From Thermoanaerobaculia bacterium (GTDB taxonomy: Bacteria > Acidobacteriota > Thermoanaerobaculia > Multivoradales > Multivoraceae): a stretch of DNA of 64,000 nt. Both the position numbers and the translations under genes were made by a program. This document shows positions 1 to 64,000 of this stretch, piece after piece. The notes under the pieces are model-generated. The model searched no databases. It had not been told where the DNA came from and saw only the letters and a program-made list of their open reading frames with translations. The stretch covers positions 3,967 to 67,966 of the forward strand of contig CALOFD010000029.1 of assembly GCA_942492505.1 (NCBI GenBank), given 5' to 3'. Within the stretch, counting starts at the first letter, position 1, and every line of letters starts with the position of its first letter.

Positions 1-586
1 TCCCCCTCATGACCCTGGCGGTCTCGTGGTCGGGGTCGAGGGTCAGGGCCTCGTCGAGCATTTCGAGGGCCTCGGCGCGGTCGGCGTCGTCGCGGCCGGG
101 CTTGAAGGCCGGGGGCTTGGCGAGCGTCACCCAGGCGGACGCGTTCGAGGGGTCGAGCTCGATCGCCCGGCGCGCGGCCTGATTCATCGACCTGCGGTAC
201 TTCTGGCCGCGAAACTTGGACCGGATCAGCGTAGCGATGAGGTCGGCTCTCACCCGCAGGACCCGGCTGGACTCCTCGAGGGAGTCGATCCGGTCCAGGC
301 CGCGCTGAGCCGCCGAGTCGATCCGGTCACCGAGTTCCCTGCGAGCCTCACGCTCATCCTCTGGAGTCATCTCGAACTCGATTCGGAGAAGTTCGGCGAC
401 CAGCAGATCGGCCTCGGCCGCCTCGAGGATGAACTCGTTCGTGGGGGTCTCGTCGTGGACCGCAGCCAGGGAGTCGGCGATCTCGATGGCGGCTTCGAGG
501 TCGTAGGTCTCGCGGGCTTCGGCGAGATCCGACGAAACGGGACTCTGGGTGAGCAGGAAGGCCAGGATGGTTGTGACGATCGTCAA
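1..586 (-). CDS. TPR-like helical protein with N-terminal signal/anchor, 3' end outside window
   Basis: Not in the ORF track. Hand translation from TTG at 586: MTIVTTILAFLLTQSPVSS...ARRAIELDPSNASAWVTLA...EALTLDPDHETARV (TPR-like ALxLDP motifs). The start overlaps the MMPL stop (TTGA). Confidence 0.75.
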   Translation of the reverse strand, partial: MTIVTTILAFLLTQSPVSSDLAEARETYDLEAAIEIADSLAAVHDETPTNEFILEAAEADLLVAELLRIEFEMTPEDEREARRELGDRIDSAAQRGLDRIDSLEESSRVLRVRADLIATLIRSKFRGQKYRRSMNQAARRAIELDPSNASAWVTLAKPPAFKPGRDDADRAEALEMLDEALTLDPDHETARVMRG

Positions 587-2775
587 GGCTGGGTCGTCTC
601 CTCGGTGGGGCGGATCTGTTCTCGCAGGCGGATGAGACTGGGCAGGAAGGCCAGGTCTCCGAACAGTGCGACGATCATGGCAGCAGCGGTCAGGAGTCCG
701 AAGTAGCGGATCGGAAGGAACTCCGCAGGTGTGAGGGAGAGAAATCCTACCGCGGCCGCCGCGGTCGTGACGCTGAGGGCGGTGCCGACGTCGCTCACCG
801 CGCTCACGATGGCTTCTCGGCAGGGATGGTCGCCCATCCTCCGACGAACGGAGGTGACCACGTGGACCGTGTCGTCTACCGCGATCCCGAGAGCGACACC
901 GGCGACCATCAGCGTTCCGGGATCGAGGGGCAGACCGAAGGCCGCCATCATCAGGAGGACCGCGGCGACCGGAACCAGGTTCGGAATCATCGCCAGGGCC
1001 GCCCATCGCAGGGATCGTAGACCGGCCCAGATGAAGACGAAGATGGTGATCGCAGCCAGGGCCATGGATTGGATCTGGGACCCCAGCAATCGCCGCTGGG
1101 CGCCCACCAGCAGGGAGACGATCCCGGTGACCTCGGCCTGGGTTTCGAACTCGTCGATGACGGCTTCGCGGGCCAGGGCCTCGATCTCGCTGAAGGTTTC
1201 CGACTCCATGGCGGTCACCAGCACGGACAAGCGCACCGATCGCCCGTCGGCGGCGACGAGCGTACCGATCTCCGAAGCCAGCACCGGGTCGGCTTCCTCC
1301 AACAGGCGAACGCTGTCGGCGGCCGAGGCAGGCAGTCGGTACTCGTCGGCCTCGAGATCGGCGTTCCACTGGCTCAGCTTCTTCAGTAGATCGGTTGGCG
1401 TACGGACCTTGGCGACCCGGGGGTGGGCGCCGAGTCGGTCGGCGACCGCCTCGATCCTCGACCAGGTCTCGGGACGATTCCAGCCATCGGGAGTTTCCAA
1501 CCGCAGCTCGATCGCCGACATGCCACTCAGATTGTCGGCGACGAACCGATAGTCCTCGAGGATTCCGGCGCTCTTCGGAAAGAAGGTCAGGGGATTCGAA
1601 CTCGGCTTGAGAACCGCCAGGCACAGCAGCCCCCCGAGAGTGATCACGATGAAGGGCAGGGTGATCCGGAGCGGATGGTCGAACGAGTACGCGGCGAGTT
1701 CGGACAACCGCTCGGCACGCCGTTCTCGAGAGGTGGTCCTGGGGCGCAGCACGTCGATCAGGGCAGGACCGAGCACGAAACTCACGAAGAAGGAGATCAG
1801 GATGCCGACTCCAGCGAGCGTTCCGAGCCCTCTCACCGGCTCGAGTGGGGCGGCGTTCAGGGAGAAGAAGCCGGCGGCGGTGGTGGCGCTCGACAATCCG
1901 CAGGGGAAGCGAGCCCCCGACACCGCCCGACGCAGTGCTTCGGCATGCTCATGGTCGTGGAGTTGACGCCGATAGCGCACCAGGACGTGCAGAATGGCTG
2001 CGAGCGAGAGAACCCACAGGAGTGCGGGTAGAGCGCTCGTGAACATGTCGAGCGGACGGCCGATCGCGGCCGGAATCGAGAGCGTCAGGATGATGGTGGC
2101 GAGGCTGCACACGAGGGCGATCAGGGTCCCGCGGATCGATCGCAGGAGAACGGCGAGAAAGAAGACCGAGGCCAGAGCGGCGATCGGCAACGATCGACTC
2201 GCCTCGGTCAGCGAGGTGGCGTCGAGCTGGGCTGTCATGGTCGGCGGCCCGACGCAGTGAGTCTCGAAGCCGAGTTCCTCGAGCGGCGCCAGCGCGGCCT
2301 GGACTTCGTCGACCAGTTGCCGTCGTCGCCGGGAGTCCGACGGTGGATCGACGGCGATGTAGAGTCCCGCGGTCTCGAGGTCTTCCGAGACGACGAGTCC
2401 GCGATAGAAGTCGGTGCTCGAGAGTTCGTCGAGAAGCGCTTCCGGATCCTCACCGCCGAAGACGTCTCGATAGAGGGTTGCAGGTCCGAAGACGCGCACC
2501 ACGCCTTCGACCGCCTCGAGACGGTCGAGGACGTCGAGGCTGGCATCGAGGGCTTCGATGCCGAAGACGTCTTGACCCTTGTAGGCCGCGAGGATGAACT
2601 CGTCGCTGCCGAAGGTCTCCAGAAAGCGCTCGTAGGTGAGTCTCGATGGAGCCTCGGGGCTGGTCCAGGAGACCAGATCGTTGTCGGTCTCGATCGACAA
2701 CAGCTGCCAGCCCGCCGCGAAGACCAGTGCGAGCATCGCGAGGGTGACGAGGAGGGATCGTTGTCGAGATTCCAT
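583..2775 (-). CDS. MMPL family (RND superfamily) transporter
   Basis: 730 aa, two repeats of TM1 + periplasmic loop + 5 TM; GIAVDDTVH and FLPxxxFG motifs; N-terminal FLETFGSDE typical of the family. Confidence 0.9.
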   Translation of the reverse strand: MESRQRSLLVTLAMLALVFAAGWQLLSIETDNDLVSWTSPEAPSRLTYERFLETFGSDEFILAAYKGQDVFGIEALDASLDVLDRLEAVEGVVRVFGPATLYRDVFGGEDPEALLDELSSTDFYRGLVVSEDLETAGLYIAVDPPSDSRRRRQLVDEVQAALAPLEELGFETHCVGPPTMTAQLDATSLTEASRSLPIAALASVFFLAVLLRSIRGTLIALVCSLATIILTLSIPAAIGRPLDMFTSALPALLWVLSLAAILHVLVRYRRQLHDHEHAEALRRAVSGARFPCGLSSATTAAGFFSLNAAPLEPVRGLGTLAGVGILISFFVSFVLGPALIDVLRPRTTSRERRAERLSELAAYSFDHPLRITLPFIVITLGGLLCLAVLKPSSNPLTFFPKSAGILEDYRFVADNLSGMSAIELRLETPDGWNRPETWSRIEAVADRLGAHPRVAKVRTPTDLLKKLSQWNADLEADEYRLPASAADSVRLLEEADPVLASEIGTLVAADGRSVRLSVLVTAMESETFSEIEALAREAVIDEFETQAEVTGIVSLLVGAQRRLLGSQIQSMALAAITIFVFIWAGLRSLRWAALAMIPNLVPVAAVLLMMAAFGLPLDPGTLMVAGVALGIAVDDTVHVVTSVRRRMGDHPCREAIVSAVSDVGTALSVTTAAAAVGFLSLTPAEFLPIRYFGLLTAAAMIVALFGDLAFLPSLIRLREQIRPTEETTQP

Positions 2776-2786
2776 CAGGGGAGTCC

Positions 2787-2844
2787 GAGTCGTGGCGACC
2801 CTTTCAGGGTCGTGGCGACCCTTTCTCAGGGTCGTGGCGACCCT
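2787..2844. repeat. Three tandem 17-bp palindromic units AGGGTCG-TGG-CGACCCT
   Basis: Copies at ~2787-2802 (left arm degenerate), 2806-2822 and 2828-2844, each a 7-bp inverted repeat with a 3-nt loop, separated by only a few nt. Confidence 0.9.
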
Positions 2845-2913
2845 GTTCCGGTCAACGGGTGGGCCGGTGGATGCATTCCTGGGTGGCTGGTTTCGTGGTC
2901 CTCTGCGAACGTT

Positions 2914-3891
2914 TCAGTCCCAGTCGAGGAAGATGGGGTTCTCGCCCGTGATCGACAGCGAGTCGTTGATGCGCCAGGTCTTCAACCATCGCCCCTCGCC
3001 GATCGCCGCGCCGCTTCGAATCTTGTCGAGCGTCGTCTGGAGATCCTCGAGGTCGCGGTAGTCGAGCGCCGGTGCGCCCGGCGGGCTGACTCGATGGGCG
3101 CTGTAGATCGTGGTGCCGGGAGGCACTCTCGCCAGCAGCTCGTGGGAGGTGGTCAGGTAGTCGGCCAGGCTGCCGCCGGGGAGGAAGGCGAAGAGCTCTC
3201 CCTCGTAGAGGTAGTCACCTGAGAACAGCAGTCCGTGATCCCGATCGAGAAGAGAGATCGATTCGGGCGTGTGTCCGGGAGTGAGGAGCACCTCCAGTCG
3301 ACGCCCTCCGAGGTCGATCTCCGAGTTCGGCTGCAGCCACTCGGTGATCTGGAGCGCCGGCGGGAGGAGACCCTCCATGAAGCCGAGGTACTCGTCGGCG
3401 GTGGGCGTCAGGGTGTTGTCGACCGCTCGACGTCGCAGGTGCTGCAGGTCGATGAGGCCGACGTTCTCGAAGCGGCTGTGGTTGCCGATGTGGTCGTAGT
3501 GCAGATGGGAGGGGATCGCGGTGACCGGCAGCGGAGTGAGCGACCCCACGACCGGGCGAATGTCGCGCCATCCCGGTCCCGAGTCGAAGAGGATGGCTCG
3601 TCGGGTTCCCGCGATCAGGTAGTTGTAGTTCTGCTGCGGGTAGCGCGGTTCGCCGATCGCCCATACGCCGGGCGCCAGCTCCTCCACCGTGAAGTAGTCG
3701 TCGAAGAGGCGAACGTTGTGCTCCTCGGGCGCCGCCTCCTGGAGCTGCGGTTCTGCCGAGAACGCTGAGTAGGCCCTCATCATGAGGGGTCGACGGTAGA
3801 AGTAGCCCGCGCCGAGAAGGGCGATCACGACGACGACAGAGAGGATCGACAGTGTCCGCTTCACGCGGGAGACGAAGCTCCTGTCCTTCAT
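2914..3891 (-). CDS. MBL-fold metallo-hydrolase with N-terminal membrane anchor
   Basis: SHLHYDHIG (HxHxDH), TPGHT, FSGD and SAH metal-ligand motifs; hydrophobic N-terminus. Confidence 0.9.
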   Translation of the reverse strand: MKDRSFVSRVKRTLSILSVVVVIALLGAGYFYRRPLMMRAYSAFSAEPQLQEAAPEEHNVRLFDDYFTVEELAPGVWAIGEPRYPQQNYNYLIAGTRRAILFDSGPGWRDIRPVVGSLTPLPVTAIPSHLHYDHIGNHSRFENVGLIDLQHLRRRAVDNTLTPTADEYLGFMEGLLPPALQITEWLQPNSEIDLGGRRLEVLLTPGHTPESISLLDRDHGLLFSGDYLYEGELFAFLPGGSLADYLTTSHELLARVPPGTTIYSAHRVSPPGAPALDYRDLEDLQTTLDKIRSGAAIGEGRWLKTWRINDSLSITGENPIFLDWD

Positions 3892-3896
3892 CGAAC

Positions 3897-4370
3897 TCAG
3901 CGCACCACGCCGCGTTCCTGGAGGGCAGAGCGCAGGGCCTCTACGCGCTTTCGATTCACTCCCAGATCCGACTTGCCGAGGCGCGAGGCGGAACGCACCG
4001 CGATGATGCCGTCTTCGGCATCGAGCGCGAGTTCCAGATCGTCGACGTAGCGCATCAGTCGGCTGGTCTGTTCGGCGTGCAGGTAGGCGCCGTCGTCGGT
4101 GATGATCTCCATCCGGGGCATCTCCGCGAGGGCTGCCCGAACCGCCTGCCAGGCTTCCTGCGGAGAAGCGTTCAGCACCAGGGCGTCGATCGAGTGCTCC
4201 TCATCGGAAGCCGTGTTCGAAACGCAGTTCGGGGTTTCGGGGCACGGCCGGAGTTCGGCGCCTCCGGGCAGCAGTCCCAGATCGGCGGGGCGTTCTCCTG
4301 AACAGCCGACTGCCAGCAACGCGATCGCGCCGGCGAGAAGAGGGAGGGTGTTTCGGTGTCGTCGTGCCAT
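3897..4370 (-). CDS. DUF1499 family lipoprotein
   Basis: True start ATG 4370 (MARRHRNTLPLLAGAIALLAVGC lipobox); PCPETPNCVS, YVDDLE and RSASRLGKSDLGVNRKR motifs. The upstream part of ORF 3897..5210 is shadow. Confidence 0.85.
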   Translation of the reverse strand: MARRHRNTLPLLAGAIALLAVGCSGERPADLGLLPGGAELRPCPETPNCVSNTASDEEHSIDALVLNASPQEAWQAVRAALAEMPRMEIITDDGAYLHAEQTSRLMRYVDDLELALDAEDGIIAVRSASRLGKSDLGVNRKRVEALRSALQERGVVR

Positions 4371-4426
4371 GGTTCGGCTCCGGGTAGGGTGGAAGGGGGC
4401 CTGGGGCGGTCCCAGATTCGCGGGTC

Positions 4427-4843
4427 TCAGTCGATGATCCTGTAGCTCACCTGGACCGTTCGATCCTCGGTGAAGGGGCGCTGGTAGACGGTGACTCCAT
4501 CCGGGTGGAGAGGATAGGCGACCTCGAGTGCAGAGTCGCCCAGCCACGACAGGACGAGATCGACAGAGCAGCCCGTGGTCGAAACGGGCTGGAAATCGTC
4601 GACGGCCTTCTCGAGATCGAAGGTCTCGAGGGTCGGGTGAACGTCGACCCGCTGCGAACACCAACCAGGAGCGCCTCCGCTCATGACGGCATAGCGAGTC
4701 GCCGTCCATCGGCCGTCCGGCGATTCCGCCTGGTCGAGCATCTCGGAACTGCTCATCCTGGAGACCGTCATGCATGCGCCTCCGGCGACCGTCATCACTG
4801 CCAGACAGGCGCCGATACCGTAGAGAAAGGACCGCAGTTCCAT
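4427..4843 (-). CDS. Hypothetical membrane-anchored or exported protein
   Basis: 138 aa; N-terminal hydrophobic helix; SPDGRWTA and W-(x)n-L-x-W-L-x-D pattern; codirectional with neighbours. Confidence 0.65.
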   Translation of the reverse strand: MELRSFLYGIGACLAVMTVAGGACMTVSRMSSSEMLDQAESPDGRWTATRYAVMSGGAPGWCSQRVDVHPTLETFDLEKAVDDFQPVSTTGCSVDLVLSWLGDSALEVAYPLHPDGVTVYQRPFTEDRTVQVSYRIID

Positions 4844-4879
4844 CCCTTGAGCATATCGGGATGGCCGCAGGCTCGCTCG

Positions 4880-5758
4880 TCAGAGCAGTCGACCGCGCAC
4901 CGACTCGAAGACCTGACCTCCGACGAGCACCTCGACCCGGTCGCCGACGGCTCGCCCTCGAACCAGGAGTTCCGAGGGGCGCCCCATCTGGACTCCCTGT
5001 TCGATCCGCAACTCGAAGGGCGCTGCGAAGAAGCGGTGATGAGCCAGGTAGTGACCCACGGCGTTCGTGGCGCTGCCGGTGGCCGGGTCCTCGCGCAGCC
5101 CGTTGGCCTCGAAGAACAGCCGCGCCGCGAGATCGCTCGGCGAACCTTCGGCCTGTCGACAGAACAGGTAGACGCAGGGGTCGAGACCCTGTCGTTCGAA
5201 CGGAGTCCATTCGGCAACGTCGAGACGGGCGCGACTCAGGGCATCGGGCGAGGCGAGCGGTACGATCAGGAAGTCGATGCCGGCCCGGACCTTCTGCGGC
5301 GGCCCCTGCGCGGAGATATCGCTGGTGTCGAGAGAGAGGACGCGCGCCGCCTGCTCGACCGAGAAGACGGTCTCGAACTGGGCGGCAGGGCCGAGAAGGT
5401 GGCCTCGGTCGCCCGGCAACGGTCCATCGAAGGTCACCGGAATGGGCCCGACGGGAAGATCGAGGACCACTTCGGTCGGGGTGTCCGAACAGATCTGATG
5501 GCGGATCAACCAGGCGGTTCCGAGGGTTGGATGACCGGCGAAGGGAAGTTCGCGCGCCGGGGTGAAGATGCGCACCGGGTAGCTACCGTCGGCGTTGGCC
5601 GCTCCGGTGATGAAGGTCGTCTCTGAGTAGTTGGTCTCGAGAGCGATGGCCTGCATCTGCTCGGTGTCGAGGTCGCCGGCGTCGCGAACCACGGCCAGCT
5701 GATTGCCGGCGAGCGGCCTGGGTGCGAATACGTCGAGAATATGGAAATCGTGTGGCAT
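4880..5758 (-). CDS. PhzF family isomerase/epimerase
   Basis: DVFA..GNQLAV, NYSETTF, RIFTP..ELPFAGHPTLG and EDPATGS motifs. Confidence 0.92.
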   Translation of the reverse strand: MPHDFHILDVFAPRPLAGNQLAVVRDAGDLDTEQMQAIALETNYSETTFITGAANADGSYPVRIFTPARELPFAGHPTLGTAWLIRHQICSDTPTEVVLDLPVGPIPVTFDGPLPGDRGHLLGPAAQFETVFSVEQAARVLSLDTSDISAQGPPQKVRAGIDFLIVPLASPDALSRARLDVAEWTPFERQGLDPCVYLFCRQAEGSPSDLAARLFFEANGLREDPATGSATNAVGHYLAHHRFFAAPFELRIEQGVQMGRPSELLVRGRAVGDRVEVLVGGQVFESVRGRLL

Positions 5759-5868
5759 CTGGTTCCTCCGTTTCCTTGTCCGCCAGTCTAGATCGGACGC
5801 CTCGGTTGCGAGTCTTCTGCTCGAAGCATTTTGTGCTCGAGCCTGTTGCGCAATAGAGTTCGCGCTAC

Positions 5869-6573
5869 ATGGCCGATCTGATCGAGCGCTCCCGCCGCGA
5901 CCGAGTCCTGAAGTTCCGGCTCGTTGCCGGCGAGATGAACGTGCTCCGTCTGTCGACGGTGCGAGCCCTGAAGGCGTACTTTCGAGAAGCCGAGGCCGAT
6001 CCGACGGTGGATGCCATCGTGTTGCTCGGCGGCGAGAAGGCGTTCAGCTCCGGACTGGACAATGCGGTTCTCTACAGCGGTGGACGCGCGGCCGACGAAC
6101 TCACCCTCGAGATGGGCGACCTTCTGTACGACATGTACCGGTCGAAACTGCGCATCGTCTCCGGGTGCGCCGGCCATGCGGTGGCCGCGGGCGCGATGCT
6201 TCTCCTCGTTTCGGATCTCCGCTACGGCGCCACGGGCGACTACCGGATCGGCTTCAGCGAAGTCGCACAGGGATTGGCCCTGCCCGAACTGCCGGTGCTC
6301 CTGGCGCGCGATCGGCTCGGACGGCGCTACCTCCAGTCTGCGACGGTTCTCGGTCGTCTCTGTCGCCCGTCGACCGCGGTCAGCGTCGGCTTTCTCGATC
6401 GGGTCGTGGACCCGGAGGATCTCGAGGAGACCGCAATGGAAGCCGCGCAGTCCCTGACCGAGCTGGACGCCGACGCCTATGGCGGCTCGATCGAGACAGT
6501 CCGGGGCGCGACGCTTCGGCGAATGTCCGAGTTGCTCGAGGCCCGTCGAACGGAGTTGGCGCTGTCGAGCTGA
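5869..6573 (+). CDS. Crotonase/enoyl-CoA hydratase family protein
   Basis: FSSGLD, GHAVAAGAMLLL.SD.R and IGFSEV..GL motifs. Confidence 0.85.
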   Translation: MADLIERSRRDRVLKFRLVAGEMNVLRLSTVRALKAYFREAEADPTVDAIVLLGGEKAFSSGLDNAVLYSGGRAADELTLEMGDLLYDMYRSKLRIVSGCAGHAVAAGAMLLLVSDLRYGATGDYRIGFSEVAQGLALPELPVLLARDRLGRRYLQSATVLGRLCRPSTAVSVGFLDRVVDPEDLEETAMEAAQSLTELDADAYGGSIETVRGATLRRMSELLEARRTELALSS

Positions 6574-6728
6574 GGCGGTCGTTCGCGTATCGCTCCGCCA
6601 GCGCCCTTTCAGGAATCGAGTCGCCGGCTCGGTCGGTCCGGCCCGGCACGGCGTCGTCGCAGCCGACCAGACCGAAAGGCTACGTTCTCGCCTCGACGAA
6701 CGAGAGTCAAGGCCCGCCGCCGGCCGAC

Positions 6729-7439
6729 CTACTCCTGTCGCAGGACGTCGGCGCCGGGAAGTTCGATCCACCCGGCGGTGTCGTTGCCGCAGAGCTGGGG
6801 TGAGACTCGTCGCAGATTGTCGGCGAACACTCTCGGCTCTGTTACGAGGTCCGAAGCGAGCAGCCCGGTCAGGGCCGCGAGTTCCGCGTCGGGTGGCACC
6901 CTCTTGCCGGTGTTCTCCTCGTACGACGCTGCGATTCGAACCATTCGCGCGTCGTCGTTGGCAGCCGGGAAGCTCCTCTCGGCAGTCAGGGCGACGGCGA
7001 CTTCGACGGTCAGCGTCGCATCCTCCGAACGGGCTCGATCGAGGATCGCGGCCGCCCGATGGCTCACGATCTCGAGCAGGTGATCGCCGGCGTCGGATCT
7101 GATTTCGGCGTCCAGCATCCTCTCGACCTCGTGTACGAAGCGCGCTGCGACCGCGACGATGCATTCGGCGAGCACGCGCTGGAGCGCGGCTTCGGATTCG
7201 GCGTAGGAGCCCGGCGCCATGCTCGCGAAGGGGCGCAGCAGGCGTCGTCGCAACTCCAGGACCGCCGGCAAGCGGGCCTGGACCTTCTCGGCTCCGGTGG
7301 CGACGGCCTCAGCGGCCGCCTGGAGCAGGGCTTCGAGGTCCTCCGATCGGTCGTACTGCCGCCCGTGCCTGCCTCGCCATTCCGTGGCCTGGATGAGGTT
7401 GTCGAGCATGCTGGGTCGCTTGGTTTCGTCGTTCTTCAT
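6729..7439 (-). CDS. Hypothetical alpha-helical protein
   Basis: Probable start ATG 7439 (MKNDETKRP); coding-like composition; no family recognised. Confidence 0.55.
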   Translation of the reverse strand: MKNDETKRPSMLDNLIQATEWRGRHGRQYDRSEDLEALLQAAAEAVATGAEKVQARLPAVLELRRRLLRPFASMAPGSYAESEAALQRVLAECIVAVAARFVHEVERMLDAEIRSDAGDHLLEIVSHRAAAILDRARSEDATLTVEVAVALTAERSFPAANDDARMVRIAASYEENTGKRVPPDAELAALTGLLASDLVTEPRVFADNLRRVSPQLCGNDTAGWIELPGADVLRQE

Positions 7440-7687
7440 GGTGGGGTTCTCGGTCCGGAAGAGACGGTTGGAAGCAATTCGGTACATCCCATCCTCCGAT
7501 CTGAATCGAGTTCGGAGGGTCACCCCTGGCGGGGCTCCCTCAGGAGACGGAGGGGCCATCCTTGGATCCCCCTCGGTGTCTCCGGGCACTACGATCCCAG
7601 TTCGATCCGAAGCCCGGAAGAACTGTTGTCGGTCATTTGTCTAGCCGTTTGGGGCTAGATCGATTCGAGGGTCCGGGGGTCGGTTCG

Positions 7688-8410
7688 TCAGGGAGAGACC
7701 TGTCGAAAACGCCGCTCCGCGGCTCGCAGGGTCGGTTTGATCGCGAGTGTCCATTCCAGATAGCCGCGCTCCGAGAGGCCGCGACCGTCTTCGGAGAAGA
7801 GGTCTCGGCGACTCTCGCCCCGGCTGTCGACTCTCGCGGCCGTGGGGTCGACGAACCAGAGGTCGGGGTGCTTCGCGGTCCACTCGGAGATTCCACGATT
7901 CGCTTCGTGGACCCGATCCGGAGGGGCGGGCGCGACGAACTCGGGAACGATGGAAACGAACACGATCTGGGTCGTGGGAAGGCTTTGCCGGACCCGTTCG
8001 ACGAACGTCTGGAACCGGAGAACGACCTCCTGGGAGGTTGCTCCCGCGCGCAGGTCGGCGTCACCGGCGCTCAAGATGATGGTCGAGGGCTCGAAGGGCA
8101 GGATCAGATCGCCGGCGAAGAAGGTGGTGTCGTCGATCCGAGCGCCGCCGAAGCCCCGATTGACGGCTCGGTAGTCGGAGAACCACTTCTGCACGTCCCA
8201 CTGCCATGCCGTGCGGCTGCCGGCGAGCACCACGATTCCCTTGGGAATCGCCTTCCAGGTCATCTCCTCCAGGTATCCGGGCACCGACGGTCGCGAGCTT
8301 GCGCCGGCCTCGAGCCAGCGTTCGGGAGGCCCGGTCGGTTCCGGCTCCTCCTGGGAATGGAGCGCGGTGGCCAGGAGCAGCAGGCCGATCACGAGGCGAA
8401 GAACTCTCAT
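7688..8410 (-). CDS. Secreted SGNH/GDSL-fold protein, catalytic residues apparently lost
   Basis: Signal peptide from ATG 8410 (MRVLRLVIGLLLLATALHS); SGNH blocks recognisable (LAGSRT, NRGFGG, SAGDADL, FSEDGRGLSERGY). Confidence 0.8.
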   Translation of the reverse strand: MRVLRLVIGLLLLATALHSQEEPEPTGPPERWLEAGASSRPSVPGYLEEMTWKAIPKGIVVLAGSRTAWQWDVQKWFSDYRAVNRGFGGARIDDTTFFAGDLILPFEPSTIILSAGDADLRAGATSQEVVLRFQTFVERVRQSLPTTQIVFVSIVPEFVAPAPPDRVHEANRGISEWTAKHPDLWFVDPTAARVDSRGESRRDLFSEDGRGLSERGYLEWTLAIKPTLRAAERRFRQVSP

Positions 8411-10034
8411 CCGGCCTCCGGGAAGGTTTCCATGTAGCTCTCGATCGCCTCTTCCGATCCGCAGATGTAGACCGCATCTTCGGCCTCGAAGCGAAAGTCC
8501 TCCGGCAGCCTCACCCACAGGTTCTCACCCCGTTCGACAGCCACCACCGAGGAACCGGTCCGACGTCGGATGTGGAGGTCGGCCGGATTGCAGCCCGCCA
8601 CGGCGGCGCCCGAGGTTCGCAGAACCTTGAGCTGTGGGTTGACCGAAATGCTCTCCTGGCCCAGCAGGCGACCGGTGAGGAGCTGCTGCGAGACCTGTGA
8701 GATCGACAGGGCGAAGTCGGCGCCGGCGCGGTGCATGCGTTCCACGTTGGAGGCTTCATTGACCCGCGCGATGATCGGGATGCGAGGCGCGAACTCGCGC
8801 AGTACCAGGGTGGCGAGGAGCGTGGCGCTGTCGCTCCCGACGGCGAGAATGACTGCTTTGGCCTCCTCGATGCGTTTCGACTGGAGCAGGCGGTGGTCGG
8901 CGATGTCCCCGACGATGTCGACCCCCGGCATTCGACGCTCGTCGAGCGTCGTGACGCTTTCGCCGACCGAGGTGAGGATGGAGGCGACTGTGCTGCCGAC
9001 TTCGCCGAAGCCCGCGATGAAGAAGGGGCGTTCTGTGTCGGGACTTCGTGTGTCGGCGACCTCGGAGAAGCGGATCACGTTCTTCTCGTCTCCCGCGACG
9101 ATCAGGATGCTGTCCGCTTCGAGCGGCCGATCGGGTGGCAGGGGAGAAACGAGTTCACCCTGAATCCACTGTCCGATGATGTTGACCCCGATTCGACCGA
9201 CCTCGGCCTCACGAAGGGTCTTGCCGACGATCGAGCTGCTGCGGTCGAGCTTCATCTCGGAGACGGTCAGTCGCGCTCCCAGTGCCTGGGCGCCGACCAC
9301 ACGCGGACTCACTTTGTCGCTGGCGTGGGCAGAGAGGGCGGCGGCCAGAATGTGCCGTGGCGTGAAGACGGCGCTGGCGCCTGCCAGGGAGATCGCCTTG
9401 CGATGGCGGGGCTCCTCGACGAGCGAGAAGATCTCCCCGGTGAACTGGGCTTGTCGGAGTGCCAGTGTGATGGCTGCGTTCTCGGCCGCCGGTTCGTTGA
9501 CCACCACGGCTCGAACCCGATCGAGTTGAGTCCTTTCCAGGACGCCGTCGGAGACCGATCCGTGGACCACCGTGCGACGCTCTTCCATCAGCAGACGAGC
9601 CGGTTCTCGTCGGACTCGATCACGACGGCGGTGAGGCCGTGACGATCGAGCTCCTGGGCCAGTCCGTCGACGGCCGGTCCCCAACCGAAGATGAGGACGC
9701 CGCGATCGAACTTGGGAGTGACTCTTGGCAGGCGGCTCTGGAAGCGTTCTTCGAGGGCCGGCAGGAGATAGACGGGGAAGACCAGGAACATGAGACACAG
9801 TCCGACGAACTGCAGCCCGACGACGAAGACGACCATGATGGGGTGAGTCCAGGTGGAGTCGCGACCGTAGCCGGTGGTCGACAGGGTCTCTCCCGCCCAC
9901 TCGAGGCTCTGCCAGAAGCCGCGTTCCTTGCCCTCGAGGACCGCCATTCCAGTGCGGTAGATCAAGGCCGCCGCCACGATCAGGATCGCCAGGCCCACTC
10001 CGAGGGCGAGCAATCGTTGTTCGGAGCGTCGCAT
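8407..10034 (-). CDS. K+ channel (2TM pore) with tandem TrkA-N/TrkA-C (RCK) domains, split by a frameshift at ~9590-9602
   Basis: Selectivity filter STTGYG and IFGWG Rossmann motif in 9588..10034; the frame continues as 8407..9588 with a second GFGEVG Rossmann motif and TrkA-C repeats. Confidence 0.85.
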
Positions 10035-10040
10035 GGGGCC

Positions 10041-10046
10041 AGTGTA
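10041..10046 (-). promoter_or_regulatory. Putative -10 element (TACACT) 6 nt before the K+ channel ATG, leaderless-type
   Basis: Minus strand reads GGA-TACACT-GGCCCC-ATG; no Shine-Dalgarno. Confidence 0.4.
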
Positions 10047-10058
10047 TCCACCTGGGAG

Positions 10059-11597
10059 TCAGAGTCGGCTGAAAACACCCGCGGGCGAATGGAGATCGCC
10101 GCATCGCCACATCCACACTTCGAGAGTGCCGAGGATGCCGCCGTTCCATCGGTAGGGTTCCAGCGGCTCCACCGTGGTGCAGATCGGCTCGAGCTTCGCT
10201 CCCAGACTCTTCCTCTGACTGAAGACCAGCACGTCCCTTCCGACGAAGGACTGCGGCGTGTGCCAGTAGAGCGACGCCAGCCCGTGGCTGCCCGGCCCTC
10301 CCGAGAGGAAGGCCAGTCGGGTCTCGAGCCGTCCGGCTGACAACAGGGAGGCTGTGTGAGTCCAGGAGTAGCTGTCCGAGGCCACCAGCAGGGTCGGATC
10401 GCCGTCCTCGAGGATCCACTCGGACTGTCTGGACTCGAGTTCGGCAACGACGTCCCGCTGGCCCACGATTCGGATGAGCGGCGAGGGCCCGTCGGCGTCG
10501 GCTGCGGCGATGCCGAGACTGGGGGGCCAGGTCGGGAAGGCAGCGACCGACAGCGTGAGCACCGACATCGTCAGCCCGACGCCGACGCCGACTTTCAGCC
10601 ATCGACTTCGAAGATCGACGCACAGAGTCGCGACGATGACGAGCAGCAGCAGGCCCGGTGCGCTCCAGTGGGGGGCGACCTGGGAGCGCAGCGAGACCAG
10701 ACCGAAGAACAGGAACGGGGCCAGGGCGCCAGTCAACGCGACCCGCCAGGCCACGTCATCAGGTCGATGCCGTCGTCGCAGGAGTGCCCAGATCAAGGCG
10801 ACGGCGAGGATCGGTGAGGCCAGTGCGAGGCTGCCGCCGAAGAACTCGAGGAGGTAGCGCAGGTGCCATCCGGGTTCCTCCTGTCGGCCGGAGAGCTGGA
10901 AGCGCAGTCCGGCGAAGTCGTGTTGCCGTTCCCACAACCAGACAGGCAGGGTGAGCACTGCTGAAAGGGTTGCTGCGAGCCATGGAATCGGCGTCTTGAG
11001 ATCGTCGCGTGCGGCCTTCACGCTCAGCGCGGTCGGCACGGTGGCGAGCGCGACGACGATCGGGTACTTGGCGAGGAATCCGAGCCCGCTCGCCAGCCCG
11101 ACGATCCACCATCCCTTGCGGTCTCCCTGGGCGATCGTCACCGATCCCAGCACCACGGCGACATAGGCGACGGTCATCGCGACGTCGGTCGAGGTATAGG
11201 AGAAGCCAAGGAGCACGATCGGCATCGCATGGGTTAGCAGCAGGGCATGGCCGGCCTGACGCGGACTGCCTCCGAGTCTTCGAACGAGAGCCGGCAGGAG
11301 CATCGCGAAGCCCAGGAAGGCCAGCAGCGCGGGCAGTCGAACGGCGAGCGCGCTGCTGCCGAGGAGCATCCGGCCTGCGGCCAGGACCCAGATCACCATC
11401 CCCGGCTGGTCGAAGTAGCTCAGCTCGGCTTGTCGGCTGGCGTCCCAGTAGTAGGCCTCGTCGCCGGAAACCACCAGAGTCGCCGCCAGGACGGCGTGCA
11501 CCAGCAACAGGATGAGGGTCAGTCTTCGATAGCGACTGCGTTCGAAGATCTCGGACCTGGCTCCCGGCGCCGGGTCCGTGTTGCGATTCTCTGCCAT
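10059..11597 (-). CDS. Glycosyltransferase family 39 / ArnT-PMT-like integral membrane glycosyltransferase
   Basis: GDEAYYW, YFDQPG and GFLAKY motifs; many TM helices; C-terminal periplasmic domain. Confidence 0.85.
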   Translation of the reverse strand: MAENRNTDPAPGARSEIFERSRYRRLTLILLLVHAVLAATLVVSGDEAYYWDASRQAELSYFDQPGMVIWVLAAGRMLLGSSALAVRLPALLAFLGFAMLLPALVRRLGGSPRQAGHALLLTHAMPIVLLGFSYTSTDVAMTVAYVAVVLGSVTIAQGDRKGWWIVGLASGLGFLAKYPIVVALATVPTALSVKAARDDLKTPIPWLAATLSAVLTLPVWLWERQHDFAGLRFQLSGRQEEPGWHLRYLLEFFGGSLALASPILAVALIWALLRRRHRPDDVAWRVALTGALAPFLFFGLVSLRSQVAPHWSAPGLLLLVIVATLCVDLRSRWLKVGVGVGLTMSVLTLSVAAFPTWPPSLGIAAADADGPSPLIRIVGQRDVVAELESRQSEWILEDGDPTLLVASDSYSWTHTASLLSAGRLETRLAFLSGGPGSHGLASLYWHTPQSFVGRDVLVFSQRKSLGAKLEPICTTVEPLEPYRWNGGILGTLEVWMWRCGDLHSPAGVFSRL

Positions 11598-11639
11598 CGG
11601 GGATCGTCTCGGGCGCCGGAACGTCCTGGGCCGGCGGGA

Positions 11640-11888
11640 TCAGCTCTGCCAGTAGGTGAACTCGGGTTCCCAGCAGGTGCCGTCGAGATCTCCGACCCGT
11701 TGCTGGAGCCAGGTCTGGGCGTCCCGGATGGCCTTGTTGTAGATCGTCGGGCCGATCTCGACCAGGCAGAAGTCGAGCAGCAGGGAGGCCTTGAGATCCC
11801 CGATGTCGTCGTCGAGATTCTCCCGGAAGTACTGTTGCACCGATTCGATCAGCTGCTGGCGGATGTCCTTGTCGAGTTCGATGGCCAT
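11640..11888 (-). CDS. DUF2164 family protein
   Basis: 82 aa; IQQYF.E.L...IG.L.A.LLLDF...EIGP..YN.AI.DAQ pattern. Confidence 0.85.
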   Translation of the reverse strand: MAIELDKDIRQQLIESVQQYFRENLDDDIGDLKASLLLDFCLVEIGPTIYNKAIRDAQTWLQQRVGDLDGTCWEPEFTYWQS

Positions 11889-11956
11889 GGTCGATTCCTC
11901 GTTTCGGGGGGCGATTCAGGTCATGGTCCCGACGCCGATCCCGCCGAGAGACCTCT

Positions 11957-13833
11957 TCAGGGCTGGTACCAGATCGGTGACGACCATACCCGTTCCTGGA
12001 TGGTCGTCGCCAGGTCGGGGTGCGGAGCGACCTCGGCACGCAGCGCATCCCAGGTCGACCACCTGCAGGTCGGATTCTCGAGTGCTCGCACGTAGTAGAA
12101 GGATCGTCGGCCGGGGTCGAACTCGGGGTCGGACCAGGCGGCCTCGAGTTCCGTGGCGCCGACGTCGTTCGAATAGGAGCAGTTGCTCAGATCCACTCGC
12201 GCTCCGTTGTCGGGGCAGCGGTGAGTAGTGGGGTCGGGGCTGGCGCCGTCGGAGCAGGCGACATCGAAGACCTTCTCTGCCGCCTTGCCGTCGGCGCCGA
12301 TGAAGCCCTTGATGATCTGGACCCGCTGCAGCGGAGCGCTGTCGGCGTCGCGCATCGCCCACACCAGGAAGGTCGGTGCCTTGCCGTCGTCGGCGCCGAG
12401 TTCTCCTCCCATCGGTACTCCGCCGGCGTAGGCCCTTTCGAGCATGTCCTGCGAACCGACGAGGGTTTCGGGGAGGTCATAGCCGGCGAAGAAGCGGACC
12501 CGCATGCGCGGTCCGCTGGTGCCGAAGGTCTCCTTGCGCTTCATCGCGTCGAAGAGGGCTTCGCGAGTGTTCTCCTCGGCCCAGATCCCAGCCAGTCCCG
12601 CCGCGCTCCACAGCCTGTAGTACACGTTGGCGTACTCCTCGCCATCCGGGCCGGGCTCATCGAGCGGCACCGACCCTCGGCCCTGGGGCAGACCGTCGAG
12701 CAGGCCGACCTTCGAGAAGAACCCGTCTTCCTGGAACGAGGCTGCGCCGTTGTGGGTGTCGGTCGCGGCGACGATTCCGAAGCGGTAGGGGTTGAACCCC
12801 TGGTCTTCCTCCATCTGCAGGCCGTTGAGCAGGGCTTCTCGAACGTAGCTGCCCTCGTGATGGCTCGGAATCCAGGTGGCGATCTTGTAGGGGAAGATCT
12901 CGAAGTCGGCCCATTCGTCGTTGGGTGAGAGCAACGGGTGGGTGTCGGAAGTGCCCTTCACCTGACTGATCTCGACGAGCGGTTCGTTGCGCATGCGGGT
13001 TTCGGCGTAGTCCGCGTCGAGAGGCTCACCTTCGAAGGTGTGCTTCTCGAACATGCGGCCGCCGGAACCGTTCGAGTTGTGCGGAATCGCCAGCATGTCG
13101 AGGCCGCTCTCCCTCAACCCGTCCATCCAGCTCCATAGATCCTCGGGGTTCTGGGAGTCGAGGCGAGTGAAGGGGAGCTCAGGCGCCAGGGCGCCGTTGA
13201 AGATGACGTTGCGATGCAGATTGTTGGACTCCGGCCCTGCCGTGTATTCGTAGGCGACGAAGGTCGTGAAGGTGCCGGGTTGGTAGTTCCTGTTCGCCGA
13301 CGCCACGATCTCCTGCCAGGCCGAACGGACGACCTCGAGGTCGAGAATTCCCTCCCAGCGACCGTCGGCGAGATAGGGACGGATGCCCTGGAAGGCGGCG
13401 CGCCTCTCTTCGATGCTTTCGGCGGTGATGAAGGGCCTGGAGACCTCGAGCTTCGAGACCTCGGTCGTCGGATCGGCCATGGCCGGCAGCATGCCGAGAA
13501 ACATTCCGTGATCGGTGACGGCGTAGAAGTCGAGGGGACGGTCGAGTTGGACGGTATAGCCCGAGGGGTGCTCGAGTGGCTCGCCCTGGGCCCAGCGGTA
13601 CGACTCGTCGGGGGTGGCGCGGGTGCCGAAGATGAAAGCGTCGAACGAGAAGCGGGAATGGACGTGGAGATCGCCGAAGTAGGCGTTCTTCAGCGGGTTG
13701 GAGGCGACGACGACTTCGCCGTCGACCACCGTTTCGACCTTCTCCTCGGGCTGCGATGAAGTGCAGGCGAGACCGATGAGGAGAGGCAGCGTCGCCAGGG
13801 CTCGAGTCGTGGTCTCGTCGATTTCGTGAGCAT
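11957..13833 (-). CDS. DUF3604 family (PHP-like metalloprotein) lipoprotein, frameshift in signal peptide at ~13803
   Basis: YFGDLHVHS.FSFDA, NLHRNVIF, IPHNSNGS and IQERVWSSPIWY motifs. The RBS plus ATG at 13833 is out of frame with the lipobox LIGLAC. Confidence 0.85.
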
Positions 13834-13861
13834 GGTTCCTCTCGAGTGGGGGAAGCCGAGT

Positions 13862-14446
13862 CTACCGCTTCCGATCGTCGCGTCTGGGGGCGGCCCGATC
13901 GAGGAGATCGGGGGGAAGTCGCTGCGTGAGGCCCGAGAGCTCTTCTTCGAGGCGGTGCAGATAGCTCGTGGCTTCAGGGGTATCGGGAGCCGGTGCCCAG
14001 GGTGCGAAGTCCTTGTCGGTCGTCGGGTCGTAGGGTCCGGTCTTGGCTTCGTAGATGACCGTGTCCGGCGCCAGCGCCAGGATCGTGTGCCAGTAGCCGG
14101 GCCGGATGTCGATTCCGAACTGCCCGGATTCGCGGCTGAGGACGCAACACGCCTCCCGGTCGAGTTCGCCTTCGTCGTCGAAGCCTGCGAAACCGAGGAC
14201 TCCCTGGAGAATCACGATTCCCTCCGACTTCGGCGGCTCGAGGTGTCGATGGGGCTGAATGTAGGAGCCCGGCTGGATCGCGTTGAGCATGCGATGCAGC
14301 GGGTCCTGTGCGCTGTCGTGCAGGGTGAGGATCTCGCGACCACGGTCGTTGCGGCGAGCGTATTCCGCCTGTCTCGCGAGCAGGTCGTGTCCGATCCGCA
14401 GATGCGCTGCGTGGCCGGAGGGTCGCGCGGCGGGGCGCGAGGCCAT
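13862..14446 (-). CDS. WbuC family cupin-fold metalloprotein
   Basis: LH....DPLHRMLNAIQPGSYIQPHRH, WHT and EAKTGPY motifs. Confidence 0.85.
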   Translation of the reverse strand: MASRPAARPSGHAAHLRIGHDLLARQAEYARRNDRGREILTLHDSAQDPLHRMLNAIQPGSYIQPHRHLEPPKSEGIVILQGVLGFAGFDDEGELDREACCVLSRESGQFGIDIRPGYWHTILALAPDTVIYEAKTGPYDPTTDKDFAPWAPAPDTPEATSYLHRLEEELSGLTQRLPPDLLDRAAPRRDDRKR

Positions 14447-14862
14447 CAGAAGCCCGAGAACTGGATCTCTTCAGCGCCGCGAACGTCGACCCGGATCTCG
14501 GAACCCTCTTCGCCGGGCGCCTCGAAGCCCTTGATCATCCGGAAGTCGTAGATCCTGGCGTCGTAGACGTTGCGTCCGCTCCAGCGCAGAACGTCGGCGA
14601 CGATCGTGTCCTGGGTCACCTGCTTGATGATGACGGCTTCGATCTCGGAGTAGGGGATCTGCCACGTAGCGCTGCCTCGGCGAGCCGTCAACGGCATTTC
14701 GCTGGCCGGGAAGCCTTCCTGGGTTTCGACCACCGTGGCGTCGTAGAGAACGATGGTTCCGCCCTTGCGTCCGAGATCCGCGGTGATCGTCCCCGCGAGC
14801 AGAGTGGACGTGGCGAGCAGGCTCGAGACGGCGACGGCGAGAGCGATGCGATAGGCGTTCAT
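14446..14862 (-). CDS. Hypothetical secreted beta-rich protein
   Basis: Sec-type signal peptide; RBS GAGGAG upstream; stop overlaps the next ATG. Confidence 0.7.
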   Translation of the reverse strand: MNAYRIALAVAVSSLLATSTLLAGTITADLGRKGGTIVLYDATVVETQEGFPASEMPLTARRGSATWQIPYSEIEAVIIKQVTQDTIVADVLRWSGRNVYDARIYDFRMIKGFEAPGEEGSEIRVDVRGAEEIQFSGF

Positions 14863-14938
14863 CGGGACTCCTCAGACGGGTTGGATCCGGAAGTGCGTAT
14901 TAGAACACAGCCACGCCCCGGGCACCTCGGTTTCCGAA

Positions 14939-15778
14939 TCACTCGGTCGCGCCGTCGCCCCTCAGCTGCCTGTGAACGCTGGCCACGGCTCCCATGTAGT
15001 ACGGGAAGCCGAGTTCGTCGGCCGAACGGATCTGATTGCGCGAGACCGGCAGATTGCCCTGAACCTCGGCGAGCAGTCCGATGTAGAGGTGGGCGTAGAA
15101 CAGGGCGTCTCGTTCTTCTTCCTCGCTGTCCTCGTGTGCCTGCGCTGCGGCAAGAACGTCCTGGGGTTGGAGTTCGCCGCGATAGAGGGCGTAGATCTCG
15201 GGGAGGGGGACTCTCGGGTCGTCTCCGACCGGCAGCAGCTGTTCGGATGCGGCTCTGGCTCCTTCGAGGCGCGCCACGCAGAGGTAGTGCCATGCGGCGT
15301 TCTCGACATCGGAAGGGTTGACCGTGCGATGCAGGTCGAACTGGTCCCGGCAGTCGGCGAAGCGGTTCGCGTAGTAGAGCGCGATGCCGCGTTGCCAGAG
15401 ATGCGGCAGGGCTTCGGGATCGGCTTCGACCAGGCTGTCGAAGTCGGCGATCGACTCCTCGATCCGACCGACCTTGAAGAGCGCCTGGCCGCGGAGCAGG
15501 AATCGCCTCGGATCTCCCGGCGTGACCTCGAAGAGGCGCTGGTAGCTCTCGAGTGCCCCCTCGTGGTCACCCGAGTCCTCTCTCAGCTGTCCCTGCAGCG
15601 CCAGTCCCCAGGGATCGTCGGGCCGACTGTCGAGGTATCGGCCGATGGCGACTTCGGCTTCCTCGACGGATCCCTCTTCAACGGCGCGCGCTGCCTGCTC
15701 CGCGAAACGTTCCGGGGATTCCTGCGCGGGGAGAACCTCGACGGTGAGGGCGAGCAGGATCGGAAGAATCAAGCGCAT
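14939..15778 (-). CDS. Secreted TPR repeat protein
   Basis: Signal peptide; several TPRs (ALFKVGRIEESIADFD, PHLWQRGIALYYA, DVENAAWHYLC). Confidence 0.85.
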   Translation of the reverse strand: MRLILPILLALTVEVLPAQESPERFAEQAARAVEEGSVEEAEVAIGRYLDSRPDDPWGLALQGQLREDSGDHEGALESYQRLFEVTPGDPRRFLLRGQALFKVGRIEESIADFDSLVEADPEALPHLWQRGIALYYANRFADCRDQFDLHRTVNPSDVENAAWHYLCVARLEGARAASEQLLPVGDDPRVPLPEIYALYRGELQPQDVLAAAQAHEDSEEEERDALFYAHLYIGLLAEVQGNLPVSRNQIRSADELGFPYYMGAVASVHRQLRGDGATE

Positions 15779-15840
15779 GTCGTTCTTGCCGCTGCTAGAA
15801 GACCCGTGCGCCGCCGGGCGGCTCGTGGCGGTGCGATGAG

Positions 15841-15913
15841 CGGCGTCGAGCAGTATACGAAGCCACGGAGCGTTCGGACGCTTCGGGTCCGACGCTGTTC
15901 GAACTCGACGCCG
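15841..15913. other. Nested inverted-repeat RNA structure in the typA-TPR intergenic region
   Basis: Outer perfect 10-bp stem CGGCGTCGAG (15841-50) / CTCGACGCCG (15904-13); inner stem AGCGT(T)CGGAC/GTCCGACGCT with a cTTCGg loop on the + strand. Confidence 0.6.
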
Positions 15914-15914
15914 T

Positions 15915-17732
15915 TCAGCGCTGGTTGGCCTGCAGGACCCGCTTGCGCAGACGAAAGGCCTTCGGGGTCACTTCCACGAGCTCGTCGGCACGGATGAACT
16001 CGATCGCCTCCTCGAGGCTGAAGTTCCGTGGCGGCGCGAGCTTGACGAAGTCGTCGGCGCTGGCGGCCCGCATGTTGGTCAGCTTCTTCTCGCGGACGAT
16101 GTTGATGTCGAGGTCGCTGCTGCGACAGTGCTCGCCGACGATCTGTCCCTGGTAGACCTCGGCACCGGGGGGCACCACGAAGGTTCCGCGAGACGACAGT
16201 TGATCGACGGCGTAGGGCGTCACACGACCGGCGCGGTCGGCGACCAGGGAGCCGCTCGAGCGTTCGGGGAGCTCGCCGAACCACGGTTCCCAACCTTCGA
16301 AGAGACTGTGCAGCACTGCCGTGCCACGAGTCTCTTCGAGCAGTTGGGAGCGCAGACCGATGAGGCCCCGGGAGGGAACGCGGTACTCCACCCGGACACG
16401 GCCGGATCCCAGCGAGTTCATCTCCTGCATGCGACCCTTGCGCGGCCCGAGCAGACCGGTCGCCGTGCCCACATGCTCTTCCGGCAGGTCGACGAGCAGC
16501 GTTTCGACCGGCTCGCACAGGACACCGTCGATCTCCCGGGTCAGGACTTCGGGTTTTCCCAGCGCCAGCTCGTAGCCTTCGCGACGCATCGTCTCGACCA
16601 GGATCGACAACTGCAACTCGCCGCGACCGGCGACCTCGAAGCAGTCGGCAGCGTCGGTCTCGGAAACTCGGATCGCGACGTTGTGAAGGGCTTCCTTGAA
16701 CAGCCGGTCGCGGATCTGGCGCGACGTGACGAACTTGCCTTCCCGGCCGGAGAAGGGTGACGTATTCACCGAGAAGCGCATGGAGAGGGTCGGTTCCTCG
16801 ACCCGAATGCGCGGCAGGGGTCTGGGATCGTCGACGCAGGCGAGGGTCTCCCCGATCGCGATCTCGCCGATGCCGGCGATCGCGATGACGTCTCCCTGCA
16901 GGGCGTGGTCGGTTTCGATCCGGTCGAGCCCCCGATGGGTGTAGAGCTGGGTGATCTTCGCCGGGCTCTGGCTGCCGTCGATATGGCACACCGTCACCCT
17001 CATTCCCTTGGTGATCTCGCCGTTGACGACCCGGCCGACGACCAGACGTCCGACGTAGTCGTCCCATCCGAGACTGGTGACCAGGACCTGGAGCGGCGCC
17101 TCGGGATCGTAGGTCGGCGCAGGGACCGTCGACAGGATCTCCTCGAAGAGCGGCTTCAGGGTTTCGTCCGGTCCGTCGGGGGTCACGCGACAGATCCCCG
17201 CCTTGGCGTTGGCGTAGATGACGGGGAAGCCGATCTGCTCTTCGTTGGCGCCGAGGTCGATGAACAGGTCGTAGACCTCGTCGAGAACCTCGGCGACCCG
17301 GGCGTCGTCACGATCGATCTTGTTGATCACCAGGATCGGTACGAGGCCCGCATCGAGGGCCTTCGCCAGGACGAATCGGGTTTGCGGCAGGGGGCCTTCG
17401 CTGGCGTCGACCAGAAGCAGGACTCCATCGACCAGCTTCAGCGTGCGTTCGACCTCGCCGCCGAAGTCGGCGTGGCCGGGGGTGTCGATGATGTTGATGC
17501 GGGTGGTGCCGTAGTCGATGGCCGTGTTCTTGGCGAGGATCGTGATCCCTCGCTCGCGCTCGAGATCGTTCGAGTCCATCACCCGCTCGGTGAGCTCCTG
17601 ATGGGCGCTGAAGATGCCGCTCTGCTGCAACATGGCATCGACGAGCGTGGTCTTGCCATGATCGACGTGGGCGATGATCGCGACGTTGCGCAGACCTTCA
17701 CGTCGGGCGATGTTGGGTGCAGTTGTGATCAT
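15915..17732 (-). CDS. typA: Translational GTPase TypA/BipA
   Basis: [52 protein letters not shown] and C-terminal ELVEVTP..FRLRK; start ATG 17732 gives 605 aa. Confidence 0.97.
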
Positions 17733-17822
17733 GTCCACCGGTCCGTGGAGCGGATGAGGGGCGTCGGGCGCCGTGGTGAAGAGGGAGGGGGAGGGGGTCG
17801 AGACTGCGATGCGAGGCCGCTC

Positions 17823-17851
17823 AGAATAGCATTCTCGAGGTTCCTGCTCAA
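17823..17851 (-). promoter_or_regulatory. Putative sigma70 promoter for typA
   Basis: Minus strand TTGAGC-N17-TATTCT with a TG extension (TGCTATTCT). Confidence 0.5.
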
Positions 17852-18007
17852 GAACTTGTGTTGCCGTGAGGTGGCGAGGATGTCCTGGATTCCGGACGAC
17901 TCGACAGGCCGCCGCCGATCGTCGGCCGTACAGTGACTGAACGATTCCTCGGAACTCCGGGCCCGGCACGCTGCGTGCTTAGATACGGCGCGGAGACGAA
18001 CGAGTTC

Positions 18008-20515
18008 ATGAATCCGATGAAACCAGATGCGACCCTGAGGTCTCGACGCTGGCTGGCGGTCGTCGGCGTGGCCTTTGTGCTGCTGGCGTCGTCAGTCGAG
18101 GATCTTTCGGCCGCGCCCGATCCGAGGGATCCTCGCCTGCGTGGCTTCTGGGAACGCTGGATTCGCGATGTCGGCGAGCTGCTTTCGGCCGAAGAGAAGG
18201 CGGAGATCCTCTCTCTCGACACGGACCGCCGGCGCGAGGACTTCGTGGCGGAGTTCTGGCGCAGCCGCGGTGAAGGGGCGCTCGAACGATGGGCCTCGAA
18301 CCGGTCGGACGCCGAGTTGCTGCGGCGCAGGTCTCCGGCGGCCCGACGCCTGCTCCTGAGGTTCGGAAAGCCCGCGGAACTGCTCGAGCTGCGTTCGTGC
18401 CAGGGTCGTAACAGGCCGGTTCAGGTGTGGCGGTGGGACCCATGGCAGGTGGCCCGACAGGGGGGGGTCGCCGGCGCCCCGGTCTACAGCGTGCTGGTCG
18501 AACGCACTCGACTCGACCCGCGATCGTTCGAGGTCTGGGAACCCGGAGATCTCGAGGCCCTCGGGCTGGGCGGCTCGGGCCGTGACCTCGAGGCCTTCGT
18601 GACAACCGTCAGGTTGGGGCGCTGCTTCGACGAGTCGCAGGTCGAGTCGCTCGAACTGGCCCTCCCGGGTGCCCTGTCGGAGTCCGGCCTGATGGCGGCG
18701 ATGCCCTGGCCTGGCGGCCGTCGCGGCTGGCTCGACGACTTTCGCCGCGACCTCGCCTCGGGCTCCCTGCCCCGACCTGCCGCGCGTTTGGAGGTCTCCT
18801 ATCCGGGCTCGTTCAACAACCGCACCATCCTGGCGGGGCGTGTCAGCATCGATCTCGAGCGATTGCGTTCGATCGGCGCCGGCATGCTCTGGGATCGGGT
18901 CACGCTGACGGGCGACGTCTTCGCCGGCAAGAACCTCGTCGACAGTTTCGAGATCACGCACCACCTGGTCGGCGCCGACGTGGCGTTGGGTGCCGAGTCG
19001 GAGGAGCGGGTGGAAGTCGACCTCTATCGTCGCCTGCGGCCGGGCAGCTATGCCATGGACCTGCGCGTCGCCGACCGGTTCGGCCTCGCCCTGCTTCGCG
19101 ATCGGCGCGAGTTGACGGTTCCGGTGGCAACGGCGCCGGCGCCGGAACCCGCCGGCAGCGCGACAGGCTTCCGCCGCCTGACTCGCGAAGAGGTGGTGGT
19201 CGTCGACACCCTGCCGAGTGTGGAGATTCTTCCGGTGCGAGCGGTCGGCGGACTTCGACGGACGGCCGAGGCGGTCACGACGGGCGGTCCGATCTCGGCA
19301 GTCTCGTTCTTTCTCGACGGGGACCTGGTCGGGAGTGACACCACCCCTCCCTACTCCGTGGAGATCGAGCTCGGAGTCGACCGGTCGCTGCTCGAAGCCG
19401 TGGCCGTCGACCCGTCGGGCCGACCGCTGGCTCGACATCGACGGTGGTTGGACCCGGAGTCACCCCCGTTCGGAATCCGCCTGCTCCCCCCGGATTCGTC
19501 GAGCGCCTTCGTGGACGTCGCTCTCAGTCTGCCGCGCGACGAGGTGCTTTCGTCGCTTCGGTGTTTTCACGGCCGCCGGGTCACGGCTCGACTGGAGTCG
19601 CCGCCGTGGCGCTGTCCTCTCCCGGGTCCGAGTGGTTTCGCCTTCGACTATCTGCGGGTGGAAGCGACTCTCGACAACGGTGAGTCGGTCGAGGATGTCC
19701 TGTTCCTGGGAAGCGGTGGACTGGAAGAGGTCGACGTCCGGCTGGTTGAGCTCTACGTCTCGGTTCTCGACGCTCATGGAAGACCGGTGACCGATCTCGG
19801 GATCGACGACTTCTCGGTGATCGAGAATGGAGCGTCGCCGACCTTGACGCGGGTCGAGAGTGTCGAGAACCTGGCGCTCAACGTTGCGGTCTTGATGGAC
19901 ATCTCCGCCTCGATGGGGTCGCGCACGAAGCTCGCCGGCGCCAGCGCCGAGAGGTTCTTCGAGGATCTGTTGCGCCCCGACGATCGGGCCAGTCTGCTGG
20001 CCTTCAATCACGATCTCTACGATCTGGTGCCCTTCACTTCGGAAGTCGACTCGCTGCGTTACGGCGCGGGCGGACTGCGGGGTTCGGGGGCGACCCGCCT
20101 GAACGACGGTGTGGTCTGGGCGCTGGCCCAGTACGCCGGACTGGGGGACCGACGGGCGCTGATCGTCCTCTCGGATGGCACGGACGTGGACAGCGACTTC
20201 CCGATCGACCAGGTGTCCGCGGCGGCGGTGCGCGCCGGCGTTGCCGTCTATCCGATCTCGATCCTGCGAGACGAGGAACCGGCCTCCCTGGAACTCGAAG
20301 GGTTGGCTCGCAGCAGTGGAGGACGGTCCTTCAGGGTGGCTTCGATCGACGAATTGGATCGTGTCTATCGCGAGATCGAGGAGGAACTGAGGTCGCAGTA
20401 CGTCCTCGTCTACAAGCCGCTGGCGATCCCCGACTCACTCGAGTTCAGAACGGTCGAGGTCGAGGTCCTGCGACCCGGCCTGCGAACGTTCAGCGTGCAG
20501 GGGTACTACCCTTGA
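18008..20515 (+). CDS. Exported VWA domain protein with degenerate GWxTD-like N-terminus and Ig-like domains
   Basis: Signal peptide; EEKAEILSL....REDFVAEFWRSR; SFFLDG....PPYSVEI (Ig-like); MIDAS DISASM, T.L.DGV and LSDG.D; ends ELRSQYVLVY..QGYYP. Start uncertain (17933/18008/18017). Confidence 0.8.
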   Translation: MNPMKPDATLRSRRWLAVVGVAFVLLASSVEDLSAAPDPRDPRLRGFWERWIRDVGELLSAEEKAEILSLDTDRRREDFVAEFWRSRGEGALERWASNRSDAELLRRRSPAARRLLLRFGKPAELLELRSCQGRNRPVQVWRWDPWQVARQGGVAGAPVYSVLVERTRLDPRSFEVWEPGDLEALGLGGSGRDLEAFVTTVRLGRCFDESQVESLELALPGALSESGLMAAMPWPGGRRGWLDDFRRDLASGSLPRPAARLEVSYPGSFNNRTILAGRVSIDLERLRSIGAGMLWDRVTLTGDVFAGKNLVDSFEITHHLVGADVALGAESEERVEVDLYRRLRPGSYAMDLRVADRFGLALLRDRRELTVPVATAPAPEPAGSATGFRRLTREEVVVVDTLPSVEILPVRAVGGLRRTAEAVTTGGPISAVSFFLDGDLVGSDTTPPYSVEIELGVDRSLLEAVAVDPSGRPLARHRRWLDPESPPFGIRLLPPDSSSAFVDVALSLPRDEVLSSLRCFHGRRVTARLESPPWRCPLPGPSGFAFDYLRVEATLDNGESVEDVLFLGSGGLEEVDVRLVELYVSVLDAHGRPVTDLGIDDFSVIENGASPTLTRVESVENLALNVAVLMDISASMGSRTKLAGASAERFFEDLLRPDDRASLLAFNHDLYDLVPFTSEVDSLRYGAGGLRGSGATRLNDGVVWALAQYAGLGDRRALIVLSDGTDVDSDFPIDQVSAAAVRAGVAVYPISILRDEEPASLELEGLARSSGGRSFRVASIDELDRVYREIEEELRSQYVLVYKPLAIPDSLEFRTVEVEVLRPGLRTFSVQGYYP

Positions 20516-20595
20516 GCGGCCGTGGGATCTTCGAGTTCGTGGTGCGGCTTGCCTGCGTCGGAATGGATCGACGGTCCGCCGGGTTGGGTCTGAAG

Positions 20596-22107
20596 ATGGG
20601 TTCGCGGACTTTTCCTCTTCGGAGCTCCCTGGTGAGTCTCCTCTGTCTCGTCGCTCTTGTCGGCGGTCCGATGGCGCTGGCCCAGGAGGGCGCCGAAGCG
20701 AAGGAGGAACCCGACGAGAGCGTCATCCGGGTGTTGCCGCCACGCGACGCCGAGAACGCCGGTCGAGCGCTCGTCGAAACCCTCTTGATCGATCCCGAGA
20801 TTCGGGAAGTCGTCTTCTACGTCGACGGCGCTGAGCAGGCGCGCCGCAAGTCGCCGCCCTGGGAAGCCAAAGTCCGATTCGACTCGCCGGCCCGCGAGCA
20901 GACCCTGCGTGTCGAGGCCCTCGGTCCTCGCGAGGTGCTTCTGGGCTACGACGAGATGACGATCAATCGCGTTGTCCGCCCGCTCAGGGTCACGCTGCGT
21001 GAAATGCGGGGCGTCGACGATGGACTGCAGATCACCGCCCACGTCAGCGTGCCGCGCGAAGCGGTTCTGACCCGGGTCGAGATCTTCTACAACGAGGAGC
21101 TGCGGGCCACCCTGCCGCCCGATTCGCTGATCGACGACGTCTTGACCGAGACCCTCGAGGTGAGCGACTTGCGGCAGTCCGACTTCGTGCGTGTGGTCGC
21201 CGTTCTCGAAGACGGCCGCACCGTCGAGGATGTCGAGCTGCCAGCCACGTCGACCTTCAGCGAAGAGATCGACGTCCATCTGGTGCAACTCCAGGTGGTC
21301 GTGACCGATCAGCGCGATCGTCCGATCATCGGTCTCGAGAAGGATCATTTCGAGATCCGCCACGACGGCAGGAAGATCACGCCGGCCTCGTTGTTTCCCG
21401 CCGGTGACGTTGCCCTCCTACTCGGCTTCGCCCTCGACTCGTCGGGAAGCATGACGCCGGTCTGGGACCAGGTCAGGGAGGCGGCCGGGCAGTTTCTCCA
21501 GCGCTCGTTGACCGACCGGGATCAGGGCTTCCTGATCGACTTCGACACTCGCTTGAAGCTCGTCCGTTCGCGCACCGGCAGCCTGCCGAGCCTGATCGAG
21601 GGTCTGGACGAACTCGAACCGGAGGGGGGAACTGCCCTCTACGATTCGATCCTCTACTCGATGCTCCAGTTCGATCGACAGCAGGGACGACGCGGCCTGG
21701 TGATCCTCACCGACGGCTTCGACATCGACAGTCAGGCCGACCCGAAGCGAGCCGTCGAGTTCGGGCGGAAGCTCGGCGTGCCGGTCTACATCATCGCCAT
21801 GGAGTCGGGGCCGCCGCGACCCAGCGGCGGTGCCGGAACCATCGGCTTCGTCGACCCGGACGCGGCCGTTCAGACCCTGGCCCTGCTGACCGATCCGACG
21901 GGCGGGCGGTTGTTCCGCGTGCGGACTCCGAAGCAGATCACCGAGGCTTTCCGTCACATCAACGCTGAACTGAGGAGTCAGTACGTCCTGACGTTCTATA
22001 CCGACTCTCCTCCTTCGGCCGGCGACCCGCCGGAAGTCCGCCTCACGGTACCGAACCGAAAGCAGTTCGAGGTCAAGACGGTCCTGGGTACCGATCAGAT
22101 CTACTGA
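20596..22107 (+). CDS. Exported VWA domain protein (Acidobacterial type) with Ig-like domains
   Basis: Signal peptide; VFYVDG....PPWEA; MIDAS DSSGSM, GTALYDS, LTDGFD and ELRSQYVLTF. Start may be TTG 20512. Confidence 0.85.
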   Translation: MGSRTFPLRSSLVSLLCLVALVGGPMALAQEGAEAKEEPDESVIRVLPPRDAENAGRALVETLLIDPEIREVVFYVDGAEQARRKSPPWEAKVRFDSPAREQTLRVEALGPREVLLGYDEMTINRVVRPLRVTLREMRGVDDGLQITAHVSVPREAVLTRVEIFYNEELRATLPPDSLIDDVLTETLEVSDLRQSDFVRVVAVLEDGRTVEDVELPATSTFSEEIDVHLVQLQVVVTDQRDRPIIGLEKDHFEIRHDGRKITPASLFPAGDVALLLGFALDSSGSMTPVWDQVREAAGQFLQRSLTDRDQGFLIDFDTRLKLVRSRTGSLPSLIEGLDELEPEGGTALYDSILYSMLQFDRQQGRRGLVILTDGFDIDSQADPKRAVEFGRKLGVPVYIIAMESGPPRPSGGAGTIGFVDPDAAVQTLALLTDPTGGRLFRVRTPKQITEAFRHINAELRSQYVLTFYTDSPPSAGDPPEVRLTVPNRKQFEVKTVLGTDQIY

Positions 22108-22271
22108 TCCGTCTCCGCGGCCGACCCTCGTTCGAAGAGGGGGCGAATGGAACGACAGTGCGCCGCCGGCGCCTGGGCGTCGAAGGTCCGCTCGACGGCT
22201 TCGAAGTACGCCGCTCTAGTATCCTCGCCAAGGCCGCGAGGTAGATTCGGTTTCGAGAGGAATCCCCAGCC

Positions 22272-22649
22272 GTGAACGTCCTGATTCGGGAACCCCTGTC
22301 CTTCGTGCTCCTGATGGCGATCGGCACCGTCCTGGCGGGCCTGTTGATCTGGGCTGGGGCTCGGTTGACGAAGGGAACCACGGTGCCGATCGTGCCGTCC
22401 TTCCTGCTGGGGGTGGGGTCGTCGGTGCTGGTCTGGGTTCCGATCGCCTTGTCGGTCGCCCTGGCCAACCTGCTGCTTCCGGGGGTGGTCGTCGGCCTGG
22501 TTCTCACCGTGCCGTTCCTCCGCCTCACCCTCGCGCTCGACTACGCCGGGACGTTCGTGGTCTGGGTGTTCAACGGCTTCGCGCACGTCCTCGCGCTGAC
22601 CGTCGTGTTCGCGCCTACCGGAGAGCGCCTGATCGAGGCGCTCCGGTAG
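22272..22649 (+). CDS. Small integral membrane protein (about 4 TM)
   Basis: 125 aa, highly hydrophobic; GTG start preceded by GAGAGGA. Confidence 0.7.
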   Translation: MNVLIREPLSFVLLMAIGTVLAGLLIWAGARLTKGTTVPIVPSFLLGVGSSVLVWVPIALSVALANLLLPGVVVGLVLTVPFLRLTLALDYAGTFVVWVFNGFAHVLALTVVFAPTGERLIEALR

Positions 22650-22688
22650 GCCGGCAGTGGCGTCGCCCCGTCGCCGGGGCCGCTCCGA

Positions 22689-24326
22689 CTACTTGCTGCG
22701 GTAGGGGGCGTACAGGCTGGGAACCTGCTCCGCTCGGTAGGAAGCCCAGCCGATGGCGGGATCGTCGATGACGATCTCGAGGACCTTCTCGGGCGGATCG
22801 GTGTGCGTGACCTCTTCGATCTTCGTCCAGTGCTGGGCGCCGGCGAAGTTGGCCGTCGGGTTGCCTTCGGCGTCTCTCATCAGGCCGCCGTGGACGACCA
22901 GGATGTTGCCGGTCTCGGGCAGGGTGTCGGCCTCGCTGATGAAGGGCGACAGGATCCGGTTCTCTCCGGACTCGCCGTAGGACCACACCTGGCGCACCGT
23001 TCCCGCTTCCTCGTCGATGGCGTACTCGACCACCCGACTCCAGTTCTCCTCGTCCGGGACCGGAGGATTCGGAGGGAAGACCGGTCGCTGGTTGTCGTAG
23101 AGAAGCAGGGTTCCCTGCGGAGTCCATTCGACGGCGTGCTGGTTGCAGAACCACTCGAGGTCGCCTTCCGGTTGCAGCAGGAGGTCCGACCAGGGTTCGC
23201 GCCAGCCGTCGGGCATGCCCAGGATCCATTCGAGTTCGCCACTGGCCAGGTCGAGCTTGAACACCGCGCATAGGGGATTGCTCGAAGTGAGCATGTCGTC
23301 GGTTTCGGGCAGATAGTGCAGGGCGTTGGTATGGGTCCAGTCGAAGCCGGGCGTGTCGAGAACGTCCTGGTAGGTCTCGGCGTAGAAACCCACCTGGGCC
23401 GAGCCGTAGCCCCAGCGACGATCGTCGAGGATGTCGAAGTATTTCCAGTCCCGGAGCACCTCGCCGGTGTCCGAGTCGATCTCGATCAGCCGGTCGCCGA
23501 TGACGTTGGACTCGACGATCTCCGGCTCGGGCATGCCGAGAGCCTGCGGCCAGTCCAGTCGTCGGACCTCGGTGGAGAGGATGAAGAGATTGCCGTTCGG
23601 CGCTTCGGTCATGTCGTGGTGGAACGACTCGGCGTCGACCGGAATGCTGTCTTCCGGGATGTTCTCTTTGGGAATCCCCGTGCTGTGCCACTGCCGAACG
23701 GTGTTGCCGAGCATGTCGATCTCGCGGGCCAGGCCGACGCGGTCCGTCTGGTAGGCGAGGTTGCCGTTCCGCAGGACTCGCGGCTCGTCGAGGCTGTGAT
23801 CGACCTTGTAGAACCAGACTACGTCACCGTTGCCGTCGAGGCCGACGATGGCTCCGTAGCTGTCGTCGGGAAGGAAGCCGTTGAACCGGAAGACCGGAAT
23901 CAGGGTGATTCCGGGCTCTCTTCGGGCCTGCCGGTTGACCCGTACCTCGATGCGCGGGAAGTCGTCGGGCAAGGGCGGCGTGGTGATCGCGATCGGTTCG
24001 AGGACGGAGGTCTTGCCGTTCTCACCTTCGAGAGTGACGGTCACGGTCGTCGTGCGCTCGGGTCGCATCCCGAGGACCGGAACCGTGTGGGTCGTGCGAG
24101 CTTCTGAGGACGGGGTGGCCTCGCTGAGGTTCTCGCCGTCGTCGAGGGTCAGATGAACCGTGGCGGGCTGGTCGGTCTCGAAAGACAGCAGGGCCGTCAG
24201 GGGTGCGTTGCCGGAAGGATTCTCGGCGACGTCGACCGGGCCGGTCGCCACGGGCGGCGTTCCGCAGCCGATCGAGATGGCCAGAATCGAGATCAGAACG
24301 GTCGAGGCGATGAGTTTGTGTTGCAA
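22689..24326 (-). CDS. Arylsulfotransferase (ASST) family lipoprotein
   Basis: Lipobox ISIGC; N-terminal Ig-like domain (NAPLTA..F.T); FHHD, DWTHTNAL, NQHA and L.YDN beta-propeller motifs. Confidence 0.85.
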   Translation of the reverse strand: MQHKLIASTVLISILAISIGCGTPPVATGPVDVAENPSGNAPLTALLSFETDQPATVHLTLDDGENLSEATPSSEARTTHTVPVLGMRPERTTTVTVTLEGENGKTSVLEPIAITTPPLPDDFPRIEVRVNRQARREPGITLIPVFRFNGFLPDDSYGAIVGLDGNGDVVWFYKVDHSLDEPRVLRNGNLAYQTDRVGLAREIDMLGNTVRQWHSTGIPKENIPEDSIPVDAESFHHDMTEAPNGNLFILSTEVRRLDWPQALGMPEPEIVESNVIGDRLIEIDSDTGEVLRDWKYFDILDDRRWGYGSAQVGFYAETYQDVLDTPGFDWTHTNALHYLPETDDMLTSSNPLCAVFKLDLASGELEWILGMPDGWREPWSDLLLQPEGDLEWFCNQHAVEWTPQGTLLLYDNQRPVFPPNPPVPDEENWSRVVEYAIDEEAGTVRQVWSYGESGENRILSPFISEADTLPETGNILVVHGGLMRDAEGNPTANFAGAQHWTKIEEVTHTDPPEKVLEIVIDDPAIGWASYRAEQVPSLYAPYRSK

Positions 24327-24360
24327 CGTCTTCTCCTACAGGGCCTTGGGGGCACGGGAT

Positions 24361-25818
24361 CTAGAGGTAACCGAGACTCTCGAGTCGTTCACTGTCTGCG
24401 TCCTGTTCCGCCGGTGCGACCGCGCGAGCGGCGTCGAGGCCGTTCTCGCGGCAGTGGGACCGGTAGTTGGCCAGCACCCGTCGCATCGCGTCGAGGCGAT
24501 CGGGCTGCTCGGACGAGAGGTCGTTCTGCTCGCCGGGGTCGGCAGAGAGATCGAAGAGCTGTTCGACCACCGGATCGGGCCACAGATCGTCGGGTGAGGC
24601 AGGGGTTTCTGCCGTTACGCGGAGCCGATCGATGTAGTCCGAGGAGATCGATCTGCGCTCGCCGAGCGGGCAGTCGATCGAGGTCGCGATGTACTTCCAG
24701 TCGCCGTCCCGGACGGCGCGGTGGATACAGCGCTCGCGGATCACCAGTTCCGCGATTCGCGGCCGTCCCGACGACACCGCCCGCAGCCCGCCTTCGTCGA
24801 TCTGCAGCAGCGACTCACCGTCGCCTGTCGCCTCGATCAGTCCGGCCGCGGTGCGAATGCTCGGTGAGAGATCGACCAGCGATACCGGGCCGTTCACCCG
24901 GCGTGGCTCGAGGCCGGGAGCGGAGATCAGCAGCGGAACTCTCAGCGACTCTTCATGGAGCGTCCACGCATGGCCGAGCCAGCCGTGGTCGAGGAACTCT
25001 TCGCCCTGGGAACCGGTGACGACGATCAGCGTGCGGTCGGTGAGCTCGCGAGCTTCGAGACCCTCGACGAGTCGTCGAATCGCGATATCGGCGGCCAGCA
25101 CTTCGGCGTCGTAGGCTGCAACGAGCCAGGCGATCGCCGGGTCGTCGAGAGTCGGCGTGGCGCCGCTCTCGAGTCGATCCTGTTGCTCGGGAACCGTCGT
25201 CGGGCCGGCGTCGGCGGGCAGGAAGAGATCGAGGTCCTCCGCCGTCGGCGAGTAGGGCTGGTGGGGCTCGGCGAGATGGGCATAGATCAGGAACGGCTCG
25301 CCGGCGATGTCGTCGAGGAACTGGAGTGCCTGGTCGGCCACCTCGGCTGCGTTGTTCGAGTCGTCGATCCCCACATCCTCGAAGCCGCGCGTGAAACCGC
25401 GCTTGGTCAGCAGCGACTGGTTCGAGAAGAAGCCCGTCCTGCCGCCGTTCCTGCGGAAGTCGTTGGCCAGGGTGGAGGCGGCGCTGGAGGGCTCGGCCTC
25501 CATCAGTCCGGTGCTGCCGCCGCTGGTCGGCAGTCGGCCGGTCAGGATCGCGGCGACCGACTGGGAGGTGTAGCTCGACGGTGCCCAGGCGGCGTCATAG
25601 ACGATCGACTGGCTCGCGAAGGCGTCGAGGAAGGGAGAGGTCGGACGGTCGTAGCCGTAGAGGCCGAGGTGATCGGCGCGCAGGGAGTCGACCACGATGA
25701 CCACGACGTTCGAGATCGGGGGTCGAGCGGTGTCCTCCTCGCCCCCGCATGCCGACGCCAGCGCGAGGGCGGCGATCGCCAGGCAACGGAGGAGTCGTTT
25801 CGTCGAGAGGCGGGTCAC
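24361..25818 (-). CDS. Sulfatase-like (alkaline phosphatase superfamily) lipoprotein with non-canonical active site
   Basis: Lipobox LASAC; NVVVIVVDSLRADHLG, RVPLLI, LFDL..DPGEQ and LESLGYL. No CxPxR motif. Confidence 0.85.
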   Translation of the reverse strand: MTRLSTKRLLRCLAIAALALASACGGEEDTARPPISNVVVIVVDSLRADHLGLYGYDRPTSPFLDAFASQSIVYDAAWAPSSYTSQSVAAILTGRLPTSGGSTGLMEAEPSSAASTLANDFRRNGGRTGFFSNQSLLTKRGFTRGFEDVGIDDSNNAAEVADQALQFLDDIAGEPFLIYAHLAEPHQPYSPTAEDLDLFLPADAGPTTVPEQQDRLESGATPTLDDPAIAWLVAAYDAEVLAADIAIRRLVEGLEARELTDRTLIVVTGSQGEEFLDHGWLGHAWTLHEESLRVPLLISAPGLEPRRVNGPVSLVDLSPSIRTAAGLIEATGDGESLLQIDEGGLRAVSSGRPRIAELVIRERCIHRAVRDGDWKYIATSIDCPLGERRSISSDYIDRLRVTAETPASPDDLWPDPVVEQLFDLSADPGEQNDLSSEQPDRLDAMRRVLANYRSHCRENGLDAARAVAPAEQDADSERLESLGYL

Positions 25819-25950
25819 AGGGTCTCGTGAATCAGGGGGTGGAAGGCGAGATCATACCCGGTCGAATCTCGCCACGATCGCGAGGTCTCGATGGGTGGAG
25901 GCGGCGCTGCGCGCCGCCTCCTCCGGATTCGATGGAGTCCGATTCCCCGG

Positions 25951-27252
25951 TCAGCTCGCGGGTTCGACGATCGCCTGGTAGGTCAGGCGACGCGACAGCG
26001 AGCGCACGTCGGGCCGGCCCTGTCCGAACTGCTGGATCATGCCGACGAAGACCAGGTCTTCGACCGGGTCGATCCAGAACCAGGTGCCGGCGGCGCCGCC
26101 CCAGTAGTACTCACCCTTCGAGATGCCGTCGGCGGCCACCGGGTCGATCACGACCGCGAAGTCGAGTCCGAAGCCCTGTCCGGGAGACATCTCGGGAACG
26201 TCGCGCGGCATCTGGTTGCGGCGCATCAGGTCGATGGTCGAGGGCGCGAGAATGCGCACCCCGTCGAGTTCACCGCCGTTGATGATCATCTGGCAGAAGC
26301 GCATGTAGTCGGTGGTTGTCGACACCAGGCCGCCGCCGCCACCGAAGAAGGTCTGGGGCTCGGTGTAGACGGTGCCTCCCTCGAAGCCCTCGCGGGCGAA
26401 GAGGCTGCCGTCCTCGGCATAGGCGTAGACCTCGGCGAAGCGGTCGACGCGATCTTCGGGGACCCAGAACGCGGTGTCCTTCATTCCGAGCGGGCCGAAG
26501 AGGCGCTCCTGCAGGAACTCGTCGAAGGGCTGACCGGAGAGCACCTCGACGAGATAGCCCTGAACGTCGACGGCAACACTGTAGTGCCAGCGCGATCCGG
26601 GCTGCTGGCGCAGCGGCACCTGGGCCAGGTTGTCGATCATCTGCTTGAGATTGTCTTCACCCAGGATCCCGAGTTCGGTGTACTTCTCGTCGACCGCCGA
26701 CTGGCTGAAGATGCCGTAGCTCAGTCCCGCGGTGTGGCTCATCAGCTCGCGGATCGTCATGGGGTGGCGAGCCGGCTCGGTTTCGAGAGTGTCGAGGTTC
26801 TTGGCGACCTGCAGGTTGGCGAACTCGGGAATGTACTTGGCGACCGGGTCGGAGAGCTTGAACTTGCCCTCTTCATAGAGCGTCATCAGGGCGACCCCGG
26901 TGATCGGCTTCGACATCGAATAGATCCGGAAAATCGTGTCCTTCGCCATCGGCTTGCCCTCGGCGAGGTTCTGCGATCCGAAAGTCTCGAAGTGGGCGAC
27001 CTTGCCGTGCCGGCTGATCATGGTGGTGATGCCGGCGAGCTTGCCCTCGTCGACCAGTTCCTGCATCGCCTCGTTGAGGCGCTCGAGGCGTTCGCTCGAC
27101 ATGCCGACGGCTTCCGGAGCGACCGACGCGAGATTGCGCGTGTCCTCGCGCGGAATGTCGGCCTGGGTGGCCGTGTCGCAGGCGACACTGGTCAGGGTGA
27201 GAAGAAGAACGGCGGCGAGTGATGCCGCACGATGTGCAGTCAGATGCTTCAT
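25951..27252 (-). CDS. Serine hydrolase, beta-lactamase class C family lipoprotein
   Basis: SMSK (SxxK), W.YS, LFGPLGM.DT, GGGGLVST..DY and WGGAAGT.FWIDP; lipobox TSVAC. Confidence 0.92.
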   Translation of the reverse strand: MKHLTAHRAASLAAVLLLTLTSVACDTATQADIPREDTRNLASVAPEAVGMSSERLERLNEAMQELVDEGKLAGITTMISRHGKVAHFETFGSQNLAEGKPMAKDTIFRIYSMSKPITGVALMTLYEEGKFKLSDPVAKYIPEFANLQVAKNLDTLETEPARHPMTIRELMSHTAGLSYGIFSQSAVDEKYTELGILGEDNLKQMIDNLAQVPLRQQPGSRWHYSVAVDVQGYLVEVLSGQPFDEFLQERLFGPLGMKDTAFWVPEDRVDRFAEVYAYAEDGSLFAREGFEGGTVYTEPQTFFGGGGGLVSTTTDYMRFCQMIINGGELDGVRILAPSTIDLMRRNQMPRDVPEMSPGQGFGLDFAVVIDPVAADGISKGEYYWGGAAGTWFWIDPVEDLVFVGMIQQFGQGRPDVRSLSRRLTYQAIVEPAS

Positions 27253-27468
27253 GGAGATCCTCCCTGGGATCGTGATCGGATGGCTGGGAAGCCCCTATCT
27301 TAGTCCCTTCTCGGCGGGCTGTCTGCGGGGGTCGTCGTCGCCGGGCCGCCCAGGGGCGGGCTTCCAGCGCCTCCACTTGCCCCGCAGGCGCCCAACCATC
27401 AGGATAGAGAGACTGAGCGCCTCTCGGAACGAGGGGCGTCGAGCCGACCTGTGAAGCGAGAGTCCCCC

Positions 27469-28437
27469 ATGCTGCGATCCATCCTCCGCCCGTTGGCCGC
27501 CCTGCTGGCCACCTCGGCCCTGCTGTCCTCGACGGGTTCCACGCTCGCTTCTCCGGATTCCACCGAGGACGTCGTGCCTGCCTACGACGATGAGGGCCGC
27601 CTGCTTCTCCCCCAGGACTGGCAACGCTGGGTCCTGGCGGGGTCGTCGCTCGGACTCAGCTATACGGAAGGCGAGGCCGGTCGGGAACTCTTTCACCAGA
27701 CCCTGATCGAACCCACGGCCTACGATCACTTCGTCGAGACCGGGGAGTTTCGCGAAGGAACGATGCTGGCCCTGGTCCTGCACGATCTGGGGGAAGGAGC
27801 GACGCCGAGTCGGCGAGGCACCTATGCCGACGACCTGGCGGCGGTCGAGATGGCGGTGAAGGACTCGTCGAGACCGCGCGACGAGGCCTGGGCCTACTAC
27901 AACTTCGCCGGCACCGACGGTCTGGTGGAATCGGCGAGGGCCTTTCCCGCGCGCACCTGTCACGCCTGCCATGCCGAGCACGCCGCCTACGACAACGTCT
28001 TCATGCAGTTCTACTCCCTGCTGCGTTCAGCCGCTCCCGATCCGAGCCGATTCGAGACGGCAGCAGAGGTGGCGGTGGGGCACCCGACGGCGGTGGATTC
28101 GCTTTCCGGCGAGCCGCAGGCGATCGATCCCGAGGCCACTCTGGCCCTCGGGGGCCTCGATCCGGTGCAGCTGATCGAAGGTCGCAGCGAGATGGGCAAG
28201 GCCGAGATCATCGCCAGCCACGAGGGCCTGCTCTATCGCTTCCTCAGCGAGCCCTCTCGGGCCGCCTTTGCAGCCGATCCGGAGCGCTACAGCGTGCAGA
28301 ACGAAGCTTGCCTGGTCGTTCAGGGAGCCCCCAACGATCCGGCGGTCTTCGCCGTCCACGAAGGCCGCATCTACGGCTTCGCGACGCCCGGCTGTGTCGC
28401 CAGTTTTCTGGCCTCCCCCGCCAGCTACCTCGACTGA
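27469..28437 (+). CDS. Cytochrome P460/c'-beta family c-type cytochrome fused to a YHS domain
   Basis: Signal peptide; RLLLP.DW.RW...G, FREGT, CHACH heme motif near the domain end, FMQFY; then ALGGLDPV...YRF.S..R.AF...PERY (YHS). Confidence 0.8.
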   Translation: MLRSILRPLAALLATSALLSSTGSTLASPDSTEDVVPAYDDEGRLLLPQDWQRWVLAGSSLGLSYTEGEAGRELFHQTLIEPTAYDHFVETGEFREGTMLALVLHDLGEGATPSRRGTYADDLAAVEMAVKDSSRPRDEAWAYYNFAGTDGLVESARAFPARTCHACHAEHAAYDNVFMQFYSLLRSAAPDPSRFETAAEVAVGHPTAVDSLSGEPQAIDPEATLALGGLDPVQLIEGRSEMGKAEIIASHEGLLYRFLSEPSRAAFAADPERYSVQNEACLVVQGAPNDPAVFAVHEGRIYGFATPGCVASFLASPASYLD

Positions 28438-28468
28438 CCCGTCAGCGATCAGCCGGCGCGCTGAGTGA

Positions 28469-30520
28469 TCAGCCGCCCCCTCCGGCCGTCGCCTCGGCCG
28501 GCGCGAGGGCGGTTTCCTCCGACCCCTTCGGTGAGTGCTTCTCGAACCAGTAGCGCAGGTAGAGCTGGGTTCGCAGGAAGTTCGAGGGTTTCGAGGAAGT
28601 GCCGTGGTACTCCTCGTTGAAACGGACCATGGCGGTGGGGACCTTGCGCATCTTGAGCGCCTGGTAGTACTCCTCGGTCTGAGACATCGGAGTGCGAAGG
28701 TCCTTGACGCCGGTCATCAGCATGGTCGGCGTCGTCACGTTGCCGACGTACATCAGCGGCGAACGGCGCAGATGCTCGGAGGGGTCTTCCCAGAAGTTCT
28801 TCTCGAAGTTCCGGTACCAGTAGTTCGGTCCGTCGGTCGTGCCGACGAACGAAAGCCAGTTGGTCACCGGACAGTTGGCCGACGCGGCCGCGAAACGGTC
28901 CGTATGGCCCACCACCCACGACGTCAGCACGCCGCCGCCTGAACAGCCGTAGACGAACATCCGCGATTCATCGACGTAGCCGCGCGACAGAACCTGGTCG
29001 ACACCGGCCATCAGGTCGTCGTAGTCCTTCGACGGGTAGGCCCACAGGATCTCATTGCCGAACTCGCTGCCGTAGCCCGACGAGCCGCGCGGGTTGGTGT
29101 AGAGAACGACGTAGCCGCGAGCCGCATGCTCCTGCCAGGAGAAGCTGAATCCGACGTTGTACATGCCATGGGGGCCGCCGTGGATCGCCAGCATCAAGGG
29201 GTACTGCTTCGTCGGATCGAAGTCCGGCGGCTTGACGATCCATCCCTGGATCTCGAGGTCGTCGACCGAGGTATAGCGGATCTCTTCGACGTCGCCGAGG
29301 GTGACGCCTTCGAGGATGTCGTCGTTGACGAAGGTCAACTGCTCGAGTTCCCCGCTGCCGGTGTCGATGGTGACGACGTCGCCCGCCTCATACGGCGAAG
29401 TGGCGGTGCCCACCGCGGTGGTCCCGGAGAAGCTGTCGACCGTCAGCATGTGAACGCCCGTCGTGACCTGTCGCAGCCTGCCGTCGAGGTCGGCTCGCCA
29501 GAGGTTTCGCGTCCCGCTGTCCGAAGCGTTGAAGTAGACGGCGCTCGAATCGTCGGCCCAGCGCAGGTCGGTGGGCGAGCGGTCGAGGTCGTTGCTGATC
29601 ACGCGCTGTTGGCTGCCGTCGATCCGCATCACCGACAGTCGTGAGTCGGTGTAGGTGTCGCGACTCCAGTCGAAGCCGGTGTAGGCCACCCACGAGCCGT
29701 CCGGGGAAACGACCGGTGAGGAGTCGGGACCGCTGCGGGTGGTCAGCTGGCGCAGCGTACCGTCGCGGGTGTCGACGGCCCAGACGTCGGACTGTCGGAT
29801 CAGGTATTCCCAGTCTTCGTCGCGCAGCGCCGAGAACAGGATTTCGCCGCCATCGGGGGTCCAGGAGAGCCCGTCCTGGCCGTGGTTGAAATCACCTTCG
29901 GTCAGCTGGCGTGGCGTGCCGCCGCTCGCCGGAACGGTGAAGACATGCTGGAAACCCTCTTCGATGAAGCCCTGACGGTCGCGCCGATAGACCATTCGAT
30001 CGACGATGCGGGGACTCTCGGTCCACTTCGCTCCTTCCGGGGCCTTCGGCATGTCGATCTTCCAGGCCTCTTTCGCCGGTACCAGCGCGACGAAAGCGAT
30101 CCTTTCGCCGTCGGGAGACCATTCCAGCGATCCGGGCGTCTCTTCGACTCGGGTGATCTGGGTCGTTCCGCCCTCGCTGTCCATCCAGCGCACGAAGATC
30201 TGTTGCCCCTGGGGTTCTCCAGCAGCGAGGTAGGCGAGGCGGGTGCCGTCGGGAGACCAGCGCGGCGAAGAGCCCTCGAGCAGGAAGCGATTGCGGCTTC
30301 CGTCGGCATTCATGATCCAGATCGCGGATTTCCAGTCGTCGGCGATCTTGTCGACCCATCGTCGGGCGTACACGATGCGGGTCCCGTCGGGCGAGATCCG
30401 GGCATCGCTGACGCGTTCGAAATCGAGCCACTGCTGAAGCTGGAGCGTATCCTCGGAGGGTGCGGCTCGAAGGCCGGTCGCCATGGAGAGGAGGAGGGCG
30501 AAGATGAGTCCGTGGCGCAT
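28469..30520 (-). CDS. S9 family (prolyl oligopeptidase/acylaminoacyl peptidase) secreted peptidase
   Basis: Signal peptide; PD40/WD repeats (SPDG); IHGGPH, NPRGS.GYG, GCSGGG nucleophile, D.RT and EEYHG. Confidence 0.93.
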   Translation of the reverse strand: MRHGLIFALLLSMATGLRAAPSEDTLQLQQWLDFERVSDARISPDGTRIVYARRWVDKIADDWKSAIWIMNADGSRNRFLLEGSSPRWSPDGTRLAYLAAGEPQGQQIFVRWMDSEGGTTQITRVEETPGSLEWSPDGERIAFVALVPAKEAWKIDMPKAPEGAKWTESPRIVDRMVYRRDRQGFIEEGFQHVFTVPASGGTPRQLTEGDFNHGQDGLSWTPDGGEILFSALRDEDWEYLIRQSDVWAVDTRDGTLRQLTTRSGPDSSPVVSPDGSWVAYTGFDWSRDTYTDSRLSVMRIDGSQQRVISNDLDRSPTDLRWADDSSAVYFNASDSGTRNLWRADLDGRLRQVTTGVHMLTVDSFSGTTAVGTATSPYEAGDVVTIDTGSGELEQLTFVNDDILEGVTLGDVEEIRYTSVDDLEIQGWIVKPPDFDPTKQYPLMLAIHGGPHGMYNVGFSFSWQEHAARGYVVLYTNPRGSSGYGSEFGNEILWAYPSKDYDDLMAGVDQVLSRGYVDESRMFVYGCSGGGVLTSWVVGHTDRFAAASANCPVTNWLSFVGTTDGPNYWYRNFEKNFWEDPSEHLRRSPLMYVGNVTTPTMLMTGVKDLRTPMSQTEEYYQALKMRKVPTAMVRFNEEYHGTSSKPSNFLRTQLYLRYWFEKHSPKGSEETALAPAEATAGGGG

Positions 30521-30658
30521 GAGGGTCCTTTCTGCGGAGATGGAACTCCGATCCTATCGGAGCGCCGATCCGTGTCGTGCCGTCGCGCCCTTTCCCAGTC
30601 TCGGAAGGTCGTGCCCGGAGTGCTACGCTCGCAGATCCCCACTCGACCGTCGGGCCGG

Positions 30659-31471
30659 ATGATGTACAACGACTTCTACGGTTTCAAGAAAGCACCGTTC
30701 AACATCACCCCCGATCCGCGCTTCCTGTTTTTCGGAGAGCGGCATCGGGAGGCCTTCGACCATCTGCTCTTCGGAGTCCGGGAGCGCAAGGGGTTCATCC
30801 AGATCACCGGCGAGGTAGGGGCCGGCAAGACGACCCTGTGCCGTGCCTTCCTGGAGACCCTTCCAAGCTCCTACAAGACCGCCCTCATCCTCAATCCGAA
30901 GATGACGGGCCCCCAGCTGTTGCGCACGATTCTCGAGGAACTCGGGGAAGAGCCGCACTTCGAACGTGCCTTGTGTCAGGCCGCGCTCAACGAATTCCTG
31001 CTGGCCCAGGTCCAGGAGGGCTGCGACGTCGTCCTGATCATCGACGAGGCCCAGGACCTGAGCCGCGCCCTGCTCGAGGAAGTCCGCTTGTTGTCGAACC
31101 TCGAGACCGATCAGCAGAAGTTGCTGCAGATCGTTCTGGTCGGGCAACCCGAGCTGCGCAAGACGCTCGACTCCGAGGATCTGCGTCAGCTCCGCCAGCG
31201 CATCACGGTCAGGTACCACATCTCCCCGCTGAGCCTGCATGAGACCCGTTACTACATCCAGCACCGCCTGGAGGTCGCGGGAGCCAACGGGCGACCGACG
31301 TTCACGCCCTGGGCGATCCGGATGATCCAACGCTACTCGAGAGGGATCCCGCGCCTGATCAATGCGGTGTGCGACAAGACTCTCCTGTGCGGCTACGTCG
31401 ACGACACCGGCGAACTCAACGTTCGCCACGTTCGCCGAGCGGTTCGCGAGCTCGAAGGGCAGGCGGCATGA
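30659..31471 (+). CDS. ExeA/GspA-type AAA ATPase (short form, no peptidoglycan-binding domain)
   Basis: MY..FYGF...PF.ITPDPRF, TGEVGAGKTT, IIDEAQ, LVGQPEL, LRQLRQRI and S.GIPRLIN. Confidence 0.9.
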   Translation: MMYNDFYGFKKAPFNITPDPRFLFFGERHREAFDHLLFGVRERKGFIQITGEVGAGKTTLCRAFLETLPSSYKTALILNPKMTGPQLLRTILEELGEEPHFERALCQAALNEFLLAQVQEGCDVVLIIDEAQDLSRALLEEVRLLSNLETDQQKLLQIVLVGQPELRKTLDSEDLRQLRQRITVRYHISPLSLHETRYYIQHRLEVAGANGRPTFTPWAIRMIQRYSRGIPRLINAVCDKTLLCGYVDDTGELNVRHVRRAVRELEGQAA

Positions 31472-32253
31472 GCCTGATCAACGAGGCCCTGCAGCGCGCC
31501 CGCGAGGAGGCTGCAGCCCGCCTCGAAGCAGAAGACCTGCCGGGCACCTACCTGACGGCACCGCGCCACATGCCGCCGAGAGCCGTGTGGCGTCGCAACC
31601 TCGCAATCGGGGTCGTGGCGTCGATGACGGTCGCCGTCGCGGTGTGGTTGTGGCTCGGCCGATCGGTCCCGAACGGAGAGCCGCCGGCCGTTGCCTCCCT
31701 CGAAGTGGCCGAGTCTCTCTCACAGCCGCAGCCTCAGTCGCAGCTACAGCCGGTGGACGACCGACGCCTCGATTCGCCTGCGACCGAGTCGTCGGCGCGG
31801 GTGGAGACTCTCCCTTCGGCGCCCTCCGACGCACCTTCGGCCGAGGACTCGAGCGGCTCTCCGTCGGCGACCGGATCGGCTCTCGCGGCGGCCGGCGAGT
31901 CGTCGCCGCAGCCGGCCACGACAGCGCCCCGCGAACGACCGTCCGACCCACCGAGGGTGGAGGTCGCCGACTCGCGACCTTCCGCCTTCGACGACATTCC
32001 CTTCGTCGAACCCGACCTGGGTGATGAGTCGTCGGCTGCGCGAGCCCTCAACGGAAGAGTCTTCATCCGCGAAGTGGACCTGCCCGGCTACGGCTCCGTG
32101 GAGCTGTCCGGGATCGCCGGGTCGGTGGCCGTCCTTGGCGGGCGAATCGTCAGCCGGGGAGAGCGAGTCGGCGGCTTCGAACTCGCGGAGATCGAAACGG
32201 ACGGCGTCGTGTTCTCGGGTCGAGGCGCCACCTTCCGTCTCAAGCTGCGCTGA
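31468..32253 (+). CDS. ExeB/GspB-like membrane-anchored protein
   Basis: ATGA overlap with the ATPase; MSLINEALQRA start, one TM, Pro/Ser/Ala-rich linker, short C-terminal beta domain. Confidence 0.7.
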   Translation: MSLINEALQRAREEAAARLEAEDLPGTYLTAPRHMPPRAVWRRNLAIGVVASMTVAVAVWLWLGRSVPNGEPPAVASLEVAESLSQPQPQSQLQPVDDRRLDSPATESSARVETLPSAPSDAPSAEDSSGSPSATGSALAAAGESSPQPATTAPRERPSDPPRVEVADSRPSAFDDIPFVEPDLGDESSAARALNGRVFIREVDLPGYGSVELSGIAGSVAVLGGRIVSRGERVGGFELAEIETDGVVFSGRGATFRLKLR

Positions 32254-32320
32254 TCCTCGCGGATCGGAGGATGAGGAGCGTGGGCGGAGCCCGGTGTGAA
32301 TCGGGCTCCGCGTGTCGCCG

Positions 32321-32695
32321 TCAGGCGATCTGGTAGAGGAACTCCTCCTGGGCGATCTTGCCGTTCTCCAGGGTGTAGATCCCGACCTCGTTCATCTGCA
32401 TCCTCTCGCCGCCGGTGGGGGTGACGTCGAGGAAGAAGTGGACGACGAACTGATCGTCGCGGTGGCCGGCGAACGGTCCGGTCGCCTTCGTCTCGTGGAC
32501 TTCGTGGTTGGCGAACCACCACTCGTTCTTGCCTCGAATCGCGTCGATGCCTTCCATTCGAGCGGGCATCTCCTCCGTGCCCTGTCCTTCGATGCTGACC
32601 ACGTCATCCGCGTAGAGCGTGTCGACGCACTCCTCAGCCTTGCCCTGGTTGAAGAGCGTGACGAGTTGTGTGCCGATCTCGATTGCCTGTGTCAT
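32321..32695 (-). CDS. SnoaL-like/NTF2 fold protein
   Basis: LYADDVVSIE, G.DAI..K..WW and MNEVGIYT...GKI..EEF.Y. Confidence 0.85.
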   Translation of the reverse strand: MTQAIEIGTQLVTLFNQGKAEECVDTLYADDVVSIEGQGTEEMPARMEGIDAIRGKNEWWFANHEVHETKATGPFAGHRDDQFVVHFFLDVTPTGGERMQMNEVGIYTLENGKIAQEEFLYQIA

Positions 32696-32866
32696 GTCTG
32701 CCTCTCCTGAAGTCGGAGTTCGACCGCCGGATCCGACCCCACGTCGGACATCTCAGCTTGCGAACTCTGTTGATTACGCCTTAGTTACGTCTTCGGCGAG
32801 GAGATGGTTTCATCCGCAGCCTCGAAAGTCGAGAGGGCGGCGGACTCCGCAGGGTCCGGGGTCGGC

Positions 32867-33940
32867 TCAGTCGAACTTTCTGTTCAACCAGTCGATCATG
32901 ATCCGGTTGACCTCGTCGGGTTTCTCCTGCTGGGTCCAGTGGCCGCTTCCCAGGACCGTGTGCTTCTCGAGGTCGGCGATGAAATCTTCCATGCCGTCGG
33001 CCGAGGAAGGCGGCAGGATGACGTCGTTCTCCGCCCCGATGTAGAGGCTGGGGACGTCGATCGTCCAACTGGCGGGACGAAGCTTCGAGAAACCGCTGCC
33101 GGCGGCCCGGTACCAGTTCAGGCCACCGGTGAAGCCGGTTGCCGTGAAGGTGCTCACGAAGTAGGCGATCTCGTCCTCTGAGAGGAAGGCCTCGGCCGGA
33201 TAGCCCGGCTTCTGGATCAGGGCGAGGAGATCCATCTGCCGCTCCGGGGAGTCCTCGGGGAGTTTGGCGAACTCCTCCCGATTCCAGATACCGCCTCGGC
33301 TCAGCATCACGTCGAACGAGTGTCGGACGTCCGCTTCCAGCACCGCCTCAGCTCGCCCGGGAACCTGGAATTGCAGCGCGTAGTAGTTGGGACCCATGAC
33401 GATCAGGGACGGTTCCGAATCCTCGACCGGCGGCAGGCCGGGCGGGCGGCTGGCCGGTGTGTTGAGCCCGATGATGCCGGCCACCCGCTGCGGGTACAGT
33501 CGCGGCATGGCCCAGACCACTCCGCCTCCCCAGTCGTGGCCGACGAAGACCGCCTTCTCGATCCCGAGGACGTCGAGCAGCCCGACCAGGTCGGCCGTGA
33601 GCTGCTGGATCTCGTAGGCCGAGACCTCTTCGGGGCGTTCGGTGAGGCCGTAGCCGCGCTGGTCGGGGGCGATGGTCTGGAAGCCGGCGGCGCTCAGCGC
33701 CTCGATCTGGTATCGCCAGGAGAAAGCCAGCTCCGGAAAACCGTGGCAGAAGACGAGCGGAAGGCCTTCACCCTGGATGTAGACCCCCATCTGGATGCCG
33801 TTGGTTTCGATGAAGCGGGGAACCGGCATCTGTGGCGCGGGATGCACTTCACCGACCTCGGCGGAAAGGGAGGTGCTGATGCCGGCCGCTGCGAGCAGCA
33901 GAGCCGCCAGCGCGAAAGGGAAACGGGTCGTCGGTCTCAT
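32867..33940 (-). CDS. Alpha/beta hydrolase, epoxide hydrolase-like, with signal peptide
   Basis: CHGFPE, PDQRGYG, GHDWGG, LNWYR and GHWTQQE.P. Confidence 0.92.
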   Translation of the reverse strand: MRPTTRFPFALAALLLAAAGISTSLSAEVGEVHPAPQMPVPRFIETNGIQMGVYIQGEGLPLVFCHGFPELAFSWRYQIEALSAAGFQTIAPDQRGYGLTERPEEVSAYEIQQLTADLVGLLDVLGIEKAVFVGHDWGGGVVWAMPRLYPQRVAGIIGLNTPASRPPGLPPVEDSEPSLIVMGPNYYALQFQVPGRAEAVLEADVRHSFDVMLSRGGIWNREEFAKLPEDSPERQMDLLALIQKPGYPAEAFLSEDEIAYFVSTFTATGFTGGLNWYRAAGSGFSKLRPASWTIDVPSLYIGAENDVILPPSSADGMEDFIADLEKHTVLGSGHWTQQEKPDEVNRIMIDWLNRKFD

Positions 33941-33958
33941 GGTTGTTCTCCAGGGTTC

Positions 33959-34411
33959 TCAAGCGTCTTCGTGAACGGGAACGATGACCACGGTCCGCTC
34001 GGCGCGCCGAACCAGGGCATCGACGGTGCTTCCGACCAGGAACCGGTGCAGGGCGCCCTGGCCGTGGCTGCCGACGACGATGAGTCGACAGTCGTGTTTG
34101 TCGGCCTGCTCGAGGATGACTTGCGCCGTCGCTCCCTCGACCAGCAGGGCCAGCGTCTCGATGCCGTCGGCTTCCAGCCTGGATGCCTCTTCCTGGAGCG
34201 TACGGTGCTCCTCGCGCAACTCGCCGGCGCGATCGCTGCGGTCGTAGGCGCCGCCCTCCTGGTCGTAGCCGATGAAGGCGGGCTCCGGCGCTGCGGCATG
34301 CAGCAGCACGATCCCGAGACCGAGGGCCCTGGCCAGATAGCCGCCCTCCTCGATGACCTGCTTCGAAGCGGGCGAGAAGTCGATGCAGACCAGAATGGAA
34401 GCGTCGCTCAC
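33959..34411 (-). CDS. Universal stress protein
   Basis: ILVCIDFS..S, LIVVGSHG and LVGST...LVR.A...V.IVP. Confidence 0.92.
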   Translation of the reverse strand: MSDASILVCIDFSPASKQVIEEGGYLARALGLGIVLLHAAAPEPAFIGYDQEGGAYDRSDRAGELREEHRTLQEEASRLEADGIETLALLVEGATAQVILEQADKHDCRLIVVGSHGQGALHRFLVGSTVDALVRRAERTVVIVPVHEDA

Positions 34412-35352
34412 GAGAGGGCCTCCGCAGGCGGCTCCCAGCCGTAGTCGAGGTAGCGCCAGTCGAGACGATCACCGCGGAAGTCGAGGCGCACGTAGCCTTC
34501 CTCGAAGCCGTTTCGGGGTCCCTTCCACCAGTTGCCCGAAACGGCTCCGACGTTGGCGTACTGCGTTCCCTTGTACAGGAACGTCTCGTTGATGTGCAGG
34601 TGACCCGAGAGCACCAGTCGTACGTCGTGCCTCTCGATCACCTCGGCCACCGCATTGGAGTTGACCACCGAGATCCCGGAGGGAATGCCTTCGGCGGTGC
34701 CTCGCAGCAGCTCGATGAAGTTGCTGAAGATGGGGACATGGGTGGCGATGACGGTGGGCTTGGCCGAGGTCGCGAGGTCGTCGGCGAGCCATGCCAGCTG
34801 CTCTTCATCGACCCAGCCCTTGTAGCTGGTGCCGTCGATGGCGACGGTGTCGAGGATCACGAAATGCCAACCTTCGTGATCGAACGAGGAGTAGGTGCTG
34901 CCCAGTCCATAGCGGTCGAGGAAGTACTGCTTGCCGTATTGCGGGTGGCTCTCGTCGAGCGGGCTCTCCTCGGCGATGCCGAGGATGTCGTGATTGCCGA
35001 GGCAGACGTGAATGTCCTGCTTGACGTCGGCGACGGCGGCCTCCCAGAGGGAGTACTGACGGTCGGCTTCGGCGACGTCGGTGCGCATGATGTCCATGGG
35101 CTGATCACCGCCCATGATCAAGACTTCGGGCGGCTTCTCCACGTCGAGGGCGTGGCGCAGGGCCTGTCGGAAGCCCTCCTCGGATCCGAGCTTGCCGTCG
35201 ACATGCGAATCGGTGAGAAAGCCGATCGAGAAATCGGGCGGCGGGGTCGCGAGAGGCGGAGGTGCAGCGGTCTGGCGGCAGGCGCCGAGTCCGATGGCGC
35301 CGGTGCCGAGAAGTCCGAGTCGGAGAAGTTCGCGTCGGGATACGGTCGACAT
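34408..35352 (-). CDS. Tat-exported calcineurin-like metallophosphoesterase (probable lipoprotein)
   Basis: SRRELL twin-arginine signal plus LGAC; TDSH, GGD, GNHD, THVP and SGHLH. Confidence 0.9.
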   Translation of the reverse strand: MSTVSRRELLRLGLLGTGAIGLGACRQTAAPPPLATPPPDFSIGFLTDSHVDGKLGSEEGFRQALRHALDVEKPPEVLIMGGDQPMDIMRTDVAEADRQYSLWEAAVADVKQDIHVCLGNHDILGIAEESPLDESHPQYGKQYFLDRYGLGSTYSSFDHEGWHFVILDTVAIDGTSYKGWVDEEQLAWLADDLATSAKPTVIATHVPIFSNFIELLRGTAEGIPSGISVVNSNAVAEVIERHDVRLVLSGHLHINETFLYKGTQYANVGAVSGNWWKGPRNGFEEGYVRLDFRGDRLDWRYLDYGWEPPAEALS

Positions 35353-35500
35353 GTTGAGTCCCCCTGCTGAGTCGTGAGGGTCGAGGATATCCGGAACCGC
35401 CCTTTCGGGAGGCTGGGTGCGGGGGGACCCGACCGCCGGTTCGACTGGAAGCGGGCGCAGATCGCCCTCGCAGCGACGTTGCGCCGGCCGGGGCCGGGTC

Positions 35501-36244
35501 TCATCGCAGCGCGGCCCGCAGGCCTCGAACCTCCTCGAGCAGCCTGCGGGCGGCGAGGATCTCGCCCCCCTGCGGTCGGGGATCCTCGCCGCCGATGTCG
35601 AGGTCGCCGTCGTCGTCTTCCGGGTCCCCCAGTCCCGAGGAGCGGTAGCGCCGCAGGGCCTCGGTGATCAGGTCGCGGACCTGCTGGGCGTTCGTGAGTC
35701 CTCGAAAAGAACCGAGGTGGGGATCGTTCTTCCAGGCCTGATCGGGATCGTCCTTCTTGCCGGCGCCACCCGCGGTACGAACTTCCAGGTCGGCGATTCC
35801 GAAGAGTCGCTGCAGGGGGCCCTGGCGGACCTCCATGTTCTGGATGTTGGCGACCGTCATGGTCTGCTCCCGAACCCGGAAGATGCCTTCCCGGATTCGC
35901 AGACAGCGATCCGAGACCATGTACCAGCGCAGTTCGTAGTTGAGCCGCAGCAGCATGAAACTGCCGACCGCCTGGAGGAGGAAGACGGCGATACCGACGG
36001 CCTCGATCCACCAGAGACTCTCCATCAGACTCTCGACCCTGCCGACGGTGAAGGTGAAGCCTCCGAGATAGGCGAGGATCCCCAGGATCGCTCCGAGTTG
36101 CTTGAACGCCCACTTGACCACCGTGTACTGGTAGTAGCGGGGCGCCGCCCGAAAGACGCTCAAGCTGTCCGGCGAGCCCGGCGGAGGCTGCGGCTCCGGC
36201 GGCACTCTCAGGAGGCGGGTGAGGAGTCTTTCGAGGCTCGTCAC
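35501..36244 (-). CDS. Membrane protein with bacterial PH (bPH_2) domain
   Basis: Two TMs then Y...DR.LRIREGIF...E......IQN....QGPLQRLFGIA.L...TAGG. Confidence 0.82.
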   Translation of the reverse strand: MTSLERLLTRLLRVPPEPQPPPGSPDSLSVFRAAPRYYQYTVVKWAFKQLGAILGILAYLGGFTFTVGRVESLMESLWWIEAVGIAVFLLQAVGSFMLLRLNYELRWYMVSDRCLRIREGIFRVREQTMTVANIQNMEVRQGPLQRLFGIADLEVRTAGGAGKKDDPDQAWKNDPHLGSFRGLTNAQQVRDLITEALRRYRSSGLGDPEDDDGDLDIGGEDPRPQGGEILAARRLLEEVRGLRAALR

Positions 36245-36846
36245 GATCGACTTCGGTCGCCGGTTCCGCCCGGGTTGAGCGCCGCCAGCTCGGTTCGCAG
36301 GGCTGCGACCTCGTCGGCGATCGAGTGGAGGATTCGAGCCAGCTCGTCGGAATCGGTCGAGAGGTGTCCGGGCGATCCGCCCGGCGTCGGGGAGGAAGCC
36401 ACCGGGGCCATACCCTCGGCGACCGTCGGCCGGAGGCCGCGATTCTGCGCCCGGGCACCCCGCATCCGGGTGTAGAGAAAGTCGCGAATCGAATCGAACT
36501 CCTTGAGCCCTTCGATCGTGATCTCGGCGCTCGACGAGCCGCTGGCGGTCTGGATCTGGATGCGGGCCAGCCCCAGGAAGCGTTCGACGGCGTTCGACGC
36601 GAGGTGGATGTCCTGGATCCTGGAATAGGTCAGGCTGATCTCTCGCCGGAACAGGATTCCCCAGCGCATGGAGATGCCTTCGTCGTCGAAGCGGTAGCGC
36701 AGGGTCCTGAAGCGGAGATACGAAGGAATCAGTAGAACGGGGAAGAACGGCCCGAGGATCAGGGATCGCAGAACGTAGTACTTGAGCAGGTCTTCATGGG
36801 GACGATCGAGGGCGTGGATGGCCCCGTCATCGCGAAGACTCGACAC
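36241..36846 (-). CDS. Membrane protein with bacterial PH (bPH_2) domain
   Basis: LRYRFDDEGI...WGILFR.E..L.Y.RIQD......ER.LG.A.I.IQTASG. Confidence 0.82.
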   Translation of the reverse strand: MSSLRDDGAIHALDRPHEDLLKYYVLRSLILGPFFPVLLIPSYLRFRTLRYRFDDEGISMRWGILFRREISLTYSRIQDIHLASNAVERFLGLARIQIQTASGSSSAEITIEGLKEFDSIRDFLYTRMRGARAQNRGLRPTVAEGMAPVASSPTPGGSPGHLSTDSDELARILHSIADEVAALRTELAALNPGGTGDRSRS

Positions 36847-36858
36847 TCGGGGTCCCCC

Positions 36859-37467
36859 TCAGGGAGTCACGGCGAACCGGGCCAGTTCGCTGCGAATGGG
36901 TTCGATGGCCCGGGAGAGGGCTTCACTCATCGCCTCCACGATGTCGCCGACCTCCTCGGTCTGGGTGGAACCCTGCGCCATGAGCACCTGGCTCCAGAGT
37001 TCTTCGCCGCCTCTGTCCGTCAGTCGGAGATCGAAGTGGAGAACGACGTTCTGGCTGCCGGGAGTGTCGATCTCCTCGACCCGCGTCACGCGGCCGTGGA
37101 GAAACAGACCGTAGGCGGTATTCGGCACGACCGGCTCGATCCGACCGACGCCGTCGATTCCCTGCAGCGACGAGGCCACGACCGTGGGCAGCATCCTGGC
37201 GAGTGGGGCCGCCCAGCGGTGGTACTGGTAGAAGTTGACCTCAGGCGAGTCTCCATGTCGGTAGACGATGCGGTCGTCGTCGTAGGGAGGATCGACCTGG
37301 AAAGTCCTCACACCGATCCATGGACCCGACTGAGTCGAGTCGCCGGCCGTCTCGCCGGCCTGGAGGACGTAGTAGTGCGTCGGCGGCATCGACGAACAGC
37401 CGACGATCGACAGGCCGAGCACGGCGACGGCGAACAGGACCTGGGCTGGGGATCTTTTCGGGTTCAC
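36859..37467 (-). CDS. PqiC-like ABC-type transport auxiliary lipoprotein
   Basis: Start GTG 37467; lipobox SIVGC; THYY.L, RIVYR and Y..HRWAAP. The upstream part of ORF 36859..38487 is shadow. Confidence 0.82.
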   Translation of the reverse strand: MNPKRSPAQVLFAVAVLGLSIVGCSSMPPTHYYVLQAGETAGDSTQSGPWIGVRTFQVDPPYDDDRIVYRHGDSPEVNFYQYHRWAAPLARMLPTVVASSLQGIDGVGRIEPVVPNTAYGLFLHGRVTRVEEIDTPGSQNVVLHFDLRLTDRGGEELWSQVLMAQGSTQTEEVGDIVEAMSEALSRAIEPIRSELARFAVTP

Positions 37468-37469
37468 GC

Positions 37470-38453
37470 CTACTCCACGTCCTGGCCGGGCTTTCGGTCC
37501 GGTCGTTTGTTGCGACGAATGACACTCGAGGGCTGTTCTTCCACCTGATCCGCGAACCGCCGCAGGGAAGCCGAGGCGTCGCGCAGGTCCTGGACGATCG
37601 CGGTGATGTCGCCGCTGTTGTCGGTCAACACTCCGAGCGCGTCGTCGGCCGAGCCGAGGCTGGTCTGTGCCGTGTCGAGCAATTCGGAGAGGCGGCGGCC
37701 GTCGGGCCCCAGCGCGGTGGAGAGATCCTCGAGCAACTGACTGGCATTGGCGCTGACCTCGGGCAGATCCTCCAGCCCCTGCTCGGCGCTGCTCGCGATG
37801 TTGTCGAGTCGGTCGACCAGGGGTCCGATCCGCGGCGCGACTTCGTCCATCGTCTGGCGAGCGGTGCTGAGGATGGCCGAGATCTCGGCGACGTTCTCCT
37901 CCGAGAGCAGGGTCTGCAGCTGTTCGAGGTTGGGACCGATGTCGGCCTCCAGGCCGGCGAGGACTTCGGCGAGCTGGTCGAAGAGTTCCATCGCCTTCTC
38001 TGCGAGCTCTTCGACCTGGCTCATGGCCCCGGCCATGCCGCCGCGTCCGGAGTCGTAGATCGTTGCACCGGGCTCGGCCAGCGGGGCGTCGGGCGAGCCC
38101 GCCAGAAGCTGGAGGAACGCCGCGCCCAGCAGGCCCTGGGTGGCCATCTCGGCGGTGGCGTCGGCGCGGATCGGCACCTCGGCGTCGACGTCGATCTCGA
38201 TCTTCACCGGCCACTGCTCCTCGGTCCGCAGGTCGACGGTTCGGATGCGGCCGATCGGAACCCCGGCCTGTCGCACCCGGTCCCCGGCCTGGACGCCGGC
38301 TGAGTCGTTGAGCAGGACGGTGTAGGAAATCTGGTTCGCCGACAGTGCGCGGCTTCCGACGATCAGGATCGACCCGACGACCAGCAGCGCGATCGCGGCG
38401 AGAACGAAGAATCCGATCTTGATATCGGCGATGCGATCGGTCCGATCCATCAC
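37470..38453 (-). CDS. mlaD: MCE/MlaD family protein
   Basis: N-terminal TM (IGFFV); AGV..GD.V...GV.IG.I and GLLGA.F..L.AGS MCE motifs; long helical tail. Confidence 0.88.
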   Translation of the reverse strand: MMDRTDRIADIKIGFFVLAAIALLVVGSILIVGSRALSANQISYTVLLNDSAGVQAGDRVRQAGVPIGRIRTVDLRTEEQWPVKIEIDVDAEVPIRADATAEMATQGLLGAAFLQLLAGSPDAPLAEPGATIYDSGRGGMAGAMSQVEELAEKAMELFDQLAEVLAGLEADIGPNLEQLQTLLSEENVAEISAILSTARQTMDEVAPRIGPLVDRLDNIASSAEQGLEDLPEVSANASQLLEDLSTALGPDGRRLSELLDTAQTSLGSADDALGVLTDNSGDITAIVQDLRDASASLRRFADQVEEQPSSVIRRNKRPDRKPGQDVE

Positions 38454-39241
38454 ACGAGCTCCTCCAAGAAGCGCTGGAAGCTCTCACCGCCGTCGGCGGG
38501 TTCCGAGGGGCGGCGATCGAGGAAACTGCGTACGCGCTCGTCGTCGCTGTTCTTCACGGCCTCGGGCGTGTCGACGATGATGAACTGACCTTCCTGGAGC
38601 AGGGCCAGTCGATCGGCGATCATGAAGGCACTTTCCATTTCGTGGGTGACGACGACGAGAGTCATGCCGAACGCTTCCTTGAGTCGAATGAGTAGCTGAT
38701 CGAGATCGGCGGCGGTGACGGGATCGAGTCCGGCCGAGGGTTCATCGAAGAAGACCAGCTCGGGGTCCATCGACAGGGCGCGAGCCAGGGAGGCCCTCTT
38801 CTGCATCCCGCCGCTCAGCTCGGAGGGGTAGAGGTCGATCGCGTTCTCCAGTCCCACCATGCCGAGCTTCACCCGGGCGATGATATGCCGGTTCACGTCG
38901 GGCACGTCGGTGAGTTCCTTCCAGGCGAGTTCGACGTTCTCACCGATCGTCATCGAGCCGAACAGGGCACTGCCCTGGAATGCCACACCGATCTTGCGTC
39001 GCAGCTCCAGAAGCTGAGCCCGGTTCGCCTGGTAGATGTTGGTACCGAAGAGCTCTACGGAACCCTCGTCTGGAGGCATCAGGCCGACCAGGCATCGCAG
39101 CAGGGTGCTCTTGCCGCTTCCACTCGAACCGAGGATGACGATCGTCTCGCCGCGCAGGACCTCGAGATCGACGCCCTTGAGGATGGCGCGACCGCCGAGT
39201 TCCTTCGTGATGCCTTGCACGGAGATGATCGTTTCGGACAT
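38450..39241 (-). CDS. mlaF: MlaF-like ABC ATP-binding protein
   Basis: GSSGSGKS, FQ.SALFGSMTI.ENV, ELSGGMQKR, FDEPSAGLDP and VVTHE. Confidence 0.92.
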   Translation of the reverse strand: MSETIISVQGITKELGGRAILKGVDLEVLRGETIVILGSSGSGKSTLLRCLVGLMPPDEGSVELFGTNIYQANRAQLLELRRKIGVAFQGSALFGSMTIGENVELAWKELTDVPDVNRHIIARVKLGMVGLENAIDLYPSELSGGMQKRASLARALSMDPELVFFDEPSAGLDPVTAADLDQLLIRLKEAFGMTLVVVTHEMESAFMIADRLALLQEGQFIIVDTPEAVKNSDDERVRSFLDRRPSEPADGGESFQRFLEELV

Positions 39242-39242
39242 C

Positions 39243-40061
39243 TCAGCCCTTGAGGTAGAAGAGCACGGTGACGAAGAGGTCGGCGCCCATCACGAGAACG
39301 ATGCTGCGCACCACGGAAGAGGTGGTCGAGCGTCCGACTTCCTTGCCGCCGCCCCAGGTCGAAAGACCGCGTTCACAGCCGACGAGGCCGATCAGGAGCG
39401 CGAAGACGGCGGCCTTCACCAGGCCGGTGTAGATGTCCTCGAGAACCAGGGAGTCGATCGACAGTTCGATGTAGCGCTGCGGACCCATTTCGAGGACCGT
39501 GATGGCGATCAACCAGCCGCCGATGATGCCGACCAGGTCCGCGAAGACGACCAGACACGGCAGGGCGATGAGCAGGCCCACCACGCGCGGCACCACGAGG
39601 TAGCTGACGGGGTCGATTCCCATGACTTCGAGGGCGTCGACCTCCTGCGAGACCTTCATGGTTCCGAGCTCGGCGGCGATCGACGATCCGTAGCGGCCGG
39701 CGACGATGATGGCGGTGAGCAGGGGAGCGAGTTCGCGGGTCACCGACACGCCTACCAGGGCCGGGATCAGATCGAGGGCTCCGAAGAGTCGGAGCTGGTA
39801 GGCCGACTGGAAGGCGAGGATCATTCCGACCAGCAGGCAGATCAGGGCCACGAGTGGAAGGGAGTCGACGCCGCCGCGAACCGCCTGGTGCAGGGTGGCC
39901 TGAATCCTCATGGGTCGACCGCGGAAGGGACCGATGAAGGTGCGCTCGAAGGAGCTGGCGAAGAGCCGCCAGAGGCCGGCCGAGGCGGTTACGAAGTTTC
40001 GTGACGAGCGGCCGAGCGCGGCGACGGCGGCGAGGGGCAGCGATTCGCTGGGACTGCTCAA
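39243..40061 (-). CDS. mlaE: MlaE-like ABC permease
   Basis: RELAPLLTAI.VAGR.GS..AAELGTMKV.QE.DAL..MG.DP..YLV.PR and VG..TT.SVV. Confidence 0.92.
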   Translation of the reverse strand: MSSPSESLPLAAVAALGRSSRNFVTASAGLWRLFASSFERTFIGPFRGRPMRIQATLHQAVRGGVDSLPLVALICLLVGMILAFQSAYQLRLFGALDLIPALVGVSVTRELAPLLTAIIVAGRYGSSIAAELGTMKVSQEVDALEVMGIDPVSYLVVPRVVGLLIALPCLVVFADLVGIIGGWLIAITVLEMGPQRYIELSIDSLVLEDIYTGLVKAAVFALLIGLVGCERGLSTWGGGKEVGRSTTSSVVRSIVLVMGADLFVTVLFYLKG

Positions 40062-40073
40062 GACGATGTCATC

Positions 40074-40559
40074 CTACCGAGCCTCGGCACGGCGCTCGGG
40101 CTTGCCCTCGATGGGGATCAGTTCGACCAGCGGAATCGTGCGCTCGGTGCGCTCCTGATAGAGCGCATAGTCGGAGTAGGTCGCGACGAAGCGATCCCAG
40201 AGTTCGGGCCGCCGATTCTCCTCGACGGTTTCGGCGACGCACGCCATGCGCTGGTTGCCCACCTGGATCTCGACGGCCGGTTCCTCTCGCAGGTTCAGGT
40301 ACCACGCCGGGTGGCGGTCGGCTCCGCCGTACGAGGCCACGATCGCCCAACCGCGGTCGGTCTCGAGAGTCAGCAGGGGCAGGGTTCGCTGCTTGCCCGA
40401 CTTTCGCCCGACCGTCGTCAGCAGCAGGGCGTCGTTGTCGGCGATCCGCCCTCCGACTCGACCGCCGCTGCAGCGGTAGAGGGCGACGTGGAAGTTGCTC
40501 AGCGCCCGGAAGAGCTGGTGCTGGAGGGTGCCCTGGACGGGCTTCGGGGGGGCGGCCAT
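40074..40559 (-). CDS. Deazaflavin (F420)-dependent nitroreductase family (Ddn-like) protein
   Basis: LLLTT.GRKSG..RT.PL, VASYGG...HPAWYLNL...P.V and Y..YQ.RT.R.IP.V.L. Confidence 0.9.
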   Translation of the reverse strand: MAAPPKPVQGTLQHQLFRALSNFHVALYRCSGGRVGGRIADNDALLLTTVGRKSGKQRTLPLLTLETDRGWAIVASYGGADRHPAWYLNLREEPAVEIQVGNQRMACVAETVEENRRPELWDRFVATYSDYALYQERTERTIPLVELIPIEGKPERRAEAR

Positions 40560-40660
40560 GAGGTGAGGGTGGATGGGCTCAGGGAGACTGGGACTCTATC
40601 CGAGTGCCTGGCTCGGGCCGTCGGTCCGGGCGCGCCTTCGCCGATGCGTCGAGCGGCAAC

Positions 40661-41359
40661 TCAGAACAGGCGGCGATCCAGATACAGCTCTGCGATCGAC
40701 AGGCTGTTGACGATTCCGTGCGCCACGATGCAGACCCAGAGATTGCGTCCGAAGACGAGGAAGCCGGCGCCCAGGAGAGTGCCCAGGAGCGCAGTCACGA
40801 GAACTCCCGCCAGACCCTGGTAGGCGTGGGCGAGACCGAAGAGGACGGCCTGCGTCGCGAGGGCTGCCAGTTCGGCGCCCCGGCCGACCTTCCCGCGGCC
40901 GGCAAAGGCCGACGCGAGGCGTTGCCGGATGAATCCCCGGAAGATCAGCTCCTCGCCGACGGCAGCCGGGATCCAGGCGATGAAGAGAAACCAGAGAGCG
41001 AGGCCGACGTTGCCCCGTAGATTCTCGAAGGCAGACAGGTCGGGGAGACCGAAGTGGACTTCGAGGGTTTTCTGGAAGAGAAACGCGACGCCGAGCATCG
41101 CGGCGGCGAGTACGATTCCGGCCGGCAACGAAGCGGGTCCGGGCCGCCGCCCCAGGCCGATTGTTTCCAGGGACTGTCCTCGTCGCGCGAGCAGCAGGCC
41201 GACGATGCCGGCTGCGACCAGGCTGCCGAGCGGAACGACGGCCATCGAACCGGTGAGCGCAGCCAGGACCTGGAAGGTCGCGATCATGGAGAACAGCACC
41301 ACGATCACTTCGAGCCAGGCTCGACCCGACGATGGTTGAACTACGCTGGTCTGCCCCAC
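40661..41359 (-). CDS. CPBP (Abi/CAAX protease-like) intramembrane metalloprotease
   Basis: EELIFRG, LFGLAH.YQG and I.AHG..N motifs; multiple TMs. Confidence 0.88.
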   Translation of the reverse strand: MGQTSVVQPSSGRAWLEVIVVLFSMIATFQVLAALTGSMAVVPLGSLVAAGIVGLLLARRGQSLETIGLGRRPGPASLPAGIVLAAAMLGVAFLFQKTLEVHFGLPDLSAFENLRGNVGLALWFLFIAWIPAAVGEELIFRGFIRQRLASAFAGRGKVGRGAELAALATQAVLFGLAHAYQGLAGVLVTALLGTLLGAGFLVFGRNLWVCIVAHGIVNSLSIAELYLDRRLF

Positions 41360-43197
41360 AGATAGCCCTGGCCGTAGCCGACCTGCATCTCCCGCAGCAG
41401 GGCCAGATCGTCGGAGTGCTCGATCCCCTCGGCCACGATTTCGGCGTCGAGCGAGGTGGCGATCTTGATGAGTCTGCGAATCGAGCGCGCCTTTCCGCTA
41501 CTGCGTGAGATGCCCAGGACGTACTTCGGGTCGATCTTGACGATGTCGGGTTCGAGCAGTACCAGGGATTCGAGCGAGCTACGCCCGAAGCCGACGTCGT
41601 CCATCGCCACGAGGATTCCGGCTTCACGGAAGGCCCTCACCTGGTCCTGCAGGCAGGCCGGGTCGCTGATGAACTGTTGCTCCGAGATCTCGACGCAGAA
41701 GACCGAATCGTCGTCGGTCTGCAACATCGGAATGAGGCGGTCGGGCGAGGTGTCCAGGAGGGTCGAGGGAAAGAGGTTGACGTGGAAGCGGCTGCCCGGC
41801 TCGAGTCCGGCGCTGGCTGCCACGCAGCCCTTCAGGCATTTGAGGTCGGCCATCGTCAGGAAGTTGCCTTCGAGGCAGACCCTGAAGAAGTCCTTCGGCA
41901 TTTCGAAGGGTCCCGTCGGCCCACGGCTCAGCATCTCGTAGCCCGCCTTCGTGCCGTCGGAGAGTCGATAGATCGCCTGACTGACGGCGCGGAAGGGTTC
42001 GTCCTCGCGCAGCAGTCTCTGAACGTCTTCGATGCTGCCGGCGCGGCGACTTAGGGTGCGCTCCGCGAGTGTCGGCTCCCTGCCGTTGGTGGCGGGAGTC
42101 TCGACCGCCATCGAAACGCGGTTGCCGCCCATGGACTTGGCGTCGTGCAGCGACATCCGGGTCAGGGTCAGGACCTCCTCGATCGAACACGTCTCGTAGG
42201 GCAGGATGCTCGTGCCGATCGAGGCCGTGATGTTGATCAGGTCGGAAAAGACGACCAGTGGGCTCTGTGCCACGGCCAGGCGAATGCGGTCGGCGACTCT
42301 CTGGGCCTCGGCCAGTCGGGTTTCGGGGAGGAAGACGAGGAACTCGTCGCCGCCGACGCGGCCGATTCGGTCGGACGGGCGCAGTGAACCGGCGAGTCTC
42401 TTCGAGATCTCGGTGAGGACGACGTCTCCGACTGCATGGCCGAGCTGGTCGTTGATGCGCTTGAAACCGTCGAGATCGACGAGGGCGGCCACGACGACGG
42501 TGCCGAGCCTCTGGCTTCTGCTCATTTCGATCGCCAGTGCCTTCTCGAGGCCGCGGCGGTTGAGCAGCTCCGTCATCGGGTCGACGCTGGCCAGGCGCGT
42601 GAGCCGCGCGTTGACGTCCTGCAGTTCCTGGGTCAGCGCTCCGAGTTCCTCCCGGCGTCGTTTCTCCGTGTCGAGCTGGGTCGTCAGCTCGCGCTGTCGG
42701 GCGCGCACGAACTCGTCGAACGTCGACATCAGGAAGTTCAGGATCCGATCGGGTCGGGCGTCGATCCCGAAGAGCTGCCCCATGAAGTCGAAGCTCACCA
42801 CGCCGGCCTCATCGGTTTCGTCCTGCTCGCCGCAGGTTGCCAGGATCGCGGCGATCCGGGCTGTGAGGTGGGAGGCGTCATACGGCTTGGTGAGGAAGTT
42901 GTCGGCGCCGCATTCGAGGCCGCGAACGATGTCGGTCGCTTCACTCAGCCGGGTGAGCAGAATGACGGGAACCGCCTTGCGACCTTCGCCGTGCTTGATG
43001 GCATGACACAGCTCGTGCCCCGACATCCCGGGCATCTGGACGTCACTCAACACGAGGTCGAAGGCCTGTGAGTCGAAGATCTCGAGCGCCGTTTCACCGT
43101 CGGCCGCATGAACGACCTCGTAGCCCTCCCCCTCCAGGACCAGTGTCAGCTCCTGAGCCTGGGTCGGACTGTCTTCTGCGATCAGGACTCGCGTCAT
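41341..43197 (-). CDS. Response regulator with diguanylate cyclase and phosphodiesterase domains (REC-GGDEF-EAL)
   Basis: REC (AEDS, SDVQMP, FLTKP); GGDEF with RxxD I-site (RPSD-x5-GGDEF); EAL-type domain (EML, DDVGFG, KID, EGIE). Confidence 0.93.
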   Translation of the reverse strand: MTRVLIAEDSPTQAQELTLVLEGEGYEVVHAADGETALEIFDSQAFDLVLSDVQMPGMSGHELCHAIKHGEGRKAVPVILLTRLSEATDIVRGLECGADNFLTKPYDASHLTARIAAILATCGEQDETDEAGVVSFDFMGQLFGIDARPDRILNFLMSTFDEFVRARQRELTTQLDTEKRRREELGALTQELQDVNARLTRLASVDPMTELLNRRGLEKALAIEMSRSQRLGTVVVAALVDLDGFKRINDQLGHAVGDVVLTEISKRLAGSLRPSDRIGRVGGDEFLVFLPETRLAEAQRVADRIRLAVAQSPLVVFSDLINITASIGTSILPYETCSIEEVLTLTRMSLHDAKSMGGNRVSMAVETPATNGREPTLAERTLSRRAGSIEDVQRLLREDEPFRAVSQAIYRLSDGTKAGYEMLSRGPTGPFEMPKDFFRVCLEGNFLTMADLKCLKGCVAASAGLEPGSRFHVNLFPSTLLDTSPDRLIPMLQTDDDSVFCVEISEQQFISDPACLQDQVRAFREAGILVAMDDVGFGRSSLESLVLLEPDIVKIDPKYVLGISRSSGKARSIRRLIKIATSLDAEIVAEGIEHSDDLALLREMQVGYGQGYLWGRPA

Positions 43198-44726
43198 GGA
43201 AGGGAGCCTCCTTCGTCACTGAGATGGGGCTGGGTTGCGGAGCCTTCAGCGAGGGCCGCGTTGGCGAGAGATTCGGGATGGAGGAGCCAGGCGACCTCGC
43301 CGCCCTCGAGCTGGGCGACCGCCCGCACCAGTGAGGAGCGCAGGCGTGGGCCGAGAGGACGCATGTCGAGATCCTTCGGGGGAGACACCCGCTCGCAGGA
43401 CAGCAGCAACGTTCGTTTGCCGATCTGCAGGTGGAGGAGTTCCCGGTCGAAGAGCTCGGCTGACGAGATCGTCGACCCGCTTCCCAGCAGGGCGTCGAGT
43501 CCGGCCACCGCCACCGGCCGGCCTTCTTCGATCACGGCCGGTCGGCCGAGAAGCCAGCGAACCTCGGAGGCCGCGATCCTGCGAAGACCGGTCACGTGCA
43601 CTTCCTCGATGGCGAAGATCCCCTCGCTCGAGAGCAGGAGCCGAGCTCGAACCGTGGGCCGTTCGAGTGGCAGATTGAGCGTGAAGGTTGCACCGGAGCC
43701 CGGTTGGGAACGGACCTGGATCTCTCCGCCTCGTTGCTCGGCCCAGGCTCGGACGGCATCGAGGCCGACGCCGCGCCCCGACGACGCGGTGACTTCCGGG
43801 CTCGTCGAGAGTCCGGAGACGAACGCGAGTTCGGCGCGACTCGCATTGTCGGCAGGAACGTCGACGCCGCGACCGCGGGCCACCGCTGCCAGGGAGTCGA
43901 GGTCGAGTCCACCGCCGTCGTCGCGAACCGAGATGTGGACGGCGTCCGGTTTCGCCACGGCGCCGATCGTGATGCGACCGCGGACCGGCTTGCCGGCGGC
44001 TCGCCGCTCGATCGGCAACTCGATGCCGTGGTCGACGGCGTTTCTCACCAGGTGACCGAGCGGCTCCCGAAGCTGCTGGCCGAGAGGGTCGGCGACCTTC
44101 CAGGGAGCCCCTTCGAGGACCACGTCGACTCGCTTGCCGCTGTCGTCGGCGAGTTCCTCCGCCAGCTTGCCGAGTTCGGAACAGACAGCCTCGAAGGCCC
44201 GGCCTGCGGTGATTCGGGGTTCGACGGTCGCGGTGGCCTCGGTGGAGCCTCGATCGGATGGCTGGGTGGGCCGATCCGGCTGCGGGACCGGTGCGCGGGT
44301 CGACGGTTCGTCCGCCAACCGTCGCAGCGCGGATTCGAGTTCGGCGTTGACCGTCGCGAGAGCGAGACGGTCCGCATCGCCGTCGTCTCGAAGGCGCTCG
44401 CTGGTCGTGGCCAGACCGTCGACCGTGGCGAGGAGCAGGGAAACGAGAGGTGGAGAGGTCGAAGCTTCCCAGGCCTGATCCCGCAGAACTCCGAGGACGC
44501 TCTCCGCCAGGTGACAGCTGGTCTCGATGTCGTCCAGCCTCGCCGAGCGTGCGGCGCCCTTGAGGCTGTGCATCGTTCGCAGCAGGGATTCGACCAGCTG
44601 GCCGCGGACCACCGAGGAGGCGGAGTTCTGCAGCGTGATCAGATCTCGACTCAGGATTCGAACCGCCTGGTCGAGTTCCTCGACGAACGTCGCCCGGAGC
44701 TTCCTGGTGATGTCCTCGTCGCTCAT
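43194..44726 (-). CDS. cheA: Compact CheA-like histidine kinase (Hpt, HATPase, degenerate CheW domain)
   Basis: Hpt MHSLKGAAR; N box HLVRNAVDHG; G1 DDGGG; G2 SGRGVGLD; GSGATFTL.LP. No recognisable P2, P3 or REC. Confidence 0.85.
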   Translation of the reverse strand: MSDEDITRKLRATFVEELDQAVRILSRDLITLQNSASSVVRGQLVESLLRTMHSLKGAARSARLDDIETSCHLAESVLGVLRDQAWEASTSPPLVSLLLATVDGLATTSERLRDDGDADRLALATVNAELESALRRLADEPSTRAPVPQPDRPTQPSDRGSTEATATVEPRITAGRAFEAVCSELGKLAEELADDSGKRVDVVLEGAPWKVADPLGQQLREPLGHLVRNAVDHGIELPIERRAAGKPVRGRITIGAVAKPDAVHISVRDDGGGLDLDSLAAVARGRGVDVPADNASRAELAFVSGLSTSPEVTASSGRGVGLDAVRAWAEQRGGEIQVRSQPGSGATFTLNLPLERPTVRARLLLSSEGIFAIEEVHVTGLRRIAASEVRWLLGRPAVIEEGRPVAVAGLDALLGSGSTISSAELFDRELLHLQIGKRTLLLSCERVSPPKDLDMRPLGPRLRSSLVRAVAQLEGGEVAWLLHPESLANAALAEGSATQPHLSDEGGSLP

Positions 44727-44733
44727 CGAGATC

Positions 44734-45348
44734 TCAGCGCAGGCCCCGCAGGGCGGCTCTTGGCGGCCCTTCGAGGGGCGACGTCAGGAAGAAGCGCTCG
44801 TCCTCGAGCAACGCTGCCCCGTCGAGAACGAGGTCGCCGGAGGCGGTCACACCGCGGACCATCTTCGCGTTGAGTTCGTCGAGGCGCCAGGGCAGTGGAT
44901 GGAGGCGAGCGGACCGCGACCACACCGGTTTCTCGGCCGCGACCAGGCCGATCTCCGCGTCGGCGGCACCGACGACCATCACGGCTCTTGCAACGGTGGT
45001 CTGCTGTTCGAGTCCGAGGATCGCTCCCAGGTCGAAGACCGGCAGGGGAGTCTTGCCGAGGAGGAGAAGCCCATGCTCGTTCGGGAGACCGGGGACCGGC
45101 AGAACCGTGGGCTCGTCGATGACCGACCGCACCCAGCGGGTCTCGAGGGCGAAGCGCTCTCGTCCCCACCCGAAGGTGAGGATCTCGGCCTCTTCGGAGG
45201 CTTCGACGATCTCGGACTCGTCGGCCTCGACTGTCTTCGCCTTGTCGAGTTCGCCTACAGGAAGGGCCTCGAGGGCCATCTCGAGGCTCTTGGCGAATCG
45301 GTCGAGTCGACCTCGTAGAGCCTGCCAGTCGCCGGCGTTGTCGGTCAT
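44734..45348 (-). CDS. cheW: CheW-like adaptor with N-terminal helical extension
   Basis: LTF..G.ERFALE...V..V, PVPG.P, LPVFDL..ILG and IGL.A; N-terminal DWQALRGRL extension. Confidence 0.8.
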   Translation of the reverse strand: MTDNAGDWQALRGRLDRFAKSLEMALEALPVGELDKAKTVEADESEIVEASEEAEILTFGWGRERFALETRWVRSVIDEPTVLPVPGLPNEHGLLLLGKTPLPVFDLGAILGLEQQTTVARAVMVVGAADAEIGLVAAEKPVWSRSARLHPLPWRLDELNAKMVRGVTASGDLVLDGAALLEDERFFLTSPLEGPPRAALRGLR

Positions 45349-45360
45349 GGTTTCAGAAGG

Positions 45361-45588
45361 TCATCCGTCTTCGTGAGCGCGATCTCCGTTGCCGGAGTCG
45401 GACGCCCCATTGCCTGAACGGGCGGCAACGAAGAGGGGAGGCTGTTGGTGGTTCTCGACGAGAGCCACGGCTTCGTTCACGAACCACTCCTTGAGGGTCA
45501 AGCCGCGTGAGGTGAGTGCTGTGTAGAGCTCGAGTTTGAGGTCGGGATCGATCTCCACGACGACTCGGCCCGATTTTCCCCTGGCCAT
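45361..45588 (-). CDS. Small ribbon-helix-helix (CopG/ParG-like) DNA-binding protein
   Basis: 75 aa from ATG 45588: MARGKSG-RVVVEI (beta)-DPDLKLELYTALTSRG (helix A)-LTLKEWFVNEAVALVE (helix B). It is the tail of track ORF 45361..46125. Confidence 0.7.
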   Translation of the reverse strand: MARGKSGRVVVEIDPDLKLELYTALTSRGLTLKEWFVNEAVALVENHQQPPLFVAARSGNGASDSGNGDRAHEDG

Positions 45589-45594
45589 GGATGC

Positions 45595-45613
45595 AATGTA
45601 ACAGATGTTACAT
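45595..45613. promoter_or_regulatory. Palindromic operator ATGTAAC-AGAT-GTTACAT overlapping an extended -10 (TGtTACATT) of the RHH gene
   Basis: Perfect 7-bp arms at 45596-45602 and 45607-45613; AT-rich; the -10 hexamer ends 6 nt before the ATG. Confidence 0.7.
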
Positions 45614-45663
45614 ACGACCTGCCGCCTCCAGTGGTAGCTTGAGGTCGGGATCGCAAGTCGCCG

Positions 45664-46158
45664 ATGAGTGAAATCCTGTTCCTGATTGCCGCCATTGCGG
45701 CCGCGGTCGCGGCCGTATTCGCGTGGGCGACAGCCCTGTGGGGTAACAGTCGGCGCGACGATCTGCACCAGCAGCTCCTGGTCTCGAAGGAGCGCGAGAT
45801 CGCCTCCCTTCGCAGGGAACTGAAGGCACTGTCGAGGATTCCGTCCGACGAGACCAGCAAGGGGCTTTCGGCGGCCCTGGCCGCATCCAACGCCTGGAGC
45901 AAGGAGCTCGAGGAGAAAGTCGAGACGCTGGAAGTCGCCCTGGCTCGCCATGAGAGCTCCGAGATCGGCAAGGCTGCGCAGGAGCGCGAGCGGATCAAGA
46001 GGGGCCTGGCTGAAGTCTCTGAGCGCTTCGGGGCGCTCAACCGGGCGGTGTCCGCCCTTCAGCGCTCGCGTGGCTTGCAGGCCCCGGATTCCACCGCGCC
46101 CTCGGACGATGCTGCCGAAGAGCATCGGCCCGGTAGGGTCGATTCCGAAGGGGACTGA
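45664..46158 (+). CDS. Membrane-anchored coiled-coil protein
   Basis: N-terminal TM followed by E/K/L/A-rich heptad sequence; divergent from the RHH gene. Confidence 0.75.
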   Translation: MSEILFLIAAIAAAVAAVFAWATALWGNSRRDDLHQQLLVSKEREIASLRRELKALSRIPSDETSKGLSAALAASNAWSKELEEKVETLEVALARHESSEIGKAAQERERIKRGLAEVSERFGALNRAVSALQRSRGLQAPDSTAPSDDAAEEHRPGRVDSEGD

Positions 46159-46231
46159 ACGGACCCGTCGAGCCGTCGACCGTGTCGCCGAACCACGTCG
46201 AAACGCGGTTCCTCGGGGTTTCGGGGTCGTT

Positions 46232-46963
46232 CTACGTTTCGAGATCGACGGCTCGCGACAGGTTGAGCAGCAGATGCCGCAGTTCGTCGTCGACGTTGGC
46301 CGGTTCGGAGATCGTTTGTTTGACTTCCGAGCGCAGGTTCGAGCCCAGTCGCTGACGCAGGCGATGGACGCGTACGCGCAGGTTCTGTTCGGAGATTCCC
46401 AACTCGAGGGCGATCTCTCGGTAGGAGGGCTGTTCGCTGCCCTCGATCACGTAGCCGCGCAGCAGTTCGAGCTGCCTTCCCCGCCCCGCCGCCTGCTCTC
46501 GTCGCTCGAGCTTCTTGACGGCGCGGTCGAGGACGAGGTTGGCCCAGCGCTGCTCGTAGATCTCGTCGGGGGTTGCCGACGAGCTGGTGGCGCTTCGGGA
46601 AGCCCGCTCCTCGCCGTCGACGTCCAGGGAGATCAGGCGATCGGAGGGGGCCCGTCGGAGCGCGTTGGCGTACTCGACTTCGTTGTGGATGAAGTTCTTG
46701 AGCGCCGTCAGCAGGAAGGAGCGAAAGCGTCCGCGCGCCGCATCGATGGTCTTGAGGGTGTCGTTCTGGAGGAGATGCACGAAGAAGCCCTGCAACAAGT
46801 CGCCGCTGGCGTCCTGGGGATGGCCGCGCCGCCGAAGGTAGCCGTAGAGCGGTGGCCAGTAGATGTCGTAGAGGCGAGCGATCGCCAGGCGCACGAGATC
46901 CTCATCGCCTTCCTGCATCGAATGCAGGATGTTCCACTGGGTGGTGGGAAAGTCCGATGACAC
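46232..46963 (-). CDS. ECF sigma-70 family RNA polymerase sigma factor
   Basis: FPTT.W.I, YWPPLY.Y.RRRG, DL.QGFF, GRFRSFLL, ..EQ.WA and region 4 RV.VHRLRQR. Confidence 0.9.
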   Translation of the reverse strand: MSSDFPTTQWNILHSMQEGDEDLVRLAIARLYDIYWPPLYGYLRRRGHPQDASGDLLQGFFVHLLQNDTLKTIDAARGRFRSFLLTALKNFIHNEVEYANALRRAPSDRLISLDVDGEERASRSATSSSATPDEIYEQRWANLVLDRAVKKLERREQAAGRGRQLELLRGYVIEGSEQPSYREIALELGISEQNLRVRVHRLRQRLGSNLRSEVKQTISEPANVDDELRHLLLNLSRAVDLET

Positions 46964-47330
46964 GGTAGGCGCATTCTAGGCTGTCGACGGATCCGCGGAC
47001 TGCCTCCCGTGAAAATTGGGGAAAAGTTTGAGATTTCCCTGTAACAGTTGCTGCGGTTTTCTGTAGTACAGGGTGGAGCCGGGAGTCTTCGAGTGATTCT
47101 CGCGCGGTCGCCTGATCGTGGACGAGGTGTGTGTGTGGGCGGTCGTTCGGGGCACGAGATTCTCCCGGCTCCAATGGTCTCGTCGAATATGCCTGCGAGT
47201 CGGCATGCCCTCGCCCGGGGCGGTTCGAGGCCCAGGTGACGTCGGTAGCTGTCGCGCGTGATCGAAGCCGGCTTCGAGCCGGTCAGCGGCCCCGACGGAG
47301 CGCAGGCGCGTGGCGAGGCGGCCGCCGATG

Positions 47331-48611
47331 TCAGTTCGTGGCCGCCGACGGTTCCAGTTCGCTGCCGCGGTGTCGGAGCCAGGCAGCCCAGAGGAAGGCC
47401 GGCAGGAGCAGCAGGACGGCCATGCCCAGGGTCACGGTCGCGATGCCGATGCCGACGTCGAGGACAGCGCCGGTCACCCAGACGCCGATCGCGGAGAAGA
47501 GCGAGAACATGGCGAACTCGGTCGCGAACACTCGTCCTCGCACGCGCTCGGGAAGGGCCTCGAGGAGCAGTTGAGTGGAGAACACCCAGATGGTTCCGCC
47601 TCCGACTCCGCGCAGGAAGATGCCGATCAGGACGACATTGAAACTCGACAGGGTCGCCATCACGAGAAGGCCGGCGATCGAAACGCCGTAGGCGCCGGCC
47701 ATCGCCCAGGAGAGGGCGGAATGCCGATCGCGGGTCCAGCGGCGCGCCAGGACGGGTCCGATCCCGGTTCCTACGCCGGCGACCCCGTACATGAGGCCGA
47801 GACTGATCGAACCACTGTCGCCGATCGTGAACAGGTCTTCGGCGATGGCGACCTGCAGGACCTGGATGCCGGTGAGAATGAGGGCGCTGACTCCCTTGTG
47901 GAGCGTGATCGCGAGAAGGTGGAGATGGTCGCGCAGGTAGCGCAACCCGTCGAGGTACTCGCGGGTGGCCGAGTGGTGGGCTTCTTCGAGCAGTCCCTCG
48001 GCTTCGGCCTTTCGTCGAGGCGTCTCATATCGCACCAGGGAGACGAACACGGCCGACAGCGCGAAGGTGGCTGCGTCGGCGAGGAAGGCGGTCTCGTTGC
48101 CCCACAATCCGGCCACGATGCCGCCCAACGCCGCGCCGCCGGCGAGCATGGAGGACCAGGTCACCGACCCGATCACGTTGGCGGTTGCGAGCTGCTCTTT
48201 CGGCACGATGTCCGGCAGGATCGCCGAGCGCGCCGGGAAGAAGAATCCGGAGAGCCCGAGCTGGATCGCGGTGAGCAGGTAGAGAAGCCATGCCTGCGAG
48301 GGCTCCCGGACGAGCAGGAAGCCGAGAACGGTGATGCCGCGAAGAACGTCGGTCCCGATCAGCAACCATTTGCGGTTGTATCGATCCGCGGCGACTCCGG
48401 CGATCGGGCTGACCAGGAAGGGCGCCAACATGCGGACCGCGAACAGCGTCCCGACGGCCAGCCCCGAGCCGGTCAGGGTGGCCATCAGGGCCGCCGAAGC
48501 GATGAGGTTGAACCAGTCTCCGAGCAGACTGACCAGCTGGCCCAACCAGAGGTAGCGATAGTCGCGGTTGTCGCGAAGCAGCCGCCAGTATTGGTTGTTC
48601 ACCAGCGACAT
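47331..48611 (-). CDS. MFS transporter
   Basis: 12-TM pattern; LW.GQ.VS.LGDW, AG..ADRYNRK and P...RGRVF. Confidence 0.92.
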   Translation of the reverse strand: MSLVNNQYWRLLRDNRDYRYLWLGQLVSLLGDWFNLIASAALMATLTGSGLAVGTLFAVRMLAPFLVSPIAGVAADRYNRKWLLIGTDVLRGITVLGFLLVREPSQAWLLYLLTAIQLGLSGFFFPARSAILPDIVPKEQLATANVIGSVTWSSMLAGGAALGGIVAGLWGNETAFLADAATFALSAVFVSLVRYETPRRKAEAEGLLEEAHHSATREYLDGLRYLRDHLHLLAITLHKGVSALILTGIQVLQVAIAEDLFTIGDSGSISLGLMYGVAGVGTGIGPVLARRWTRDRHSALSWAMAGAYGVSIAGLLVMATLSSFNVVLIGIFLRGVGGGTIWVFSTQLLLEALPERVRGRVFATEFAMFSLFSAIGVWVTGAVLDVGIGIATVTLGMAVLLLLPAFLWAAWLRHRGSELEPSAATN

Positions 48612-48875
48612 CGGAACCTCGGAGAATCAGCGACTCGAGCTATCGAGCCGACGGTGGAAGCCGGGACAGCGATTCGATCCCTGGCGGACGGCCACCAGAT
48701 CGGCGGTGGGCGCGAGGCTACCACCGCGTCTTCGAGTCTGGAGATCCCGCTCTCCGGGGACGGCGGTCTCCGTGAGAGGATTCGGAGATTCAGGGCAGGA
48801 TCCATTGAGCGACTCGCCGAAACCAGCTTCACAGACCCCGCGCGAAACCGCCGACGACGCTGGGGGCGACGCCGG

Positions 48876-49745
48876 GTGAGCCTCTTCGGAGCGGCTTCGA
48901 GTGGCGTCGAGTCGCTACGCCGGGCCTTCGAGGCCGGCAAGGTCGTGCAGGCGCCGGGGTGCTGGGACGCCCTGTCGGCGAGGGTCCTCGAACGGGCGGG
49001 ATTCGCCGCCGCCTTCCTTTCCGGGTTCGCGGTCTCGGGCTCCCGCCTCGGCCTGCCGGACGCCGGCTTGATGTCGTATGCGGAGATCCTCGATCAGGGT
49101 CGCGACGTCTGCGACGCGATCTCGATTCCGCTGTTCGGCGACGCAGACACCGGCTACGGCAACGAGATCAACGTCGAACGGACCGTCCGCGGGTACGCCC
49201 GGGCGGGATTCGCCGGTCTGATGATCGAGGATCAGCTCTGGCCGAAGAGGTGCGGTCATACACCGGGGAAACAGACTGTCGACCGGCAGGAGGCCGTGGC
49301 GCGGATCCGCTCCGCGGTCAGGGCTCGTGCCGACGCCGGTCTCGACATTCTCCTGATCGCCCGAACGGACGCCGCCGGGACAGTGGGTTTCGACGAGGCC
49401 CTTCGCCGGGCTGAGGCCTTCGCCGAAGCCGGAGCCGAGATCACCTTCCTCGAGGCGCCGCGAACGGTGGAGGAGATGCGTCGCTATTGCGAGGCGGTGC
49501 CGGGTTGGAAGATGGCCAACCTGGTGGAAGACGGGATCACTCTCTGGACCTCTCCCGAAGAGCTCGGCGAAATAGGTTATTCGCTCGTGGCCTATCCACT
49601 CAGTCTTCAGCTCGCCGGGCTTGCAGCCATGTCCGAGAGCGCGAAGAGTCTTCTCGAGGGCCGTGCACCGGAGCGGCGGAGTCGTTTCGACGAACTCCTC
49701 GAGGTCGTCGGTTTTCCCGCCTATCGCGATCGTCTCGATTCCTGA
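48876..49745 (+). CDS. Isocitrate lyase/PEP mutase family enzyme
   Basis: Start GTG 48876; PG.WDALSA, G.PD.GL, DADTGYG, IEDQ..PKRCGH and ARTDA. Confidence 0.92.
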   Translation: MSLFGAASSGVESLRRAFEAGKVVQAPGCWDALSARVLERAGFAAAFLSGFAVSGSRLGLPDAGLMSYAEILDQGRDVCDAISIPLFGDADTGYGNEINVERTVRGYARAGFAGLMIEDQLWPKRCGHTPGKQTVDRQEAVARIRSAVRARADAGLDILLIARTDAAGTVGFDEALRRAEAFAEAGAEITFLEAPRTVEEMRRYCEAVPGWKMANLVEDGITLWTSPEELGEIGYSLVAYPLSLQLAGLAAMSESAKSLLEGRAPERRSRFDELLEVVGFPAYRDRLDS

Positions 49746-49785
49746 GATCGGGTCGGGTCTCGAACCTGCGCTCCCCGGGTCGACT

Positions 49786-51306
49786 TCAGCGTTGAGGTTC
49801 GCCCGTCGGTGCCAGGACTTCGGACGCTCGGTACTCTCCCGGCTCGCCGGGCTCCCAGGAACCGCGGAGCCAGTTCAACGCGGTCAGGGCGAGGAGGCCC
49901 AGATAGATCGCGGCCGCGACTCCGATCCGAACCACCAGGCCGGGTTGCCAGGGGCTCCAGACGAGAAAGGCGACCATCCCGATCAGCGCCGGCGCCAGTC
50001 GGACGAGGCCGAGGTTCAGACCGTCACCGGGAATGAGGTCGCGAGTCGCCCAGGTGGTGAAGAGAGTGAGGATCACCGACACGATGAGCGTCGCCAGGGC
50101 CGCCCCCGTGATTCCCCAGATCGGAATGAGGATCAGGTCCAGGACCAGGTTGGCGACCATGGCCACCAGGTTGATTCGCATCGCCACCCCCTCGCGACCG
50201 TGAGCGAAGAGCACGACCCGCTGAACCGAGCGGTAGCTGGCGATGGGCAGGGTGATCGCGAGGATCCGCATGACGGCAAGTCCGGGCAGGTAGTCGTCGC
50301 CGAAGAGGGTCGAGAGGAAGTCGGCTGACACCAGCGCGCCGCCGACGGCGGCCGGCAACATGAACGTGAGATTGAGGCGTAGAGCCTGTCTGACGGTGTT
50401 GCGGAAGGCCCCCGGATCGTCTCGTTGTCCGGTCAGCACCGGCAGCAGGCCGGAGCCGAAGACCAGCGTCAGACTGGTCAGGAAGCCGAACATCGTGATG
50501 GAAGCCGAATACAGACCGACCGAAACGGATCCGAGGAGAACGCCGAGAATCAAGAGGTCGGTGTTGAACAGCATCAAGCCGGAGAGCTGGACCAGCACGA
50601 TCGATGCGGAGCGCCCACCGTACTCGGTCAGGGTCTTGCGAAGTCGTCCGAGGAGGGGTCGGGCTCCGTGCATCGGAAGCGCTGCGTGGAGGAAGACGGC
50701 GGAAGTCGCCGCCGCCGCCACCCAGGCGCCGGCCGCCATCGAGAGATCGCCGGGGGAGTGGACCCCGAGCACCACGATCGCCAGCAGGACCAGTTGCCCG
50801 AGGACCCGGCCGAAGGAGGCCACCGCGGTTCGCTCGAGGCCCAGGAAGGCCCAGTGGGGGTCGAAGGCGTGGAAGATCAGGGCGAGGCTCAGAATGGTGA
50901 GGATGCCGGCGTCCAGCGGGTCGAGAACCGCGCGGCCGACGACGGCGATCACCGCCACGACGATGAGACTCACTGCCAGCCGGAAGGCGCCGTAGGCACC
51001 GATGATGCCGCCGGCCTGGTCGCGATTCTCCACCACGGCTCGCACTCCGACCGCGTCGGCGCCGAGAGCCACGACGCGTTCGAGGTAGGTCAGCCAGACC
51101 AGGCCGAAGGCGAGGTGGCCGTAGCTGGCGACTCCCAGCCTTCGTGCCAGCAGAATGATGGCGATGAACTGGATCGAGCGCGACAGCGCGAGGCCGGTTC
51201 CCAGCCCACCGAAGTTCCGCAGCGCCCGCTGGATCGGACTGCGAGCTTCGCGCTTCGGCCGGGCGAGGTCCGGCGTCGAGGGATCTGGATGGGTCGGGTG
51301 GGTCAC
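49786..51306 (-). CDS. Oligosaccharide flippase (Wzx/MOP superfamily)
   Basis: ARRLG...YG, NTDLLILG.L.G...VGLYSA and IP.WGI.GAA.AT; start uncertain (GTG 51306). Confidence 0.85.
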   Translation of the reverse strand: MTHPTHPDPSTPDLARPKREARSPIQRALRNFGGLGTGLALSRSIQFIAIILLARRLGVASYGHLAFGLVWLTYLERVVALGADAVGVRAVVENRDQAGGIIGAYGAFRLAVSLIVVAVIAVVGRAVLDPLDAGILTILSLALIFHAFDPHWAFLGLERTAVASFGRVLGQLVLLAIVVLGVHSPGDLSMAAGAWVAAAATSAVFLHAALPMHGARPLLGRLRKTLTEYGGRSASIVLVQLSGLMLFNTDLLILGVLLGSVSVGLYSASITMFGFLTSLTLVFGSGLLPVLTGQRDDPGAFRNTVRQALRLNLTFMLPAAVGGALVSADFLSTLFGDDYLPGLAVMRILAITLPIASYRSVQRVVLFAHGREGVAMRINLVAMVANLVLDLILIPIWGITGAALATLIVSVILTLFTTWATRDLIPGDGLNLGLVRLAPALIGMVAFLVWSPWQPGLVVRIGVAAAIYLGLLALTALNWLRGSWEPGEPGEYRASEVLAPTGEPQR

Positions 51307-51332
51307 GGCGCTGGGACTCCGGGCTGGAGAGA

Positions 51333-52049
51333 CTACTTGCTCCGGCCGCCGTGTCGGCCCCGGGCGCGGTTCGGCGATCGCCGAGCCTTGCAGCGACGCG
51401 CGAAGAAGAGGGTGTGCTTGGCTCCCCTTCCGGCGTGCGCGTGCACGCTCTCCAACCACACTTCCATGCCCGCCTTCTCGAGGCGTTTGACGAACGCCGG
51501 GTCGCGATCGGTCGACCACACTCCGAGCACGCCTCCGATCACCAGCGAGTCGCGCAGTCGCTCGATGCCTTCGCGGCTGTACAAGCGTCGATTCCGTTCC
51601 ACGCACGGAGCCTCGGGGCCGTTGTCGACGTCGAGCAGAATGGCGTGCCAGGCTTCGCTGCCGGTCACCAGTTCGGCGACGTCCTTCTCGACGATCTCGC
51701 AACGCGGGTCCTCGATGGCCCTGCCGAAGTCACCGAGGAACTCACGATGCCACTCGACGACTGTCGGGAAGAGTTCAGCCACCACCACTTCGGCGCGGCG
51801 CCCGACGGTCTCGAGTGCCGCCCGCAGCGTGAAGCCGAGGCCGAGTCCTCCGATCAGGACGCGCTGGGGAGTGGGTTGGCCGGGCAGGTCACCGCAGACC
51901 CGATGAGCCAGGGCGCGTTCCGAGTCGTGGGCGCGAGTCGACATGAGCTCGAAACCGTCCAGGGAGACGTAGAAGTCTCCATCGCGCTCGTGCAGGGAGA
52001 GCTTGTGTCCGTCCGGAGTCAGGACGGTCGAGAGATGTTCGAGTGGCAT
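51333..52049 (-). CDS. Spermidine synthase-like SAM-dependent methyltransferase
   Basis: LMSTR...SE..LA, LIGGLGLGFTL and ILLDVDNGP; start ATG 52049. Confidence 0.85.
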   Translation of the reverse strand: MPLEHLSTVLTPDGHKLSLHERDGDFYVSLDGFELMSTRAHDSERALAHRVCGDLPGQPTPQRVLIGGLGLGFTLRAALETVGRRAEVVVAELFPTVVEWHREFLGDFGRAIEDPRCEIVEKDVAELVTGSEAWHAILLDVDNGPEAPCVERNRRLYSREGIERLRDSLVIGGVLGVWSTDRDPAFVKRLEKAGMEVWLESVHAHAGRGAKHTLFFARRCKARRSPNRARGRHGGRSK

Positions 52050-52099
52050 GGTGGTGTGGGCAGCGCCAGCGGCGCAGCCGTTGCGATGTGGCTGGTGAT

Positions 52100-52903
52100 C
52101 TAGCGCCCCTTGAACTGGGGAGCCCGCTTCTCCATGAATGCGGAGACCCCTTCCCGGTGATCTTCGGTCTGGCCGCATCGCAGGTGGGTCATCGCTTCAC
52201 GGTCGAGGAGGGTGTGGAAGTCCTGCGTGACGGCGTAGCGGACGTTCTCCTTCATGTAGCGGAAGGAGACCAGGGGTCCGTTGGCGATCTGTTTCGCGAT
52301 CGCGGTGGCTTCCTCGAGGAAGCCCTCGGCGGGCAGGATCCTGTTGACGAGGCCGAGCCGCTCGGCCTCCTCGGCGTCGATCACCTCGGAGAGGAAGAAG
52401 AGTTCCTTGGCCTTGGCCTGGCCGACCAGTTGGGTGAGTTGCCAGGTGGTGCCGTAGTCGCCGCCGAAGCCGACTCGTGCGAAGGCGGTCGTGAACTTCG
52501 CCTTCTCGGAGGCCAGGCGCAGGTCGCAACTCATCGCGATGCCCAGGCCGGCGCCGGCCGCGGCGCCGTTGACCGCCGCGATCGTGATCTTGGGTCCCAT
52601 GTACAGCAACCGCGACATTTCCTGCCCCTGACGTTGGCGATCGATGCGATCTTCGAAGGTCAGCTCCGCCGCAGCGTCACCCGACATCGAAGACACATCG
52701 CCACCGGCGCAGAAGCCGCGCCCGGAGCCGGTGACCAGGATGCATCCGATCCCGGGATCGGTGGCACTGTCACGCAGGACTTCGTTGACCGTCTCGATCA
52801 TCGGACCCGACAGTGCATTGAGCTTGTCGGGACGATTGAGCGTGATCGTGAGGACTTTGTCCTCGAGGCTGAGGAGGACGTCTTCGGTCTGCGAGTCGAT
52901 CAT
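52100..52903 (-). CDS. Enoyl-CoA hydratase/isomerase
   Basis: LNRP..LNA, GRGFCAGGD, NGAAAGAG..A..CD and EG..AF.EKR.P.F.G; start ATG 52903. Confidence 0.92.
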   Translation of the reverse strand: MIDSQTEDVLLSLEDKVLTITLNRPDKLNALSGPMIETVNEVLRDSATDPGIGCILVTGSGRGFCAGGDVSSMSGDAAAELTFEDRIDRQRQGQEMSRLLYMGPKITIAAVNGAAAGAGLGIAMSCDLRLASEKAKFTTAFARVGFGGDYGTTWQLTQLVGQAKAKELFFLSEVIDAEEAERLGLVNRILPAEGFLEEATAIAKQIANGPLVSFRYMKENVRYAVTQDFHTLLDREAMTHLRCGQTEDHREGVSAFMEKRAPQFKGR

Positions 52904-53185
52904 GGCGGAGGCTCCTTGGTGGCGTGTCTTTCGACGGCGGAAGGGAATTGTATTCGCTCGAACTTGTTGCTCCAGGTGGGCCTCGTTGGCGAGGTTCGAG
53001 GGGTGTTCGTGGTGGAGTCGCAGTGGGAACAACGCGGCGCCGAATGCGTCTACCCGAGTGTAGCCCCGTCCTTGCGTCGAGTGCAGTACAATCGGTGCGC
53101 TCCTGGGGAGGGACTGACGACGGGCTCGAGCCTCCGCTGCGATCCCCTTCTTCGACCTCGATGAACTAGAGAACTCTCAGAACCT

Positions 53186-54271
53186 ATGAGTCCATCCAGC
53201 GCTTTCAATGCCGCCGTCCAGGCTTCGTCCGACGCCGTTCAACGTGTCCAGAGCGATGCTCGTCAGGCCATTCTCGATATCAAGAAGTACGCCCGACCGA
53301 GCGTCGGGCGGGCCATCTTCCAGCTCCTGAACACGGGACTGCCCTTCATCGGGATGTGGGTGCTGATGTATTTCAGCCTGCGCTGGTCCTACTGGATCAC
53401 CCTCGCTCTCGCCGTTCCGACCTCGTTTCTGATGGTGCGGATGTTCATCTTCCAGCACGACTGCGGGCACGGCTCCTTCTTCCGCTCGAAGAAGGCCAAC
53501 AGCGTGACCGGCTCGCTGATCGGCGTGCTGACCCTGATGCCCTACGACTACTGGCGCAAGACCCACTCGATGCACCACGCCACTTCCGGAGACCTGTCGC
53601 GGCGCGGCCATGGCGACGTCGAGACCCTGACGGTGCGTGAGTACGAAGACATGACCAGGAGTCAGCGCTTCTGGTACCGGGTGTTCCGTTCCCCCCCGGC
53701 GCTCCTGGTCGTCGGTCCGATCTACCAGTTCATCCTCAAGCACCGCCTGCCCTGGGATCTGCCGCTGTCCTGGAAGCGGGAATGGATGAGCGTGCACTTC
53801 ACCAATCTCGCCCTGCTCGTCATCCTCGTTCTGAGCTGGCTGACGGTCGGTCTCGGATCCTTCCTCGCCGTTCAGCTGCCGCTGGCGCTGATCTCCGGCT
53901 CGATGGGGATCTACCTCTTCTATGTCCAGCATCAGTTCGAGGACGTCTACTGGGGTGATGAAGAAGAGTGGAGTTTCTATCGCGCCGCCATGGAGGGCAG
54001 TTCGTGGTTCGATCTGCCGGCGGTGCTGCACTGGTGCACCGGCAACATCGGCTTCCACCACATCCACCATCTGTCGAGTCGCATTCCCAACTACCGCCTT
54101 CGTCGCTGCATGATCGAGAACCCGCACCTGCGCGAGAACGCCCGACGCCTGACCATGTGGCAGAGCGTCAAGTGCCTGCGGTTGAAGCTGTGGGACGAGT
54201 CGGAACGGCGACTGGTGAGCTTCCGGGAACTGCGTCGGCGCCGGTCTCTCAGCGCGGTCGCCGGCCGCTAG
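53186..54271 (+). CDS. Membrane fatty acid desaturase (Des-like)
   Basis: His boxes HDCGH, HSMHH and HHIHH; FYVQHQFE. Confidence 0.92.
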   Translation: MSPSSAFNAAVQASSDAVQRVQSDARQAILDIKKYARPSVGRAIFQLLNTGLPFIGMWVLMYFSLRWSYWITLALAVPTSFLMVRMFIFQHDCGHGSFFRSKKANSVTGSLIGVLTLMPYDYWRKTHSMHHATSGDLSRRGHGDVETLTVREYEDMTRSQRFWYRVFRSPPALLVVGPIYQFILKHRLPWDLPLSWKREWMSVHFTNLALLVILVLSWLTVGLGSFLAVQLPLALISGSMGIYLFYVQHQFEDVYWGDEEEWSFYRAAMEGSSWFDLPAVLHWCTGNIGFHHIHHLSSRIPNYRLRRCMIENPHLRENARRLTMWQSVKCLRLKLWDESERRLVSFRELRRRRSLSAVAGR

Positions 54272-54450
54272 GTCGGGTTCGGTCGTCGGGTCGACGGAGA
54301 CCTCGGTCTGCCGGGGGGAGTGCCCGCGACCTCGCGTTTCCGTCCAGGCTCTGCGCCGGCTTGGGATGGATTCCGATAGATCCTCAGTTTCATCGACGGC
54401 GTACAATCAATGCCGGGAGGGGAGAACGCCGGCTCTCAGGGAGTTCATCG

Positions 54451-55062
54451 ATGGCCAGGCCCGCCTATTCTGAAGAGAAGCGCGAGGAGATCCAGCGCGA
54501 GATCCTCGCCGCCGCCCACCAGCTCTTCGTCGAGGAGGGGTTCGACGGCGTCTCGATCCGACGGATCGCTCGTCGGATCGGGTGTTCGCCGATGCGGATC
54601 TACCACTACTTCCGCAACAAGTACGAATTGCTGCGTTTCATCTGGTCGACCATCTTCGACGACCTCTTCGCCCATCTCGAGTCGCGCCTCGAAGGTGTGG
54701 TCGGCTCCGAAACTCGTCTGCGTGTTTTCGCCGAGGCCTTCGTCGAGCACTGGCTGGTCCATCCCGAGGAGTACAAGGTCGTGTATCTGGTGCAGGACGA
54801 GAAGGCCAGCCCCGACGACGAGTACTTCGTCTACAGCCGTGACACGGTGGACCGTTTCGGAGAAGTCCTGGGCGGCATCCTGCAGGAGGGCGTCGAAGAC
54901 GGCTCCTTCCCCGGCGTCACCCGGGCGACGGGGAGTTCTCTCATCGCAGCGCTCACCGGGATCTGTCACATGATCGTCACGGTGCCTCAGTTCGACTGGC
55001 CCGAGGGGATGCTCGATGGATTCCTGTCGCCGTTCATCCGCGGCCTGAAGACGGCAGACTGA
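54451..55062 (+). CDS. TetR/AcrR family transcriptional regulator
   Basis: Start ATG 54451; IL.AA..LF...GF...SIR.IA..IG.S...IY.YF.NK. Confidence 0.92.
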   Translation: MARPAYSEEKREEIQREILAAAHQLFVEEGFDGVSIRRIARRIGCSPMRIYHYFRNKYELLRFIWSTIFDDLFAHLESRLEGVVGSETRLRVFAEAFVEHWLVHPEEYKVVYLVQDEKASPDDEYFVYSRDTVDRFGEVLGGILQEGVEDGSFPGVTRATGSSLIAALTGICHMIVTVPQFDWPEGMLDGFLSPFIRGLKTAD

Positions 55063-55111
55063 TCGCTCGTCGGCGCGGACCGCTCCCTCGTGGTTGGCGG
55101 GAGCAGGCGCT

Positions 55112-56050
55112 CTACGCTTCTACGAAATCGACCCAGTGGGCGAAGCGCTCGTCGGCGCCGGTCTCGGCGGCGTGCAGGACTTCGCCCAGGCGGGCGGTGA
55201 TCGGGCCGACCGTGCCGTCGCCGATCGGCAGGCCGTCGACGCTGACCACGGGGATCACGCCGGCGGTCGTCGCGCTCAGGAAGGACTCGGAGGCGCGTTC
55301 GAGATCGTCTGGGTAGAGCGTGCCCTCGACCGCCTCCATGCCCTCGCTTCTCGCGATCTCGAGAATCGAATTCCGAGTCACGCCGTGCAGCACCCGGTGG
55401 GCGGCCGGCGTGCGGACGACGCCCGCGGCGTCCACCAGGAAGAGATTGGTGGTCGGCGTCTCCGCCAGCGCTCCGTCCTCGTCGAGCAGCAGGATCTCGT
55501 CGAAGCCGTCCCGCCGGGCGCGCCACTTGGCGGCCATCAGCGGGGCGTAGCCGCCGGACACCTTCGCCTGCGGCGCCAGGATGTCGTCGCGCTTGTTGCG
55601 AGTGGTGCGCTCGATGCGCAGTCGGATCGTCGGACGCGAAACGTATTCGCCGCGATTCGGGACGATGATGTCGTCGTGGATGTCGTAGGCGGCGATCGCC
55701 ACTGCGACGTGGTCGTCCAGGGGAACCAGTTCGACCTCGATCGAAGGCAGGTAGGCGGAGATCTTGAGGGCCCCGCTGGGGGGATTGACGCGGACGGTTT
55801 CCAGTGCGGCGCGTCGCAGTTCCTCGTCGCCCTGCAGGAGCGGCAGCCCGAGGATCTCGCACGAGTGCCGAAAACGTGCGAGGTGGTCGCCGAGTCGGAA
55901 GACGGCGGCGCCGCGTTCGGTCTGGTGGACCGACATGTAGTCGAACACCAGGGCGCCGCGCTGGGCGGCGTGTGACAGCACGTGCAGCGTCGCGTCCGCC
56001 CACGGAATGAAGTCGCCGTCGAGCCAGATCTTGCGGTGTTCGGGAGCCAC
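55112..56050 (-). CDS. Class IV aminotransferase (branched-chain/D-amino acid type)
   Basis: Start GTG 56050; IWLDG.F, VFRL..HL.RF, AK.SG.Y, E....N.F.V, L.G.TR and FL..T.AG..PV. Confidence 0.9.
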   Translation of the reverse strand: MAPEHRKIWLDGDFIPWADATLHVLSHAAQRGALVFDYMSVHQTERGAAVFRLGDHLARFRHSCEILGLPLLQGDEELRRAALETVRVNPPSGALKISAYLPSIEVELVPLDDHVAVAIAAYDIHDDIIVPNRGEYVSRPTIRLRIERTTRNKRDDILAPQAKVSGGYAPLMAAKWRARRDGFDEILLLDEDGALAETPTTNLFLVDAAGVVRTPAAHRVLHGVTRNSILEIARSEGMEAVEGTLYPDDLERASESFLSATTAGVIPVVSVDGLPIGDGTVGPITARLGEVLHAAETGADERFAHWVDFVEA

Positions 56051-56153
56051 TTGGTTTCTCTCTCGACTCGGATGATAGATGACGGCAGGGCAGGACCGGT
56101 ACCCGATCGTGCGCGGCTTTGGCGAGCGCGATCGACGGGAGTCGGATTCGGTC

Positions 56154-59100
56154 TCAAGCGGTCCGCAGGGTGCCCGATTCGGTGTCGTCCGAAGACTCTT
56201 CGCCCGACAGTTCCGAAGACAGGGCCGGTCGGCTGCGCTTGAGTTCCTTCTCGGCCTGCCAGCGCTGCTCGACGGGCAGTTCTTCGAGCCAGCGGACCTC
56301 ACCGCCCGTCATGCAGGCGACGGCCAGACCGTCGCGGAACAGCAGGCGGTTGCCGGCCAGCGCCGGAACGCGGCTGCCGGGCATGAGAATCCCGACGAGG
56401 TTCAGGGGGTCGGCCGCCGAGATCGAGATCCAACGCGTCTGGTCCGGCTTCTGACGATGCTTGCGCAGGGCGGGAATGGCCTCGGGAAGCGCGAACTGCT
56501 CACCGGAAGGCCCGTTGACGAAACGTCCGCCACGGATCTCGCCGCGCGCTTCGAGCCGCCGCAACGCTCGCAGGAGGTCGCGCCACGGGGGCAGCCCGGT
56601 CTCGCGCTCGAGGATGGCTCGAAAGACGACGCCCCAGCGGCGCAGCAGGAGATGGGCCAGGGCTTCGAGATCCTCGGGCGCGCGGGCGGCCTGGATGTTC
56701 GGGCGGTGGAGCTGACGATGGTGCTTCCCCGCCGGCCGGCGAGTCGGTACCCGGGGCTTGCGGGGCCGAACCGGCATCCGAGTGCGACTCCGGGTGGAGG
56801 GTCAGGGCGGTCCAGCGTCCTGCGTCCTCCAGCCCGTAGGCGACCGTGCGTCGTCGACTGCCCGTGGACTTCTTCTTCGCTGCGGGCACGAGGAGCGCTC
56901 GTAGACCGAGGAAGCTGTCGGACGTCACCCGGCCCGCCGAGACGAGCTCCGAGATCACCGCCTCGAGCTGTGTGCCCAGCATTCCCGTGGGAGCGGCGAT
57001 GTCGTCGAAGAACGATGCGCCGTGGCGTTCGAGGAACTCGAGTACGCGGGCGGCGGCCGGTGAGAGCGAGGCTTGCGCACAGTCTGAGAGGCTGGCGAAG
57101 AGCGGCCCGTGTCGGCGCTGGATCAGCGCGATCGGAGTCGACCGGATCGGTCCCGCCCGCCCTTCTCCGCGCGCAGTCGCCGAGGGACTGCGTCGACGCC
57201 ACTGCAGCTTGCCGGCGATGCAGAGACCGTCGAGCCAGTCGGGGTCGTAGGCCTCGACCCGCTGGGGAAGGATCTCTTCCTCCCAACTGGCGGCGGGCAG
57301 TTCGAAACCTTCCAGCTGATGGACCACCGATTCGACGCCGCGCTGTCCGGTGGTGTGTTCTCCCGGCGAGACGTGCTGCCAGTCGAGCAGGAAGCGTTGG
57401 AAGGCGCTGCGCGAAACCGGCTGGATGGCCGCTCGCAGACGCTTGAGCGTGTAACGGTGGATGCGGGCCAGGAGGCGTCGTTCGCACCATTCGAGCGCCA
57501 GGTCCGCAGCGTGGGTTCGGGGAGTGAAGCGACCGCGCATGGCGAAGCCCTCCCCTTCGAGTTCGGCGAGCGCCGACTGAACGGCCGCCAGGGAAACTCC
57601 ACCGGCTCCTTCCCCGGACTCGAGAGGCGCATGCAGAGCGGCTTCGGCGACCGGGCCGAGGATCTCGAGGCGGCCGCGCAGGATCTCGCGCAGGGCTTCA
57701 CCCTCGCCGCCGACCCGGGAGAGCGAGCCGGGCAGATCGAGGGGCGGTTCGGCGGGGCTGCCCGGCAGGAGAGCTCGTAGCTCGGCGAAGCGCTCCGCGG
57801 CAACCCACAGGTCGCCATTCGGCTGGCGGAGCCTCGTCAGGCGACCCTGTTCCAGAAGCTCGGCGAGCCAGGGTCGCCAGTCGTCCTCGATCTCGACGTC
57901 GGTCAGGAAGCCGGCCAGCACCAGGGCGTCGTGGAGTTCGTTCTCATCGCGGGGATCGGGCCTCGACTCCTCCCGCACGCGGTCGATGGCGGCCTGGTCC
58001 AGCGCGCCGAGGTCGGAGGCCTCGTTGGGGTCGAGCCAGCGACGGCTGATCACCGCCTGGGTTCGACGCTCCTCGAGCGGCGCGTCGTCGAGGAAGGCGT
58101 AGGGTTTGGCGGTGAGGATCTCGGCGGTCAGCGGCGAGGGCTCAGTCAGATCGCGTGCGATCAGTTCGATCCTTCCAGCCCGCATGTCCTCGAGCAGCGC
58201 GATCAGGCCGTCGATGTCCATGGCCTCTTCGAGACAGTCGTCGATGGTCTGGTCGACGAGCGGGTGGTCGGGCACCTCGCGCTCGCCCTGGATGTTCTCG
58301 AGGCAGGCGAGCTGGTCGGGGAACACCACCGACACGAGATCGTCGGCGTTCATGCGCTGGAACTGCGGCGGCACCCGGCGCCCGCCGCGGAAGCGAAGGA
58401 TGGCGAGAGCGCGACCGGCGTTCCAACGCCAACGGACGTTGAACATCGGCGCGTCGAGCAGCGCCTGGGTGAGCACGTCTCGCACGGTGTCGGGGTGGAG
58501 GTACTGGAAGACCTCGTCGAGCGGGAAGCTGTGGGTCACGCCGAGCGACAGGATGATCGCGTCTTCGGTGGCCGCCGCCTGCAGCTCGAAGTTGAACTTG
58601 CGGCAGAAGCGCTTGCGAAGCGCCAGGCCCCAGGCGCGATTGATGCGGCTGCCGAAGGGTGAATGGACCACCACCTGCATGCCGCCGGACTCGTCGAAGA
58701 AGCGCTCGAGGATGACCCGCCTACGGGTCGGGATGGCGCCGAGTGTGCGCACCGCGGCGAGCAGGTAGTCGACGAGCTGCTGGGCCGGCCCCGCCGGCAG
58801 GCCGTGGCGTTCGCCGAGCCAGGCGACGGCGGCGTCGCGATCGACCTGCGCCCGTTCGGCGACCTCTTCCCGCAGGCGGCAGACGGCGTCTGAGAGTTCC
58901 TCGGAGCGCGCCGGCGCCTCGCCGAACCAGAACGGAATCGTCGGCGGCTGGCCGCGACCGTCTTCCACCCGCACCTTGCCGGGTTCGATCTTGAGGATGC
59001 GCCACGAGGCGTTGCCGAGCTGGAAGATGTTGCCGGCCATCGACTCGACCGCGAAGTCCTCGTTCACCGAGCCGACGCGGATCTCGCCCGGTTCGAGCAC

Positions 59101-59448
59101 CACGTCGTAGTCGGCGGTGTCGGGGATCGCTCCGCCGTTGGTGATGGCGGCGAGGCGAGCGCCGCGTCGTGGCCTCAGGGTGCCGTGCACCCGGTCGTGG
59201 TGCAGGTAGGCGCCCCTACGACCGTTGCGGGTGCTGAAGCCGTCGCGCAGCATGGCGACGATGCGGTCGAACTGCGAGCGTTCGAGGTGTCGGTACGGCC
59301 AGGCGCGGCGGCACATCGCGAACAACTCGTCCTCCTGGCGCTCGCCGCAGGCGATCTCGGCAACCAACTGCTGGGCCAGGATGTCGAGCGCCTGCTCGGG
59401 CACCAGGATGCGATCGAGGGTGCCCTCGCGGATCGCTTCCTGGAGCAG
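56154..59448 (-). pseudogene. lhr: Lhr-family helicase, 5'-truncated (ATPase core missing) and frameshifted near 56700
   Basis: LDILAQQLVAE, GGAIPDTADY, GSVNEDFA.ES, HSPFG.R.NRAWGLAL, EERRTQA and WC.RRLLARIH; C-terminal LLRRWGVVF...E.RGE.RGGRFV lies in a different frame. Confidence 0.88.
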
Positions 59449-60345
59449 CCGGACGTGCAGTTCGTGGCCGTCTGCGACGTCAAGGAAGTCCGCCGGAAGG
59501 CGGTCAAGATGATGGCCGACACGAAATACGGACAATCAGGACTGCGACACGTATCGCGACTTCCGCGACCTGCTGGACCGAGAGACATCGACGCGGTGCT
59601 GATCGCCACCGGGCCGAACTGGCATTGCACGGCCTCGGTCTACGCGGCCCGCGCCGGCAAGGACATGTACTGCGAGAAGCCCTGCACGAAGAACATCGCG
59701 CAGAGCCTGATGCTGGCCGAGACGATGCGGCGCACGGGCCGCGTCTTCCAGGCCGGCACGCAGCGGCGGAACCTGCCCCATTTCGCCTTCGCCTGCGACT
59801 GGCCCGCACCGGGCAGCTCGGCAAGCTGCAAAGGGTCCATGCCCACCCGGCCGGAATGAAGACATACAGTAGCGGCTGGCTGCCGGCGGAGCCTGAGCCG
59901 CCCAAGGAGCAGGTCGACTGGGACATGTATCTCGGTCCGGCGGCCTGGCGACCGTTCAACAAGAAGCTGCTTGACGGCTTCAACTTCGAGAAGGGCGGCG
60001 GTTTGGTCGGTGGCGGCGTGCTTGAATGGGGATCCCACTGCGTCGACCTCTGCCAGTGGGCGGCCGACGCCGATAGTACGGCCCCGGTCGAATACAACCC
60101 GCCGGAGAACGGCCGAACTGGTTGCCCGCTATGCCGACGGCGTCGAGCTGGTGATCCGCAACGACGGCTGGCTGCCGCTCGGTTCGTGCCCGGTGCGTTT
60201 CGAAGGCGAGACGGGCTGGGTCGAGGCGGGCGACAGCGGCAAGCTCGTCTTGAGTTCGCCCGAGCTGCTCGCCGGCCAAAAGGTGGCCGAGATCGGCGGC
60301 TACCCGGCCACGTTCCACGTGCGCGATTTCCTGATCTGCGTCCGG
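59437..60345 (+). pseudogene. Gfo/Idh/MocA oxidoreductase fragment (Planctomycete-like), truncated at both ends, multiple frameshifts
   Basis: FVAVCDV, DIDAVLIATG..WH, YCEKP, FQAGTQRR, VDWDMYLGP and EWGSHCVDLCQWA spread over several frames; the N-terminal GxGxxG is absent. Confidence 0.85.
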
Positions 60346-61893
60346 CGGGACGCTTCGCACTCCGTAGCAACGTTGCGGTTTGCGCGGCTGGTGGATCAGA
60401 GACCCGCAAGTTGTGCCGGCGGCAGCGGCGGTGCTCTGGGCAAGATCGGCGACGCCGCGAGACCCGGATGGCTCTCCGCCATGCATTGGCGTCGGCTTCC
60501 CTAGTCGCCGAAGTCCGTTCCGCGGTCGCAGAAGGCTGTGTTCTTTGCGCGGAGCGGCTGCATGCGAGCGGCAAGGCAACCGAGGCCGTCGAGATTTACG
60601 ACGAAGTCCGCCAAGCCGAGGTTCCCCCGCAGCGGATCATCGAGGCGACGCGCGGAGCCATTCTGGCACGCAACGAAGCAGGCATTCCTTTGCTGCTGGA
60701 GCTGTTGGGTACTGCGGAGGGGGGACTGTTCTACCTGGCTCTGAGCACGGCACGCGAATTTCCAGGTCACGAGATCGACCAAGCTCTGGCGGACGAGCTA
60801 GGCCGACTGGCGCCCTATCGCGCGGCGCTGACGATCGTGGCGATGGCCGATCGGCCCGAAACCGTGGTGTTACCCGCCATCTTGGCAGCCGCCGGTGACG
60901 GCCCGCACCCTGTCCGTTTGGCTGCCTTGCGAGCTTAGGCCGCGTGGGAGATGTCGGCGGCCTCCCCATTCTAATGACCGCCGCGCTGGGAAACGACGCC
61001 TCCCTTCAGCAAGCGGCCAAGCAGGCGATCGTCGAGCTCGAAGACGAACAAGTCGACGAAGAAATCGTGGGGCTGCTGTGCGCCGAAACGAGTCGCGATG
61101 CCTATCCGCTATTACTTGAACTCGTCGGCGCGCGGCGCATCGCTGCGGTGCCCGATCTTGTCAAAGCCCTGGATCACTCCGACGAGGATGTGCGTCACGC
61201 GGCACTCACGGCACTGGGCGAGACCATCTCGCTGAAGCGGCTTCCACTGCTCATATCTCAAGCCCTCGAACCGCGCTATGCCGAGGATCGCGTTGCGGCA
61301 GAAGCAGCCCTGCGGGCGGCCAGTGTTCGCATGCCGGACCGCGAGGAGTGTGCGGCCGAGTTGACAGCGGCGTTTGACGACGCTCCGGCCGCTGCCAAGA
61401 TTACTCTATTGCAGATCATCGCCGAGGTCGGAGGGACTCGGGCGCTCAGCACGCTGGCCGAAGCTGCCAAGAGCAGCGATCCGGAATTGCAGGACCAGGG
61501 AAGCCGGCTGCTCGGGACGTGGAACAACATCGACGCCGCGCCTGTGCTGCTGGATTTAGCGCAGCGGGCGCCGCAGCGGCGCTACCAAATCCGCGCGCTG
61601 CGCGGCTACATCGGTTTGGCTCGCAAGTTCAACATGCCTGCAGCCGAGCGGGTGGCGATGTGCCGCCAGGCAATCGACACCGCCAGCCGTGCCGACGAAA
61701 AGAAGCTCGCCTTGGAAGTGCTGACGCTTCGTCCAAGTGTGGCCGGACTCAAGCTGGCGCTGGCGGCTCGGAGGATCCGCAGGTAGACCAGGCGGCGACC
61801 GAAGCCGCCTTGGCGATTGCCCGCAGTATCAGCCGCCGAGGTGTCAACGTCAAGGAACTCCTTTCCGCCGCTGGTCTCGACGCCGCGCCATGA
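60346..61893 (+). pseudogene. HEAT/PBS-lyase repeat protein, 5'-truncated and frameshifted
   Basis: Repeated VRxAALxALG-type motifs; frame changes at ~60465, ~60935 (GCT TAG GC should read GCC TTA GGC) and ~61770. Confidence 0.75.
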
Positions 61894-62198
61894 AGCTGCT
61901 GGACGGCGCCCAGCGTTGGCTAACCGTTCCGCCACAGCGTCATTTTTTCGCTGCTCCTGCTCTGGGGAGTGCTATGTGTCTAACCTTGCATGCGCGGCGC
62001 GAGTGGGGGAGCAACGATCCCGATGCTTTCCCCGGCCCAGCAACAAGAGTTGGAGGCCGACAATTCAGCGGCCTTTCGGGCGAGTATCCGAGCGCACGAG
62101 TACCACATCTGTGATTCCCAGCGTACTGACAAAGGGGCGCGTGCTACGGCCCGATATCGGGGCCGGGTGACGTCCGGGACGGAATCCGATGTGTAAGA

Positions 62199-62945
62199 CT
62201 ATTCGGCGGCAGTCGACTTCGAAAAGCTGACTCGGCCGAAGTCCTGCGGAGCATGGAAGGCCGGACGGGGGGTCTTGCTGGGTGACCACTGGCTATGTTG
62301 GGGATTCGTTTTTCCGCCCAGCCGGTTCAGGTTGAGGTGCCAGACTTGATCGGCCGCTGGCGGTACGGACTTGGCGACGGAAGCGAAGTTCGCCAATGGA
62401 ATGGCAGCCTCCAAGACCCAGCGGCGATCGGTATCCGTGTCGTCGTTTAGTGTCCCATCGATCGTGACGGCGATCCGCACTCCTTTCGCGTTCCATCCTC
62501 TTTCAGTTCGACTCCGGGGCCGTCGGGATGGTGTTGATCTAAGAAAAGCTCCGCGAACGTTCATTTCGATGTTGAAGTAATTGTTGGGCTGGTCCGGGTT
62601 GGGCGCGGTGAAGACTTCAACGCAATCGTCGCGATAGACCGGAGAATCGCGTTCGGTGTGTTCACCGTAGATATGGGCATCGTGACAGACGAACGAGACA
62701 TAGAGATGGGTGTCGTCCCAGAGTAACTTCGCCTCGGTTTGCTCTTTCTTACCGGCTTCCCACCAAGCGAAACGAAAATCCCCCACGCTGCGTGCCGCTT
62801 GCCAATCGTCTTCGTCGAGACGCCCGTCGATGTCGATTTCGCCCGCAGCACGCTGGACGACGTAGCGGGGTGTGGCGGCCGTCTGAGCGTCGTCAAGCTG
62901 TGCAGGCGCGAAGGCGACGAAACACAAGGCAAATGACCAACTCAT
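62199..62945 (-). CDS. Secreted carbohydrate-binding family 9-like (DOMON-like) protein
   Basis: IDG.LDE.DW, T.AKLLWDD..LY, D.VEVF, YFNIE.N and W.LEAAIP; compensating indels at ~62500-62545. Confidence 0.78.
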   Translation of the reverse strand: MSWSFALCFVAFAPAQLDDAQTAATPRYVVQRAAGEIDIDGRLDEDDWQAARSVGDFRFAWWEAGKKEQTEAKLLWDDTHLYVSFVCHDAHIYGEHTERDSPVYRDDCVEVFTAPNPDQPNNYFNIEMNVRGAFLRSTPSRRPRSRTERGWNAKGVRIAVTIDGTLNDDTDTDRRWVLEAAIPLANFASVAKSVPPAADQVWHLNLNRLGGKTNPQHSQWSPSKTPRPAFHAPQDFGRVSFSKSTAAE

Positions 62946-63128
62946 GGTGAACTCTCCGGGCAACGGACAAACGAAGTGGCAGAGGCCGCCGGTCGATGGC
63001 CGACAGCAAGGTCGCATTCTAGCGAGTCGGCTAGCGTTTGGCCATTTCCGCGAGCGGACTATCACCGGCTTCGACCGGCTGGTTGCCCTAGCTCGCCTTC
63101 GCGCGTGTGACGCTGGCGTAGTTCTCAG

Positions 63129-64000
63129 CTACCGCGCCAGATTCTCCAGGAAGTCTACGTGGTTGCGGCCCCGGTTGCCGTTGTCGGGCACTGGTCGCCA
63201 CAGTTTTCCCACCAGATCGATGTCCCCGTCACCGTCGAGCATCGCCTGCCTGGGTTTCATGCGTCCCGAGGGCGTCAGCGAGAATCGTTCGCTCGATGAA
63301 TTTTGAACCGTCTCCGTTGACGTTTTCCCAAATTAACCAACGGTGGGGCGGCTCCGCTAGGTGTTCCATCTCGCCGGAAAAAATATCGAGATCGCCGTCC
63401 AGGTCAAAGTCCGCGAGTTGCAGAGAGTGGTACGGTCCGCGGCTTTCGCCATCGGACTGCGGGAGAATGTGCGGCCGCCAATTCGCTTGTCGCGGATCCT
63501 CGGGTGCCTCGAACCAGGCCACGCGTCCGCCCGGGATCTCGTTCTCGGTAAGGACGATATCAAGTCGACCATCCCGGTTGATGTCGGTAATCCAGCTGCG
63601 CGACGCGAGATAGTAGAAATAATGCTCCTGGCGATTCGCCCAGGCGATGCCGCAAAACTTGCGCTCTTTCCATTCCTGGCCCTGATGCTGGTTTTCGAGC
63701 CAAATCTGGCTGCGGACCAGATCAATATCACCATCATCGTCGATGTCAGCGGCGGCCAGTCCGGCATGCACACCCTGCCAAATCTCCTGCATCGGCCAAG
63801 GCCGCGTGTAGTCGTCGGTTGGGATCTGGTAAGAGCGCAAGCCACTCTTGTCGGACAGAGTGACAATCTCCTCTCGCCCATCGCCATTGAGGTCGGCCGC
63901 AACGATATCGTGCACCTTCTCGAGTTGGTCAGCAAAGACATGTCGAGGCCACGGTTCTGTCTTCGGATCCAGCGGCTGTTGGTACCAGGCGCCGCCGGTT
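63129..64000 (-). CDS. FG-GAP/VCBS repeat protein, 5' end outside window, frameshift near 63240
   Basis: Repeated DxNxDGxxD(I/L) motifs (ADLNGDG, ADIDDDGDID, DINRDG, ADFDLDGDLD); the tail DGDGDIDLVGK...FLENLAR* is in another frame. Confidence 0.82.

Follow-up and report, generated by a model that had tools for sequence, protein, structure and literature searches.

A cytochrome P460-fold protein lacking the cross-linking lysine and carrying a C-terminal tandem YHS module in Thermoanaerobaculia

The cytochrome P460/c′-β superfamily is a model of how one fold can be tuned between the oxidation of hydroxylamine, which is a source of N2O, and the binding of gases. The oxidation of NH2OH is governed by the Lys cross-link, a distal carboxylate, and a cap, and the carboxylate is absent from all three solved c′-β proteins (PMC11928373, Table 2). 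The cross-link-deficient P460 variants tested so far are all inactive in NH2OH oxidation, the K106L/A131E variant binding NH2OH with a Kd of 7.7 μM and also NO, and peroxidase-like activity has been described for the K70A variant of N. europaea P460 and for the natural c′-β protein of N. europaea (PMC11928373). A natural c′-β protein with Leu in place of the Lys is known as well (NpCP-β, Leu105, with a ferric Soret band at 400 nm), and the term "halfway-house" is used for a class that has no cross-link and a polar pocket (PMC11928373). The sequences in the analyses cited by this 2025 review are described as proteobacterial, and a search of its text turned up no reference to fusions or to extra domains (PMC11928373). 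In our literature searches, no paper containing both "cytochrome P460" and "YHS" was found, and those combining P460 with Acidobacteria gave nothing relevant.

The gene considered here lies in a stretch of Thermoanaerobaculia DNA of 64 kb, called the window in the following. It is a complete coding sequence at 27469..28437 on the + strand, taken from the list of open reading frames with its coordinates checked by translation, and specifies 322 amino acids followed by a stop codon. The product consists of a signal peptide, a P460-fold domain, a linker of ~32 residues, and a C-terminal tandem YHS module. The reading frame and all strings quoted in an earlier note on this DNA are present, namely CHACH (C164–H168), FREGTMLALV (aa 94–103), ALGGLDPV (aa 226–233), PERYSVQNEAC (aa 271–281), and GCVASF (aa 308–313). 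The list of reading frames also offers an in-frame GTG at 27451 as a possible alternative start, and the ATG at 27469 agrees with the N-termini of the aligned homologues.

Residues 1–27 (27469..27549, + strand) are predicted from the sequence to form a Sec signal peptide, MLRSILRPLAALLATSALLSSTGSTLA followed by S, whose N-terminus is basic and whose core is hydrophobic, and which has an A-x-A-like site where cleavage would occur between TLA and S; there is no lipobox Cys. An equivalent N-terminus is found in all aligned homologues of the P460-YHS protein. These features suggest Sec export to the periplasm, in line with the earlier description of the protein as secreted. A promoter scan of 27150–28650 gave no sigma-70-like site, and a terminator scan of the same interval gave only weak terminator-like hairpins.

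The domain spanning aa 37–190 (27577..28038, + strand) has the cytochrome P460/c′-β fold according to Pfam, phmmer, AF2, and Foldseek. The Cytochrome_P460 family (PF16694) matches aa 48–178 with an E-value of 1.8e-17 and 64.4 bits, the cut-off being 27, and a phmmer search against the PDB gives E-values of 3e-27 to 1e-25, at ~35% identity, for the cytochromes P460 of Nitrosomonas sp. AL212 and N. europaea, compared with 0.01 for the Thermus c′-β protein and ~1 for Methylococcus P460. The AF2 model of the whole protein, built from 103 family sequences, has pLDDT values above 90 over most of the domain. When this model is compared with solved structures by Foldseek, TM-scores of 0.80–0.83 are obtained to 2je2, 6e0x, and 6amg, while the solved c′-β proteins are weaker matches, with E-values of 1e-4 to 1e-5 and 14–22% identity. 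The P460-type domain named in the earlier note is thus borne out by both the PF16694 match and the Nitrosomonas P460 structures, NsP460 and NeP460 sharing with the present protein the fold and the CxxCH motif. The latter is represented here by CHACH (27958..27972, + strand), read from the sequence as the haem c attachment motif with C164, C167, and the proximal ligand H168. CxxCH is invariant in the 88 loci that were aligned (88/88) and in the 103 aligned fusion proteins, and both H76 and H105 are present in at least 90% of the latter.

The column of the cross-linking Lys (K106 in NsP460, K70 in NeP460) could be fixed with the help of two PDB chains that differ at residue 106, 6e0x with GTVIVKEL and 6w6n with GTVIVLEL, the latter being labelled as the K106L/A131E mutant in the Foldseek output. 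In the HMMER alignment, the corresponding strand of our protein reads G97-T-M-L-A-L102-V-L, which places Leu102 (codon 27772..27774, + strand) in the cross-link column, and the whole strand is devoid of Lys. Leu102 is invariant in the 103 aligned family members. The column holds Leu or Met in 88/88 loci, comprising fusion and stand-alone proteins, and Lys in 0/88, a sample that is biased to close relatives because one of the two scan patterns behind it contained the Leu. The absence of the cross-linking Lys, proposed earlier from an alignment, is therefore upheld by the mutant chains, and no Lys that would have spoken against it was found.

The distal carboxylate could be placed in a similar way, since the A131E and A131Q mutant chains differ at that single position. 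The column of the proton-accepting carboxylate (residue 131 in NsP460, Glu96/97 in NeP460; its role according to PMC11928373, Table 2) is occupied in the alignment by Glu127 (codon 27847..27849, + strand), which is invariant in the 103 fusion-family members and kept in all but two of the 88 loci. The protein thus resembles NeP460 and the A131E mutant of NsP460 in having Glu at the proton-relay position, and the K106L/A131E mutant (PDB 6w6n) in having Leu at the cross-link position. Since the Leu/Glu pair is the same, the protein is the natural counterpart of that mutant, the difference being that its Leu is natural and invariant rather than engineered. The "capping" residue Phe76 of NsP460 aligns with Arg72. 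Because the column of this distal cap is variable in the family, the geometry of the pocket is uncertain.

The comparison with the c′-β proteins is less straightforward. With McCP-β (6hih), TtCP-β (7ead), NeCP-β (7s5o), and NpCP-β, the protein shares a P460-type fold in which a hydrophobic residue replaces the Lys. However, three solved c′-β proteins have Ala or Gly where the P460-YHS family has its invariant Glu, the c′-β proteins are single-domain proteins, and the similarity to them is weak (phmmer E-value 0.01 or worse). The earlier placement of the domain among the c′-β proteins is consequently retained as far as the missing Lys is concerned, but not for the rest: because it is closer to the Nitrosomonas P460s and keeps the distal Glu, the haem domain is, judged by its sequence, a "halfway-house" form with a polar pocket and not a classic hydrophobic NO-binding c′-β. 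The invariant Glu would be hard to explain for a merely passive gas-binding haem. With respect to NsP460 and NeP460, on the other hand, no Lys cross-link is predicted, so that the cofactor should not be the P460 one, and the present protein has an extra linker and a YHS module of 100 residues and comes from Acidobacteriota rather than from an ammonia oxidiser.

The C-terminal part of the protein contains two YHS-like repeats. The first, aa 223–274 (28135..28290, + strand; Pfam and AF2), contains the stretch LALGGLDPV...YRFLSEPSRAAFAADPERY, follows the pattern GLDPV...YRFLSEP..AF..DPERY, has no Cys, and aligns weakly with the YHS segment of toluene monooxygenase. The second, aa 275–322 (28291..28434, + strand), in which the best Pfam YHS stretch is aa 298–321, follows the pattern QNEAC281...HEGRIYGFATPGC309VASF..P..Y and contains both Cys281 (codon 28309–28311, + strand) and Cys309 (codon 28393–28395, + strand). 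Pfam reports two YHS stretches for the protein. The score of the YHS family (PF04945) is 28.9 bits for the whole protein, just below the cut-off of 30.3, and rises above it, to 33.6 bits, when the C-terminal 101 residues are searched alone. The fusion to a Cys-bearing YHS region, as described in the earlier note, is in this way substantiated, with the correction that the region is not a single domain but two repeats, only the second of which has the Cys residues. Cys281 is conserved in all of the 103 aligned fusion proteins, Cys309 in at least 90% of them. Modelled alone, aa 223–322 reach a pLDDT of 97 and a pTM of 0.87, and a tandem duplication of the YHS domain is indicated because the pattern of helices, hairpin, and helix occurs twice in the AF2 model.

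The three Cys of a TRASH metal site are spaced as C-x19-22-C-x3-C. No such three-Cys site is found here, there being only C281 and C309, which are separated by x27, with Ala305 at the middle position. When HEGRIYGFATPGCVASF is aligned locally with HEGERYHFCSDGCCDIF, the YHS segment of phenol hydroxylase, Cys309 lands on the second of the three Cys of that segment, and the position of the first is taken by Ala305. Because the alignment places Cys309 and Ala305 in this manner, the TRASH-type triad appears to keep its first and third positions and to have lost the middle one. The domain is similar to the YHS/TRASH domains of the phenol/toluene monooxygenase α subunits and of metal-transport proteins in its Pfam YHS match and its hairpin-plus-helix fold, but it differs from them in being duplicated, with a Cys-less first copy, in having two of the three Cys, and in its predicted periplasmic location. 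The solved structures searched include no close homologue of the module; the local YHS-like matches are to monooxygenase α subunits, adenylate kinase 9 repeats, a cilia protein, L24e, and LIM domains.

The NCBIfam family NF041384, "YHS domain-containing (seleno)protein", matches all of the modules tested (32/32), every match being well below the cut-off; the best E-value among the 32 is 4.5e-11, and the window protein scores 29–33 bits against a curated cut-off of 70. A list of prokaryotic selenoproteins includes this family, with a "GxU" motif, and Cys281 was matched to the Sec position by motif. A module profile search of 1.84 billion cluster representatives gave 2,924 matches with E<=1e-3, of which 730 have E<=1e-10. 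Many of the matches are secreted stand-alone proteins of ~130 aa with the same two-repeat layout, and both Cys are invariant in an alignment of 16 such proteins. NF041384 and these double-YHS proteins share with our module the pattern GLDPV...Y.F.S...F..DP.RY followed by Q..G.C...Y.FA...C...F..P. The stand-alone proteins have G-x-C in the Cys281 column, whereas the fusion proteins have Q-N-x-T/A-C (E-A-C in the window protein) and carry the module C-terminal to the haem domain. The module is also encountered N-terminal to DJ-1/PfpI or unknown domains, and in one protein together with a PSCyt1 haem domain. Because the profile matches occur both alone and on other domains, the YHS module is an independent, mobile unit of ~100 aa. 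Fusion of the P460 fold with a two-Cys YHS module is thus possible, the module itself being widespread, unstudied, and apparently Sec-containing in some relatives.

The two parts are connected by a variable linker of low predicted order, aa 191–222 (28039..28134, + strand; AF2 and alignment). It differs in length and sequence among the homologues, and its pLDDT is 53–65 at aa 201–220 and below 50 at aa 205–213. The pTM of the whole protein is 0.58 although both domains are modelled with confidence, and the AF2 model places the haem and YHS domains relative to each other with low confidence. We take this behavior to indicate a flexible tether. A direct contact between haem and thiols is unsupported, because AF2 gives no confident docking of the domains.

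On the basis of these results, the reading that we prefer, with a probability of roughly 60% and largely by analogy, is that the protein is a periplasmic haem that is reactive toward a small ligand or peroxide, rather than an NH2OH oxidase, and that carries a tethered thiol or metal site. The exported protein would have two independently folding parts joined by the flexible linker of ~32 residues. Since Leu replaces the cross-linking Lys, the cofactor is expected to be a normal c-type haem with His ligation and a free distal side rather than the P460 chromophore. By analogy with the cross-link-less forms, this haem would be high-spin, with a ferric Soret band near 400–406 nm, in a pocket that retains the Glu that relays protons in N. 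europaea P460. It should bind NH2OH, NO, and CO without turnover of NH2OH, by analogy with K106L/A131E, and it may react with peroxide, as other cross-link-less forms do. Cys281 and Cys309 would be either a pair of thiols with redox activity or a metal site with two thiolates, Cys281 being located in a motif where related proteins apparently carry selenocysteine, and the tethered module could pass electrons or a ligand to and from the haem domain or a partner. A ligand-binding haem coupled to a thiol or metal module had been proposed in the earlier note also and remains the best reading, although the pocket is not that of a classic NO-binding c′-β.

The surroundings of the gene differ between the window and the related loci. 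In the window, it stands alone on the + strand, with a − strand gene on either side, one for a β-lactamase-fold hydrolase and the other for an S9 peptidase. The flanking genes comprise those for an arylsulfotransferase, a sulfatase, the β-lactamase-fold hydrolase, the S9 peptidase, and an ExeA-like ATPase, all on the − strand except the last one, and no functional link to the haem protein is seen among them. Of the 14 distinct fusion loci having enough upstream DNA, a set in which the window is counted, 11 have genes for a PF06580 (LytS/AlgZ-type) kinase and a LytTR regulator next to the fusion gene, located immediately upstream and transcribed divergently; the pair is missing from L001, L007, and the window. 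Among the stand-alone relatives, 12 are flanked by this pair, with the order kinase, regulator, P460-like gene in 8 of them. The membrane sensor of these kinases consists of four helices with short loops between them, and two of the predicted outer loops hold invariant motifs, HGH in the first and QP..PV in the second.

A repeated CGTTCGCTGCA box is furthermore present upstream of the P460-like genes of the relatives. Within the 260 bp upstream of these genes, the 8-mer TCGCTGCA occurs 3.8 times per kb, as compared to 0.067 elsewhere in the loci, and GTTCGCTGCA 1.67 times per kb, as compared to 0.004. Two or three boxes, in either orientation, often occur together at a spacing of 20–21 bp, and in the loci with operon order a box is found even between the regulator gene and the P460 gene. 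We take boxes of the CGTTCGCTGCA type to resemble LytTR sites such as the AlgR box CCGTTCGTC. The neighbouring LytTR regulator thus probably controls the P460-like genes of the relatives. For the window copy, neither a PF06580 kinase of this type nor its LytTR regulator is found within 64 kb; a CGTTCGCTGCA box is likewise missing upstream of 27469, and the 64-kb window has no paired box at any position. The window gene is one intact member of the family without the usual regulator, either an orphan copy or one whose regulator is encoded elsewhere.

These associations raise the question of whether the protein is a periplasmic co-sensor, whose haem and/or thiol module detects NO, the redox state, peroxide, or a metal and signals to the LytS/AlgZ-type kinase. 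Kinases with a short-loop sensor often require an accessory protein. The kinases of the 11 fusion loci and of the 12 stand-alone relatives have almost no periplasmic domain of their own beyond the short loops, and both divergent and kinase-regulator-P460 operon orders are observed, all of which would suit such a role. However, the CGTTCGCTGCA box upstream of the P460-like genes suits a regulated target at least as well, and the window copy has neither the kinase and regulator within 64 kb nor the box; we therefore consider the co-sensor unlikely. It is still more doubtful that the Lys-less P460-fold proteins, with or without a YHS tail, are the periplasmic signal-binding partners of a sensor-less AlgZ/AlgR-like system in which the YHS module is a thiol switch reporting the state of the haem. 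If this were true, it would amount to a new pathway by which Acidobacteriota and Gemmatimonadota use haem outside the cytoplasm to sense NO, peroxide, or the redox state. The LytS/LytTR link also offers a practical route to what the "halfway-house" haem proteins respond to.

We have also considered a role in metal handling, with Cu(I) or Fe bound to the YHS module and a low-potential haem that carries out periplasmic metal redox chemistry for uptake or detoxification. The haem peroxidase EfeB of the EfeUOB iron uptake system provides an analogy, domains of the YHS/TRASH kind are folds that bind metals, and two of their three canonical ligand positions are occupied here by Cys281 and Cys309. 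Genes for CopC and CopD directly follow the fusion gene in one locus (L007), and feoB is directly upstream of stand-alone relatives in 14 Vicinamibacterales genomes. However, the middle Cys of the TRASH site is Ala305, the CopCD link is confined to that single locus, the feoB link belongs to a different subclade that has no YHS module, and no metal-related gene flanks the window copy, so that we regard this role, too, as unlikely.

The conserved Cys pair of a secreted domain could also be a simple structural disulfide, with the YHS module serving for docking or oligomerisation and the chemistry residing wholly in the haem domain. Small secreted domains often exchange a Zn site for a disulfide, and the presence of the module on unrelated partners (DJ-1/PfpI, the PSCyt1 haem domain, and unknown domains) is reminiscent of a generic adaptor. 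The use of selenocysteine by NF041384 relatives in the matching motif would be unusual for a purely structural position, and we judge this explanation to be quite improbable. That the protein is a true hydroxylamine-oxidising cytochrome P460 with another cross-link residue is hardly credible, even though the Nitrosomonas P460s are the nearest solved structures and the catalytic Glu is kept, given the invariant Leu in a strand without Lys, the inactivity of the engineered Leu/Glu mutant (PMC11928373), and the absence of ammonia or hydroxylamine metabolism genes near the window copy.

The protein is a member of a sizeable, unstudied family that was encountered mostly in Acidobacteriota metagenome-assembled genomes (MAGs). 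A word-indexed search returned 510 homologues, and among the best 120 of these nearly all have 300–350 aa and either PF16694 plus PF04945 or a clear full-length match. The P460-YHS architecture is present in at least about 100 clusters at 90% identity, the full-length homologues being 45–77% identical to the window protein. Names have been given to few of them, either "cytochrome P460 family protein" or "YHS domain-containing protein". The earlier note did not recognise the fusion; it proves to be common, with more than 100 full-length homologues, and yet uncharacterised, no paper pairing the two terms having been found. In this family, the engineered, cross-link-deficient Leu/Glu mutant has a natural version, one that has been conserved in many genomes of Acidobacteriota.

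In a scan of species-representative genomes, ~10 MAGs proved to contain the full fusion, mostly of Thermoanaerobaculia, with one "Deltaproteobacteria" and one Vicinamibacterales MAG besides. The same scan gave many stand-alone relatives of 175–250 aa, with 37–61% identity, in Vicinamibacterales, Gemmatimonadales, Bryobacterales, Nitrospirales, and Hydrogenedentota. By sequence comparison, the fusion is nested in a large Lys-less clade composed mostly of stand-alone proteins, and the fusion and stand-alone forms interleave in a neighbour-joining tree of the haem domain, which carries no support values. No separate YHS module gene, as would be expected for a Rosetta-stone pairing, is present within ~7 kb of the stand-alone P460-like genes. 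The window itself is probably of Acidobacteriota origin: its closest relatives are from Thermoanaerobaculia, a class that includes Ca. Multivoradales, and it also encodes a protein that matches the acidobact_VWFA model above its cut-off.

The genes of the clade of P460-like proteins that carry Leu or Met at the haem cross-link Lys column have a PF06580 LytS/AlgZ-type kinase and a LytTR response regulator as conserved neighbours, and this holds both for the fusions with the YHS module and for the stand-alone forms lacking it. The kinase/regulator pair is divergent in loci L002, L003, L005, L006, L010, L012-L014, L016, L018, and L019, as well as in a second group composed of L023, L024, L034, and L041, while it follows an operon order in L021, L022, L025, L026, L030, L035, L037, and L042. 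The sensor of the neighbouring kinase consists of four membrane helices, and an HGH motif in its first predicted outer loop is invariant.

The 260 bp preceding the P460-like genes at these kinase/regulator loci show a more than 50-fold enrichment of a repeated box, (C)CGTTCGCTGCA(A); examples are L006 (copies at -129, -104, and -84) and L018 (-119 and -99). Copies of the box are often 20-21 bp apart. The box is similar to the binding sites of LytTR regulators of the AlgR type. It was not found 5' of the window gene.

The L001 fusion locus, on the Thermoanaerobaculia chromosome OY761158, contains DUF3604 genes (4196-5998 and 7021-8799). The fusion gene starts 3 bp past the end of a DUF3604 gene, a second one lies 3' on the opposite strand, and a third is located farther upstream. 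No neighbouring kinase or regulator was found in L001.

Two other contexts involve stand-alone genes. In one Vicinamibacterales subclade (L032, L036, L038, L040, L044-L052, and L054), feoB, encoding a ferrous iron transporter, lies directly 5' of the gene on the same strand, which suggests that these haem proteins are linked to iron uptake. In Gemmatimonadales (L063, L064, L068-L070, L079, L080, and L088), the gene is preceded by one whose product is an M56 peptidase of the BlaR1 type containing HEAT repeats, which constitutes a third recurrent context of the P460-like genes.

In the family alignment, the columns of H76 and H105 (window protein numbering) covary across the clade. The fusions and the stand-alone proteins closest to them have His/His, and most of the Vicinamibacterales forms have Asn/Gln or Asn/Arg. 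The two residues may make up a paired site close to the haem.

Apart from the P460 fusions, the two-Cys double-YHS module is found N-terminal to DJ-1/PfpI domains and to ~230-aa domains that carry no annotation. One protein combines it with LRRs and a PSCyt1 haem c domain, and there are many secreted stand-alone forms of ~130 aa (example proteins bearing the module are P0140, P0147, P0153, P0156, P0160, and P0233).

Elsewhere in the window, two minus-strand ORFs encode a response-regulator/GGDEF/EAL protein (41341-43197) and a kinase resembling CheA (43194-44726); neither of these signalling genes is related to the LytS/LytTR pair of the relatives. Upstream of the window beta-lactamase-fold gene, an arylsulfotransferase gene and an adjoining sulfatase gene (22689-25818, minus strand) may represent a small sulfate-ester cluster.
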